From Mustelus asterias (Eukaryota), in contig NC_135825.1 in the NCBI RefSeq assembly GCF_964213995.1, forward strand, positions 12,958,001 to 13,022,000: a stretch of DNA of 64,000 nt. The letters are read 5' to 3'. Positions 1-64,000 of this stretch are shown one piece after another. The stretch's first letter is position 1. Every line of letters begins with the position of its first letter. The notes under the pieces are model-generated. The model worked only from the letters and a program-made list of their open reading frames with translations. It was not told the DNA's origin and did no database searches. The translations under genes were made by a program, and so were the position numbers.

Positions 1-408
1 TGCATTAATCAGCACAAACTGGTTAAAAAGATGTCATAGTTTGATTTTGAAATAATACAATGAAATTGGAGGAAAATGGAAAGACAAGGGGAAGTGGCTT
101 TGAGCGCATGTGGAGAGTTTAATCCCCTTAAAGTCACAGAAGACCTGGATCCCAATACCAAAAAATCCCCAATAACAAAATTTTATTCACATATGGACTT
201 GGAGTTTTGGCCACCTGGAACTGGATTCACCAACCTCGCTTGCAGCTGGGATTTTCCAGACCCGCTGAGGGCCAATTTCTCCGTTCTTGCTGACATCGGC
301 CACGGGGCATGAACGGATGGAGAATTCTTGCCCTGGGTCTTTAAAGACAAAGATAACACTGCCTCACCTGCTGCAGCTGGCATCTTTCCTGGCGTTATCT
401 GAAGACTG

Positions 409-547
409 AGGACGGGATTTTCCGGCCATTCTTGTCAGTGGGATTTTCCAGTCCCGCCGCAGTGAACAGAGATTTGGCTGAACACCAAATTCTCCATCCT
501 CGCTTGCAGCGGCAGTGAGGCGTGAACGACCGGTAAGATCGTGCCCT
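409..547. mobile_element. Short MITE-like element with imperfect terminal inverted repeats
   Basis: GGGACGGGATTTTCCGGCC...GACCGGTAAGATCGTGCCC. A similar element lies at 55631-55755. Confidence 0.45.
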
Positions 548-739
548 GAATCTTTGAATAAAAGGGGGCAGCACAAAATCTGGGCTTCCTCACCACGTGG
601 TTATTTATCGCCACCTTCCAAATATAGTCTTGTGTTTTCTTTGATGAGCTACAAGCTCTTGTTTGATAGAATCATAGAATCCCAACAGTGCAGAAAGAGA
701 CCATTCGACCCATCGGGTCTGCACTGATCACAATCCCAC

Positions 740-1425
740 TGTTGTAGCGCAATATCGGACATTGCGTCTTTTATATTTTAATGTATATGTTCATTCATAT
801 TTTATTTAATTTCAGTATAATACATGCAGGGCTACATAGAGCAAGCCCAGAGGGCGAGGCCTCAGCAGAGGGAAGGAAAGGGTTAATGCAGACAGCTAGA
901 GGCCTGCTCTGCCGACAGGTAACAATTAACGCGTGCCATCAAATTCTGATGTACAGGAGATCGTTCCGAATTATCATGACAATGGGAGAACCGGCATTAA
1001 GACAGCCAGGCTTCATATAGTCCAGGGACGGCATAGTCTTCCATAAAACACAATCATCTAGCAGAGGGGGGGCATGATTCAGTGCAAATTGGTTGAGCAA
1101 ATACAGCGCTTTCACATTATAATCGGGTAAACGGAACCGACAAAGAACTGATGAACGAAGTTGTACTTAACAATACAGTCTGCATAACAAGATTAGAAGA
1201 ACCATCTTGTATCCAACTCAAGGAATTAATATGCAAATGTAAAGCTTTGTGACTCGAAAAAGTATATTAACCTGAACCAATCTTTCACGGGCAGAGAAGG
1301 ACTGGCAGGAAACCTGAGATTTCAGGCCAGAGTCCAGCTCTCCCTCATGCATGTGGAAGAAAAACATTTCTTGAAGTTCAAAACAGTCTCCAAGGCTCAA
1401 CTCGCTTTATTTCCCTCCTACATCA
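740..1425. mobile_element. Probable solo LTR inserted into an antisense HE1 SINE
   Basis: Termini TGTTGTAG...CTACATCA (TG..CA, imperfect inverted repeat). SINE sequence stops at 739 and resumes at 1426. Confidence 0.65.
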
Positions 1426-2578
1426 CCCCGGCCCTATCCCTATAACACCCACTTATTTACCCTGCTCACTCCCTGACACTGAGGGGCGATTTAGCATGGC
1501 CAATCTACCTGACCTGTCTGTCATTGGACTGTGGGAAGAAACCAGAGCACCCGGAGGAAACCCACGCAGACACAGGGAGAATGTGCAAACTCTACACAGA
1601 CAGTGACCCAAGCCGGCATTGAACCCGGGCACCTGGGAGACTCGAGCAGAGGCAGTTTCTGGGGCTCCTCACTGGGCGTCACGGCCGCTGCGCATCTCCT
1701 GTAGCCGGGGTTTTGGTGCAGTCAGCTCCGCGCCGGAAATCGGGCAGTTGCATAATGTCTGCAGACCCTCATTTGAATATGTTTAAAATCAGCCTCTCCC
1801 CCCCCCTGCCAGGAGTATTTCACTCCAGCCGGGTTTAGCATCGTTCCCCACTTGAGGGGAGCCCGTGGCCTGAGCCCGCTCGAGTGAAGAGGGGCCATCG
1901 GGGCCCCCCACAGGATCGGGTGCAGTGGGGGGGGGGGGGGGTTCCACCTGGGCATTGCCACCTTGGCAGTGCCAACCTGGCCCCCAGAAATGCCCGAGGG
2001 GCAAAGGACCAGAAACAGAACAATGTATCTGAGGGGTTGTCGAAGCACCAATCAAAGGGTTAAACAAAGGCTTCCACAAGAAGTTCTTTAAGCACTAACA
2101 TAAATTTGCATCGTGTAGGCGCTGTCCTCCAACAGCCTGTGAAGTCCAATTCTTTCCAGCATTGCAGAATTAAGCTGGACACTCCATGAACCCACAGTTC
2201 AGCAGAAGCCATGTGACTGCTCTTGATGGTTTCCCAAGCACTTCATCCATTAATGTTCCTTTCTTTGAACAGTGGCAAATCGGTCTGTTTATTCTTCCCT
2301 GCTCTCCTGTTCTCTGGAGATTGATTCTGTTTCATCCACCTCCACCTCATCTCTCTCTCATTTGTGGGAATTATTCAATCCAGCTTCACTCTGAGTGAGG
2401 AGGTTGTGAATCAATTCGTTGTCACTGGGCAGGGTGGCTGCTCCTCTGGCTTTGGAATCTCCTTGTTCCTCCACATGAGCTTTAGGGTTGGACGAGAGGA
2501 GGTTTTTGAAATCCTCCAAAAGGATTATTTCGCTGAATCCCTCAGACAAGTGGTCAGTTGTGCGAGTTCAGACCCTCC

Positions 2579-2875
2579 AGTGGCACAGTGTTTAGCACTG
2601 CTGCTCCACAGCGCCAGGGACCTGGGTTTGATTCCCAGCTTGGGTCACTGTCTGTGTGGAGTTTACACGTTCTCCCCGTGTCTGCGTGTGTTTCCTCCGG
2701 GTGCTCCGGTTTCCTCTCAAAGTCCAGAAGATGTGTTGGTTAGGTGCATTGGCCACGCTAAGTTCTCCCGCCATGTACCTGAACAGGTGCTGGAGAGTGG
2801 CGACTGGGGAATTTTCACATTAACTTCATTGCAGTGTTAATGTCAGCCAATTTGTGACATTAATAAATAAACTTT
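2579..2875 (+). mobile_element. HE1-like SINE with alternative tail; similar + copies at 4276-4660, 5621-5890, 8683-8965, 12172-12480, 17205-17500, 35675-35950, 49343-49625, 52588-52866, 53270-53540, 59179-59465
   Basis: Same head/core as HE1 but ending in ...GTAACTTCATTGCAGTGTTAATGTAAGC...AATAAATAAACTTT. Confidence 0.85.
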
Positions 2876-3257
2876 AAACAAATGCCAACTGTTTAATTCT
2901 TTCAAATTCAAGGACGGTCACGTGGATTTTTTGCACCCATTCCTAAATCTCGGATGGTGCTTCTGGTACTAACTGATCAGCTCAATCTAGCTCTTCACTG
3001 CTGTTGATATCTTGCAGAGCATTCTGCAGGCAGTCTGGAATAAACTGTGGGCACTTCACCAACTAGCCAACCTGCATCAGGAGAGTCCAAGTCTCTGCCA
3101 CCCACTTTAACCAATCAGCCAGCTTCTCGAAGGCTGTGAAGGAGGTTTCCACAGCATCATCTTCAAACCTGGGGGTGAATCAGAAATACTTCGAGAGGTC
3201 AAAGTGTGTCTCTGAGCTCCGGGGGGTTTAAATTACCAGTGGTGCCTTTTTCTAATT

Positions 3258-3680
3258 CATTCGTGGGACAAGGGAGTCTCTGGCTGGCCAGCATTTATTG
3301 CCCATCCCTAGTTGCCCTTGAGAAGGTGGTGGTGAGCTGCCTTCTTGAATTGCTGCAGTCCGCGTGCTGTGGGTTGACCCACAATGCTGTCAGGGAGGGA
3401 ATTCCAGGATTTTGACCCAGCGACTGTGAAGGAACGGCGATATATTTCCAAGTCAGGATGGTGAGGGGCTTGGAGGGGAACTTTCAGGTGGTGGTGTTCC
3501 CATGTATCTGCTGCCCTTGTCCTTCTAGATGGAAGTGGTCGTGGGTTTGGAAGGTGCTGTCTAAGGATCTTTGGTGAATTGCTGCAGTGTATTGTGTAGA
3601 TGGTACACACTGCTGCTACTGAGCGGCGGTGTTGGGGGGAGTGGGTGTTTGTGGTGCCAATCAAGCGGTGTCTCTCCTGG
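3258..3680 (-). mobile_element. Second LINE family (CR1/L2 group) 3' fragment; further copies at ~14065-14290, 18660-18910, 24246-24960 (+), 32385-32710, 36230-36560, 40810-41035 (+), 42400-42880
   Basis: Recurrent [32 protein letters not shown] end and shared 3' UTR. Confidence 0.7.
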
Positions 3681-4946
3681 ATAAAGACAATTTCTCCAAA
3701 GCTGCTTCAATCTGCTTTGGTTCCCTCTCGTTTGGTGCCTGTAATTCATCCTCAAGCTTCTCCAGCGGGAAGGCTCACTCCAACTCTCTTTCCTGGAATC
3801 CCCCTTTTCCTTCCCCGCCTGGAACTCTAACTCTTGCCTCTGCTCCTCCAGCTGAATCTTGCCGAGGGTAACCTGGTCCGTGTCAGGCTTGTGTCTTCTG
3901 CCTGTTCCAGCTGAGGCCAAGTTCCTCAGCCAGTATTTCTAGTTCCTCAGTGTGTTGTGCCCATTTCCTCACAGTGAGTCCCAACGGGCTAGTTATTGCT
4001 TGAAGCTGCTCTGTTGTTGGGGCTGGTAACCTTTGCTGAGTTAAATCCTCCACTTCCACAAATGAGTTCACATTGAATCGAGCCACTCCACCCTCTAGTG
4101 GTGACAAACGCACAAAACATGCTGCTCGAGGCTTTTCATTTCAAAGAAACACTTTCAGCTGCTGCACTTTCCCTTCTTGTTCCCAGTTTATTCTTTTAAA
4201 CTCAGATTTGCCTCATTTCAGTTCAATTGGTTCCAATCTTGGCTGCAGCAGCAAATTCTGATATGGACAGGAGAACAGTGGTTAGCACTGCTGCCACAGT
4301 AATAAGCCTCACAACACCAGGTTAAAGTCCAACAGGTTTATTTGGTCGCACTTTAACCTGATGTTGTGAGACTTCTTTACTGTGCTGACCCCAGTCCAAT
4401 GCTGGCGTCTCCACATCATGGCCTCACAGCGCCAGGGACCCAGGTTAGATTCCCGGCTTGGGTCACTGTCTGTGCAGAGTCTGCAAGTTCTCCCCGTGTC
4501 TGCGTGGGTTTCCTCCGGGTACGACTGTTTCCTCCCGCAGTCTGAAAGACGTGCTAGTTAGATGCATTGACGCCAAACTGTGGTGACTATGGGAATTTCA
4601 CAAGTAACTTCATTGCAGTGTTAATGTAAGCCTGACTTGTGACTAATAAATCAATAAACTTGAAACTTTATCAACAGGTACCCTCCAGTTCCCTTCCCTT
4701 CCTGCCGGGAATCAGTGTGGCTGTTTTTGGAACGGTTTCTCTGTGTGATTCTAAGCTCCTTTTAGCACCTGGTCAGTTTAAAGGAACAGCAGGAGGCTTT
4801 CATGTGTTTAAAAATAAAGATTATTTCTTCACGCACTCACTCTGAAGAAGCCTAAATGTCACATCATTCACACACTGAGTAGGGCGTTACTGGATTAAAT
4901 ATTTATTTCAGCTCCAAGCAGCCGGGCCTGCGATGACAGGCTGAAA

Positions 4947-5147
4947 ATGGTGCTCCAACCTTTGGAAAAGCATGGAGTTTGGGCAAGGGCGCTCAAATGC
5001 GAATTGTTTCCAATTTCTGTGGAGCGTTTGGGTCACAGGGTGGATAGAGAGTGGTTACATCCTACCGCGGGTGAAGTTGAAGATTTAAGAAGTGTTCAGG
5101 ATATCTCTGAGCCCAGATCTGCTTTGGGGCTTAACCACATCTTCTAG
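4947..5147 (+). mobile_element. Old Gypsy RT remnant
   Basis: LEKHGVWARALKCELFPISVERLGHRVDREWLHPT resembles the Gypsy RT C-terminal KC..F....YLGH.I...G..P motif. Confidence 0.55.
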
Positions 5148-6946
5148 AACAGAATGCTGCTTTCCAGAGAGTTTCTCTTATCAGCTGGGCGTGGAGATGA
5201 TCTTAACCACTCACCAGCACCCTGTTACTGACATATCATACTTCCATTTTGATCTCACAGTTTCCATAGGACTCACCTTAGAAGCCATGCTTTTAGCATG
5301 TAAGTGTGACCCGCTTTAATATGTCTCCACTTTGAATATATCTCTTCCTCAGTTTTACAACTCTATACCCTATTGTTCTCCACCTCACTGCGGTAAATAT
5401 CTGTTTGCCTTGCTGCTAAGCTAATTCATATATCAAACTCTTCCAGACAACTGCAATGCCCTTTTATCCAATTCTTTAAACATCATTTTATCGGAACTTC
5501 CTTCATCTTTATTGCATCCAATTCTTAAATCTTTACTTTATTCAACTTAAGCTTCAAGTTTACAATTTTATTTAAAGTTTATTTATTAGTGTCACAAGCA
5601 GGCTTAATTTAACACTGCAACACAGCCAGGGACCCGGGTTCCATTCCCAGCTTGGGTCTCTCTATGTGTGGAGTTTGCACTTTCTTCCCATGTCGGCATG
5701 GGTTTCCTCCGAGTGCTCCGGTTTCCTCCCACATTCAGAAAGACGTGCTGGTTATGTGCATTGGCCGTGCTAAATTCTCCCTCAGTTTACCCAAACAGGC
5801 GCCAGAGTGTGGTGACTCGGGGAATTTCACAGTAACTTTGTTGCTCTGTTAATGTAAGCCTTACTTGTGACTAACAAATAAACTTTACTTTAAGTTAGTG
5901 TGAAAATCCCCTGGTCACCACATTCCAGCACCTGTTCGGGTGCATTGAGGGCGCATGTGGCATTCCAACGCACCTAACCAGCACATCTTTTGAACTGCGG
6001 GACGAACTGGAGCAGCTCAAGGCTTCCTGACACTTTACAAAGTCATGATGATTAGAGTCCAGCCTTTTGCATTTTCCGGGCCTTCCTTTCAAGTGTCTCT
6101 GCTTGACATGGACCTTGACACCTTTTCAAGTGCCAAATTCCTTGTCCTCTCAGGAGAGGGTACAGTCCAAATTCCCCTTTTTCAGAAGGGGAACACGTTA
6201 CAGCATCAACAGTTTGTGATCCATGACTTTACTTGTACTTTCTTTTTAAACAGGTCTTCTTCCAACACTTCAATATGCCCTCAATCAGTTGGTGAAGCGT
6301 CGCTGGCACTCTGTCATCGTGTCCATTTTCCTGAGAACATTTAGCACAGTGAGTAGAAGAGGGACAAAACCAGACAGAAAGAGAATCCTGATCGGGGTGG
6401 AGTAAGAGAAACAAGTCTGAAGTTAAACCAGGAAGTTAAGATGAAACAACATCATCATAAGTGGCTGAGAAGACTCCCAAGAATGGTCATGAAAATGTGT
6501 GATCCTTGCACATGTTTAGTCAAGATGTTTGATGCTGGAAATGTTACGTTTGTACACATACTTCTTGTTTTAATTTCAGAGATTCACAAAGGTTAAGAAG
6601 GTTAGAAAGAATCAAGTGAGTTTGATGAATTGGACAGTTGGGATGCGGGTAAAGTACCAATAGTTACTGCAACACAAGGGACAGCTGAATCCTGTTCAGA
6701 TCCAAGTCAGAGTCAGACAGACAGACGTGTCTGGGGAGGTGGGATTTTGGAGGGGGGGGGTGGGGGGCAGGGATACGAATGATGCACTGATCCAGTGAAT
6801 CTTCAGCGAGGTCTACAGGGAATGGAGACTGACTCAACCCAGTGACAATGTTCTACTCACGATAAAACTTTATTTAAAACCCAAATGCTGCACCACACAA
6901 AGCTCTCAGCTTACAAGCCTGTGACAACATCTGGCCAATGTAGAAA

Positions 6947-7064
6947 GTAAGAAGTCTCACAACACCTGGTTAAAGTCCAACAGGTTTATTTGGCTGGACT
7001 TTAACCTGGTGTTGTGAGACTTCTTACTGTGCTTACCCCAGTCCAACGCCGGCATCTCCACATC
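6947..7064. mobile_element. Centrally deleted copy of the same palindromic element
   Basis: Same arms and tail, target duplication AATGTAGAAA. A third copy at 4298-4420 is nested in a SINE. Confidence 0.75.
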
Positions 7065-7929
7065 AATGTAGAAAACCCATTGAACTGAGGAAAATATTCA
7101 TGTGACTTCAGCTAAGTGAATGTGGGATGGACCATTGATCACATCCAATGCTTCAGCTGAGGAACATTGGCATTTTCAGCTGGGGTGGAGGTTTGGAAGG
7201 GGCAGGGGAGGGGCACAGAGTTTCATCACGGCTGGTTAGGTGGTCTCACTAAAGTTACATGTCAGATTTTGAGTGTCGCACTGTCAGCCTCTGTCATTGA
7301 TTTGATTTATTTTTATTTATTATTGTCACATGTATTGGGATACAGTGAAAAGTATTGTTTCTTGCGCTCTATACAGACAATGCATACCGTTCACAGAGTA
7401 TATAGGGGTGGAGGAAAGGAAAGGGTGCTGAATATAGTGTTACTGTCAGAGCTGGGGTGTAGAGAAAGAATCATTCAAACATTAAAGGTCGATAGATCTC
7501 TGATAATAAATGAATAGAAATCTGATAAGCTCGGTCTCTCTTTGGATCTCGTAAACCTGAGGGAGCAAACACCCCAGTTCAAAATACTATAGATGTGCTT
7601 TAAGTTAAAACACCCTCAGTCCTGTTCCTCTTCACACTCCCTGAAAACCAAGTCACACTGATTCCCATCCCTCAAATTGAATTGTTGTTCATGATACAAA
7701 CAGGATGCATTGGAATTAATTTCCGACGGAAAGCACCAAGGAGGGTGATTTATTGCTTCAATGCACATGACAGCAAAAAGCAGAGCGAACAGAAGTTCCA
7801 ACTGAAAATGTCTTTCCAAAGAAGATGACTTTCCTTGGATAACATCTTTATGTAACGTTGTACTTTGACAACAGTCAGCCAAGGACAGATCATTTCCTGC
7901 AACTGCAACCGTTGACATCAACCCAAACC

Positions 7930-8020
7930 AAGTTGTGAAAGAGTGTGGTTGGTCAACTTCTCTGATCCTGTGGGTGTGGGGTAGATAGTTCCACTGCTAT
8001 GAGGAAGTAAATGATTCAGT
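7930..8020 (+). promoter_or_regulatory. Candidate TATA-less myeloid-type promoter
   Basis: TTGTGAAA (C/EBP-like, 7933-7940), TGTGGTT (RUNX, 7944-7950), GGGTGTGGG (KLF/CACCC, 7972-7980), GAGGAAGT (PU.1/Ets, 8001-8008) and TGATTCA (AP-1-like, 8012-8018), all within ~150 nt upstream of the ATG. Confidence 0.5.
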
Positions 8021-8083
8021 GCAGATCCTTTGACCGATTTAGAGACACTTGTGCTGAAAACGGTGGATACTTTTGCCGGGACC

Positions 8084-8123
8084 ATGAGGTTCACCGCGTT
8101 GCTGCTCCTCACTTTGATATCAA
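8084..8123 (+). CDS. Exon 1, leader peptide [13 protein letters not shown]
   Basis: ACCATG Kozak-like context, hydrophobic run, phase-1 donor A|GTAAG. Confidence 0.85.
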
Positions 8124-11100
8124 GTAAGATTTTCCAGTGCTATATGTGGAATGCCAGTTCACGTTTATGTAGAATCTTCATCTGAGGAAAATGGTTCAAA
8201 GTTGTTCACAGAGGAGTGAAGAAACACAGACTCTGGGCCAAAGGAGGGCAGGTGGAAAGGGTGAACCAAAAGCTCAGTCGAAGAGATGGGTTTTGAAGAG
8301 GGGGAGAGGGAGTTGGCGAGGAGAAGAGTTTTGACAACGGAGTCTCAGAATGTTGGATCTAATTGAAAACACGGCCATTAATGGTGGGGCACTTGGTTTC
8401 AGAGGAATGGAGAGTCCCCTCAGGGAGGGGGATAGTGGAATATCGGAGGACATTTCAGGAATGTGAACAGATTAGTATAATTTGCAAATTAACCTCGAAA
8501 CCCACATGGCGCTCACTCCTGCCACCCAGAGATAGCGACAGGAATAGAATCCATCATACCTTTCATACCTGAAGTAATAAAAAAAGAGAGGAAGATGGGG
8601 AATAGGACAGCCTGGATAGTTCTTCCTGAGAGTTCTGCAGTTTCAATGATGGGCAGTAGAGTTTCTTTCTGTGCTGTGAAATACGGTGACAGAGTGGTTA
8701 GCACTGCTGCCTCACAGTGCCAGGGACTTGGGTTCGATTCACAGCTCGGGTCACTGCCTGTGCGGAGTCTGCACGTTCTCCCCGTGTCTGTGGGTTTCCT
8801 CCGGGTGCTCCGGTTTCCTCCCACAGTTTGAAAGACGCGCTGGTTAGATGCATTGGCCATGCTAAATTCTCCCTCAGGCACCTGAGTGTGGCGACTAGGG
8901 GATTTTCACAGTAACTTCATTGCAATGTCAATGTCAGCCTACTTGTGACACGAATAAATAAACTTTACTACTTTGCCCACATGGAAATCAAATATCTCGG
9001 GATACGGATTAAACCCATTACTTCCCAACACATTAAGCAAATATCACGTTGAAGAAATTCTTGCCTGCGCCCTCAACTATCCTCCCTGCCATCCTATCTG
9101 TTGAATAAGATAACACACCGTCATTTCTGACCAATTAACATCGCTTCATAATATATATTAACTTTACATTTTAGATATTGCGTTTCTGCTTCAAATGCGA
9201 TTAAAGAAACGTGGACAAAACTTCTGGGGACTAAAGGAGCCTCTATATTCATCGAGAATGTGGCTTCACATGACCCAGGTTTTTACCTTTGTAAAGTATT
9301 TATCAGGCTGGGAAGATGAACGAGATCCCAGCCCTGGTGCTGAGGTTCTATAATTGAGGCCATTACCTGATTCACTCCTGCTTGCGATAACACAAAGGAA
9401 GAAAGGACATTACTCGAAAAGCAGGATATATTGTTCCTTCTGGAAGAGTACAGGCTTGAAATCGACTGGCTTGGCCTCACCCCAGTGCTAGGCTGAGGGG
9501 CTGGCCTGCAGAACGTGCTTCTTTCTCTCGGTGAGTTGGTGTCGCATTCCTGTACCCCACATCCTACTGCAAAGGCAGCTGTCCCAGAACACATCCAGTC
9601 ACCAAATGCATCACAAAGGTGGCCGCTGTCACGATTGGCTCAATCCTGAAAGAGCAGGCCCAAAGTTTGTATGTACTTGGAATATAGTGTTCAATTCTGG
9701 TCGCCACACTACCAGAAGAATGTGGAGGCTTTGGAGAAGGTACAGAAAAGATTTACCAGGATGTTGCCTGGAATGGAGGGCATTAGCTCTGAGGAGAGGT
9801 TGGAGAAACTTGGTTTGTTCTCACTGGAGCGACGGAGGTTGAGGGGAGACCTGATAGAAGTCTACAAGATTATGAGAGGCATGGACAGAGTGGATAGTCA
9901 GAAGCTTTTTCCCAGGGTGGAAGAGTCAATTACTAGGGGGCAGAGGTTTAAGGTGCGAGGGGCAAGGGTTAAAGGAGATGTACGAGGCAGATGTTTTACA
10001 CAGAGAGTAGTGGGTGCCTGGAACTCGTTGCCGGGGGAGGTAGTGGAAGCGGATACGATAGTGAGTTTTAAGGGGTGTCTTGACAAGTACATGAATAGGA
10101 TGGGAATAGAGGGATATGGTCCCCGGAAGGGTGGGGGTTTTAGTTAAGTCGGGCAGCATAGTCGGTGCAGGCTTAGAGGGCCGAAGGACCTGTTCCTGTG
10201 CTGTAATTTNNNNNNNNNNNNNNNNNNNNNNNNNNNNNNNNNNNNNNNNNNNNNNNNNNNNNNNNNNNNNNNNNNNNNNNNNNNNNNNNNNNNNNNNNNN
10301 NNNNNNNNNNNNNNNNNNNNNNNNNNNNNNNNNNNNNNNNNNNNNNNNNNNNNNNNNNNNNNNNNNNNNNNNNNNNNNNNNNNNNNNNNNNNNNNNNNNN
10401 NNNNNNNNNNNNNNNNNNNNNNNNNNNNNNNNNNNNNNNNNNNNNNNNNNNNNNNNNNNNNNNNNNNNNNNNNNNNNNNNNNNNNNNNNNNNNNNNNNNN
10501 NNNNNNNNNNNNNNNNNNNNNNNNNNNNNNNNNNNNNNNNNNNNNNNNNNNNNNNNNNNNNNNNNNNNNNNNNNNNNNNNNNNNNNNNNNNNNNNNNNNN
10601 NNNNNNNNNNNNNNNNNNNNNNNNNNNNNNNNNNNNNNNNNNNNNNNNNNNNNNNNNNNNNNNNNNNNNNNNNNNNNNNNNNNNNNNNNNNNNNNNNNNN
10701 NNNNNNNNNNNNNNNNNNNNNNNNNNNNNNNNNNNNNNNNNNNNNNNNNNNNNNNNNNNNNNNNNNNNNNNNNNNNNNNNNNNNNNNNNNNNNNNNNNNN
10801 NNNNNNNNNNNNNNNNNNNNNNNNNNNNNNNNNNNNNNNNNNNNNNNNNNNNNNNNNNNNNNNNNNNNNNNNNNNNNNNNNNNNNNNNNNNNNNNNNNNN
10901 NNNNNNNNNNNNNNNNNNNNNNNNNNNNNNNNNNNNNNNCACACTCACACAAACATATGCACATGCACACACATGCACATACACACACACACTCACAGAC
11001 ACATGCACACACACATATACATAAACACATACACACACATACACACCCGTACGCACGCAAACTCACATACACACACACATAAATGCACTTTATACACACA

Positions 11101-14100
11101 CACATGCACATGCACGTACGCACACGCAGACACATGAACATACACTCACATGCACATGTGCACACACAGTCATACACACCCACTCACACACACACGCCCA
11201 CACACATATATACACACACATACACACACACAAACACATGCACGCACGCATGCACNNNNNNNNNNNNNNNNNNNNNNNNNNNNNNNNNNNNNNNNNNNNN
11301 NNNNNNNNNNNNNNNNNNNNNNNNNNNNNNNNNNNNNNNNNNNNNNNNNNNNNNNNNNNNNNNNNNNNNNNNNNNNNNNNNNNNNNNNNNNNNNNNNNNN
11401 NNNNNNNNNNNNNNNNNNNNNNNNNNNNNNNNNNNNNNNNNNNNNNNNNNNNNNNNNNNNNNNNNNNNNNNNNNNNNNNNNNNNNNNNNNNNNNNNNNNN
11501 NNNNNNNNNNNNNNNNNNNNNNNNNGCACTCATACNNNNNNNNNNNNNNNNNNNNNNNNNNNNNNNNNNNNNNNNNNNNNNNNNNNNNNNNNNNNNNNNN
11601 NNNNNNNNNNNNNNNNNNNNNNNNNNNNNNNNNNNNNNNNNNNNNNNNNNNNNNNNNNNNNNNNNNNNNNNNNNNNNNNNNNNTACAGACACACACACTC
11701 TCACTCCCAAGGACACACACCCACACAATCCCTCACACAGACATACACGCACACTCACTCATTCCCTCACACACAGACTCTCACTCTCTCTCACACACAC
11801 ACACACACTCTCTCTCTCACTCTCCCTCCCACAAAAACACTCTCCCTCTCTCACTCCCACACACACTCACTCACACATTTGGGGCTCTGCTCAACAAAGT
11901 CTCACCCCTGGGCCTTGTGGCCAGCTCTCCTCCCCAGGACCTCCTCAGCCTTGTCCCCGGGCCCAGTTTGGAGGTGCTGGAGTTGGGTTCCGTGCACTCT
12001 GACAGCAACACCCCACTGGTGGAAGGGCACGATGAGAGGTAGTTGTGGGAATCTTGGGATTTTAAATATGAATATTAATTATAAAAATGAGGAGTTACAT
12101 TAACCCTTTACTGCTCACTTGTTACATCTCTGCTGGAGTATTGGGTACTCCAAGTATGGGGATATAAAAAGGGGCGGCACGGTGGCACAGTGGTTCACAC
12201 TGCTGCCTCACAGCGCCAGGGACCTGGGTTCAATTCCTGGCTTGGGTCACTGTCTGTGTGCAGTCTGCATGTTCTCCCCGTGTCTGCATGGGTTTCCTCC
12301 GGGTGTTCCGGTTTCCTCCCACAGTCTGAAAGGCTTGCTGGTTATTTGCATCGGCCAGGCTAAATTCTCCCTCGGTGTACCCGAACAGGTGCCGGTGTGT
12401 GGCGACGAGGGGATTTTCACAGTAACTACATTGCAGTGTTAATGTAAGTCTACTTGTGACTAATAAATAAACTTTACTTTACAATTCTGGGCACCACACC
12501 GAAGGAAGGAGGCAAGGGCACAGAGTGGATTTACCAGGATGATGCCAGGGATGAGGGAGTTTAGTTATGTGAACAGATTGGAGAAACCGAGATTATTGTC
12601 CTTGGAACAGAGCAGATTAAAGGGAAATCTAATCAATGTATTGAAAATGAGGAAGGGTTTTAATACAGCAAGTGGAGAGAGCAATTATTTCCTCTCGCTG
12701 GTGGATTGGTCACCAGAGATCATAGATTTCAAATAGTTGGAATACAAACCAGTGGATAAATGAGGGGAAATTATTTCATGCAGAAGATTGTTATGATGCG
12801 GAATACACCACCTGGAATGGTGATGGAATGAGATTCCAAAGGAACTTTCGGAAGGCAGTTGGACATGTGTTTGGAGGGGATTAATGTGCAGGGTTGTGGG
12901 GGAAGCTGGGCCGTGGGATTCAATTGGACAATAAATTTCCAAAGAGCTGGCACAGACATGACAGGCCGAATGTCCTCCTTCTCTGCTTTAAGATTCTTGA
13001 TTCCAGTCCCACCTAGGACGGTGGCACGGTGGCACAGTGGTTAGCACTGCTGCTTCACAGCTCCAGGGACCTGGGTTCGATTCCCGGCTTGGGTCACTGT
13101 CTGTGTGGATTTTGCACAGTCCCCTCGTGTCTGCGTGGGTTTCCTCCGGGTGCTCTGGTTTCCTCCCACGGTCCAAAGATGTGCGGATTAGGTTGATTGG
13201 CCATGTTAAAATTGCCCCTTAGTGTCCTGAGATGCATAGGTGAGAGGGATTAGTGGGTACAATATGTAGGGATATGGGAGTGGGGTCTGGGTGGGATTGT
13301 GGTCGGTGCAGACTCGATGGGACAAATGGCCTCTTTCTGGACTGTAGGGTTTCTATGATTTCTATGACTTGTGTGTGTCCCCTTGTGAAGCACTGGCTAG
13401 CATTGGACCAAAAGGATTGTCTACAATTGGTCGTTGGGATATTTTCAGCTTTCTTAAAACGTTATGTTTCACCAACAGTTTTATGGACACAAACTGCCTC
13501 GATAGTGATGAAAGCTGCAGTGGGAGAAACCATCACTGTGGAATGTCCACAGGCAACACAGCAAAAACACCATGAAATCTGGTGGTGTAAGAAAACTTCA
13601 TATAATTATTGCAATCAGATATCGAGCATTGACGGAGCCAGAGTCTGGAATGGTTATGCAAGAACATCGATCGCTAATACCAATGGTAACATTTTTGTAA
13701 CCATACAACAACTTCAGAAGACAGATACAGGAACATACTGGTGTGGACCTCAACAACACAACATTCTCCGTCCTTTAGATGTTATAGTACTGGAGGTTTT
13801 CTCAGGTAAGAATATTTCAGAAGATTGATTATAGCTCTGATAATGTGATCTGGCTGCAATAACACAGGACAGCTGCTGTGTGCTGTGTGAACTCAGATTA
13901 ATAAAATATTATCACAACTCCTGATGTACAAGTAGTGACCTCCCATACTCCCATTTCTATCCTTTTCCATTAACCTATTTCCACATCCTTTCAATTTATA
14001 CTCTTACAAACCAAAAATCATATTCCGCCCAAGACTCCTTTATTGATTCTTTCATGCGATGTGAGTGTCTGGAACAGCATTTATTGCACATCCCGAATTA

Positions 14101-17100
14101 TCCTTGAACTGCCTTCTTGAATCACTGCAGCTCATGAAGTGTACGTACACCCACAGTGCTGTTAGGGAAGGAGTTCCAGGATTGAGCCAGTGACGGTGAA
14201 GGAACGGCGATATATTTCCCAGTCTGGATGGTGTGTGTTTTGGAGGGAAGCTTGTAAGTGGTGGTGTTCCCATGCACAGGTTTGGAAGGAGATTTAATTC
14301 ATTGCTTTGTGTTTCCAGAGTAACTTGTATTAGATCGAGGGTGACTCAATGTGGTTTGAATCAATAAAGGCTTTATTGCCAACAATATGGCATGCTTGCC
14401 TTCATCAGACTGGGCATCGAGTATAAAAGTTGGCAAATTATGTTACAATTGTCTCAAACGTTGGTTAGGCCACATTTGGAATGCTGTGTCCAATTCTGGT
14501 CACCACACCACCAGAAGGATGTGGAGGCTTTGGAGAGAGTGAGGAAAAGGTTTACCAGGATGTTGCCTGGTACAGAGGGTATTAGCTATGAGGAGAGATT
14601 GAATAAACTGGGATTGTTCTCCCTGGAAAGACGGAGGCTGAGGGACAACCAGGTAGAAGTTTATAAAATTATGAGAGGTATAGATAGGGTGAACAGTTGG
14701 AAGCTTTTTCCCAGGGCAGAAATGACAATTACAAGGGGGCACAATTCAAGATAACGGGGGAAAGGTTCAGTGGAGATGTGCGGGGGAAGTTTTTTACACA
14801 GAGGGTGGTGGGGGCCTGGAATGCACTGCCAGGTGAGGTGGTTGAGGCACATTTAAGATTTAGATCGATCGGCATAGGAACAAACGGGGAATAGAGGGAT
14901 ATAAGCGGCAGGTCGAGATAGGTCAACATGATCAGCACAGGCTTGGAGGGCCGAAGGGCCTGTTCCTGTGCTGTACTGTTCTTTGTTCCTCACAATAAGA
15001 ATATATATATATATACACACCAAGGTCAGACTGAATTACAATGCAAATCTACTACCCGGCTCCCTGGCTCCAACTGCAAGACATTCCTCAACCCGTGGTT
15101 CACACCCTCTTGCCGATTGGCTCAGCTTCCAGGCTTCAGAATCCACAGGGCCTGACCCAATCACATGGCCCTCTAAACACTCCCCCACCCCAATTAAAGG
15201 GCCACAATCCTTCCCCCTAAAATCCGAAATACAACTATGGAGGAATAAAGAACAGGATTAGTGTTAAAATGAAAAGAGTAACAGAAATGGAAAACTCATC
15301 GAAGGTTTAATCAGTCCAGAGAATTCCAGTCTCTGGACCTGAATGTTTGTACCGCACTCTCCACTGGTCCATTTGAGGCTGCGTGGGAAGGTGTTGACCT
15401 CACATGGTGAATGCCATTGGACTTGAGGAATTTTTGGTTTTCTTCCACAGTGAATGATGTGCCATTGTCCGACACAACCACTTCCGGAATGCCACGGATA
15501 GCAGAGAATTTCCTCAATTGATCAATGGTGTCCGTGGCTGTTGGGGACTTCATCAACTGCATATCCGACTACAACTAATATAAGAAACACATGACCCAGA
15601 AATGGCCCGGCAAAATCTATATGTAACTTCGACAAAGGTCGACCAGGCCATTCCCAAAGATGCAAATTCATCTGTGGTGGTGAAGCCCATTGAGCTTCAT
15701 AACTAGAGCATTGACGAACCATCCGTTCTGTTTCCCTGCCAATGCCTGGTGAAAACACATATGCCTGGGGCCTTCATTCTACTTTGACCTCGATGACAGT
15801 GGTGCAGTTCTTGTAACAGGAGTGAAAGTTAAAGTCATAAGTCGGCTTACATTCACACTGCAATGGAGTTACTGTGAAAATCCCCGAGTCGCCACAATCC
15901 GGCGCCCGTTCGGGTACACTGAGGGAGAATTTAGCGTGGCCAATTCACCTAAGCAGCACGTCTTTGAAGTGTGGGAGGAAACCGGAGCACCCGGAGGAAA
16001 CCCACACAGACACGGGAAGAACATGCAGACACGACACAGACAGTGACCCAAGCCGGGAATCAAACCCTGGTCCCTGGCGCTGCGACACAGCAGTGCTAAC
16101 CACTGTGCCACCATACCTTCCTGGAGTCATCTCCCCAGGGGTGGCACGAGAAACTCTCGCCACCCGCAGCAACACCCCATCTTCACAGGTTATCTCCATC
16201 CTTCTACTTTGGTAGGGTTTGAGCTACTCTGACTTATATCACCACCCTCGTATTACCATCTTCTTTACTTCTGACCATACCGGCTCTCTTTTTTCCACAG
16301 TTTTATATGTTTCACCGAGACTGGCAAGGTCTCTACCAGATGCAGAGCCAGTATAATCTCTTGAGGAACCGGTGGTGGTGCGACTGTTTGTGGCAAAGGC
16401 AACAGCTAATTGCATCAGCTCGTGATATCTGCGTTCCAGGGTGATGCTGAAACGTATAACTGTACGCTGCAAACAAAGGAGCCCATCTCTGCATCCTTAC
16501 AGAGGCAATTAGTGGCACCGGCTTCTCTAAATAGACCTAACAATGGCTTGTGGCCTGAAACTATTGTAAAATGTCGCCCATAAATGACCAGCAAGTTTTC
16601 CTCATCTCTCTGGGAGTATTTCTTTTCCACATTTGATCCTGTCTCTCTCTCACACACACACTCTCCCCCTCACTCTCTCTCATTCTCTCGCTCACAAACT
16701 TTCTCTCACTCACAAACTTTCTCTCACTCTCAATACCACACACACACACTCTGTCTCTTATTCTCTCTCGCAATCACATACGCACTCTACCTTTCTCTCA
16801 CTCTCTCTCACTCTCTCCACACACACACACACACACACACACACTCTCCCTCTCACTCTCCTCCAACCCCTCCACACACACATGCACACACTCTCTCTCT
16901 CTCTCTCTTACTTACTCTCTACCTCACACACACAATCTCTCTCACTCCCGCGCACACATACACACCCACACGCACACACACACACAAACAGCAGTCACCC
17001 TCTTCCACCCTCCATCCTGGCCTAGGACTTTGCTCAACAGAGTCTCACTCTTGGACCTTGTGGCCATCTCTCCTCCCCAGGGCCTCCTCACACTTGTCCC

Positions 17101-20100
17101 CGGGCCCAGTTTCGAGATGCTGGAGTTGGGTTCCGGTGCACTCTGTTAGCAACACCCCACTAGTGGAAGGGCAGGTTGAGAGGCAGTTGTGCGATTCTTG
17201 GGGATGGCACGGTGGCACAGTGGTTAGCACTGCTGCCTCACAGCACCAGGGACCTGGGTTCAAGTCCTGGCTTGGCTCACTGTCTGTGCAGAGTCTGCTA
17301 ATTCTCCCCATCTCTGTGTGGGTGTCCTCTGGGTGCTCAGGTTTCCTCCCACAGACCAAAAGACATGCTGGTTAGGTGCATTGGCCATGCTAAATTCTCC
17401 CTCAGTGCACCCAAGCAGGTGCCGGAGTGTGGCGACTAGGGGATTTTCACAGTAACTTGGTTGCAGTGTTAATATAAGCCTATCTTTGATAATAAAATAA
17501 ATAAATAAAATTGGAGTATTAATTAGGGAAATGAGGTGTTCCACTAAACCTTTACTAATCACTGATTAGGTCTCTGCTGGAGTACTGGGTTCAATTCTGG
17601 GCACCACACTCGAGGAAGGAGGTCAAGGCCCTGGCAAGGGCACAGAGCAGATTTACCAGGATGATGCCAAGGATGAGGGTGTTTGGTTATGTGAACAGAT
17701 TGGAGAAACTGGGATTATTGTTCTTGAAACAGAGAATATTAAAGGGAAACCTAATCAATGTATTGAAAATGAGGAAGGGATTTAAAAGGCAGTTGGACAT
17801 GTGTTTGGAGGGGACTAATGTGCAGGGTTGTGGGGGAAGCTGGGCCGTGGGATTCAATTGGACAATAAATTTCCAAAGAGCTGGCACAGTCATGATAGGC
17901 CGAATGTCCTCCATCTCTGCTTTAAGATTCTTGATTCCAGTGCCACCCAGGACTTGTGTGTGTCCCCTTGTGAAGCACTGGCTAGCATGGGACCAAAAGG
18001 ATTGTCTACAATTGGTTGTTGGGATATTTCCAGCTTTCTTAAAATGTTATGTTTCACCAACAGTTTTATGGACACAAACTGCCTCGATAGTGATGAAAGC
18101 TGCAGTGGGAGAAACCATCACTGTGGAATGTCCACAGGCAACACAGCAAAAACACCAAGAAATCTGGTGGTGTAAGATAACTTCAGAAACTCGTTGCAAT
18201 CATATACCGATCATTGACGGAGACAGAGTCTGGAATGTTGATGCAAGAACATCGATCACTAATACCAACGGTAACATTTCTCTAACCATACAACAACTTG
18301 AGGAGACAGACGCAGGAACATACTGGTGTGGATCTCGATATCAAAACACTCTCCATGCTTTAGATGTTGTAATACTGAAGGTTTTCTCAGGTAAGAATAT
18401 TTCAGAAGATTGATTATAGCTCTGATAATGTGATCTGGCTGCAATAACACAGGACAGCTGCTGTGTGCTGTGTGAACTCAGATTAATAAAATATTATCAC
18501 AACTCCTCATGTACAAGTAGTGACCTCCCATATTCCCATTTCTATCCATTTCCATTAACCTATTTCCACATCCTTTCCATTTATACTCTTACAAACCAAA
18601 AATCATATTCCGCCCAAGCCTCTTTTATTGATACTTTTATGAAAAGTAAGTGTCGAGAACTGCACTTACAGTCCATCCCTAATTATCCTTGAACTGCCTT
18701 CTTGAATCACTGCAGCTCACGAGGTGTACGTACACCCACAGTGCTGTTAGGGAGGAAGTTCCAGGATTGAGCCAGTGACAGTGAAGGAACGGCGATATAT
18801 TTCCCAGTCTCGATGGTGTGTGTTTTGGAGGGGAGCTTGTAAGTGGTGGTGTTCCCATGTACCTGCTTCCCTCCTCCTTCTAGGTGTTAGATGTTGCAGG
18901 TTTGGAAGGAGATTTAAATCATTGCTTTGTAATAGATCGAGGGCGACTCAATCTGGATTGAATGAATTAAGGCTTTTTTGCCAACAATAAGAATATACCT
19001 ATATATACATATACATGTGCAACAAGGTCAGACTGAATTACAATGCGAATCTACTACTCGGCTCCAACTGCAAAACGTTCCTTCATCCGTGTTTCGCACC
19101 CTCTTGCCAATTGGCTCAGCTTCCCACCTTGACAATCCACAGCGCCTGACCCAATCACATGGCCCTCTAAACACTCCCCCACCCCAATTAAAGGGCCACA
19201 ATCTTTCCCACTAAAATCCGAAATACAACTATGGAGGAATAAAGAACAGGCTCAGTGTTAAAGTGAAAAGAGTAACAGAAATGGAAAACTCATTAAAGGT
19301 TTAATCAGTCCAGAGGATTCCGGTCTCTGGCAGAGTGCCTCAGTTCAGTGGTTTGCTCTCCGAAGTTTAAAGGGCCAGACGGGACAGACAGACTCATCAA
19401 TCCAGGGTCTGGTGGCTCTTCAGCAGCTTCTGGTTCCTCAGTCTCCACAACCAGCGGTTGCTGCGCTCCCACATTCTCCACCAAAATCCCAGTAACCAAC
19501 CCCGGCAAAGTTCAACCAACTGCAGGGGGCACCTGTTGATCCTCTGCGTCCATCACTCTCTCCTCCTTCGATGGTCTACCTGTTTCCTGAGCTGACAGCT
19601 TTGTATCTCCACAACGTCGGAGACCGGTCCTGTTCTCTCCACAATTTTACCAGCCACCCAGGACGGGCCTGGTGTAAAATACCTGACCAAGACTGCACCC
19701 CCACTTGAAACACTCTGTTTCCTTTTCTTGAATCACAGTTTTCCTTCTGAAAGACTAACCTAGCCTGCACACTCCCTGGCGAATTTGGAAACATCATGTC
19801 CAGTTGTGTTCTGAACTCGCATCCCATCAGCAACTCTGCTGGAATAACCCCTGTGGTCACGTTTGGGGTGGGGTTATAAGACAACAAAAAACTGTCCATA
19901 CAAAAAGGAAGAGAACAGTTTACTTGTTTTATTATTGATGATTTGAATGTTTGTACCACACTCTCCACTGGTCCATTTGAGGCTGCGTGGGAAGGTGTTG
20001 ATCTCACATGGTGAATGCCATTGGGCTTGAGGAATTTTTGGAATTCTTCCACAGTGAATGATGTGCCATTGTCCGACACAACCACTTCCGGAATGCCATG

Positions 20101-23100
20101 GATAGCAGAGAATTTCCTCAATCCATCAATGGTGTCCGTGGCTGTTGGGGACTTCATCAACTGCATATCCAACTACAACTAACATATGGCCCAGAAATGG
20201 CCGGCAAAATCTATATGTAACTTCGACCAAGGTTGACCAGGTCATTCCCAATGGTGGTGAAGCCCATTGAGCTTCGTAACTATGGCATTGATGAACCATC
20301 CGTTCTGTTTCCCTGCCAATGCCTGGTGAAAACACATATACCTGGGGCCTTCATTCTACTTTGACCTCGATGAGAGTGGTGCAGTTCTTCTAACAGGAGT
20401 TAAAGTTAAAGTCACAAGTAGGCTCACATTCACACCAATGAAGTTACTGTGAAAATCTCCATGTCACCACAATCCGGCGCCTCTTCGGATACACTGAGGG
20501 ATAATTTAGCGTGGCCAATTCATCTAACCAGCATGTCTTTGGAGTGTGGGAGGAAACCAGAGCACCGAGAGGAAACCCAACAGACACGGGAAGAACATGC
20601 AGACACGACTCAGACAGTGATCCAAGCTGGGAATCAAACCTTGGTCCCTGGCGCTGCGACGCAGCTGTGCTAACCACTGTGCCACCATACCTTCCTGGAG
20701 TCATCTCCCCAGGGGTGGCACGAGAAACTCTCGCCACCCACAGCAACACCCCATCTTCACAGGTTATCTCCATCCTTCTACTTTGGTAGGGTTTGAGCTA
20801 CTCTGACTTATATCGCCACCCTCGTATTACCATCTTCTTTACTTCTGACCATACCGGCTCTCTTTTTTCCACAGTTTTATATGTTTCGCCGAGACTGGCA
20901 AGGTCTCTACCAGATGCAGAGCCAGTATAATCTCTTGAGGAACCGGTGGTGGTGCGACTGTTTGTGGCAAAGGCAACCGCTAATTGCGTCTGCTCGTGAT
21001 ATCTGCGTTCCAGGGTGATGCTGAAACGTATAACTGTACGCTGCAAACTAAGGAGCCCATCTCTGCATCCTTGCAGCGGCAATTAGTGGCACCGGCTTCT
21101 CTAAATAGACCTAACAATGGCTTGTGGCCTGAAACTATTGTAAAATGTCGCCCATAAATGACCAGCAAGTTTTCCTCATCTCTCTGGAAGGATGACACAC
21201 ACACTCTATCTCTCTCTTATTCTTTCTCCCAATTACACACACACTCTAACTTTCTCTCACTCACTCTCACTCTCACTCTCTCTATACACACACACACACA
21301 CACTCCTTCTCACTCTCTCCCCACCCCCCACACACTCATGCACACACTCTCTCTCTCTCTCTCTCACACGCTTACAGAACAAAGAGATCTAGGGGTACAT
21401 GTTCATAGCTCCTTGAAAGTGGAGTCACAGGTGGACAGAGTGGTGAAGAAGGCATTCGGCATGCTTGGTTTCATCAGTCAGAACATTGAATACAGGAGTT
21501 GGGACGTCTTGTTAAAGTTGTACAAGACATTGGTAAGGCCACACTTGGAATGCTGTGTGCAATTCTGGTCACCCGATTATAGAAAGGGTATTATTAAACT
21601 AGAAAGAGTGCAGAAAACTGCACTATAAGTGCAGTTCTCGACACTCACTTTTCATAAAAGTATCAATAAAAGAGGCTTGGGTGGAATATGATTTTTGGTT
21701 TGTAAGAGTATAAATGGAAGGGATTTGGAAATAGGTTAATGGAAAATGATAGAAATGGGAATATGGGAGGTCACTACTTGTACATGAGGAGTTGTGATAA
21801 TACTTTATTAATCTGAGTTCACACAGCACACAGCAGCTGTCCTGTGTTATTTTCTGGGATGCTACCGGGACTTAATGAATTGAGTTATAAGGAGAGGCTG
21901 AATAGACTGGGACTTTTTTCTCTGGAGCGTAGGAGGCTGAGGGGTGATCTTATAGAGGTCTATAAAATAATGAGGGGCATAGACAAGGTAGATAGTCAAT
22001 ATCTTTTCCCAAAGGTAGGGGAGTCTAAAACTAGAGGGCATAGGTTTAAGGTGAGAGGGGAGAGATACAAAAGTGTCCAGAGGGGCACTTTTTTCACACA
22101 GAGGGTGGTGAGTGTCTGGAACAAGCTGCCAGAGGTAGTAGTAGAGGCGGGTACAATTTTATCTTTTAAAAAGCATTTAGATAGTTACATGGGTACGATG
22201 GGTATAGAGGGATATGGGCCAAATGCGGGCAATTGGTATTAGTTTAGGGGATTTTTTTAAAAAGGGCGGCATGGACAAGTTGGGCTAAAGGGCCTGTTTC
22301 CATGCTGTAAACCTCTATGACTCTCCCTCTCACACACAAACACACACACAGTCGTCATTCTCTTCCACCCTCCATCCCAGCCTAGGGCTTTGCCCAACAG
22401 AGTCTCACTCCTGGGCCTTGTGGCCAACTCTCCTCCCCAGGCCTCCTCAAACTTGTCCGCAGGCCCAGTCTGGAGATGCTGGAGTTGGGTTCCGGTGCAT
22501 TCTGACAGCAACACCCCACTGGTGGAAGGGCAGGTTGAGAGGCAGTTGTGGGATTCTTGAGGACGGCACAGTGGCACAGTGGTTAGCCTCACAGCACCAG
22601 AGACCTGGGTTTGATTCCAGGCTTGGGTCACTGTCTACGTGGAGTTTGCACATTCACCCCGTGTCTGTTTGGGTTTTCTCCGGGTGTTCCGTTTTCCTCC
22701 CACAGACCGAAAGATGTGCTGGTTAGGTGCATTGGCTTTCTAGTTTAATAATATCCTTTCAATAATAGGGTGACCAGAATTGCACACAGTATTCCAAATG
22801 TGGCCTTACCAATGTTTTGGTAAGACTCCCCCATTCCCCAACCAACCTCCACCTTGAACAAATCTATCAGCAAAATCCAGCTTGTTGTTACCACTCGATA
22901 CCAGGAGGGTGATCCAGTCTGGAAAGTGCCTGCCTGGTTCAGCGAAGACAGATAAACTGCCTGTCTGAAGGTTTCTGCATTAAGTTAACTGTAAGACTTT
23001 AGAAGTGGCCTCTCTTATTAGCAAGCTTGCTGTGAGATGTTACCCTGGCCTTCTTGTGACATGTTAAAACCGACCTTCCTGTGACATGTTAAAAATGGCC

Positions 23101-26100
23101 TTCCTGTCACATGTTAAAACCAACCTTCCTGTGACGTGTTAAAACTGGCCTCTCTGCTTCTGCGGGAGTTGGCAATTATACCCTGGCTATCTTTGATTCT
23201 GCTCACTGTTTTCTGAACTGTCTGCCTCTCCCACATTCCTTGACCCTCGAAAATTAGGATCTGTATGCCACCCCTGATGCTACAGATATCTCGCGAAACC
23301 ACTTCCTGATAACAGGGCCATTTACGTCTGAACTTATCTAGATGGTTGCTAGGGAACACATCTCATCAGCCCATTTGAATGTGGGTTCCTGCTGTTGCCA
23401 GGCAGATTCTTCCTATTTTGCGAAGGGCACTGCCCCCGACCACCCAGGAGGCTTCAATGATCTCCACTCCCACTGCCGAGGCAATCACATCTGGTACCCG
23501 TTGCTGGGGAACCGTACGTGATCCTCGCAAGTAAGGACCTCGACTAGTGGCAAGGTAAGGGCAAGTGAACCCAGACAATAGCGTGTGGTACTCACTAATT
23601 ACTCACGCACTCTCAAAGATTCCTCTCACGCCGCCCTCCCCCCTCCTCAACCCCCCATCCAGACACCACTCCCCCACTCCTGGATTGCGCCAGTCTTCTT
23701 TCCTCATAAGGGCAATGGGCCCAGTGCAGGAAGGTGGGATTACAAAGTGAACCTGGGTGTCCTTGGGCTGGCATGGACAAGATGGGCCAAATGACCTACT
23801 TCTGAGCTGTAATTTTTCAATGGTTCTGTCCTACCCCCGTTTCCCACTTCCTCCTCCCTCTGCCCCTCTCCCCTCCACCCCACTCTTCTGCTCTCCTCTC
23901 GCCATCCCCCACTCTACGCCCAGGGCCACCGAGACTCACTCCTCCAATCCTGAATACAGCATAATAGTAATGCATACATTAATAAAATGAACTAAGAACT
24001 AATGGGGATCTGATGGTGGTTTTGAACATCTGGACTGATAGCTTTTTTGGACTAAATAAAAATAAATAAATTCAGGTTTTATTTAATTCATTTCCTTGTG
24101 TTTTGATGCAGGTTTTCTGAGCGAATTCGATGCCTTTGATCACATTTGATGTCAAATGACAGTTGATCATTTTTAGCTCAAAAATAATGTCAACATTTTC
24201 TTGTAGCTTTTGATCTCAATGGGTGAGATTTCAACATTCTAGAATTTACCAGTGACCAGAATCTGAACTGGACTAGCCATGTAAACACTGTGGCTACTGG
24301 AGTAGGTCAAAGGCTAGGAATCCTGAGGCGAGTAACCCACCACCTGACTTTTCAAGGCTGACCATAGAACCACAGAAATGATACAGCACAGAAGGGGGTC
24401 ATTCAGCCCATCTTGTCCATGCTGAGCCAAAGACACTCAAGTGCCCTTTCTAATCCCATATTCATGCACACGGCCCATAGCCTGTAGCTTACAGGACTTA
24501 AGGTGCAGATCTGCCTCCACCACCAACTCAGGCACTGAATTCCATACCCACCATTGAGTGGGTATGGAAGTCAGGAAAGAGATGGAATACTCTCCATTTG
24601 TTTGGATGTGTGTAGCACCAACACTTAAGAAGCTCAACACTGTCCAGGACAAAACAGCCCACTTGATTGCTATCCCTTCCACAAAAAAACTCAATCCCTC
24701 CCCCATCAATGAACAGTGACAGTGTACCATCTACAAGATGCACTGCATGAACTTACCAAGACTCCTTAGGCAGCACCTTCCAAACCCACGACCACCACCA
24801 TCTAGAAGGACAAGAGCAACAAAAACCTGGGAACACCTTTCACCTGGAGGCTCCCCTCCAAGCCACTCAGCATCCTAATTTGGAAATGTATTGCTGTTCC
24901 TTTACTATCGCTGTGTCAAAGTCCTGGAATTCTCACCCTAACAGCACAGTGGGTATACTTTGCAATGAAGATTCAAACTCTATTTGACCTACAAGTAACA
25001 AACTCATGTTGCTTGTAAGTCTTTCATGTTCATCCAAAACTAGACCCAGTTCCTGTAGAACAGGCCTGGAGTTGGATACCATCCATCAACTTTGAAAATT
25101 CACCCAGACATGCTGAGCAATTTCATTGCAGCTGCAGAAAATAGAAATGGTTTTTATTAACCTTAGACCCAGACACCTCTGAAATTTTAAATGAAGTGTT
25201 TAGAATGAGCAAGAATTGAATACAGGAGCGTTTAACAATTACACTGCATTTTATGACTATAATCCTTTTCGTACTTTAAAAACAGAAAATATTGTTGACA
25301 TTTTCAATGTTTGGTTAATTTATCATGTTTTGGGCAATGAAAAATGTTCAGTTTTTCACCATTTTGAACTTTTAATGGCTCTTTTTCTCATTTATCAACA
25401 GGTAGATGGGAACCAATCCTATCAGAGGTCAGTGGTGTTGTGGGAAATGCCGCCACTATACCGTGTCTGTTCACGGAGAAGGAGAGACTCTATCAGAAAT
25501 TCTTGTGTAAAGCAACCTCTGTAAATAAATGTATTATTATTGCCAGCTCTAATGGAGTTCCAGAGAATCGGAATAACGGGAACGTTTCAATCACTATTGA
25601 TAATTCTTATAATTTTATCGTTACCATGAATAACATAGACAAAGGCAATGAAGGAGAGTATTGGTGTGGAGCAGAAAAAATCAATGACATAAAGATCGTA
25701 GCGATCAGAAACTTGACAATTACTGAAGGTAAGGATCAATATAAAATTATTATAATTCAATCAGTATTGTATAAAACTCACAAAACAATAACAGAGGCTG
25801 GCATGGTGGTGCAGTGGTTTGCACTGCTGCCTCACAGCACCAGGGACCCGGATTCCATTCCAGCCTCGGGTCACTGTCTGTGTGGAGTTTGCACATTCTC
25901 CCAGTGTCTGTGTGGGTTTCCTCCGGGTGATCAAGTTTCCTCCCACACTCCAAAGATGTGCGGGTTAGGTTGATTGGCCATGCTAAATTGACCCAAGCGT
26001 CAGGGGAATTACCAGGGTTAATATAGGTTACGGGAATAGGGCCTCGGTGGGATTGTAGTCGGTACAGACTCGATGGGCCAAATGGCCTCCTTCTGTCCTG

Positions 26101-29100
26101 TAGGGATTCTATGATTCTTTGAACAATTGGTCAATGCTGTTGTTCATGTTTTACACAAGGCTATCACCCTATTTCATCTCAATCTTGCAGCATATCCTTC
26201 TATTCTTTTCCCCCTCAGTAAGTTCCTCTCGATTCACCCGAAAAGTATCTACAATATTTGGCACCACTGCACCTTATGGTACAGGTAAACACAGAAACAT
26301 AGGAAATGGGAGCAAGAGTATTCCTTCAGCATACCTCAGATTCACTAAACAAAAACCAGCAATGTCCATAAGCTGGACATTTTTAAGACGTTCTGTGCAC
26401 CAATTTTAACCGAGTAAGTGTTTTTTTAAACTTACCTGGACAATTCTGCCTCGGCACTGTGTTCGCCGTCATGTAGCTCTCGACTAGTTACCGGCTTCAC
26501 TGCTTCATATTCCACTCTCTCCGCCACTCCAAGTGACCCTTACACCAGCCGACCCAGAGAGACATGAACCACCCGTGGCCTGAACCACCCGACCGCATTC
26601 CAGCAAGGTCTGAAATCCAGCAGGACTGGATTTGAGCGATTGCACCCAATTCCACATTGAACAAGTTCCACCTTCTAACAACTCTCTGGGGAAGGAGGTT
26701 AGAAACTTTCACTGATACTAATAGTAACCGTCAATAATAAAAATATATTGAAAGTTCATAGAATCGCTACAATGCAGATGGAGGCCATTCAGCCCACACT
26801 CACAACAATCCCACCCAGGCCCTATCCTCGTAACCCCACACATTTACCCTGCTAATTCCCCAACACCAAGGGGTAATTTAGCATGACCAATCAACCTTAA
26901 CCTACACATCTTTGTTGTGTAGGAGGAAACCAGAGCACCCAGAGGAAACCCACGCAGACACGGGGAGAATGTGCAACCTCCATGCAGACGGTGCCCCAAG
27001 CCAGGAATCGAATCCGGGTCCCTAGCACTGTGAGGCAGCAGTGCTAACCACCATGCCACTGTGCTGCACCTCACAGATTATTGTCCATCCGACACTATTA
27101 GCCCCCTGTGAAGCCCCCTCACAATCTACCTTCTCCTCAGCCTTTTCACAAGATTATATACGTTAGTTAATTTTATTGTTACCAAGAGGAAAGGAAATGA
27201 AGGAGTGTTCTGGTGTGGAACAGCAAAAATAAATGGTGGAAACCTTGTAAAGATAAGAGAATCGGACAGTTGCTGACGGTAAGATTCTATGTAAGATTAT
27301 TATAATTCAGTCGGTATTGAATCGAACTCGGAACGGAAACTTGGCCAATACCAGTGCTTGTGCTTCACATGAGGCCCATTCTAGTCACCCCTTATCTCAC
27401 TCTTTTAGCATCCCCTTTGGTTCATTTCCGTCTAAATGCCTTTATCTCGCTCCCCATTAAAAGCATCTATGACTTTTGCCACAACTTCTGCTTACGGTAG
27501 CAAGTTTCACATTTCACAGGTTCCACATTCTAACAATTCTGAGTAAAGAACTTTCTTCCTGAATTCCTCATCGGTTATTTTAGTAACCATTTTAGATTTT
27601 GGTTCTGTCATAATCATAGAATCACAGAATCCCTGCAGTGCTGAAGGAGGCCATTTGGCCCATCGAGTCTGCACCGAACACAGTCCCACCAAGGCCCTAT
27701 TCCCGTAACCCCTCTTTTTTATCCTGTTAACTCCCCTGACACTAATTTAGCATGGCCAATCAACCGAACCCGCACATATTTGGACTGTGGAAGGAAACCG
27801 GAGCGCCCGGAGGAAACCCATGCAGACACGGGGAGAATGTGCAAACACTACACAAACAGTGACTCGAGGCCGGGATCGAACCTGGGTACTTGGCGCTGTG
27901 AGGCAGCAGTGCTAACCACTGTGCCATGCAACCCCAGTGCATAAGTGGAAACAACTCTTATGTCTTATGATTTTTTTCCCCACCATGCATGGGATGTTGG
28001 TGCCTCTGAGGAGGCCAGCTCTAACTAAATTTGATTTGATTTGATATATCATTGTCACATGTATTACTATACAATGAAAAGCATTGCTTCCTGCATGCTA
28101 TACAGACAAGGCATACCGTTCAGAGATAAGGAAAGGAGAGAGTGCAGAATGTAATGTTACATTCATAGCTAAGGTGTAGAGAAAGATCAGCTGAGTGCAA
28201 GGTGGGCCCATTGTAGAGTCTGTTTGCAGCAGGGGAGCAGCTGTTCTTGAGTCGGTTGGTACATGTCCTCCGACTTTTGTATCTTTTTCCGACAGAAGAA
28301 GGTGGAAGAGAGTATGTCCTGGGTGCGTGGGGTTCTTGAAAGCTGGCTGCTTTTCTGAGGCAGCAGGAGGTGTAGACAGACTCAACGGATGGGAGGCTGG
28401 TTTGCGTGATGGACTGGGCTTCATTCATGACCCTTTGTCATTTTTTGCGGTCTTGGGTAGAGCAGGAGCCACACCAAGCTGTGATACAACCAGAAAGAAT
28501 GTTTTCTGTGGTGCATCTGTAAAAGTTGGCGAGAGTCGTAGTGGACATGCCAAATTTCCTTAGTCTTCTGAGAAAGTAGATCCTTTGGGGGGCTTTCTGA
28601 ACTATAGTGTTGTCATGGGAAGACCAGGACAGGTTGTTGGTGATCTGGATACCTAAAAGCTTGAAGCTCTTGACCATTTCTACTTCGTCCCCATTGATGT
28701 AGACAGGGGCATGTCCTCTACTACGCTTCCTGAAGTCAATGACAATCTCCTTCATTTTGTTGACATTGAGGAAGAGATTGTTGTTGTCACACCAGTTCAC
28801 CAGATTCTCTATCTCTTTCCTGTACTCCGTCTCATCATTATGTGAGATTCGACCCATTGGTGGTGATGTCATCAGCAAACATGAAAATTGAGTTGGAGTG
28901 GAATTTGTCCACACAGTCATAGGTGTATAAGGAGTATAAAAGGGTGTTAAGAACACAGCCTTGTTGGGCACCGGTGTTGAGGATGATCGTGGAGGAGGTG
29001 TTGTTGCCTATCCTTACTGATTGCGATCTGTGGGTTCGGAAGTCCAGGATCCAGTCCAAATGTGAACATTTGGTGGCAGGTCACTGCTGCAATCCATGTA

Positions 29101-32100
29101 GTGTTGGTGCTGTTTGGGAGAGAATCCCAGGATCCGAATCCAGTGAGAGTGAGATAACAACGATGCATTTCTAAACCTGGGTAGAATATTACACATACTT
29201 ATTTGATCAGGCAGCACGGTGGCACAGTGGTCAGCACTGCTGCTTCACAGCGCCAGGGACCCAGGTTCAATTCCGGCCTTGGGTCAGTGCCAGTGTGGAG
29301 TTTGCACATTCTCCCCATGTCTATGTGGGTTTCCCCCGGGGGGTTCGGTTTCCTCCCACAGTCCAAAGGTGTACAGCAAAGGTTGATTGGCCATGCTAAA
29401 TTGCCCCTTAGTGTCAGAGGAATTAGCATGGTAAATACATGGGGATAGGGCCTGGGTGGGATTGTGGTTGGTGCAGACTCAATGGGCCGAATGGCCTCTT
29501 GCTTCACTGTTGGGAATCTATGACTCTAATCCATCTATGAGCTTTCGTGAAATCATTGCTTGCGGTAGCACGTAGAATTCAGTAAATGTAGATAAATTGG
29601 CATCTTAATCTGGACATAAAAACATTTGCAAGTCATCACTTCGATTTCGAATGAGCAACAAGTGAGGCCACGATTATTTCTCTTTGTTTCAGCCTCACTT
29701 TATGATGAAAGAAGATAACCTCATTCTGTGTTATGGGGCAGAAACATATATTGAAGAAGCTCTGTGGCAAATCCACCCTCATTTTGAGTTTGACCACATT
29801 GGACAGTGAGGCATCAAGTAATCTTTCCCTGTACAAGGGAAGAAAAGATTAAGGGTGCAGTCACGGCTCGGCGCTTTGGATGGATTCTTACCAGCGCCAT
29901 TAGCATTGCCAACTTTGATTAGGGTGGCACGATGGCACAATAGATAGCACTGCTACCTCACAGCACCAGGGACCCAGGTTCAATTCCAGCTTTGGGTGTC
30001 TGTCTGTGTGGAGTCTGCACGTTCTCCCCATACCTGCGTGGGTTTCCTCCGGGTGCTCCGGTTTCCACCCACAGTCCAAAGATGTGCTGGTTAGGTGGGT
30101 TAACCATGCTAAATTGATCCTCAGTGTCCAGGAATTTGTAGGTTTAGTGAATTGGCCATGGTAAATTTACAGGGTTACGGGAATAGGACAGTGGGGGGGT
30201 GAGGGGGGGTGTTAGGGGCATAAGGCTAGTAAGATGCTCTTTCAGAGAGTCAGTGCAGGCTCAATGAGCCGAATGGCCTCCTTCTGCACTGTAGGAAGTT
30301 TATAGAAATATACTTCTCCAACCATGCTCCAACCATCAGTCACCCAACACATGCATCTCGTGACATACCACCTTCCTACGCGAATTGGAAAACATAAAGG
30401 CTCATTTTTTGAGTGGATGATGCATGATTGTCAGTGAAATAGCATTTCCACTGCCCCCCTCCGTCACCCCCACCATTTTCAATATTTTTATAACCAATAA
30501 AGAGAAGTGTTCGAAGAAAATGACCAAAAGAAATCTTTTTTAATGTCCGGATGATTTTTCTCCAGTGTCCTGGAGATTCCAGATCAATCCAGGAGGGTTG
30601 GTGACCCTAACTCCCTGGAGGTGATGTTACAGGTGGAGGCAAGGGGAATTTCAGACAGTTAAGTGTCGGGACAGTTCTCCACTGTTGTCCCACCTCTGGG
30701 CCAGTATCCCATGGGCAGACTACCATGGGAACTGTCAGCCTACTCCCTGGAGACAGGCAGTCAACAAAGCCAATTAAGGGTCTACTCAGCAGCCATTTTC
30801 AGCAGTCACTGGAATTTTCCTGGTATCAAGCCCCAACCTCCACTGTTCCCCACTCCCCCCCTCCCCCACCCATCCCTTCCCATCCCCCCCCACCCCACTC
30901 CTCCCACTGGGGCCAGAGCCAGCTCTTTGAAGACAACCTCCCAGCAGATGGAAGGCCATTGGACCCTCTTCTCAATCCCCCTATTCATGGAGCCACACAA
31001 ACTAAAGAGCCACAACCACAATAACTCCTGCCAGGGAGATCCCCCTTCAATCTGATAGCCCAAATGGATGTGGGCCTTCTTCAATTGCAAATTCTCTACA
31101 GGCCTCTGAGGTCACCTCCATTTTGATAAAACCCCCTCAGTCCCCTAGCTGCCTGTTTGACCATAAACTAAATCTATCTCTTCCTCTGCTCCCTTTGCAC
31201 AAGATTATGCGACAATTCAAGACAAGGAAATCCGTTCAACCAGCGTCCATCCGTCCATCCATCCATCCATCCATCCATCTATCCATCCATCCATCTATCC
31301 ATCCAGCCAAATCTATTCATCCATCCATAGCCATCCAGAATTTGACCAGTTGGCTCAAGGAAACTGAAAAGGCGGCACGGTAGCACAGTGGTTAGCACTG
31401 CTGCTTCACAGCTCCAGGGACCCGGGTTCAATTCCCGGCCTTGGGTCACTGTCAGTGTGGTGTTTGCACATTCTCCTCGTGTCTGCGTGGGTTTCCTCCG
31501 GGTGCTCTGGTTTCCTCCCACAGTCCAAAGATGTGGGCAGGTTAGGTTGATTGGCCCTTAGTGTCCTGAGATGAGTAGGTTAGAGGAATCAGCGGGTAAA
31601 TGTGCAGGGATATGGGGGTAGGGCCTGGGTGGGATTGTGGTCGGTGCAGACCCGATGGGCCGAATGGCCTCTTTCTGCACTGGAGGGTTTCTATGATTCT
31701 ATGAAACAGCCAATGATCAGAATGTTTAAAATATGCCCCCTTCGCCACAGAACTGCGCCCGCCTGCCCCTCCCTGCCCCATAACACCCACATTTGCTTTC
31801 TTAAATACTGTGTGATGAGAATAAAAGTATGTTATTATTGGGAATTATTATCAGTTATTGACTGACTTATTCATTCATGTTTGCTTGGAAAAACAGGGAA
31901 TTCAGAGGTACCCAGCAATGGCCAAAGGTGAGATTTCAATAATTGTCTCGATATAATTTCTAATCATTCTAATTAAACTCATATTGACTAGATAGTTCTG
32001 CTCTCTTCATAATATTGCTGTGCAATCCGATATCTTTAAAACTACCACAATCCCCACAACTGCCTGTATGGCCCTATACTTTTCCTCATATAATTCCTAT

Positions 32101-35100
32101 TGATATCTTCCTGTTTAATACAAGCATCAATTTCAGAGAGCAAGGTTTCCACAGGCTCTGCCAGTGATCGTACAGTTGGCGATGATCCGTGGCCTCTATC
32201 ATTCAAGGCTATGGGCCAAGTGCTGGTAAACGGGATTAGGTGGGAGGTCAGGTGTTTCCCGCATGCCAGTGCAGACTCGATGGGCTGAAGGGCCTCTTCT
32301 GCACTGTATGATGCTATGATTCTTTGAGCTATGCATTACCACTTTCTTCTGATTTCCCTCCCCACACCTCAGTATTCATTCACTGCATGTGGGAATCACT
32401 GGCAAAGCCAGAATTTGTTGCCCATCCCTAATTGCCCTTGACATGGTGGTTTCTTGTCATCATGTGCCACAGTAGTCCACAAGGTGTAAGTATTCCCGTC
32501 GTACTATTAGAAAGGCAGTTCCTGGATTTTGACCCAGTGACGATGAAGGAAACTTGATGCATTTCCGAGTCACACTAGTGTGGGCATTGGAAGGGAAGCT
32601 ACAGGAGGTGGTGTTTCCCCGCGCCTGCCATCCTTGTCCTTCTAGCTGGTAGAGGTGGCGAGTTTGGAGCATGCTGTTGAGGATACCTTGGTGGATTGCT
32701 TCAGTGTATTGTCAACTATGAGAGATAATCTCACCAGAATATAGCTCATCTTTCAATCAAGGGATATTACATTAAAAACCAGAAGTCACGTGGCACGGTG
32801 GGTAGTGTCCGGTTCAAGACGCACCCAAGGATTTGATGGCCGAGGAAGGTGTGTTTACAATGTGACCACACAGGTTGAGTATTGGGCGGCACAGTGGCAC
32901 AGTGGTTAGCACAGCTGCCTCACAGCGCCAGGGACCCGAGTTCAATTCCGGCCTTGGGTGACTATCTGTGTGGAGTTTGCGCATTCTCCCCGTGTCTGCG
33001 TGGGTTTCCTCCAGGTGCTCCGGTTTCCCCCCACACTCCAAAGATGTGCAGGTTAGGTTGATTGGCCATGCTAAATTGCCCTTTAGTGTCAGGGAGATTA
33101 GGACTGTAAATATGTGGGGTTACGGAGATGGGACCTGGGTGGGATTGCTGTCAATGCAGACTCAATGGGCCAAATGGCCTCCTTCTGCACTGCAGGGATC
33201 CTATGAGTATTAACCTGTAAAATTCTTCCAACACACACCAATGGCAGACGGTTAGCGCGGGAGAGATTCCTGGTTAACCATGCTTGATGGAGTGGTGCCT
33301 CCAAGCTGTAAGCCTCTGGTGACGGGCTAGCGAACTGTTCCAGGGAAGACGTCACCATGGAGACAGATGGAAGGCTGCCTCGTGCACCACTAGTTATAGG
33401 AAGACAAACAACATTAAAAACCAGTTCCTCCATTTAGTTCACAATCCACTATATTTTCCTTTGTTTTATCATGTGCACAAAGTCTTAATTCAATCTATTC
33501 CGCTTGAATCCTTTAGCAAAATCTCTTCACTGGAATGGTACATCATCCTCACTGTTGTTCCAGGACTGTTAATCTTACTACTGCTGGTTTTATTCATATT
33601 CAGAAAGAAAATGCAAAAATCAGCCAGAGATCAGGGTGAGTAGCCATGGAGACATTTTCTCTGCAATAAATATGCAACATGGATTGCCCAGTGGAATAGC
33701 ACAATAATACATTGTTGATATAAAATTGAAAGAACTACTTTTCAATGAGAAACAGGAAGAGCTAAATTTTCCCAGTTTTATGGAGGTGAGTTAAGTAAGT
33801 GAGACTGGGAAAAAAGATACAAAATGGCACTTCAGGTCAGCTACCAGAATCATTCCCATCCCCGACTGCTCTTGCCCAAGCTGAGTCAATGTGGCAAAGG
33901 CCGCCCATACAGCGGCAGCGGCTAACCAATTAGGTGCATTAATGGGACAATTGTGGGGGGGACAGGTGATGGCTTTGTTGGGATCTTCACAATAGCAGAT
34001 GAGAGCCCTACTGAGGCCCAAGCCTAACAGGCAACTGGAGGTAGCCTCATTGCGATAGGGCTTGAGGCAGTTAATGCCTCCACTTGATCAAATCTGCTGG
34101 TGGTCACCAGCAACATCTGCAGCCACAGGCCACCCTGTGGAGGGTTCCCTCACTATTGTGATGACCACATAACTGTGGGCCGGTGCAATTTTCAATTTTT
34201 TCCAATGCTGCAGAGAGCATCTCCATTTTGAGGTGCCCTCGTGATCTCCTGCCTGAAGGGCCAACTCTCTTGGTGGAGTTGCTGTCGAGACACAGCTGTT
34301 GGGCCTCCTGTTTAGGCTCCAGCTTCCAATAGTCTGCCCTCTGTCCTTAACTGAACCGGGATTCCGGTGCTGGCTGCCTCTCTGAAAATCACAATCCACC
34401 AAGGCCTCTTCCACATTCTGAGCCAAAATTGAGGCGAACAACAAGGTCATGACCCAACCAAGAAAGTTCATCCCTCGGACCATCCAGCCCCTCCAACCCA
34501 ACCAATTTTGGTCAATTCTTTCACTGCATGTTTGACATATAAACAATATGGAGGGAATAAAAGGTGAGAGCTACGATGAATGAAGCAAGCTTTCCATCCC
34601 AACACCTGGGCAGGAGGCGTACTCCACTGGAACCTGCCATCCCGTGCAACATAGGTGGCTCAGTGGTTAGCGGTTAGCACTGCTGCCTCAAAGCACCAAG
34701 CACCTGGGTTCGATTCCTGACTTGGGTCACCATCTGTGCGGAGTTTGCACATTCTCCCCGTGTCTGCATGGGTTTCCTCCGGCTGACAGTAATAAATGGA
34801 TTTTAAACATTAATAATATTGCATCAGATTCTGAGTCATTCCACAGCACAGTGGCACAGTTTGCAGTAAACCTCTAAAGCATGGTCAAAGTCCTTGACAC
34901 GCAATTCTTTCACTTCCTCACGCTATTCCTCCCCTTCTCTTCTGAAGCCACTTCTCCTTTAGCACCTTTAGGTAAAAGATAAAGTTTATTTATTAGTGTC
35001 ACAGGTCGGCTTACATTAACACTGCAATGAAGTTACTGTGAAAATCCACTTGTCGCCACACTCCGGCGCCTGTTCGGGAACACTGAGGGAGAATTTAGCA

Positions 35101-38100
35101 CGGCCAATGCACCCTAACCAGCACGCCTTTCAGAGTGTGGGAGGAAACCGGAGCAACCCGGAGGAAACCCACGCAGACACGGGGAGAACGTGCCGACTCT
35201 GCACAGACAGTGACCCAAGCCAGGAATCAAACCCAGGTCCCTGGTGCTGTGAGGCAGCAGTGCTAACCACTGTGCCACTGTACCGCTGCGAATATAGGAA
35301 GCTATTCAGCTGCAGCAGATATCACCGTGGACTTTGATACTCTCTTGCCCAATGTCCACAAGCAGAAATTCCTGGATAGCAGTGACAAAACTTCTGTCTG
35401 ATCTTCCCTCCCTGAGTTGGGCTGCTGAAGCGATTTTCAGAGTCCCCAACACAGGGGCTTCTGAGATTAACTCACTTATAAAAGTGCAAGAAACAAAAAT
35501 GCATTTACAGAGCTCAACAACTCGCTGTGCTAACTTGTTTTAACCATTGAAATAGCAGCTGAATCTTGGGGTTTTATTTATTTAGAGTTGTGATGTGGGG
35601 GATGCTGGTGTCATAGAATCCCTATAGTGCAGAAGGAGGCCATTTGATCCATCAAATCTGCACCAACTCTCCAATGTGGCACAGTGGTTAGCACTGCTGC
35701 CTCACAGCGCCAGGGACCCGGGTTCAATTCCCGGCTTGGGTCACTGTATGGAGTCTGCATGTTCTCCCCGTGTCTGTGTGGGTTTCCTCCCACAGTCTGA
35801 AAGACGTGCTGGTTATGTGCATTGGCCATGCTAAATTCTCCCTCAGTGTACCCGAACAGGCGCTGGAGTGTTGACGATTGGGGATTTTCACAGTAACTTC
35901 ATTGCAGTGTTAATGTAAGCCAACTTGTGACTAATAAGTTAATGTTAACTCTTTAACAGAGCATGTTACCCAGACCTTATCCATGTAACCCCATGTATTT
36001 ACCCCACTAATTCCCCTAACCTATACGTCTTGGGACACCAAGTGGCAATTTAGCATGGCCAATCCACCCAACCCTCACATCTTTGAACTGTGGGAGGAAA
36101 CGGGAGCACCCGGAGGAAACCCACACAGACACGGGGAGAACGTGCAGACTCCACACAGTCACCCAAGGCCGGAATTGAACCCGGGTTCCTGACGTTGTGA
36201 GGTGGCAGTGCTAACTGCTGTGCCACCCCAATATTGGCATGGCCAACATTTATCAACGATCCCTAACAGCCTTTGAGAAGGTGAAAGTGAACCATATTCT
36301 TGAACCTTTGCAGTCAATGTGGTGGAGGTCGACACATAACCTATTTGGGGAGGGAGTTAACCAGCTACAGTGAGGGAATGGCGATATATATTCAAGTCAG
36401 GATGGTGCGATACTTGGAGGGAATTGTAGGTGGTGGTGTTCCCATGTATCACTGCCCTTGGATAGTAGAGGTTGCAGGTATGGTCAAAGTGGCCTTGGTG
36501 AGTTGCTGCAGTGCAGCTTGTAGATGCTACACACAACCGACATTGTGCGCCAGATGTTGTCAATGTGGATGGTTAAAATTTCAAATACTTTGACAGAGAC
36601 ATCACGGATGTTTTAGCTGATAATTGTTTTGTAATCCACTTTCTATTATCCTTTACAGAAAGTTTAACAAAAGATGAAATTGGTAAACTCAAAATGTCAA
36701 AAGTTAATTCATTGATTGTAGGCACACAGTCGATGGTGGAAGGTTATTTCTCGGATTGGAGGCCTGTGACTAGCGGTGTGACTCAGGGCTTGGTGCTGGG
36801 GCCCTTGTTATTCATATAAATGATTTGGATGTGAATGTACAAGGCACGGTTCGTAAGTTTGTGGATGATATTAAATTAGGAGGTTATCAAAAATTACAGG
36901 GGCATCTTAATCAATTAGGGAAGTGAGCCAAGGATTGGTACATGGATTCCAATACAAGTAAGTGCGGGGTGTTGCACTTTGGAAAGTCAAACCAGAGTAG
37001 GACTTACACAGTGAATGGTAGGGCCCTGGGGAGTGTTGAGGAACAGAGCGATTGAGGAGTACAAGTACATAGTATGTTGAAAGCAGCATCACAGGTAGAC
37101 AGGGTTGTGGACAATGCGATTATCTCAGTGTAATAAACACTCCTGCATGGTATCTCAATATACTACACTCTGCTCCATGGTATCGCAGTGTACTCCACTC
37201 TGCTCCATGGTATCTCAGTGTACTACACACTGCTCCATGGTATCTCAGTGTACTACACACTGCTGCATGGTATCGCAGTGTCCTACACACTGCTCCATGG
37301 TATCTCAGTGTACTACACTCTACTGCAAAGTATCTCAGTGTACCACACTCTGCTCCATGGTATCTCAATATACTACACTCTGCTCCATGGTATCTCAGTG
37401 TACTACACACTGCTCCATGGTATCTCAGTGTACTACACTCTGCTCCATGGTATCTCAGTGTACTACACACTGCTCCATGGTATCTCAGTGTACTACACTC
37501 TGCTCCATGGTATCTCAGTGTACTACACTCTGCTCCATGGTATCTCAGTGTACTACACTCTGCTCCATGGTATCGCAGTGTACTACACTCTACTGCAAGG
37601 TATCTCAGTGTACTACACTCTGCTGCATGGTATCTCAATATACTACACTCTGCTGCATGGTATCTCAGTGTACTACACTCTGCTGCATGGTATCGCAGTG
37701 TACGACACTCTGCTCCATGGTATCTCAGTGTACTACACTCTGCTGCATGGTATCTCAGTGTACTACACTCTGCACAATGGTATCGCAGTGTACTACACTC
37801 TGCACAATGGTATCGCAGTGTACTACACTCTGCACAATGGTATCGCAGTGTACTACACTCTGCTGCATGGTATCTCAGTGTACTACACTCTACTGCAAGG
37901 TATCTCAGTGTACTACACTCTGCTCCATGGTATCGCAGTGTACTACACTCTGCTGCATGGTATCTCAGTGTACTACACTCTGCTGCATGGTATCTCAGTG
38001 TACTACACTCTGCACAATGGTATCTCAGTGTACTACACTCTGCACAATGGTATCTCAGTGTACTACACACTGCTCCATGGTATCGCAGTGTACTACACTC

Positions 38101-41100
38101 TGCTGCATGGTATCTCAGTGTACTACACTCTGCACAATGGTATCTCAGTGTACTACACACTGCTCCATGGTATCGCAGTGTACTACACTCTGCACAATGG
38201 TATCTCAGTGTACTACACTCTGCACAATGGTATCTCAATATACTACACTCTGCTCCATGGTATCGCAGTGTACTACACTCTGCTGCATGGTATCTCAGTG
38301 TACTACACTCTGCACAATGGTATCTCAGTGTACTACACACTGCTCCATGGTATCTCAGTGTACTCCACTCTGCTGCATGGTATCTCAGTGTACTACACTC
38401 TGCTGCATGGTATCTCAATATACTACACACTGCTCCATGGTATCGCAGTGTACTACACTCTGCACAATGGTATCGCAGTGTACTCCACTCTGCACAATGG
38501 TATCTCAGTGTACTACACTCTGCTCCATGGTATCTCAATATACTACACACTGCTCCATGGTATCGCAGTGTACTACACTCTGCTGCATGGTATCGCAGTG
38601 TACTACACTCTGCTGCATGGTATCGCAGTGTACTACACTCTGCTGCATGGTATCTCAGTGTACTACACTCTGCTGCATGGTATCTCAATATACTACACAC
38701 TGCTCCATGGTATCGCAGTGTACTACACTCTGCACAATGGTATCGCAGTGTACTCCACTCTGCACAATGGTATCTCAGTGTACTACACTCTGCTCCATGG
38801 TATCTCAATATACTACACACTGCTCCATGGTATCGCAGTGTACTACACTCTGCTGCATGGTATCTCAGTGTACTACACTCTGCTCCATGGTATCGCAGTG
38901 TACTACACTCTGCTCCATGGTATCGCAGTGTACAACACTCTACTGCAAAGTATCTCAGTGTACCACACTCTGCTGCATGGTATCTCAATATACTACACTC
39001 TGCTGCATGGTATCTCAGTGTACTACACTCTGCTCCATGGTATCTCAGTGTACTACACTCTGCTGCATGGTATCGCAGTGTACTACACTCTACTGCATGG
39101 TATCTCAATATACTACACTCTGCTGCATGGTATCGCAGTGTACTACACTCTGCTGCATGGTATCTCAATATACTACACACTGCTCCATGGTATCGCAGTG
39201 TACTACACTCTGCACAATGGTATCGCAGTGTACAACACTCTGCACAATGGTATCGCAGTGTACTACACGCTGCACAATGGTATCTCAGTGTACTACACAC
39301 TGCTCCATGGTATCGCAGTGTACTACACACTGCTCCATGGTATCTCAGTGTACTACACTCTGCTCCATGGTATCTCAGTGTACTACACACTGCTCCATGG
39401 TATCTCAGTGTACTACACTCTGCTGCATGGTATCGCAGTGTACTACACTCTACTGCAAAGTATCTCAGTGTACCACACTCTGCTGCATGGTATCTCAATA
39501 TACTACACTCTGCTCCATGGTATCGCAGTGTACTACACTCTACTGCAAGGTATCTCAGTGTACTACACTCTGCTGCATGGTATCTCAATATACTACACTC
39601 TGCTGCATGGTATCGCAGTGTACTACACTCTGCACAATGGTATCTCAGTGTACTACACTCTGCTGCATGGTATCGCAGTGTACTACACACTGCTCCATGG
39701 TATCTCAGTGTACTACACACTGCTCCATGGTATCGCAGTGTACTACACTCTGCTGCATGGTATCGCAGTGTACTACACACTGCTACATGGTATCGCAGTG
39801 TACTACACACTGCTGCATGGTATCGCAGTGTACTACACTCTGCACAATGGTATCTCAGTGTACTACACACTGCTCCATGGTATCGCAGTGTACTACACAC
39901 TGCTCCATGGTATCGCAGTGTACTACACTCTGCACAATGGTATCTCAGTGTCCTTCACACTGCTCCATGGTATCGCAGTGTACTACACTCTGCTCCATGG
40001 TATCTCAGTGGACTACACTCTGCTGCATGGTATCGCGGTGTACTACACTTTGCACCATGGTATCTGTGTACTTTCTGATCAATGTTGTCCGGCGCTGAGG
40101 TTTTTCTGTCATGTGGTTAATGAGTAGCTCTCTCTGTAGCAGACTCGAAGAACATGTTTGGATTGATGTGGGTAGGTGTGTGTAAGCCTGAAACCAACTT
40201 GAGGTTCTCGCAGTGAATATCGATTTCAGAATAAAATAGAACAGTGCTCGTATTGGTCAAAGTGACAGAAGAATTTTATTGTAATTGAATCATATATTAT
40301 TGATTTTCCAGGCAAGAATGAAAATGAGAATGCGGAACCCCAGATCCTGGTCACAAAAGTAAGAATGAAAGTAGTTTAAGATGATAGAAGTTCTATTTCT
40401 TGTATTTTGCAATTATTTAACACAAACGTCATTTCTTTATTAAGCTCCAAATTCCCTCATCGTAGAATCCTACATTGTAGGAGGCCATTTGGCCCATCGA
40501 GTCTGCACCAACCACAATCCCACCCAGGCCCTATCCCTATGTATTTACCCCAGCTAGTCCCCCTGACACTAAGGTTCAATTTAGATTGGCCAGTCAACCA
40601 AATCTGCACATCTTTGGACTGTGGGAGGAAACCGGAGCACCCGGAGGAAACCCACGCAGACACGGGGAGAACGTGCAGACTCCGCACAGACAGCGACCCA
40701 AGCCGGGAATTGAACCCGGGTCCCTGGCGCTGTGAGGCAGCCGTGCTAACCACTGTGCCGCCATACTCACCATAACTATATCGACATTGTATGCTTTGGT
40801 TTTCAATAGCACCAGTTGTATCTTCCTCTCCAAGCCACTTCCCATCCTGACTTGGTATATAATCGCTGTTCTTTCATTGTTGCTGAGTCTGAAGCCTGGA
40901 ACACCATTCCTAACAGCACTGTGGATGCACCTACAGTACATGGACTGCAGTGGTTCCAGAAGGTGCTCATCACCAGGCGCTAGTGGGTATGGGTAATGAA
41001 CACTGGCTGAGCCAGCAACACATGCATCCCATGAAATAATGTAACCAAAATATTTGGCAAGTTGCTTCATGATGGGCTCCTTAATCAAATATAGAACCAT

Positions 41101-43753
41101 GGGATAACTGGATAAATCCTGGGTTTGGTATAGAGAGGTGGCGATTATTACAAGCAATGATTCCATGTGGGGAGCAGATACTCATGGAATCCTGCAGGGA
41201 TTGGTGATTGAGATGGCAAAGAGGAGTTACGTCTCCAGTGCTGACAGTATTGAGGAGAACTAAATTCCAGGTGATACAAAACAGGTGTTGGAACATTGGG
41301 TGGGAAATATGTTGTCAGCAAATCTAAATGTGATTGAGAAATGGGCCCACGTAGGACTGGTATAATTTAACAGATTGATGGAGTATTATGGGTAGGGGGT
41401 CATATCAAACATGGGCAAACTGTGGAATTGCAAATTTAAGACTGCAATGAGAGAAAGAACTAGCATCATAAAATCCCTACAGTACAGAAGAGACCATTCG
41501 GCCCATCGAGTCTGCACCGACTCTCTGACAGAGCATCTTCTCCACGGCCTCTCCCTGCCGTATCCCTGTAAAGATGGCTAATCCATCTAACCTACACACC
41601 TTGGGACAGTAAGGGATAATTTAGCATGGCCAATCCACCTAAACTGTACATCTTTGGACTGTGGGAGGAAACCAGAGCACCCAGAGGAAACCCCCTCCTC
41701 CGGGTCTCCCGTTTCCTCCCACAGTCCAAAGATGTGCAGGTTAGGTGGATTGGCCATGCTAAATTATCCCTTAGTGTCAGGGGGATTAGCAGAGGAAATT
41801 AGGTGAGGTTGCAGAGATAGAGCCTGGGTGGGATTGCTGTCGGTACAGACTTGATGGGCCGAATGCCCTCATTCTGCACTGTAAGGATTCTACAATTCTA
41901 GGAATGTGCACAATTTGCAACAGGACTGTTTGTTTCGTCAGAAGGAACTCTTCAAAATGCAACTAATGAAACAACAACAGAACTTACTCCAACTTATAAA
42001 TCAAAGAAAGGGTTTAATAAAAAAACATCATTACTCCAAACTTGGGGCCTCACCCTGGGCCACTCCAAGCTCCCCACAATTCTACATAGTTCCTTATTTA
42101 TAGTGAATCAGTTGGTCAGCTGACTATTGTGTCACTCTGTGATTGGTTCCATGTTTTACTGGGTCAGCTGACCCTTACATCTTGTTCCCAATGGTCACAT
42201 TACATCCAATACAAATTTGTCACTGGTTACATTCTAACACTGTTTAGGTACATCCCATTGAAGGCATGACATGGCGATGCCTTTCTCAAACAACCCAATT
42301 CCAGCTCCTTCTCTCCCACAATGAAAGTGGTATAGTTTCCAAACAAGACTTTATAAAGGGGTCAATTATCTTTCAACCTTGGCCTTTGGAAGAGCTGCCA
42401 AGGACAGTGTTTATTTCCCATCCCCAATTCCCCTCGAGGTGGGGAGCTGCCAACTTGAACCGCTGCAGTCCATGTGGTGTAGGTGCTCCCACAGTGCTGT
42501 TAGGGAGGGAGTTCCAGGATTTCGACTGAGCGACAGCAAAGCAACGGTGATGGTGTACGGCTTGGAGAGGAATTCGCAGAGAGCGATGTCCCCATGCATT
42601 TGCTCCATTTGTGCTCCCAGCTGATAGGTAGCTATGGCACACACTGCTGTCCGTGCGCTGGTAATAGAGCGAATGAATGCTTAAGATGCTAATGGGGTAC
42701 CACATGAGTAGGCTGTTTCGTCCTGGAAGGTGTTGAGTTTCCTGAGTTGCACTTATCAGGCAAGTGAAGAGTATTCCAGGACCCTCCTGCCATACCCTGT
42801 TGATGATGGAATTTAAGGAGGTTGGAGGCGACTTACTCACCGCAGAATTCCCCACCTTTACCTTGCTGTTCTAGCTACAGTATACAAAGAGATCAAAGAA
42901 CAGTACAGCAGAGGAACAGGCCCTTCGGCCCACCAAGCCTGCACAGATCACATTGTCCTACCTAGACAAACCGCCTGTATCCCTCTATTCCCTGTTTGTT
43001 CATGTGTCTATCCAGATAAGTCTTAAATGTCACTAATGTATCTGCCTCAACCACCTCACTTGGCAGCGCATTCCAGGCCCCCACCACCCTCTGTATGAAA
43101 AACTTCCCCCGCACATCTCCACTGAACCTTTCCCCCGTTATCTTGAACTTGTGCCCTCTTGTAATTGTCATTTCTGCCCTGGGAAAAAGCTTCCAACTGT
43201 TCACCCCATCGATACCTCTCATAATTTTATAAACTTCTATCAGGTTGCCCCTCAGCCTCTGTCTTTCCAGGGAGAACAATCCCAGTTTATTCAATCTCTC
43301 CTCATAGCTAATACCCTCCATACCAGGCAACATCCTGGTAAACCTTTTCTGTACTCCCTCCAAAGCCTTCACGTCCTTCTGGTATGTATATGGCTGGTAC
43401 AGTTTGATAAATGGTAACTCTCAGGATGTTAATGTTGGGGCAGTGTCATAGAAATGTCAGTGTGCATATTTTGTCTGATCACCTTTAGACAGCACCAAGC
43501 ACAAATGATGTATTTATTTCAGTTTGACAGGGAAGCAGAAGACATGATCACTTATTCTACTGTGGGAATTCAAACTCCCGCTCAAAGAGGGGAAAATTCT
43601 ACAATTTACGCCAATTTGAAGAACACAAAAGCGCAAAAGGCTAGTATCGTGGTCAATTCTTCAGAATCAGTGGAATATTCCACTTTGATGTTTGGATCCA
43701 AGTGCAATGACGATACAATTCCAAAACAGGACTCTATAAATATAGAGTCATAG
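8084..43753 (+). CDS. CD300/pIgR-like (CMRF35-like) inhibitory Ig-superfamily receptor, 10 coding exons: 8084-8123, 13479-13805, 18064-18390, 25402-25728, 26219-26284, 31897-31927, 33517-33635, 36659-36682, 40312-40358, 43523-43753
   Basis: All introns are GT..AG and phases chain consistently (1,1,1,1,1,2,1,1,0) into an open 1539-nt CDS (512 aa). It encodes a signal peptide, V-set domains with the extra C-x7-C pair typical of CD300/pIgR/TREM, a Ser/Thr stalk, a TM segment and a tyrosine-motif tail. Exact orthology cannot be assigned without a tree. Confidence 0.88.
9672..10208 (+). mobile_element. CR1/HER1 LINE 3' fragment
   Basis: ORF2 C-terminus [10 protein letters not shown]...[24 protein letters not shown]. 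Confidence 0.92.
10940..11878. repeat. Degenerate (CA)n/(CT)n microsatellite flanking assembly gaps
   Basis: Direct reading. N runs at 10210-10939, 11256-11525 and 11536-11683. Confidence 0.9.
12481..12990 (+). mobile_element. Older CR1 fragment (duplicated, with a deletion, at 17570-17925)
   Basis: [17 protein letters not shown] motif. Confidence 0.8.
13018..13367 (+). mobile_element. HE1 V-SINE (HER1-type tail), unit A-specific
   Basis: tRNA-like head GGTGGCACAGTGGTTAGC..GGTTCGATTCC, V core, CTATGATT tail. The empty site is at ~17953. Confidence 0.9.
13479..13805 (+). CDS. Ig V exon D1a
   Basis: CAACAG| acceptor and G|GTAAG donor, 327 nt. Motifs: TITVEC, WWC-x7-C, DTGTYWCG. Confidence 0.92.
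14388..14991 (+). mobile_element. CR1/HER1 LINE inserted in the unit A LTR
   Basis: CR1 ORF2 C-terminus with ACAATA target-site duplication; absent from unit B. Confidence 0.92.
15826..16113 (-). mobile_element. HE1-like SINE with alternative tail; similar - copies at 20400-20688, 34981-35287, 45718-45977, 46280-46527, 46903-47178
   Basis: Reverse complement of the above family. Confidence 0.85.
16640..16990. repeat. Compound (CA)/(CT) microsatellite at the unit A/B boundary
   Basis: Direct reading. Confidence 0.9.
18064..18390 (+). CDS. Ig V exon D1b (tandem duplicate of D1a)
   Basis: Same splice sites, 327 nt, open frame. Motifs: WWC-x7-C, DAGTYWCG. About 90% nucleotide identity to D1a. 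Confidence 0.92.
18928..21187 (-). mobile_element. Decayed Gypsy LTR retrotransposon, unit B copy (3' LTR 18928-19173, PPT 19174-19190)
   Basis: TGT..ACA LTR preceded on - by a polypurine tract; integrase ORF remnant 19576-20172; RNase H remnants. Confidence 0.87.
21375..22322 (+). mobile_element. CR1/HER1 LINE 3' fragment interrupted by the 226-bp inverted insert
   Basis: ...KLERVQK [insert] [14 protein letters not shown]...; tail CTCTATGACTCT. Confidence 0.92.
21626..21851 (-). repeat. 226-bp inverted copy of the post-D1 intron, inserted inside a CR1 LINE
   Basis: Reverse complement of 18443-18668 (7 mismatches by hand count) and of 13858-14083 (~19 mismatches). Confidence 0.95.
23046..23150. 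repeat. 25-bp tandem repeat x4 (TGGCCTTCCTGTGACATGTTAAAAC), alternating A/B units
   Basis: Units start at 23046, 23071, 23096 and 23121. Confidence 0.85.
25402..25728 (+). CDS. Ig V exon D2
   Basis: CAACAG| acceptor and G|GTAAG donor, 327 nt. Reads [21 protein letters not shown]...KFLC-x7-C...EGEYWCG...NLTITE. Confidence 0.9.
25800..26118 (+). mobile_element. HE1 SINE; similar + copies at 29211-29525, 29923-30305, 31371-31702, 32885-33207, 47689-47990, 54272-54580, 57361-58007
   Basis: Head/core plus HER1-like tail. Confidence 0.85.
26219..26284 (+). CDS. Stalk exon ([21 protein letters not shown])
   Basis: Strong polypyrimidine tract plus CAG, G|GTAAAC donor, 66 nt, phase 1-1, Ser/Thr-rich. 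Confidence 0.75.
26757..27068 (-). mobile_element. HE1 SINE; similar - copies at 27612-27928, 35611-36227, 40459-40763, 48666-48992, 57446-57797 (nested), 62218-62545; fused head-to-head pair at 41465-41900
   Basis: Reverse complement of head/core plus HER1-like tail. Confidence 0.85.
27169..27320 (+). pseudogene. Degenerate partial copy of the D2 Ig exon 3' half and its donor/intron start
   Basis: [30 protein letters not shown] aligns to D2 [33 protein letters not shown], with a 9-nt deletion and a +1 frameshift. It is followed by G|GTAAG and ATTATTATAATTCA, as after D2. Confidence 0.8.
28030..29057 (-). mobile_element. Rex1/Babar-like LINE 3' fragment
   Basis: [24 protein letters not shown] and [25 protein letters not shown]. 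Related pieces at 60056-60610 and 7297-7485. Confidence 0.8.
31247..31328. repeat. (TCCA)n tetranucleotide repeat
   Basis: Direct reading. Confidence 0.9.
31897..31927 (+). CDS. 31-nt stalk micro-exon (NSEVPSNGQ)
   Basis: ACAG| acceptor and AG|GTGAG donor. Converts phase 1 to the phase 2 required by the TM exon. Confidence 0.72.
33517..33635 (+). CDS. Transmembrane exon ([39 protein letters not shown])
   Basis: TTTAG| acceptor and G|GTGAGT donor. About 21 hydrophobic residues with no charged residue, followed by an RKK stop-transfer. Confidence 0.9.
36659..36682 (+). CDS. 24-nt cytoplasmic micro-exon (ESLTKDEI)
   Basis: Polypyrimidine tract plus TTACAG acceptor, G|GTAAAC donor, phase 1-1. 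Not required for frame. Confidence 0.6.
36718..37110 (+). mobile_element. CR1 RT fragment ending at the minisatellite
   Basis: Decayed VTSGVxQG..LGP..SKFVDD..KL motifs. Confidence 0.8.
37111..40067. repeat. 30-bp minisatellite, ~98 copies, consensus TGCTCCATGGTATCTCAGTGTACTACACTC
   Basis: Indel-free 30-nt period visible throughout. Lies in an intron of the receptor gene. Confidence 0.97.
40312..40358 (+). CDS. Cytoplasmic exon ([16 protein letters not shown])
   Basis: TTTTCCAG| acceptor and |GTAAGA donor. Converts phase 1 to the phase 0 needed by the last exon. Confidence 0.78.
41931..42239 (-). mobile_element. Solo LTR
   Basis: TGTT...AACA termini, 5-bp target-site duplication CTGTT (41926-41930 and 42240-42244), CCAAT and TATAAA motifs on -. 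Confidence 0.75.
42886..43383 (-). mobile_element. CR1/HER1 LINE 3' fragment
   Basis: ORF 42962-43372 is the CR1 ORF2 C-terminus. Confidence 0.92.
43523..43753 (+). CDS. Terminal coding exon with ITYSTV (ITIM), TIYANL (ITSM-like) and VEYSTL (ITIM)
   Basis: TTTCAG| acceptor in phase 0, three tyrosine motifs matching inhibitory/switch consensus, TAG at 43751-43753. Confidence 0.88.
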   Translation, partial: FDREAEDMITYSTVGIQTPAQRGENSTIYANLKNTKAQKASIVVNSSESVEYSTLMFGSKCNDDTIPKQDSINIES

Positions 43754-44797
43754 AGGTTTACAGAGTGGAAACAGGCCATTCAAACCAACCTGTCTGTGCT
43801 GCCCAGTTTTTACCATTAAACTAGTCCCAATTGCCTACATTTGGCCCAGATCCCTCGATACCAATCTTACTCATGTAACTGTCTAAAATGCTTTTTAAAA
43901 GACAAAATTGTGCCCGCCTCTACTCCTACCCCTGGCAGCTTGTTCCAGACACTCACCACCCTCTGTGTGAAAAAATTGCCCTTCTGGACTGTTTTGTATC
44001 TCTCCCCTCTCACCTTAAACCTAAGCCCTCTAGTTTTAGACTCCACTACCTTTGGGAAAAGATGTTGACTATCTACCTCATCAATGCCCCTCATTATTTT
44101 ATAGACCACTATAAGATCATCCCTAAGCCTCCTACGCTCCAGGGAAAAAAGGCCCGGTCTATCCAGCCTCTCCTTATAACTCAAACAATCAAGTCCCGGT
44201 AGCATCCTAGTAAATCTGTTCTGCACTCTTTCTAGTTTAATAATATCCTTTCTATAATGGGGTGACCAGAACTGTACACAGTACTCCAAGTGTGGCCTTA
44301 CCAATGTCTTGTACAAATTCAATAAGTCGTCCCAACTCCTGTATTCAATGTTCTGACCAATGAAACCAAGCATGCCGAATGCCTTCTTCACCACTCTGTC
44401 CACCTGTGACTCCATTTTCAAGGATCTATGAACATGCACCTCTAGATCTATCTGTTCTATAACTCTCCCCAACACCCTACCATTAACTGAGTAAGTCCTG
44501 CCCTGGTTCGATCTACCAAAATACATCACCTTGCATTTATCTAAATTAAACTCCATCTTCCATTCATCAGCCCACTGGCCCAATTGATCAAGATCTAGTT
44601 GCAATCCTAGATAACCTTCTTCACTGTCCACTATGCCACCAATCTTGGTGTCATCTGCAAACTTACTAACCATGCCCCCTATATTCTCATCCAAATCATT
44701 AATATAAATAACAAATAACAGTGAACCCACACCGGTCCCCGAGGCACACCGCTGGTCACAGGCCTCCAGTTTGAAAAACAACCCTCTCCAACCACCA
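43742..44797 (-). mobile_element. CR1/HER1 LINE, 5'-truncated, overlapping the receptor stop codon
   Basis: ORF 43867-44781 contains KFADDTK and the CR1 C-terminus; its tail reads ATAGAGTCATAGAG on +. Confidence 0.93.
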
Positions 44798-46753
44798 TAT
44801 ATATATTAAAGCAAAATACCGCAGATCCCTTCAATCTGAAATATTCAGTAGACCTGGAAGCAGCAGTGGAGAGAAGACGTTAACAGCTATCATTTTATAT
44901 GGCCTGGGAATGGGCTGGCAGCTGGGGGTTCATGCAAAGTCAGGTGCCATGGCAGCAATGCCAGGCCTGCTGTCGCTGGTATTTTACCAGCATCAGGGGG
45001 AGGTGCCAGGTGGCCAACCTACCCTTGGTCCCCTCCCTCTGCTTTTATTCTACCATTGGCAAGGGACACCCAGACGAGGCTGCCAGGTGAAACATACCGG
45101 CCTTGTTCCGGCCTGACTTGAGCATCCCTTCAGTGCGAGCACCTTGTGCTGAATGAGGCGCATCCCACCACCCCCAACACCCACCCTTGCCTCCTGATAT
45201 TTCTCTTTCCTGCCCCTCTCCCCCCCCCTCCTTTCCTGAACCCAGTCCTCTGTTGGAGCCTGCCTCCTGGCCATTCAATACCCCACCTTCACTTCCAAAT
45301 CCGCATCCTCAAACCCTCACCATTGGGACGGCCTCCTGCATTTGCCACGGCTCCAGGTATCCGGCTTGGACTGAGCTCTGAGAAGTGGCACTTGCTCCCA
45401 GATAGGGACAAAAGCATCACCCTGATGCACTTAACAGCCCGAGAGCCGTAGACTCAGCTTGGAGAAACCCAGTTCTCCTCATGAAGTTCCACCTGAAGTT
45501 TTTGGTCACTGACCTTTCACCAGAATTTTCATTGAAAAGGTCATGACCAGAAAAATGAACAGCTTGGCTTCCCAGTTACTGCCAAAACTTCCCCATATTC
45601 TGCTATTGTCACTTTGTATTTCAGACATTTGAGCTGAGTCTAAGTCTATTTTGTTTGAATTCTTCGTGCTCTACTGGATGACGTTATGGAAATACCAAAG
45701 AACAGTCCAATAAGTTGATTTATTAGTCACAAGTAAGGCTTATGAAGTTACTGTGAAATTTCCCGAGTCGCCACACTCCAGCGCCTGTTCAGGTCAATCC
45801 ACCTAACCAGCATGTCTTTCGGAACTGTGGGAGGAAACCGGAGCATCCGGAGGAAACCCACGCAGGCACGGGGAGAACGTGCCAACTCCACACAGACAGT
45901 GACCCAAGCCGGGAATCGAACCCGGGTCCCTGGCGCTGTGAGGCAGCAGTGCTAACCCACTGTGCCACCGTGCCACCCACACACTTCCCTCTTATGTGTC
46001 AAAGCAGCATTAGGTTGATTGCCTTGATAGCCCACCAGGATCAGCGTGTGGAGAGTTACAGTCTAAAACTCATGACTTTGCTGCAGATAATTACAGATTT
46101 ATCAGTTTGACTGCACAAAATTCCCTCTCAATTATTACAAAATCAGTTAGTTCTTTTTCTCAATTTCTGGTGCGCTCTGTGATTCTATGCCTTGGGACTG
46201 TGCGTAATCAAAGTATACAGCCATAAAACAACATTAAAACACAGAAATGCCGGCATTTACAATAATAAGATGCTTTCGCTTTAACACTGCAATTAAGTTA
46301 CCGTGAAAATCCCCTGGTCGCCGCACTCCAGCGCCTGCTCGGGTACACTGAGGGAGAATTTAGCGTGGCCAATGCATTGAACCAGCACGTCTTTCGGGCT
46401 GTGGGAGGAAACCCACGCAAGACACGGGGAGAATGTGCAGACTCCGCACAGACAGTGACCCAAGTCAGGAATCGAAACCCAGGCCCCTGGCGCTGTGAGG
46501 CAGCAGTGCTAACCACTGTGCCACCGTAAGCACAATTGGCACATAAAATTTACACTGGCTCGAGTCTAACGGATAAAAGAAACAGATACTCTGTGCTGAG
46601 CAGGCTGAGTATTTCCACCTTCTCAAGATCTGCAGTATTTTGCTTTTGCGTCTAGACCGTGAATAGAAAAATTTTAAAATACTATCTTTTTGTTATGAAC
46701 ATCTTGCTTAACAGTATTATTTTGATGGATTGTACCTTGTGAAAATATTTTTG

Positions 46754-46759
46754 AATAAA
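46754..46759 (+). terminator. Candidate poly(A) signal of the receptor gene
   Basis: AATAAA in unique AT-rich sequence followed by T/GT-rich tracts. An alternative ATTAAA lies at 44805-44810. Confidence 0.35.
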
Positions 46760-49725
46760 CATTTTTTGATACCATTTTGTTCTCGCCGGTTTTTATGCAT
46801 GGCAGTGTTGCACTGAATTAGACAGATTGGGAAGGTTGTCGGACTGGTTTCTCAAGTTAGTCAAGGACTTTGGGAGCGGTTCCAATTCCAGCCAAGCCCA
46901 AAAGTTAAAAGTTAATCTATTAGTCGCGAGTAAGGCTTACATTAAACACTGCAATGAAGTTAGTGTGAAATTCCCCACGTCGCCACACTCCGGTGCCTGT
47001 TCAGGTCAATGCCACCAACCAGCACGTCTTTCAGAATGTGGGAGGAAACCGGAGCACCTGGAGGAAACCCACACAGACACGGGGAGAACGTGCAAACTCC
47101 GCACAAACAGTGACCCAAGCCAGGAATCGAACCTGGGTCCCTGGCGCTGTGAAGCAGCAGTGCTAACCACTGTGCCACCCCCTTCCTTCTATAACTAAGC
47201 CTTCCTTCCGTAACAGAGGAGCAGGCTGAAAATAGCCAGCTGACAGTCCGTATGGTGACTTAGAGGAACAAACACTGGACAACTAATGTCAGAAGTGCAC
47301 ACCAGCTGTAGTAGGATCTGTGGTACCTCGTGACCCTTCCATTCCACAAGTGATAAAGGGTCTCTCAGAATCTATTTCCTATGGTTGTTTCTAGTTCACT
47401 TTCTGCCCTTGCATTTTATTCTTTGAATAACTCTTCACTTTCCACAATTCGCTATAAACATTCAGATGCTTGGTTTAAAATGACCTTACTATAAAAGAGA
47501 AAAACAAAATCTAAAATTAAGGCAGGCTTCTCATGGCCACATGACTGTCCTTCCTGTTTCTGCAATAGCCTTGAAATATAAACAGGATAATGATTCAATG
47601 GTCAGAACCACTTGACATTGTGTCAGAGCAGCAGGACATTGCTTTGCAACTATGATTTCCACAGCACCTCAGGACGGCACTCCCTTGTCATGGTAGCACA
47701 GTGGTTAGCACCGTTGCCTCACAGCGCCGTGGTTCTGGATTCGACTCCAGCCTCGGGTGACTGGTTGGAGTTTGCACGTTCTCCTCGTGTCTGCGTTGAT
47801 TTCTTCCAGGTGCTCCAGTTTCCTCCCACAGTCCAAAGATGTGCATGTTAGGTGGATTGGCTATGCTAAATTGTCCCTTTGCATCCAAAGAAGTGTAGGG
47901 TAGATGGATTAGCCATTAGTGGAGGGAAGGGCCTGGGTGGGATGCTCTTTTGGAGAGTTGGTGCAGACTCAATTGGCCGAATGGCCTCTCGCTAAAGGAG
48001 ATAGCAAACCTTTCCCTATAGGGAAGAAGATTAGAGAGCCTGCAAATAGCCAACAATGCTACGAGTGCCAGTAACTGCATCAAAGTCACTATTGGAAGAG
48101 GCTTGCGAATAATGTTTGCTTTTTATTTTGTTGGCACAAGCACAGCTCTCTCAGTTCTGGAGAAGAGACTTTCAGGGTTATGGACGTGGAAATTTGCTGA
48201 CATGAAATTTCACTGCACAAGATGAACCAGGACACGTACCACATGCCCACCGGCCAGAAAATATACAGATAATTATTGTTGCACCCCTCAATCATTAAAA
48301 TGGATTTAAAAAGCATTGCAAAACAGGGCAAACAAATTCTGAGCTCAGTGTCATTTGGATGAGGCTTTGATGTACGTGCTAGTTAGATGTTTATAAATAT
48401 TATTGAACGACAAATCCACTCGCTAAGGAAAGATAAATCTTTTACATCCATATAAAGGAGGGAAGAGTAAATTCTGCACACTCTCTTCATGGGAGGAAAA
48501 CAGCAAAAATATGTTGTGTAAACAAACCGGCGATGACTTGAGGAGGAATTAACATAGTCACTTGCTTCTTAAATTTGTCAACATTAAAACAATAAACTAC
48601 ACTTACGTCCCATGAAAAATCCCAAAGCACTTTATGACCAGTGAAGCGAATTATTGCTTCCCATTGAATCCCCACAGTGCAGAAGGAGGCCATTCGGCCC
48701 ATCGAGTCTGCACCAACCACAATCCAACCCAGGCTCTATCCCCATAACCCCACACATTTACCCCGCTAATCCCTCTAACCTACGCATCCCGGGACACGAA
48801 GGGGCAATTTAGCATGGCCAATGCACCTAACCCGCACACCTTTCGGACCGTGGGAGGAAACCGGAGCACCCGGAGGAAACCCACGCAGAGAACAGGCAAA
48901 CTCCGCACAGACAGTGACCCAAGCCGGGAATCAAACCTGGGTTCCTGGAGCTGTGAGGCAGCAGTGCTAACCACTGTGCCACCGTGCCGCCCTTGTGCCC
49001 TTCTGTAGGAAAACAGTATTATAAATGTTAAACCTGCAGCTTTTCAGAATCAATAGTTTCTAACTTTTCTTTTTAACCTGATGTCCATTCTGTTATTACC
49101 TTCATAAAGTTGCAGAAGCACCAACACATTTCTGCTGCAGTAGGTGAGCAGTGAACAGAGAAACAGAAAATACACTGGAACACAGAACGCATCTGACCTT
49201 CGTGACTGACAGAGCCATTAGTAAAATCTGCTGTCATCAATAAAAGATTTGGGTGAAAAGGTCATCTTGAAACAGTGCCATGATCAAAGTTTAACAGGAT
49301 ACTTCCACAGTTTGATCTTCGGTCTCAGACCGTTGAAGCCAGGTAGGTACAGTGGCTAGCCTCACAGCACCATGGACCCGGGTTCGATTCCCGGCTTGGG
49401 TCGCTGTCTGTGCGGAGTTTGCATGTTCTCCCCATGTCTGCGTGGGTTTCCTCCGGGTGCACCGGTTTCCTCCCACAGTCCAAAGATGTGCTGGTTAGAT
49501 GTATTGGCTATGCTAAATTCTCCCTCAGTGAACCTGAACAGGCGCCAGAGTGTGGCGACCAGGGGATTTTCACAGTAATTTCGTTGCAGTGTTAATGTAA
49601 GCCTACTTGTGACTAATAAACTTTACAAGTCAGACAAAACACGACAAATGGAAAAACACAATTACACTTTTTGGATGGGTGAAAAAGACAACAGCGCGCA
49701 AAACATAATGATTGTTTAGGAGACC

Positions 49726-52700
49726 TTTATTAAGGTTAAAGACATTTTTCATCTACTACTCTTCATAGTACAGCAATGAAAAAGGTTGTATGCAATAGAA
49801 AATTATCAAATAATATGTAGAGCAATATGTATTCTCTACTTTGAATATATCAAGTATTTCTTTAATTCGCTGAAATGAAGACTCTACATTGCTAGTTCAC
49901 CCAGCGGCCTTTTAGATTTTTCAAGCAATTGCCTTATCCTCTGAGAAATCAGGCTGATAACAGTGAGTAGCACCAGTTAAGGAACTACACTACTGCTTTT
50001 TAATTCTCTGTAAATGTAATACCCAGTTCAGATAACAGCAATGACTTTGCACTTGGACAGAGGTTATATTATAGTACAGCGACAATATGCTCCTGTTTCA
50101 ATCGTTGTCGTTATGGAAAACCACAGCGATTAAGTTCACCCATGGCAGTGTTGTTTCCCCATCCACATCTCCTTTTGTCTTCAGTGACTGTGTTTTATAT
50201 TCAACCAAAATACAGCATACACCAATATATATATATATAGATAGATACAGTCCAAACTTTTCAGGGAAGTTTTGGTCACTAAGTTCACAGTTAACTTCTA
50301 AAAACCTGCAGAACTGTTAATAGGACTCTGCACTAGTTCTGGTACTAATAGGTTTCTTGCACAAGCCACAAGGTTTGCGTAATTCATACGCATTACATGT
50401 GGTAATGAAACATAAATCTTTTGCCACAATTAAATTCACCCACATAAATGGGCTGCTACCAGCAAATTAAGTAAGAAGTCTCACAACACCAGGTTAAAGT
50501 CCAACAGGTTTATTTAGAATCACGAGCTTTCGGAGCGCTGCTCCTTCATCAGCTGAGAAGGGGCCGCGCTCCTTTTGGAATCACGAGTTTTCAGAGCGCT
50601 GCCCCTTCTCACCTGAAGAAGGAACAGCGCTCCGAAAGTTCGTGATTCCAAATAAACCTGTTGGACTTTAACCTGGTGTTGTGAGACTTCTTACTGTGCC
50701 CACCCCAGTCCAATGCCGGCAGCTCCACATCATAGCAAATTGAGTGAGTTAGCTGCCCGTTTATTATCGTATTAAATCCATTACCATTTAAATCAGAAAG
50801 GAAAAAAAACATTTCAATGTGAAGAGTGTACAATACTTCAAAGAGTAGAGATTTTGTATTGTGAAAGTTAGTTTCTAGGAATTGCCTTAACTGCATCCAT
50901 TTTTTTCCTTCTATAAAAGGAAGAACCGGGGGACAAAATCAAAATGTTTTATCAGGAGCTTATGGGAAGAAAACTTAATTTTAAAATATTCTGAACCTTT
51001 TAGTTAATAAACGGCTGCAGTGAACCACATGGTTGGAGCGTACAGCAAGATCTTTACAAACCCAGCATTGTCTTTTGTTACTGTTTTAGTAACACAAGGG
51101 TGATGACCCCCAGAAGCAGCTATATTGGATGGGTAACAAAGCAAGTATCAAGTCCTTTTTAATGTTATCAGAATGCTGTAGAATATGCAAGACCAATGGA
51201 TTTCTTTATTCAATTTTTATATCTCCTTATAGTTAATAGGTCTCCATTACGATTTGATGTACCAGTAACAGAAACACCAAAACCAATTCAGTTCCCCACC
51301 TCTGCTGGCTTTATGAGCACATCTGACTGTAATACATTAATGGTGCTTAATAGGAAAATGGTAATTCTACAGAGCCCAAACTCCAAAAAAACTGATTTCT
51401 CCCAACTCTTAATATTTTAGTCCATCTTCCATAAGTATTTAACCTGGATTTTCACTGAACTACTAACTGATAGGGAGTGTATAATTTAGCTGCTCGTAGT
51501 CAGTGTTGATGATCTTCCCAAAAACAACACGAGAATAAACTACCCTGAACACCCCGCTGCAAATATATACTCAAGTGGAAATCCTTCCTGTTCTTAACCT
51601 TGACTATAATTATTTCTAAAAATTCTTAACATTCAATTAGAGCTAGTTCGTCAAGTTCCGCACATATTCATTCTTTGGGATTCTCTACTCCAGAGGGCTG
51701 TGGAAGACCAAGATCGATAGACTCTTTGACACTAAAGGGAATTAAGGGATTTCAGGAATCAATACTGAAGTGCAGCCATGAGGTTATTGATGGAGGAACT
51801 CTCCAAGATGTGGCTTGGTGTACTCCTGTTCTTATTTTTTAGGTTCTTACTGCATGAGTGGACAAAACCCAACGGAGTCAATGTTCATCGAGTTACCATC
51901 ACACTTGCTTAGGAAGAGTTTAGGTGTCGGGAGGTCAGAAGAGGTGGACAGGGTGGGGTGTCGGTATGGATCAAAGGATTTTCCAAGTGTGCACCAGACA
52001 GTGCCAGTAAAACTAAAGCCTACACAAAATCTTCGTCACTTAAAACACTATCAAGGTGGATTCCCGTGCTACAGATTGTATCTGCTGCAGAGGATTATTC
52101 TAGCACATGTCACTTCAATGCATTGCCTCCCAAGCTGTGCTTCTGCAGAGCTCAATGGGAAAGGACTGACTTAGTTCATTTGCAAATACCCTCGGGTAAA
52201 TACTCTTTAGTTAGGGCAGGGGACACTGAAGAACAAATTGTTTATCATTTTCCTGGTTCATGCTTTAGTTCTACACCACATAATTAAGCTAAAGCTGGGG
52301 AAAAAAAGTCACAAACACAAGAAAACAATACCCTATTTCGTAAAGCATGAACAAATTTTAATACAATCTTGCCATCTTGGGATTTATGAAGAAAAGTACC
52401 GATTATCTCGAAAGAAGATTTTAACAATACTTTAGGAGTCAGCTGAAAATCCTATTAGTCCTCAAAATGAAAAACTGTGCCTGTCTGCTGGCTCAAATAT
52501 ATGAATGGAACACACTCCTTTCCCAGTTGTATAGATTAATGAAAAACAGTCTTCTAAGAATCGTGAGATTCAGACTCACACTATAGCGCATGGTGGCACA
52601 GTGGTTAGCACCGCTGCCTCTCAGCACCAGGGACCCGGGTTCAATTCCCAGCTTGGGTCACTGTCTGTGCGGAGTCTTTATGTTCTGCTGGGTTCCTTCT

Positions 52701-55133
52701 GGGTGCTCCGGTTTCCTCCCACAGTCTGAAAGACATGCTGGTTAGGTACATTGGCTGTGCTAAATTTTCACTCAGTGTACCCAAGTCTGGCGACTAGGAG
52801 ATTTTCACAGTAACTTCATTGCAGTGTTAATGCAAGCCTACTTGTGACACTAATAAATAAAACTTTATCCACAAAGCGTATCCTTTTATGAACAAGGACT
52901 GACTTTTGGGCAAGGTTTGATGGATGGTGGGTTGCAGAGAGGATATTCAATGAGAATACTGCCTTGTTGTCTCTGAGCACCATTTGTACAGTCACGATTG
53001 GGGTGGTCGGAAACCCTGGAGTTTTCCTGCCTTTCCTCTGCCACACTCTTGGCCCGGGGAACTTCCTGCACCAGATTTGCGATGCTGCCCTCCTGCTAAT
53101 GCTGTTACCATTGACAATCCCCCTTGATCTGTCTTTTGTCTGATTATCACCTAACTTTAGCCCTTGCCATTCATCACTTTCACTATTTGCTCACTCCTGC
53201 CCTCTCTACCCCATCAGTGTTCTTTCCTTTTGTTTTATTTTTCCTTCTTCTGCAGCTCTGCACGGGGGACATGGTGGCACAGTGGTTAGCACTGCTGCCT
53301 CACAGCGCCAAGGACCCAGGTTCGATTCCCGGCTTGGGTCACTGTCTGTGTGGAGTTTGCACATTCTCCCTGTGTCTGTGTGGGTTTGCTCCGGTTTCCT
53401 CCCACAGTCTGAAAGACGTGCTGGTGAGGTGCATTGACCTGAACAGGCGACAAAGGGTGGCGACTAGGGGAATTTCACAGTAACTTCATTAGAGTGTTAA
53501 CATAAGCCTTACTTGCAACTAATAAATAAACTTTAACTTCACTTGCTTAAAAAAATCTTTAACACCTCCCCATTGTAACGATGTTATCGAGACAGTAACT
53601 CTACCTACTGTGTCCGCAGATGCTGATAAGCATCTGCAGTTTTTGTGGACTTTATTTTGTTTTTATTGTGGGTTTTGGGGTGTTAAAACGTTAGCAAAAA
53701 TGCAAGTTCTAGAATTTGAGGTCCCCAAGTTTGTGAAATTAAACACGAGTTTACAAGACACAAGATACAAACTCTACAGACCCACAGAACAAGCAGCAGC
53801 TGCCCAAGCTCATTTGCACCAGCCATACTGCAAACAAATACAGTGAAACCCTTTTAATGCTAATACTCTGCCTGTTAAAAATGATTTGGACTGTGATGGG
53901 ATGCCCTTGTTAAAAAAGGATCTACCAGAATTTCCCATTTCTATATGGAGTGGTGAAACTTAAGGAGCCGGTGTACCTATCAATTTTCTCTCCTTTCCTT
54001 ATTTATTCCGGGTATCATAGCAATTTTGTGAGAAAAACAAATTATAGGCAAAGCAGGTCCACTTATCCCCTCCTATGTATGAACGTTGTTATTCACACTG
54101 CACATTTTAAGTCTCACACTATCAGCATTCATTAAATGTTAAACCTCACTGGGCAGAGGTTTAGTTACCAGCTATTCAGATGGTATTTTTGGAATTATAT
54201 AGCTGAAGCTGGTATTGATGTGGGATTTCAATGGGCTTATCAGATAGCCCCGCAGACATAGCATGTATATGCGGCATTGTGGCACAGTGGTTAGCACTGC
54301 TGCCTCACAGCACCAGGGACCCGGGTTCAATTCCGGCCACGGGTGACTGTGTGGAGTTTGCACGTTCTCAGTGTCTGCGCAGGTTTCCTCCGGGTGCTCC
54401 GGTTTCCTCCCACACTCCAAAGGTGTGCGGGCTAGGCTGATTGGCCTGCTGAATTGACCCTAGTGTCAGGAGATTATGAGGGTAAATATGTGGGGTTACA
54501 GGAATAGAACCAGGGTGGGATTATCATCAGTGCAGGCTCGATGGGCCGAATGATCTCCTTCGGCACTGTAGGGATTCTATGCATGACAGAGGGAGAAATT
54601 GGTTAGACCCGTTAAATTAATGGAAGTTGGAGCTACAGTAATTGCTCAGTTCACATCACTATGGTCAAGAGTTCCCAAGCTGAAAGCAAGGCTGGTCCTC
54701 TAAGGTTTCCTACTTTACTGCCCAGGGCAACACGCATCAGGCTTCTCAGCAACTATTCTCTCATCACTGGCAGCAAGATGATGCATTACTGGCAACACTT
54801 CTCTTGGTTTTCCCTACCCTCATGATGCAGCGCCCAAAAAACAAAATGCACTGCTTAGCAACTCGAGCAAGATCCAACAATCCTCTCCCCACCGAGGAGA
54901 TACACAAGATTGATATCCAACTGCTACAAAGGCATAATTGATTCCAAACTCTAGATTCCTGATCTAGCAATTAGCTTGGCTACCATTCCAGAACAGCATC
55001 AAACAACCCGTCTATTCTTGTGGTGATGTCTACATTCACTGTGCGTGTGCGCACACAGCAAGGAGGGAAATCTAGGAAAACTAAACACACAGATTAGTTA
55101 CAGAAAACTACAGGATGGTGAGAACACTTTATT
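49726..55133 (-). terminator. Candidate AHCYL poly(A) signals (minus-strand AATAAA at 55128-55133 and 49726-49731)
   Basis: TTTATT on + in UTR-like AT-rich unique sequence. The site actually used is unknown. Confidence 0.3.
50469..50733. mobile_element. Palindromic Penelope-like non-autonomous element with hammerhead-like motifs
   Basis: Long inverted arms GTAAGAAGTCTCACAACACCAGGTTAAAGTCCAACAGG, target duplication AGCAAATT, and CTGANGA..GAAA cores on both strands. Confidence 0.7.
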
Positions 55134-57122
55134 GGAATGATTGGGTCAAACCTTTCAGGAAAGGCAAAGCAAATTTATTCAAATGCGTTCAGAAAGGGGA
55201 CCGGATCAATGCCCAGCCTGGTGTGAGAAATTGGAAGTATTGGGTTTTTTTTTAAAACGCAGCAAGTTGTTCTTGATCTAGAACATGCTGCGCAAAATGA
55301 AAGCAGATTCGATAGTAGCTTTCAAAAGCAAATTGCTAAATACTTAACAGGACAACTTTTGAAGGGCAGTGGGGAGTGTGAGCGAGGGACGGTGGGAGTA
55401 ATTGGATAAAACTTTCCAGTGGGCTAGTACAGGTAGGATGGTCCGAGTAGCCTCTCTCCCCAGTACGATCTATGATTCTATGAAGTCTGCATCTCAAACC
55501 AAACCAAGTTAGTTTTTTGCCGGCACTGCTCCGAACTGAGGCAGCAGCAGTTTTGAAAATATTGTGTGGGAGATTTTTATTTCCCCTTCTTTCCTAGTTA
55601 GCAATCTAACTTTAGACAAACGAACATGAGGGGTGGGATTTTCCGGCTGCACTCACCCCAACACCGGAAACTCCCCCCCCCCCCCCCCCCCCCCCCCACC
55701 CCTCCCTCCCCTCCGCTACAATCCCCATGACGGGCGGGTTGGGGAAATTCCACCCAAGGTGCCAGGGACTCAGAGTTCTAATGCTTCTATAAAATGAACA
55801 AAAATCACCCAGGTGAATTCCCAGAAGACAACACAGAAGCAATGTTCGATTGAAAAATCCTTCATGTTTCTACAATGATTTTTAAATTCTTTATTAGTTT
55901 TTCTTTAAAATATATCTTTTTCCACATTAACTGGAGTTGAAGTATTTTCTGGTCCCACTGTTGTGAGTGTACAACCAACCTCAGGAGGCTCAAATGGCAT
56001 GGAACCCACAGTATTAATAGAGGTCGCCGGCAAGAATCCAGTGCTTGTTCATGGTCCACGAAAAGCATTTGCAAAAACAAGAGGCCCTTATCACAGAAAA
56101 AATACATAATCACGGAAATGTTTCGTTCGTATACAGCAAGTGTCTGTGGAAACATGAAGCCACCGAGACACAACCAGAGGTTCGTGCATATCACCACAAA
56201 CTCCATTTGGCACAATCTTATGACAAACTGTCTCTAATATGATTCTGTCAAAACCGTAACCGTCTAGGATTAGAATACTGACACCTTAAAATTACTTTCC
56301 CCTGTTAAACCAGCTTCGAAATTTCAATCGCCTGATTGATAATGATTTGTTTGCGTCCTGAAGTGTAACATCGAGTGGCGTCAACGTATTATGAAGCGCG
56401 TAAGTAAGGCCTAGCATTGCATGAAAAAGAGAGGAGAACTCAAATTCTGCACGAACAAAGCCATTCACATTTTTTTTTTTTGTTTCTGGCTACACAGTGA
56501 TATTTACAACTGTTTTAGTACTGAATCGGGTTAGTTTAAAAGTTGATACTCGTCACATATTACAGTCAGCGCTGATTCCTGAAAAGACACTGGTATCAAT
56601 AAAACTGTGTTGGCAACGACCAAATCTGGTTCGATTGCCACCAACGAAGGGCTCTTTTTTCTTTAAAAAAAAAAGACATGTAGTTAAAACAAGAAAATCC
56701 TTTGGAACATTTTGAACCGAGCTTAAAGCTCGGGCCTCGGACTAAAACAAAACAGGAAACAACAAAGCGAACAAATAAAGATCATTTCTTTTAAATTATT
56801 ACAGTACTACTTGTTTTCACGTCAATCATATACAGGCTCAAGTGATTTCACAGAGACTGTGCAGCCACAGTAATAATGTGACAGTTACATCTCCCGGCAG
56901 TAAATTAGAAAATCAAAACACTCATTTATAATTGGAGTATAGAAAAAGAATATGCAAGCAAAAGACCAGGCTGTTAAAAGGAATAAGATGCCTAGGAGTG
57001 CAGAAATGCTCTTCAAATACATTTAGCGAGCATTTAAACTGCTAGGCTGGCTTCTACTATACATTCTTCTAGAGGTTTCAGACAACTTGGTCCTTCTTTC
57101 ATTCATTTTGGTTCTGCTCCAG

Positions 57123-63645
<6,523 letters not shown>

Positions 63646-64000
63646 CTACAACGCAAATACAAACTAGAAAGTGATTCACAAGATGCATCATTGCTAATAA
63701 TACCCAGAGTGTTCATTCACAGCTGGTTACTGGGGAACATGAATCAGCTGCTCTGCAATCATTATAACAATCACTAAAATAGTCAATCTGACAACATGAC
63801 ATATGTCACAACGCATCAATCTCCAGAGTGCACTGGACACTTGCTTCTGGTAACAAAGCAGAAGAAAATTTTAATTTAAAAAGGGAAAACAAAACAAAAA
63901 ACACAAATTTCAATCAATTTGTAGTTTATTTTTTTTTAAATCATTTGCTATCGGTGCTTCTCAAACACTCACTGAAACAGAGTGCCAGAACCCTGATTCT

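Follow-up and report, generated by a model that had tools for sequence, protein, structure and literature searches.

A probable young inverted intron copy, predicted to form a hairpin, in a polymeric immunoglobulin receptor-like gene of Mustelus asterias

A receptor gene with two D1 exons

We analyzed a 64-kb window (64,000 nucleotides in full) of the Mustelus asterias genome, which harbors a receptor gene on the forward strand. The coding part of the leader exon (8084–8123, donor after 8123) encodes 13 residues that match P0151 and P0152 exactly from residue 1. Three exons of 327 nt follow, each encoding a V-set immunoglobulin domain: D1a (13479–13805; Pfam V-set, E = 3.9e-11), D1b (18064–18390; E = 6.9e-14) and D2 (25402–25728; E = 1e-10). 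D1a and D1b are both phase 1-1, as the initial annotation of this DNA had described, and they possess an open frame and are flanked by AG and GT. The transmembrane exon (33515–33637, coding match) and the last coding exon (43523–43750) were located on the same strand by exact peptide mapping of the tail of P0151. The last coding exon encodes the cytoplasmic tail with three tyrosine motifs, which we take to be ITIM-like.

Two RefSeq products of Mustelus asterias, XP_078098264.1 and XP_078098265.1 (482 and 432 aa; product name 'polymeric immunoglobulin receptor-like'), both contain leader-D1a-D1b-D2 as exact matches, with D1a at residues 15–122, D1b at residues 124–231 and D2 from residue 233. 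The product sizes of 403 and 512 aa that had been deduced earlier differ from the 482 aa of RefSeq isoform X1, although the step of 109 codons per exon was right. No Mustelus asterias RefSeq model without a D1 exon was found among 54 relatives (E <= 1e-20), three of which are Mustelus asterias proteins; rare isoforms can be absent from RefSeq models, and our statements on isoforms hold at the level of annotation. The paralog XP_078054025.1 likewise carries D1-D1-D2 within one product, and the three relatives from other sharks that were read (P0002, P0003 and P0005) possess one D1 and D2 each.

The closest PDB structures to the V domains were those of pIgR (E = 8.7e-29 and 4.9e-28), followed by CMRF35; CD300/CMRF35 and pIgR are their best solved relatives. 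For skate MDIRs (modular domain immune-type receptors), a resemblance to CD300, TREM and pIgR is described (PMC3031540), and we set the MDIRs of cartilaginous fish beside the shark gene by this description. In contrast to the CD300, pIgR and MDIR receptors, the shark gene encodes three V domains, owing to a duplication of the D1 exon that is specific to its lineage.

Between D1a and D1b, 30 changes are non-synonymous and 2 are synonymous (dN/dS = 4.45, one-sided p = 0.019). Their donors are identical, and the 70 nt before the acceptor contain 3 substitutions. No barrier to the joint inclusion of D1a and D1b, such as weak sites or frame, was found in the sequence.

An inverted intron copy within a retroelement

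When the window was examined by repeat search and blastn, the reverse complement of a stretch of the intron behind D1b was located at 21619–21851 (minus strand). The initial annotation had reported this segment as 226 bp at 21626–21851, matching the D1b side by ~97% and the D1a side by ~92%; the segment is real, and its left edge shifted by a few bases. The repeat search returned two inverted pairs. The intron copy behind D1b (B arm, 18443–18675, plus strand) pairs with 21619–21851 over 233 nt (96% complementary, 96.1% by blastn; spacing 2943 nt), and the intron copy behind D1a (A arm, 13858–14084, plus strand) pairs with 21625–21851 over 227 nt (92% complementary, spacing 7540 nt). Both arms start 53 nt from the donor (13805 to 13858 and 18390 to 18443), exactly as had been noted.

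The arms were also confirmed to be single-copy intron sequence and not copies of a dispersed repeat. A blastn search of 18400–18720 against the whole window detected only three places, namely itself, 13815–14134 (93.4% identity) and 21851–21619 (96.1%, E = 8e-108), matches far beyond chance. Further, contig depth over the B arm (bin 18391–18587) was 340.8 in run X15, in line with single-copy bins, compared with 1e5–1e6 in retroelement bins. The inverted copy is covered at single-copy depth by contigs with variants of their own, among them X18 record 23 (21686–21820), which has two other letters. The pieces listed include no contig that bridges either insertion junction, and the orientation of the inverted copy therefore rests on the assembly.

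The D1 exons lie in two tandem duplication units on the plus strand, unit A with D1a (approximately 12482–17500) and unit B with D1b, the B arm, the retroelement and the inverted copy (approximately 17592–22736). They were delimited by colinear blastn blocks with offsets of 4.6–5.4 kb, and their identity per 100 columns was mostly 0.89–0.99. A segment of 955 bp in unit B (21370–22324) faces 142 bp in unit A (16823–16964). This segment holds a 5'-truncated retroelement fragment, found in unit B only and on the plus strand, whose left part (from approximately 21380 to 21618) can be aligned to five further copies within the window and whose right part (21852 to approximately 22310) resumes the alignment directly past the inverted copy. 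An ORF at 21817–22239 continues the C-terminal frame of the retroelement, of which a longer copy at 42965–44805 (minus strand) carries RVT_1. The inverted copy is a clean insertion: its 233 bp break an otherwise continuous retroelement and are absent from all five other copies in the window. Contig joints that skip 232–239 nt, from 21615–21617 to 21849–21857, were seen in all four runs at depths of up to 1469.9, compared with about 100 for single-copy sequence.

Flank reading and alignment revealed no target-site duplication around 21619–21851, and at most 1–2 bases of the retroelement were lost. Because the target-site duplication is absent and the retroelement is otherwise intact, the insertion was not a transposition. 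About 3 nt are common to the right junction, and a 6-nt motif and its reverse complement surround the left one; their length is compatible with chance. A donor 2943 nt upstream, an intact recipient and flanks without duplication are what a local templated insertion is expected to leave.

When the three copies were aligned, 208 of 233 columns were identical throughout and 25 were variable. The inverted copy agreed with B against A in 16 of the variable columns, A agreed with B against the inverted copy in 5, the inverted copy agreed with A against B in 3, and all three differed in 1. Judged by this alignment, the inverted copy arose after the exon duplication and groups with the D1b-side copy. 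Three of the nine differences between the B arm and the inverted copy (21725, 18648 and 18669) are still variable among sequencing runs, suggesting a recent origin. In a second organism (H), contigs lie over 12 of the 40 listed variant places and over neither of the two within the inverted copy. The identity of the A and B arms to each other was 0.97 and 0.91 per 100 nt, and that of the neighboring intron was 0.86–0.99; in this comparison within one genome, no extra conservation of the arms was detected.

Predicted pairing in the pre-mRNA

The arms and the inverted copy lie in opposite orientation between exons of XP_078098264.1 and are predicted to form long duplexes. The B arm has 9 non-Watson-Crick positions against the inverted copy (2 wobble and 7 disruptive), with a longest perfect run of 55, and the A arm has 22 in 233 columns (5 wobble), with a longest perfect run of 48. 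That seven of the nine B-arm mismatches are disruptive gives no sign of maintained pairing. The predicted duplex energies were -391.6 kcal/mol for the B arm and -342.0 kcal/mol for the A arm, and single arms folded alone reached -29 to -48 kcal/mol. The B pairing within one intron is closer and, by prediction, about 50 kcal/mol stronger than the exon-looping A pairing, where the energies leave out loop cost, co-transcriptional order, splicing kinetics and proteins. Even without ever having been selected, a duplex of 233 bp that starts at this distance (53 nt) from a donor could have an effect on splicing.

There are 17 inverted pairs in 8124–25401, 11 of which enclose a D1 exon. Besides the two arm pairs, 15 further pairs were found, the majority of which join repeats derived from SINEs or retroelements. 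A forward SINE-like repeat at 12181–12461 pairs with 15833–16112 around D1a (281 nt, 86%, -478.2 kcal/mol), its partner belonging to an inverted SINE-like repeat between D1a and D1b (15833–16122, minus strand). Another forward repeat upstream of D1b (17202–17482) pairs with 15844–16121 (-443.7 kcal/mol) and with 20419–20695 (-398.6 kcal/mol), the latter in an inverted repeat downstream of D1b (20410–20696, minus strand). The repeat search and duplex prediction yielded four computed SINE-derived pairs of -398.6 to -478.2 kcal/mol, equal to or above the arm duplexes in predicted stability. In a helix-level search of the 17 pairs, which is a crude model, the B pairing belonged to the best compatible set (-1234.4); sets containing the A pairing scored -930.6 at best, and none of them ranked among the top eight.

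Origin of the inverted copy and competing explanations

We consider that the inverted segment is probably a young and local structural mutation, the scar of a templated insertion, which forms an intronic hairpin. A unit of about 5 kb with the D1 exon was first duplicated in tandem, and a 5'-truncated retroelement then inserted into unit B. Lying 2.9 kb downstream in the same D1b-D2 intron, this retroelement finally received, in reverse orientation, a copy of 233 bp of the intron just behind D1b. Copying most likely took place through templated synthesis or the capture of a fragment, while a break was being repaired or the replication template was switched. The main pairing partner of the inverted copy in the pre-mRNA would be the B arm, giving a near-perfect hairpin of 233 bp in the D1b-D2 intron. 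Since this hairpin encloses no exon, the default product would remain leader-D1a-D1b-D2, as annotated. The A-side pairing is possible but disfavored, and may yield at most a minor by-product in which D1b is skipped or circular. The scar is presumably neutral; a functionless rearrangement scar, which the initial annotation had named as its own alternative, fits the results best.

The initial annotation had proposed a docking-site/selector system like that of Dscam, through which one receptor backbone could carry alternative V domains. This reading is partly supported: its layout holds and its function is without support. The geometry is indeed a 'right docker' layout (as discussed in PMC6071210), with two selectors and a single docker, since the downstream inverted copy is complementary to the copy behind each D1 exon and A-side pairing would enclose D1b. 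Further, the divergence of D1a and D1b is such that alternative use would pay off, a vertebrate precedent for competing RNA structures is described for ATE1 (PMC7797038), and the SINE pair 12181–12461/15833–16112, which encloses D1a, would form a pseudoknot across the A pairing and resembles the bidirectional model. However, both annotated isoforms contain D1a and D1b in tandem, as does the single product of the paralog, and the candidate docker post-dates the duplication and sits in a retroelement specific to unit B. Conservation of the arms does not exceed that of neutral intron, most of the B-arm mismatches disrupt pairing, and the pairing predicted to be favored is the one that loops out no exon. 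Nothing in the design prevents joint inclusion of exons that are in frame and share the same donor, nor does anything skip D1a, so that the use of either V exon is out of reach through this element alone; moreover, the same introns are already crossed by inverted SINE-derived pairs whose predicted stability is at least as high. We therefore regard such a selected system as very improbable.

An unselected side effect on RNA processing, not a regulated switch, is a further explanation, which we judge unlikely. Under it, the A pairing would lead to some skipping of D1b or to circular D1b RNA, the B pairing would alter the efficiency of the D1b-D2 intron, and the hairpin would undergo A-to-I editing. 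Both duplexes are predicted to be very stable, their arms begin close to the donors, inverted intronic Alu pairs are reported to base-pair, to be edited and to turn a constitutive flanking exon into an alternative one (PMC2533698), and short inverted repeats are reported to achieve exon circularization (PMC4201285). Against this, the annotated products show no D1 skipping, and most of the inverted pairs in these introns already enclose a D1 exon, four SINE-derived ones being stronger, so that the added effect of one more may be small. It is scarcely credible that the segment is an assembly error or that the three copies represent a family of transposable elements. The junctions lack a bridging contig among the pieces listed, and the source segment ends a few bases from a high-copy repeat that starts near 18680 (depth jump in bin 18588–18784). 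But an assembly flip would be identical to its source, whereas the copy differs from it at 9 of 233 positions, and the contig X18 record 23, from an independent run, lacks four of the five B-arm states in its span. A mobile element is contradicted by the single-copy depth over the arm, the presence of only three copies in 64 kb, the missing target-site duplication and the absence of matches to Rfam families in 12000–23000.

The docking and selector sequences known from other genes are short and conserved, whereas the shark arms are 227–233 nt long and near-perfect. The docking-site/selector systems of arthropod Dscam1, 14-3-3zeta and Mhc, as described in PMC6071210, share with the shark locus an intronic site downstream of the cluster that is complementary to sequence behind each duplicated exon; likewise, one pairing forms at a time, and pairing with an upstream selector loops out the intervening exon. 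Unlike in those systems, the shark docker is younger than the duplication and nested in a retroelement, both exons are present in the annotated products, there is no evident barrier in the form of a repressor, weak sites or frame, and the element cannot exclude D1a. In human ATE1, intronic R1 and R4 compete for R3 around exons 7a and 7b (PMC7797038), so that here too a vertebrate gene combines two duplicated exons with competing long-range intronic pairings. According to the same source, however, the ATE1 elements are conserved, disruptive and compensatory mutations have validated them, and the exons are truly mutually exclusive, whereas the shark locus has no conservation signal and its annotated products show no exclusivity.

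Ivanov and Pervouchine describe how tandem duplication of one intronic stem arm produces two selectors and one docker (PMC6071210). Duplication of the D1 exon similarly took intron sequence with it, so that two copies resembling selectors face a single complementary site, but in the model as set out there the stem predates the duplication, whereas the shark site was copied from the B selector afterwards and is therefore not equally distant from both. Inverted intronic repeats such as inverted Alus are associated with dsRNA, editing, exon skipping and circular RNA (PMC2533698; PMC4201285; PMC8391333). They resemble the shark arms as opposite-orientation copies in one pre-mRNA with long duplexes, in which pairs within an intron compete with exon-crossing pairs. 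In contrast, the shark arms are not a dispersed repeat, and the B pair is 96% complementary compared with 79–86% for SINE pairs in the same introns.

It is quite improbable that the inverted copy is a 'right docker' that has just arisen in a vertebrate immune receptor, tuning the ratio of three-V (D1a-D1b-D2) to two-V (D1a-D2) products. Together with the SINE pair around D1a that would cross the A pairing, such a docker would approximate the bidirectional pairing geometry. If this were the case, fast-diverging V exons could be used alternatively, and the birth of a competing-RNA-structure module would have been caught, with a docker copied from a selector, and not a selector duplicated next to a docker, by a route outside the published duplication model.

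The receptor gene and its tandem exons

When the D1b exon (18064-18390) alone was searched against 1.84 billion representative proteins, the top match was P0001, a database protein of 390 aa with three matched stretches. A second search using P0001 as the query yielded two further proteins on the same contig, XP_078098264.1 (482 aa, isoform X1) and XP_078098265.1 (432 aa, isoform X2), both from Mustelus asterias and both named 'polymeric immunoglobulin receptor-like'. The translations of the leader (8084-8123), the duplicated V-set exons D1a (13479-13805) and D1b, and the next V-set exon D2 (25402-25728) were found as exact strings in X1 and X2, at residues 1, 15, 124 and 233; therefore, the window carries this gene. 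The remainder of X1 mapped exactly to 31896-31925, 33515-33637, 40314-40358 and 43523-43750. Note that exons were searched singly and that full-length comparisons involved database proteins only. D1a and D1b are each 327 nt long with AG/GT flanks and the same open frame, and D1a, D1b and D2 all score as Pfam V-set. The solved structures nearest to D1b and D2 were polymeric immunoglobulin receptors (E 8.7e-29 and 4.9e-28, respectively), followed by CMRF35/CD300 molecules. The family context of the gene is that of the CD300/pIgR-like receptors, which skate MDIRs are said to resemble (PMC3031540).

Both RefSeq products carry D1a-D1b-D2 in tandem, and joint inclusion of D1a and D1b keeps the frame. 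No D1-less product was found among the Mustelus asterias proteins (3 of 54 proteins with E<=1e-20), in a search window of 215-683 aa that would have let such forms in; this evidence is at the level of RefSeq annotation, in which rare isoforms could be absent from the models. The sole alternative splicing annotated for the gene is that of X2, which differs from X1 only by the missing stalk and transmembrane exons (31896-31925 and 33515-33637) and is, because of their absence, probably a secreted form. A paralog on the same contig, XP_078054025.1 (390 aa), has two D1-type domains followed by D2 in one product. Its transmembrane stretch contains an arginine, a feature of receptors of the activating type. 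Domain identities between the paralog and this gene were 76-84 of 107-108 in all pairings, values that do not distinguish a shared from an independent D1 duplication. Further, the relatives from other sharks (database proteins P0002, P0003 and P0005; three sequences compared) have one D1 and one D2 each.

A blastn map resolved two tandem units, A and B, at roughly 12482-17500 and 17592-22736, with colinear blocks at offsets of 4.6-5.4 kb and insertions particular to each unit. The unit end-piece, including a SINE-like repeat, is present three times (11812-12471, 16965-17501 and 22313-22736), which would fit, as we infer, a trace of unequal crossing-over between flanking repeats; runs of N lie just upstream of the end-pieces (10210-10939, 11256-11525 and 11536-11683). 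Each unit also holds one integrase-core fragment (rve, E 1.4e-07) of an LTR-type element, at 15314-15568 (-) and 19579-20172 (-), the fragment extending further in unit B, in which some 613 bp (19331-19943) are unmatched in unit A. Identity between the units was mostly 0.89-0.99 per 100 aligned columns, with simple repeats left out.

D1a and D1b differ at 32 of 327 nt, the first 87 nt being identical, and the surrounding intron is about 95% identical. Of the differences, 30 are non-synonymous and 2 are synonymous (dN/dS 4.45; binomial test, one-sided p = 0.019), and 27 of 108 residues are altered. Downstream of D2 by 1.4 kb, a D2-like fragment at 27169-27258 (57.6% identity over 33 residues, E 4.5e-06) is probably what remains of a partial Ig exon. 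A minisatellite (37121-40072; a 30-nt unit in 98.5 copies, with 90% matches), open in all three plus-strand frames, lies in the intron that separates the transmembrane exon from the following cytoplasmic exon.

An inverted intron copy within a retroelement

The initial annotation described an inverted repeat complementary to the intron behind each D1 exon, and both a repeat search (8000-26000) and blastn of the window confirmed it. In the repeat search, 18443-18675 (the B arm) and 21619-21851 formed an inverted pair of 233 nt, 96% complementary and 2943 nt apart, and 13858-14084 (the A arm) and 21625-21851 formed one of 227 nt, 92% complementary and 7540 nt apart. Both forward arms begin 53 nt past the donor of their D1 exon. 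When 18400-18720 was compared with the whole window, it matched in three places only: itself, 13815-14134 (93.4%) and 21851-21619 (96.1%, E 8e-108).

The inverted copy lies in a part of unit B (21370-22324, 955 bp) that faces a 142 bp simple repeat in unit A. This part is a 5'-truncated retroelement fragment, alignable to five further window copies. A reverse-transcriptase domain (RVT_1, E 4.7e-07) is present in a longer copy at 42965-44805 (-), and we read the element as a LINE. In the alignment, the 233 bp cleanly interrupt the fragment, and all five other window copies are continuous across the gap. At the junctions at most 1-2 retroelement bases were lost, and no flank was duplicated. A separate inverted piece of 84 nt at 22736-22819 is 93% complementary to the retroelement at 21523-21606, just left of the insertion. 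It may belong to the same rearrangement, because the window copies are otherwise only 68-78% alike.

Nineteen sequencing runs matched 13479-18390, 14 with 0.05-0.07 of words and 5 with 0.22-0.58, and none of the 19 is recorded as RNA. Short contigs of four runs (X15, X17, X18 and X19) were aligned over 17800-23700 and used for copy number and variants. All four were taken as DNA, since depth was alike over D1b exon bins (319.9 and 129.6 in X15) and intron bins. Of the 40 variant places listed, X19 (organism H) covers 12, with none over the two that lie within the inverted copy. In all four runs, contig joints skipped 232-239 nt, from 21615-21617 to 21849-21857. These joints reached a depth of 1469.9 in X15, compared with about 100 for single-copy sequence, and a few letters between both sides differed from contig to contig. 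We read them as further members of the retroelement family without the insert rather than as alleles of this locus. The 233 bp were thus ruled out as a feature of the retroelement family, given the five other window copies without them and the high-depth joints that skip them.

Of the 233 columns in an alignment of the three copies, 208 were identical throughout. At 16 columns only A departed from the other two, at 5 only the inverted copy did and at 3 only B, while at 1 each copy had a letter of its own. Since the inverted copy sides with B at 16 columns, it was copied from the B lineage after the duplication. Further, of the 9 positions at which the inverted copy departs from B, 3 (21725, 18648 and 18669) are still variable among the runs, the alternative letter restoring the match, which points to a recent origin. 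Of the 16 columns at which A stands alone, 13 fall within the final 57 nt of the arm. There, 14034-14087 (18619-18672 in B) forms a patch of about 75% identity within a stretch otherwise 97-99% identical; the patch could be a conversion tract or a local mutation cluster.

Predicted pairing around the D1 exons

The predicted duplexes of the inverted copy with the B and A arms were -391.6 and -342.0 kcal/mol, respectively, whereas single arms folded by themselves gave -29 to -48. The B pairing spans the shorter distance, is more complementary and lies wholly inside the D1b-D2 intron, so that it encloses no exon; D1b is enclosed only by the weaker A pairing. The proposal that the element could switch between the two V exons was not borne out, in that it could not remove D1a and the pairing that encloses D1b is the weaker one. 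The donor context is shared by D1a and D1b, whose acceptor regions are set apart by 3 substitutions in 70 nt; therefore, neither exon is marked as weaker.

The region 8124-25401 holds 17 inverted pairs, 11 of which enclose one or both D1 exons; for four SINE-derived pairs, the predicted duplex energies are -398.6 to -478.2 kcal/mol. When all compatible sets of these 17 helices without crossings were enumerated, with loop costs, kinetics and proteins ignored, the best set contained the B pairing (-1234.4) and the best set with the A pairing reached -930.6; the A pairing was in none of the top eight sets. The model favours the B pairing and would give the direction of bias only. The docker/selector geometry should be read with caution, as it stands among many equally strong SINE-derived pairings.

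The nine mismatches of the B duplex comprise 2 G-U wobbles and 7 disruptive changes, a pattern that drift would give and that shows no sign of upkeep of pairing. Arm identity between the units (0.97 and 0.91 per 100 columns) falls within the range of the surrounding unit sequence, which gives the arm no excess of conservation.

Origin and significance of the insertion

We consider a recent local inverted templated insertion, a scar of repair or replication whose main RNA consequence would be a hairpin within one intron, to be the likeliest reading, and hold it with reasonable though not full confidence. Reverse-transcriptase template switching during retroelement insertion was set aside by reasoning, because the template would have had to be an antisense intron RNA and synthesis would then have had to resume at precisely the following base of the retroelement RNA. 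That the inverted copy is an artefact or a mobile element is unlikely. The B-arm bin 18391-18587 had depths of 340.8, 26, 6.14 and 58.3 in the four runs, comparable to single-copy bins and lower than retroelement bins by four to five orders of magnitude, and Rfam gave no match in 12000-23000; together with the three places in the window, this ruled out a transposable-element origin of the arms. No contig among the pieces listed bridges the insert junctions, so the orientation rests on the assembly. An assembly flip is nevertheless unlikely, because the copy is 3.9% diverged from its source and nested precisely in a repeat. Further, an X18 contig on 21686-21820 has two other letters and lacks 4 of the 5 states that mark the B arm in that span, and thus represents a third distinct copy in an independent run.

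The initial annotation had proposed a Dscam-like switch, with the inverted copy as docking site and the arms as selectors. Ivanov and Pervouchine discuss a 'right docker' variant, whose layout of one docker with two selectors is the same as that found here; they also point out that a one-sided docker accounts for just one of two splicing choices (PMC6071210). Their origin model places the stem first and the duplication second (PMC6071210), whereas the order here is reversed, with duplication first and the complementary copy second. Such a geometry is near-automatic, because it follows from a tandem duplication and then any inverted copy. ATE1 is a vertebrate gene in which two duplicated exons are under the control of competing intronic pairings; unlike the arms here, its elements are conserved and mutation-validated (PMC7797038). 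Among the papers listed in a limited literature search, RNA-seq surveys or unrelated studies to judge by their titles and abstracts, none dealt with exon choice governed by RNA structure in the CD300/pIgR family. Since both RefSeq products show tandem inclusion at the annotation level, the A pairing is disfavoured and pairing shows no upkeep, Dscam-like alternative use of the V exons is not supported, and a selected switch is unlikely.

A less ambitious possibility, to which we give a modest chance, is an unselected yet measurable effect on D1b inclusion, circularisation or editing. The nearest everyday analogue of the inverted copy and its arms is a pair of inverted Alu elements in an intron, which form duplexes, undergo editing and can turn an adjacent exon alternative (PMC2533698). 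Short inverted repeats are enough for exon circularisation (PMC4201285), and distance and competition between flanking complementary sequences influence the outcome (PMC8391333). Here, the competing B pairing is both the closer and the stronger one.

As the evidence stands, the locus is chiefly a well-dated case of local inverted templated insertion, in a shark intron rich in repeats. It could serve as a natural experiment: should the insertion prove polymorphic or confined to one species, a comparison of isoform ratios between carriers and non-carriers would show how a 233-bp intronic hairpin affects splicing. If the copy steers exon choice, this would be an early-stage vertebrate case of competing RNA structures arising around fresh exon duplicates, in an innate immune receptor with duplicated V exons diverging under positive selection.

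Follow-up and report, generated by a model that had tools for sequence, protein, structure and literature searches.

The window, by which we mean the whole stretch of 64,000 nucleotides analysed here, holds an eight-exon receptor gene of the houndshark Mustelus asterias. In the NCBI automatic annotation the gene is named 'polymeric immunoglobulin receptor-like' of Mustelus asterias. All exons of the model P0151 map within the window by tblastn, and the order in the annotated model is leader, D1a, D1b, D2, transmembrane segment (TM) and ITIM tail. The exons are as follows.

8084..8123, plus strand: exon 1, start codon and signal peptide (tblastn with P0151 residues 1-13, 100% identity; sequence read)
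13479..13805, plus strand: exon A (D1a), V-set Ig exon, 327 nt, phase 1/1 (P0151 residues 15-122; Pfam V-set E=3.9e-11; AlphaFold pLDDT 90.2)
18064..18390, plus strand: exon B (D1b), tandem duplicate of exon A, 327 nt, phase 1/1 (P0151 residues 124-231; Pfam V-set E=6.9e-14)
25402..25728, plus strand: D2 exon, second V-set type, 327 nt, phase 1/1 (tblastn; Pfam V-set E=1.2e-10; boundaries)
31897..31927, plus strand: short stalk exon (tblastn 100%; boundaries)
33517..33635, plus strand: transmembrane exon (tblastn; boundaries; P0151 sequence)
40312..40358, plus strand: cytoplasmic exon (tblastn 100%; boundaries)
43523..43753, plus strand: last coding exon, cytoplasmic tail and stop codon (tblastn; boundaries; P0151 sequence)

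Exon 1 ends in phase 1, with a single nucleotide of a split codon ahead of the GT, and exons A and B are both directly preceded by AG and directly followed by GTAAG. The two NCBI isoform models, P0151 and P0152, carry the translations of exons A and B one after the other, so that a single protein contains both domains and the exons are not alternatives; because the two exons have equal phase, skipping either of them stays in frame. The predicted protein is thus D1a + D1b + D2, whereas that of other sharks is D1 + D2. Both D1 exons match the Pfam V-set model PF07686, and nine strands are seen in the AlphaFold model of exon A. Cys22, Cys36, Cys44 and Cys88 are each conserved in at least 90% of 35 aligned homologues, and Cys36-Cys44 is predicted to form a second cysteine pair that brackets the CC' loop in both exons. 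D2 is only distantly similar to D1 (about 29% identity). The hydrophobic span of the transmembrane exon has no charged residue, and the tail of P0151 contains two ITIM-type motifs and one TxYxxL motif; an uncharged TM together with an ITIM tail places P0151 with the inhibitory members of paired inhibitory/activating receptor families.

Judged by its sequence, the encoded protein is predicted to be a membrane receptor of type I, similar in kind to CD300, pIgR and TREM. The nearest solved structures by sequence are pIgR, CD300a, CLM-1/6 and NKp44, the best match being pIgR 7jg2_E (E=7.7e-27, summed over five domains). Foldseek matched the domain to CD300c, CD300a, TREM2, NKp44, TLT-1 and pIgR D1/D2 with TM-scores of 0.69-0.80, and the top structural matches include 9z0m, 2q87 and 6e47. 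The two ITIM-type motifs and the TxYxxL motif of the P0151 tail speak against a true pIgR, whose transcytosis tail has no ITIMs, and because of this ITIM-type tail the NCBI name is to be read as a similarity label only. In P0001, a second gene of Mustelus asterias on the same 58.7 Mb record, D2 is 89.9% identical, the hydrophobic span includes an Arg and the tail is short; P0001 is predicted to be the activating-type counterpart of the inhibitory P0151.

The alignment of the two copies shows a tandem duplication of about 4.6 kb that includes the exon of the membrane-distal V domain. Its parts, and those of the exon that are discussed below, are as follows.

12482..16822, plus strand: duplication unit A, aligned extent (blastn of unit against unit; alignments)
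17592..21369, plus strand: duplication unit B, aligned extent (blastn of unit against unit; alignments)
13461..13572, plus strand: 112-nt identical tract, the last 18 nt of the intron and the first 94 nt of the exon; second longest identical run in the unit
13573..13793, plus strand: hypervariable core of exon A, holding all 32 differences; counterpart in exon B 18158-18378
13794..13922, plus strand: 129-nt identical tract, the last 12 nt of the exon and the first 117 nt of the intron, including the donor site; longest identical run in the unit
21619..21851, minus strand: inverted partial copy of an intron piece downstream of the D1 exons (96.1% identical to 18443-18675; 91.6% to 13858-14084)

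Unit B is offset from unit A by about 4.6 kb. Insertions private to unit A (e.g. SINE at about 13020-13365 and about 14388-14980) and to unit B (e.g. about 19331-19943) were found, and the non-coding divergence between the units is 6.1% (160/2632 aligned nt). This divergence is uneven, ranging from 2.4% beside the exon up to 11 mismatches per 50-nt bin. Base pairing of the inverted copy at 21619-21851 with the intron downstream of either D1 exon is conceivable (96.1% for exon B, 91.6% for exon A). Exons A and B are the only D1-type copies within the window. Among the 17 homologues whose layouts were compared, the extra tandem D1 is found in the two Mustelus genes only: P0001 also has two D1-type domains, and the 15 other shark and ray homologues have one.

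The sequence-only reading had described a strong bias towards replacement changes between the two V exons, and its counts were reproduced throughout. There are 32 differences in 327 nt, and a codon-by-codon comparison assigned 30 of them to replacement and two to silent changes, the latter being AAT/AAC (codon 68) and GAT/GAC (codon 82); the encoded residues differ at 27 of 108 positions. The first mismatch is exon nucleotide 95, so that the leading 94 nt are identical as had been said, and the final 12 nt of the exon are identical as well. The following 117 nt of intron are likewise the same in both copies, without a mismatch between 13794 and 13922. Given 32 differences in the exon, the chance probability of finding none in the first 94 nt is 1e-5. 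No other 221-nt window of the aligned unit is as diverged as the core at 13573-13793, which has 32 mismatches against 25, 24 and 22 in the next non-overlapping windows.

The replacement excess between the D1 exons is statistically real. The proposed comparison of pairwise dN/dS with a Fisher test gave an NG86 ratio of 4.45 (S=70.5 and N=253.5 sites; dN 0.129, dS 0.029) and a two-sided p of 0.024 on the raw counts. A pairwise maximum-likelihood codon model, run under three codon-frequency models, gave an omega of 5.9-6.1 and rejected omega=1 in a likelihood-ratio test (p=0.0025-0.0042), although this omega rests on a single pairwise comparison with two silent differences and has a wide error, and the case had been chosen by eye as extreme, which brings an ascertainment bias. 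The replacement rate (30/253, 11.8%) exceeds that of all the non-coding sequence of the duplication unit (160/2632, 6.1%; p=0.0012) and that of the near flanks (8/338; p=4e-6), and the exon core (32/221) likewise exceeds the non-coding sequence of the unit (p=1.7e-5); the neutral yardstick is soft here, because the non-coding divergence is uneven. The silent rate, at 2.8%, is not above the non-coding 6.1% (p=0.44).

The changes were mapped on the AlphaFold model, with the binding face placed by homology with CD300lf. The residue strings that had been quoted for the C-C' region and for the FG loop (PQQHNILRP vs SRYQNTLHA) were found in the exon translations, and the clustering claimed for these regions was borne out: 12 of the 22 residues in CC' and CDR3 differ, as opposed to 15 of the 86 elsewhere (p=8e-4). 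When the domain is divided in halves, 20 of 51 residues are changed in the C-C'-C'' and F-G half and seven of 57 in the rest (p=0.0017). CDR1 has a single change. By DSSP assignment, loops showed no enrichment of changes relative to strands (strands 13 of 58 residues, all others 14 of 50; p=0.51). The suggestion that many changes alter charge also agrees with the translations, since 10 of the 27 replacements shift the formal charge (counted by eye). In CD300lf, according to the accessible text of PMC6166816, the space between CDR3 and the CC' loop, overlying the Cys36-Cys44 disulfide, is where both the phosphocholine head group and the P domain of norovirus are bound. By analogy, the differing CC' and CDR3 segments of the shark exons are likely ligand-binding loops.

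The framework of the domain, in contrast, is kept. All four Cys and the core Trp and Tyr residues are retained (Cys22, Cys36, Cys44, Cys88, Trp34/35 and Tyr86 in both exons), as had been noted before. Changed sites fall in columns that are variable among 12 outgroup D1 domains (entropy 1.67 vs 1.04, p=2e-4), and none of the 13 columns that are invariant in other sharks is changed between exons A and B. D1 is also the more diverged domain in all seven within-species paralogue pairs from three sharks, with 70.6-80.7% identity, compared with 89.9-99.1% for D2.

We therefore favour, with a probability of roughly 0.6, the reading that, once the duplication had occurred, amino-acid changes became fixed in the two D1 exons at more than the neutral rate, under positive diversifying selection for two binding specificities; the mechanism is inferred from the substitution pattern. 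Of the earlier proposal of diversifying selection, the replacement excess proved real and above the neutral non-coding rate, and the conserved core is avoided; the independent origin of all 30 changes in place is less certain. The four D1 copies of the two Mustelus genes are about equidistant (72.6-79.2% identical) and share residue states in a mosaic, and gene conversion between the paralogues may for this reason have contributed. With V1 and V2 as the two D1 domains of P0001, residues 41-43 of A are those of V1, residues 38, 83 and 98 of B also agree with V1, and residues 53, 58, 103 and 105 of B agree with V2.

A stronger form of this contribution would be that one or both exon cores were pasted in by gene conversion from older D1 copies, so that the 30:2 skew was inherited from a family-wide diversification of D1 and the flanks alone reflect a young duplication. 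The sharp edges of the core, which is 14.5% diverged and lies between the identical 112-nt and 129-nt runs, are what such an import would leave, as are the identity between A and B (75.0%), which is no higher than that of either to the P0001 D1 domains (73.1-79.2%), and the mosaic of states common to A, B and those domains. However, an old tract should have brought silent differences with it, and the core has only two, at a rate not above that of the non-coding sequence. The D1 domains of P0001 are close to neither core, all pairs being about 63-71% identical over residues 31-108 by simple arithmetic; the runs of shared states are just one to three sites long, and no further D1-type copy exists within the window. 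We consider this origin unlikely, and it would relocate the selection and not abolish it.

If the exons are sometimes used separately, a single germline inhibitory receptor gene that does not rearrange would be able to choose among binding heads through three forms (leader-A-D2, leader-B-D2 and leader-A-B-D2), with the differences selected and gene conversion keeping the framework third and the introns identical. Such forms are conceivable because of the same phase, the identical splice-site surroundings and the inverted copy at 21619-21851; we regard this arrangement as doubtful.

Neutral drift of a redundant exon, with 30:2 as a sampling extreme among many duplicated exons, is very unlikely. 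The ratio does hang on two silent sites, the Fisher p of 0.024 would fail heavy multiple testing, and the tally of differences over the codon positions (15:10:7) is not significantly different from even by simple arithmetic. However, omega=1 is rejected (p=0.003-0.004), and drift cannot surpass the neutral rate, whereas replacements occur at about double the non-coding rate. Moreover, the invariant columns and the Cys, Trp and Tyr landmarks are untouched, neither exon has a stop or a frameshift, the splice sites are intact and identical, and derived-looking, private changes occur in both copies. Least credible of all is that the units are divergent alleles of a single D1 exon set in tandem by the assembler, for although runs of N (assembly gaps) lie at 10210-11683, within a few hundred bases of the upstream edge of unit A, the junction of the units is in continuous sequence without N, several insertions of hundreds of bases distinguish the units in addition to their 6.1% divergence, unit B has given rise to a third, inverted piece further downstream, and the two-D1 layout is repeated in a second gene of the same assembly.

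The tandem duplication has added a second membrane-distal V domain, D1b. Differences between the two copies concentrate on the C-C'-C'' and F-G side, chiefly in CC' and CDR3, whereas constraint or gene conversion has kept identical the core residues, the opening third of the exon and the sequence around the splice sites; positive diversifying selection would have favoured two different binding specificities of D1a and D1b. Judged by what is known of paired receptors, the selecting agent may have been shifting ligands, or pathogens exploiting the inhibitory receptor, with the activating-type paralogue alongside.

Replacement changes exceed silent ones in the binding regions of the MHC peptide-binding region, KIR, LILR, Ly49 and SIRP, where the framework is conserved or homogenised. 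In these systems alleles or separate genes diverge, whereas in the shark the diverging units are exons of one gene that are predicted to lie in one polypeptide. CD300 (CD300a/CD300c, CD300lf) resembles the shark gene in having a V-set domain with an extra Cys36-Cys44 pair, and an inhibitory member with an ITIM tail beside a paralogue (here P0001) that has a short tail and a charge in its TM. The CD300lf cleft for ligand and virus, which the accessible part of PMC6166816 places between CC' and CDR3, corresponds to the most different region of the shark exons, and gene conversion between paired CD300 members is reported in the available text of PMC12447643. However, CD300 has one V domain and the shark gene three (D1a, D1b and D2), and the sequence identity to the shark domain is about 22-26%. 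The ectodomain of teleost pIgR and zebrafish PIGRL has two V domains, as in the D1 + D2 proteins of other sharks; what differs is the extra tandem D1 exon, which of the 17 homologues only the two from Mustelus have. Kortum et al. 2014 reportedly described inhibitory and activating tail types in zebrafish PIGRL. The growth in domain number by V-exon duplication is shared with tetrapod pIgR, the number having risen from two in teleosts to five in mammals as far as the accessible text of PMC4384117 goes, but the shark tail has ITIM-type motifs, which that transcytosis receptor does not.

The pattern is a clean, if ordinary, sign of adaptive diversification, which will not surprise comparative immunologists and represents no new type of system. 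In short, the locus is a compact, well-bounded case from a cartilaginous fish of an innate receptor gaining, and then diversifying, a binding domain. D1a and D1b are two natural variants of one domain, and their ligand specificities can be compared directly. The finding suggests that sharks and mammals have in common paired CD300/pIgR-like receptors that evolve under selection from ligands or pathogens.

Two V-set immunoglobulin exons, exon A (encoding the domain D1a) and exon B (D1b), lie in tandem in a gene for which NCBI provides two automatic protein models, isoforms X1 (P0151, 482 aa) and X2 (P0152, 432 aa). Both models contain the exact translations of exon A and exon B in tandem, and every exon of the two was placed within the window. 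The spliced proteins considered here are those of the automatic models, with no exon joining of our own.

Exons of the gene (window positions)
8084-8123, leader exon
13479-13805, exon A, 327 nt, AG before, GTAAG after, phase 1/1
18064-18390, exon B, 327 nt, AG before, GTAAG after, phase 1/1
25402-25728, D2 exon, second V type
31897-31927, stalk exon
33517-33635, transmembrane exon
40312-40358, cytoplasmic exon
43523-43753, tail exon

Each D1 exon encodes a V-set domain of 108 residues (Pfam PF07686, E-value = 3.9e-11 for exon A and 6.9e-14 for exon B). The two differ at 32 nucleotides, all of which are located within exon nt 95-315; codon by codon, these comprise 30 replacement and two silent differences (codons 68 and 82), and 27 residues of the protein differ, with Cys22, Cys36, Cys44, Cys88, Trp34/35 and Tyr86 retained in both. 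The two longest identical runs in the entire duplicated unit adjoin this core, namely 13461-13572 (the last 18 intron nt and the first 94 exon nt) and 13794-13922 (the last 12 exon nt and the first 117 intron nt). The sequence-only reading had described the exon pair as extremely biased toward replacement changes, and when the differences, codons and identical tracts were recounted, each element of that observation was borne out. A length of exactly 327 nt and the phase 1/1 are common to the gene's three V exons (13479-13805, 18064-18390 and 25402-25728), though D1 and D2 share only about 29% identity.

Between exons A and B, the Nei-Gojobori method counts 253.5 replacement sites, with a dN of 0.129, and 70.5 silent sites, with a dS of 0.029. 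The pairwise comparison with a Fisher test, which the same reading had named as the check on its claim of diversifying selection, thus gave a dN/dS ratio of 4.45 (two-sided p = 0.024), a ratio carried by two silent differences in an exon pair that was chosen by eye as an extreme case. A pairwise Goldman-Yang likelihood model written for the present analysis, resting like the other selection tests on this one sequence pair, gave an omega of 5.9-6.1 with a kappa of 2.7-2.9; with each of three codon-frequency settings, omega = 1 was rejected (p = 0.0025-0.0042). When multi-nucleotide events or micro-tracts were considered as the cause of the skew, no extra clustering was found in the core (gaps of 3 nt or less in 13 of 31, 11.7 being expected; P = 0.35).

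The history of the exon pair was examined against P0001, a paralogous M. asterias protein encoded outside the window, which has two D1 domains of its own (V1 and V2); every comparison with P0001 was made at the protein level. Pairwise identities among the four Mustelus D1 domains vary little (72.6-79.2%): V1 and V2 are no closer to each other (72.6%) than they are to exons A and B, and the first 30 residues of the four are identical save for one change. At the 27 sites that vary between A and B, the states in common with the P0001 domains form a mosaic, in runs of one to three sites. Polarising the 27 changes with V1, V2 and 12 outgroups likewise yielded a mosaic, from which neither a clean tree nor an orthology of A with V1 and B with V2 emerged. 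These patterns are consistent with two processes that could act together: the 5' third and the intron next to it may be homogenised or constrained, and in the core there may be exchange or recurrent change confined to a limited set of residues. A simple import of an old tract into the core by gene conversion is a minority reading that we do not favour, because the core has so few silent differences (two) and neither P0001 domain is near either core (about 63-71% identity over residues 31-108, in all pairs). If such an import did occur, selection would be shifted from the exon pair to the whole family, not abolished.

The exon has been duplicated in tandem, with frames and splice sites intact: unit A (about 12482-16822) aligns with unit B (about 17592-21369) at an offset of about 4.6 kb. 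It is unlikely that the two units are alleles falsely stacked in the assembly, because several insertions are private to one unit, non-coding divergence is 6.1% (160 of 2632 positions in five aligned blocks), the unit junction lies in sequence without N (N runs are found at 10210-11683, upstream of unit A), the P0001 gene repeats the two-D1 layout, and there is a further, inverted piece at 21619-21851 (-). This piece copies part of the intron that follows the D1 exons, with 96.1% identity to 18443-18675 (after exon B) and 91.6% to 13858-14084 (after exon A), and derives from the intron of unit B. In the pre-mRNA, pairing of 21619-21851 could give a stem of about 230 bp that either lies in the intron between exon B and D2 or loops out exon B.

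The same non-coding DNA gave a second yardstick for the bias between exons A and B, one that is independent of the two silent differences. The replacement rate (30/253, or 11.8%) exceeds that of all of the non-coding positions (p = 0.0012) and that of the near flanks (p = 4e-6), where eight of 338 positions differ (113 nt on the 5' side of the exon and 225 nt on its 3' side), and the silent rate is indistinguishable from the non-coding rate (p = 0.44). With 32 mismatches, the core at 13573-13793 is the most diverged 221-nt stretch of the unit, the next non-overlapping stretches having 25, 24 and 22. Plain relaxation, that is, neutral drift of a redundant exon, is rejected, because drift cannot lift replacement change above the neutral rate.

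This above-neutral replacement change in the core is found on the CC'/CDR3 side of the domain. With loop and strand limits taken from the AlphaFold model of exon A, residues 33-59 and 84-107 (the side of C, C', C'', F and G) account for 20 of the 27 changes, and the remaining 57 residues for seven (p = 0.0017); in the CC' segment (37-47) and CDR3 (89-99) together there are 12 changes in 22 residues, versus 15 in the 86 residues elsewhere (p = 8e-4). Of the columns that are invariant in 12 outgroup D1 domains, 13 in number, none is changed, and outgroup entropy is higher at the changed columns (1.67 vs 1.04; p = 2e-4). No enrichment of loops over strands was found (changes at 13 of 58 strand and 14 of 50 non-strand residues, p = 0.51), and CDR1 has one change, so that on the modelled limits these counts argue against a simple "loops only" picture. 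According to PMC6166816, mouse CD300lf holds the phosphocholine head group and the murine norovirus P domain in a cleft between CDR3 and the CC' loop, and the floor of the cleft is the Cys36-Cys44 disulfide; the shark exons carry cysteines at the same numbers, 36 and 44.

The sequence-only reading had taken the gene for an inhibitory receptor, which is right by sequence, because the transmembrane span of P0151 is without charge and the tail bears ITIM-type motifs (two ITIM-type and one TxYxxL). Exon A, compared with 1.8 billion representatives in a profile-free search, returned P0001 (390 residues, three matching stretches), which is encoded on the same 58.7 Mb record as the window. A homologue search with the 108-residue exon A translation, limited to proteins of 59-189 aa and hence excluding longer kin, found none. 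P0001 as a query found three proteins named "polymeric immunoglobulin receptor-like [Mustelus asterias]" by NCBI, P0151 and P0152 among them; the ITIM tail of the window's gene argues against a true transcytosing pIgR, and the name is thus a similarity label only. In P0001, the domains D1, D1 and D2 precede an Arg-containing hydrophobic span and a short tail. By sequence this is how an activating partner is laid out, and next to the ITIM-bearing gene of the window it makes the two look like members of a paired receptor family.

Several other features were recognized in and around the exons. The P0152 model is without the stalk and transmembrane exons (31897-31927 and 33517-33635), D2 being joined to the cytoplasmic exons, and its product, with an ITIM tail but no membrane span, would be odd if real. 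A short open stretch at 27169-27258 (+), 1.4 kb downstream of the D2 exon, resembles the F-G end of D2 (57.6% of 33 residues match P0151 residues 302-334, allowing for a gap of three residues) and is probably the fossil of a D2 exon duplication. The stretch 9152-9316 (+) is open for 55 residues, has a Tyr-x-Cys motif of the kind seen at the F strand of Ig domains and is possibly another Ig fossil; it is situated after the leader and before exon A, just ahead of the gaps in the assembly (10210-11683). In the intron that separates the transmembrane exon from the cytoplasmic exon after it, there is a minisatellite (37121-40072) whose 30-nt unit is present in 98.5 copies (90% matches) and in which frames are open for about 1000 codons on both strands.

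The nearest solved structures by sequence are pIgR domains, CD300a, CLM-1/6 and NKp44. The AlphaFold model of exon A (pLDDT 90.2, 35-sequence alignment) is closest in fold to CD300c, CD300a, TREM2, NKp44, TLT-1, pIgR D1/D2 and CD300lf (TM 0.69-0.80); a single-sequence fold of P0151 (pLDDT 40.9) was set aside in its favour. A single D1 with D2 is present in 15 of the 17 shark and ray homologues that were cut into domains, and two D1-type domains only in the two Mustelus genes. In all seven within-species paralogue pairs (one from Mustelus, three from Scyliorhinus canicula and three from S. torazame), D1 is less conserved (70.6-80.7% identical) than D2 (89.9-99.1%), so the excess divergence of D1 is family-wide. 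The shark case sits inside a known kind, because ectodomain gene conversion within a paired system is described for primate CD300A and CD300C (PMC12447643), and a pIgR-like multigene family linked to phospholipids for zebrafish (PMC9321927, PMC4384117).

The sequence-only reading held that both duplicates "are or were expressed", and the automatic models place the two exons in one protein as D1a + D1b. A search for sequencing runs returned 23, of which none is recorded as RNA; four of them, from one organism, contained 0.39-0.57 of the sequence words. Both D1 domains may be produced, D1a and D1b may bind different ligands, and selection by ligands or pathogens may have driven their divergence. 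Alternative use of the two heads is possible, if improbable, because their exons are equal in phase and have the same sequence around the splice sites, and because of the inverted repeat in the intron. It is a textbook principle that immune receptor domains, once duplicated, diverge in their binding region with a bias towards replacement changes. The shark case, from a family that we did not find described in sharks in the literature searched (subscription journals excepted), is a further example of this known principle.
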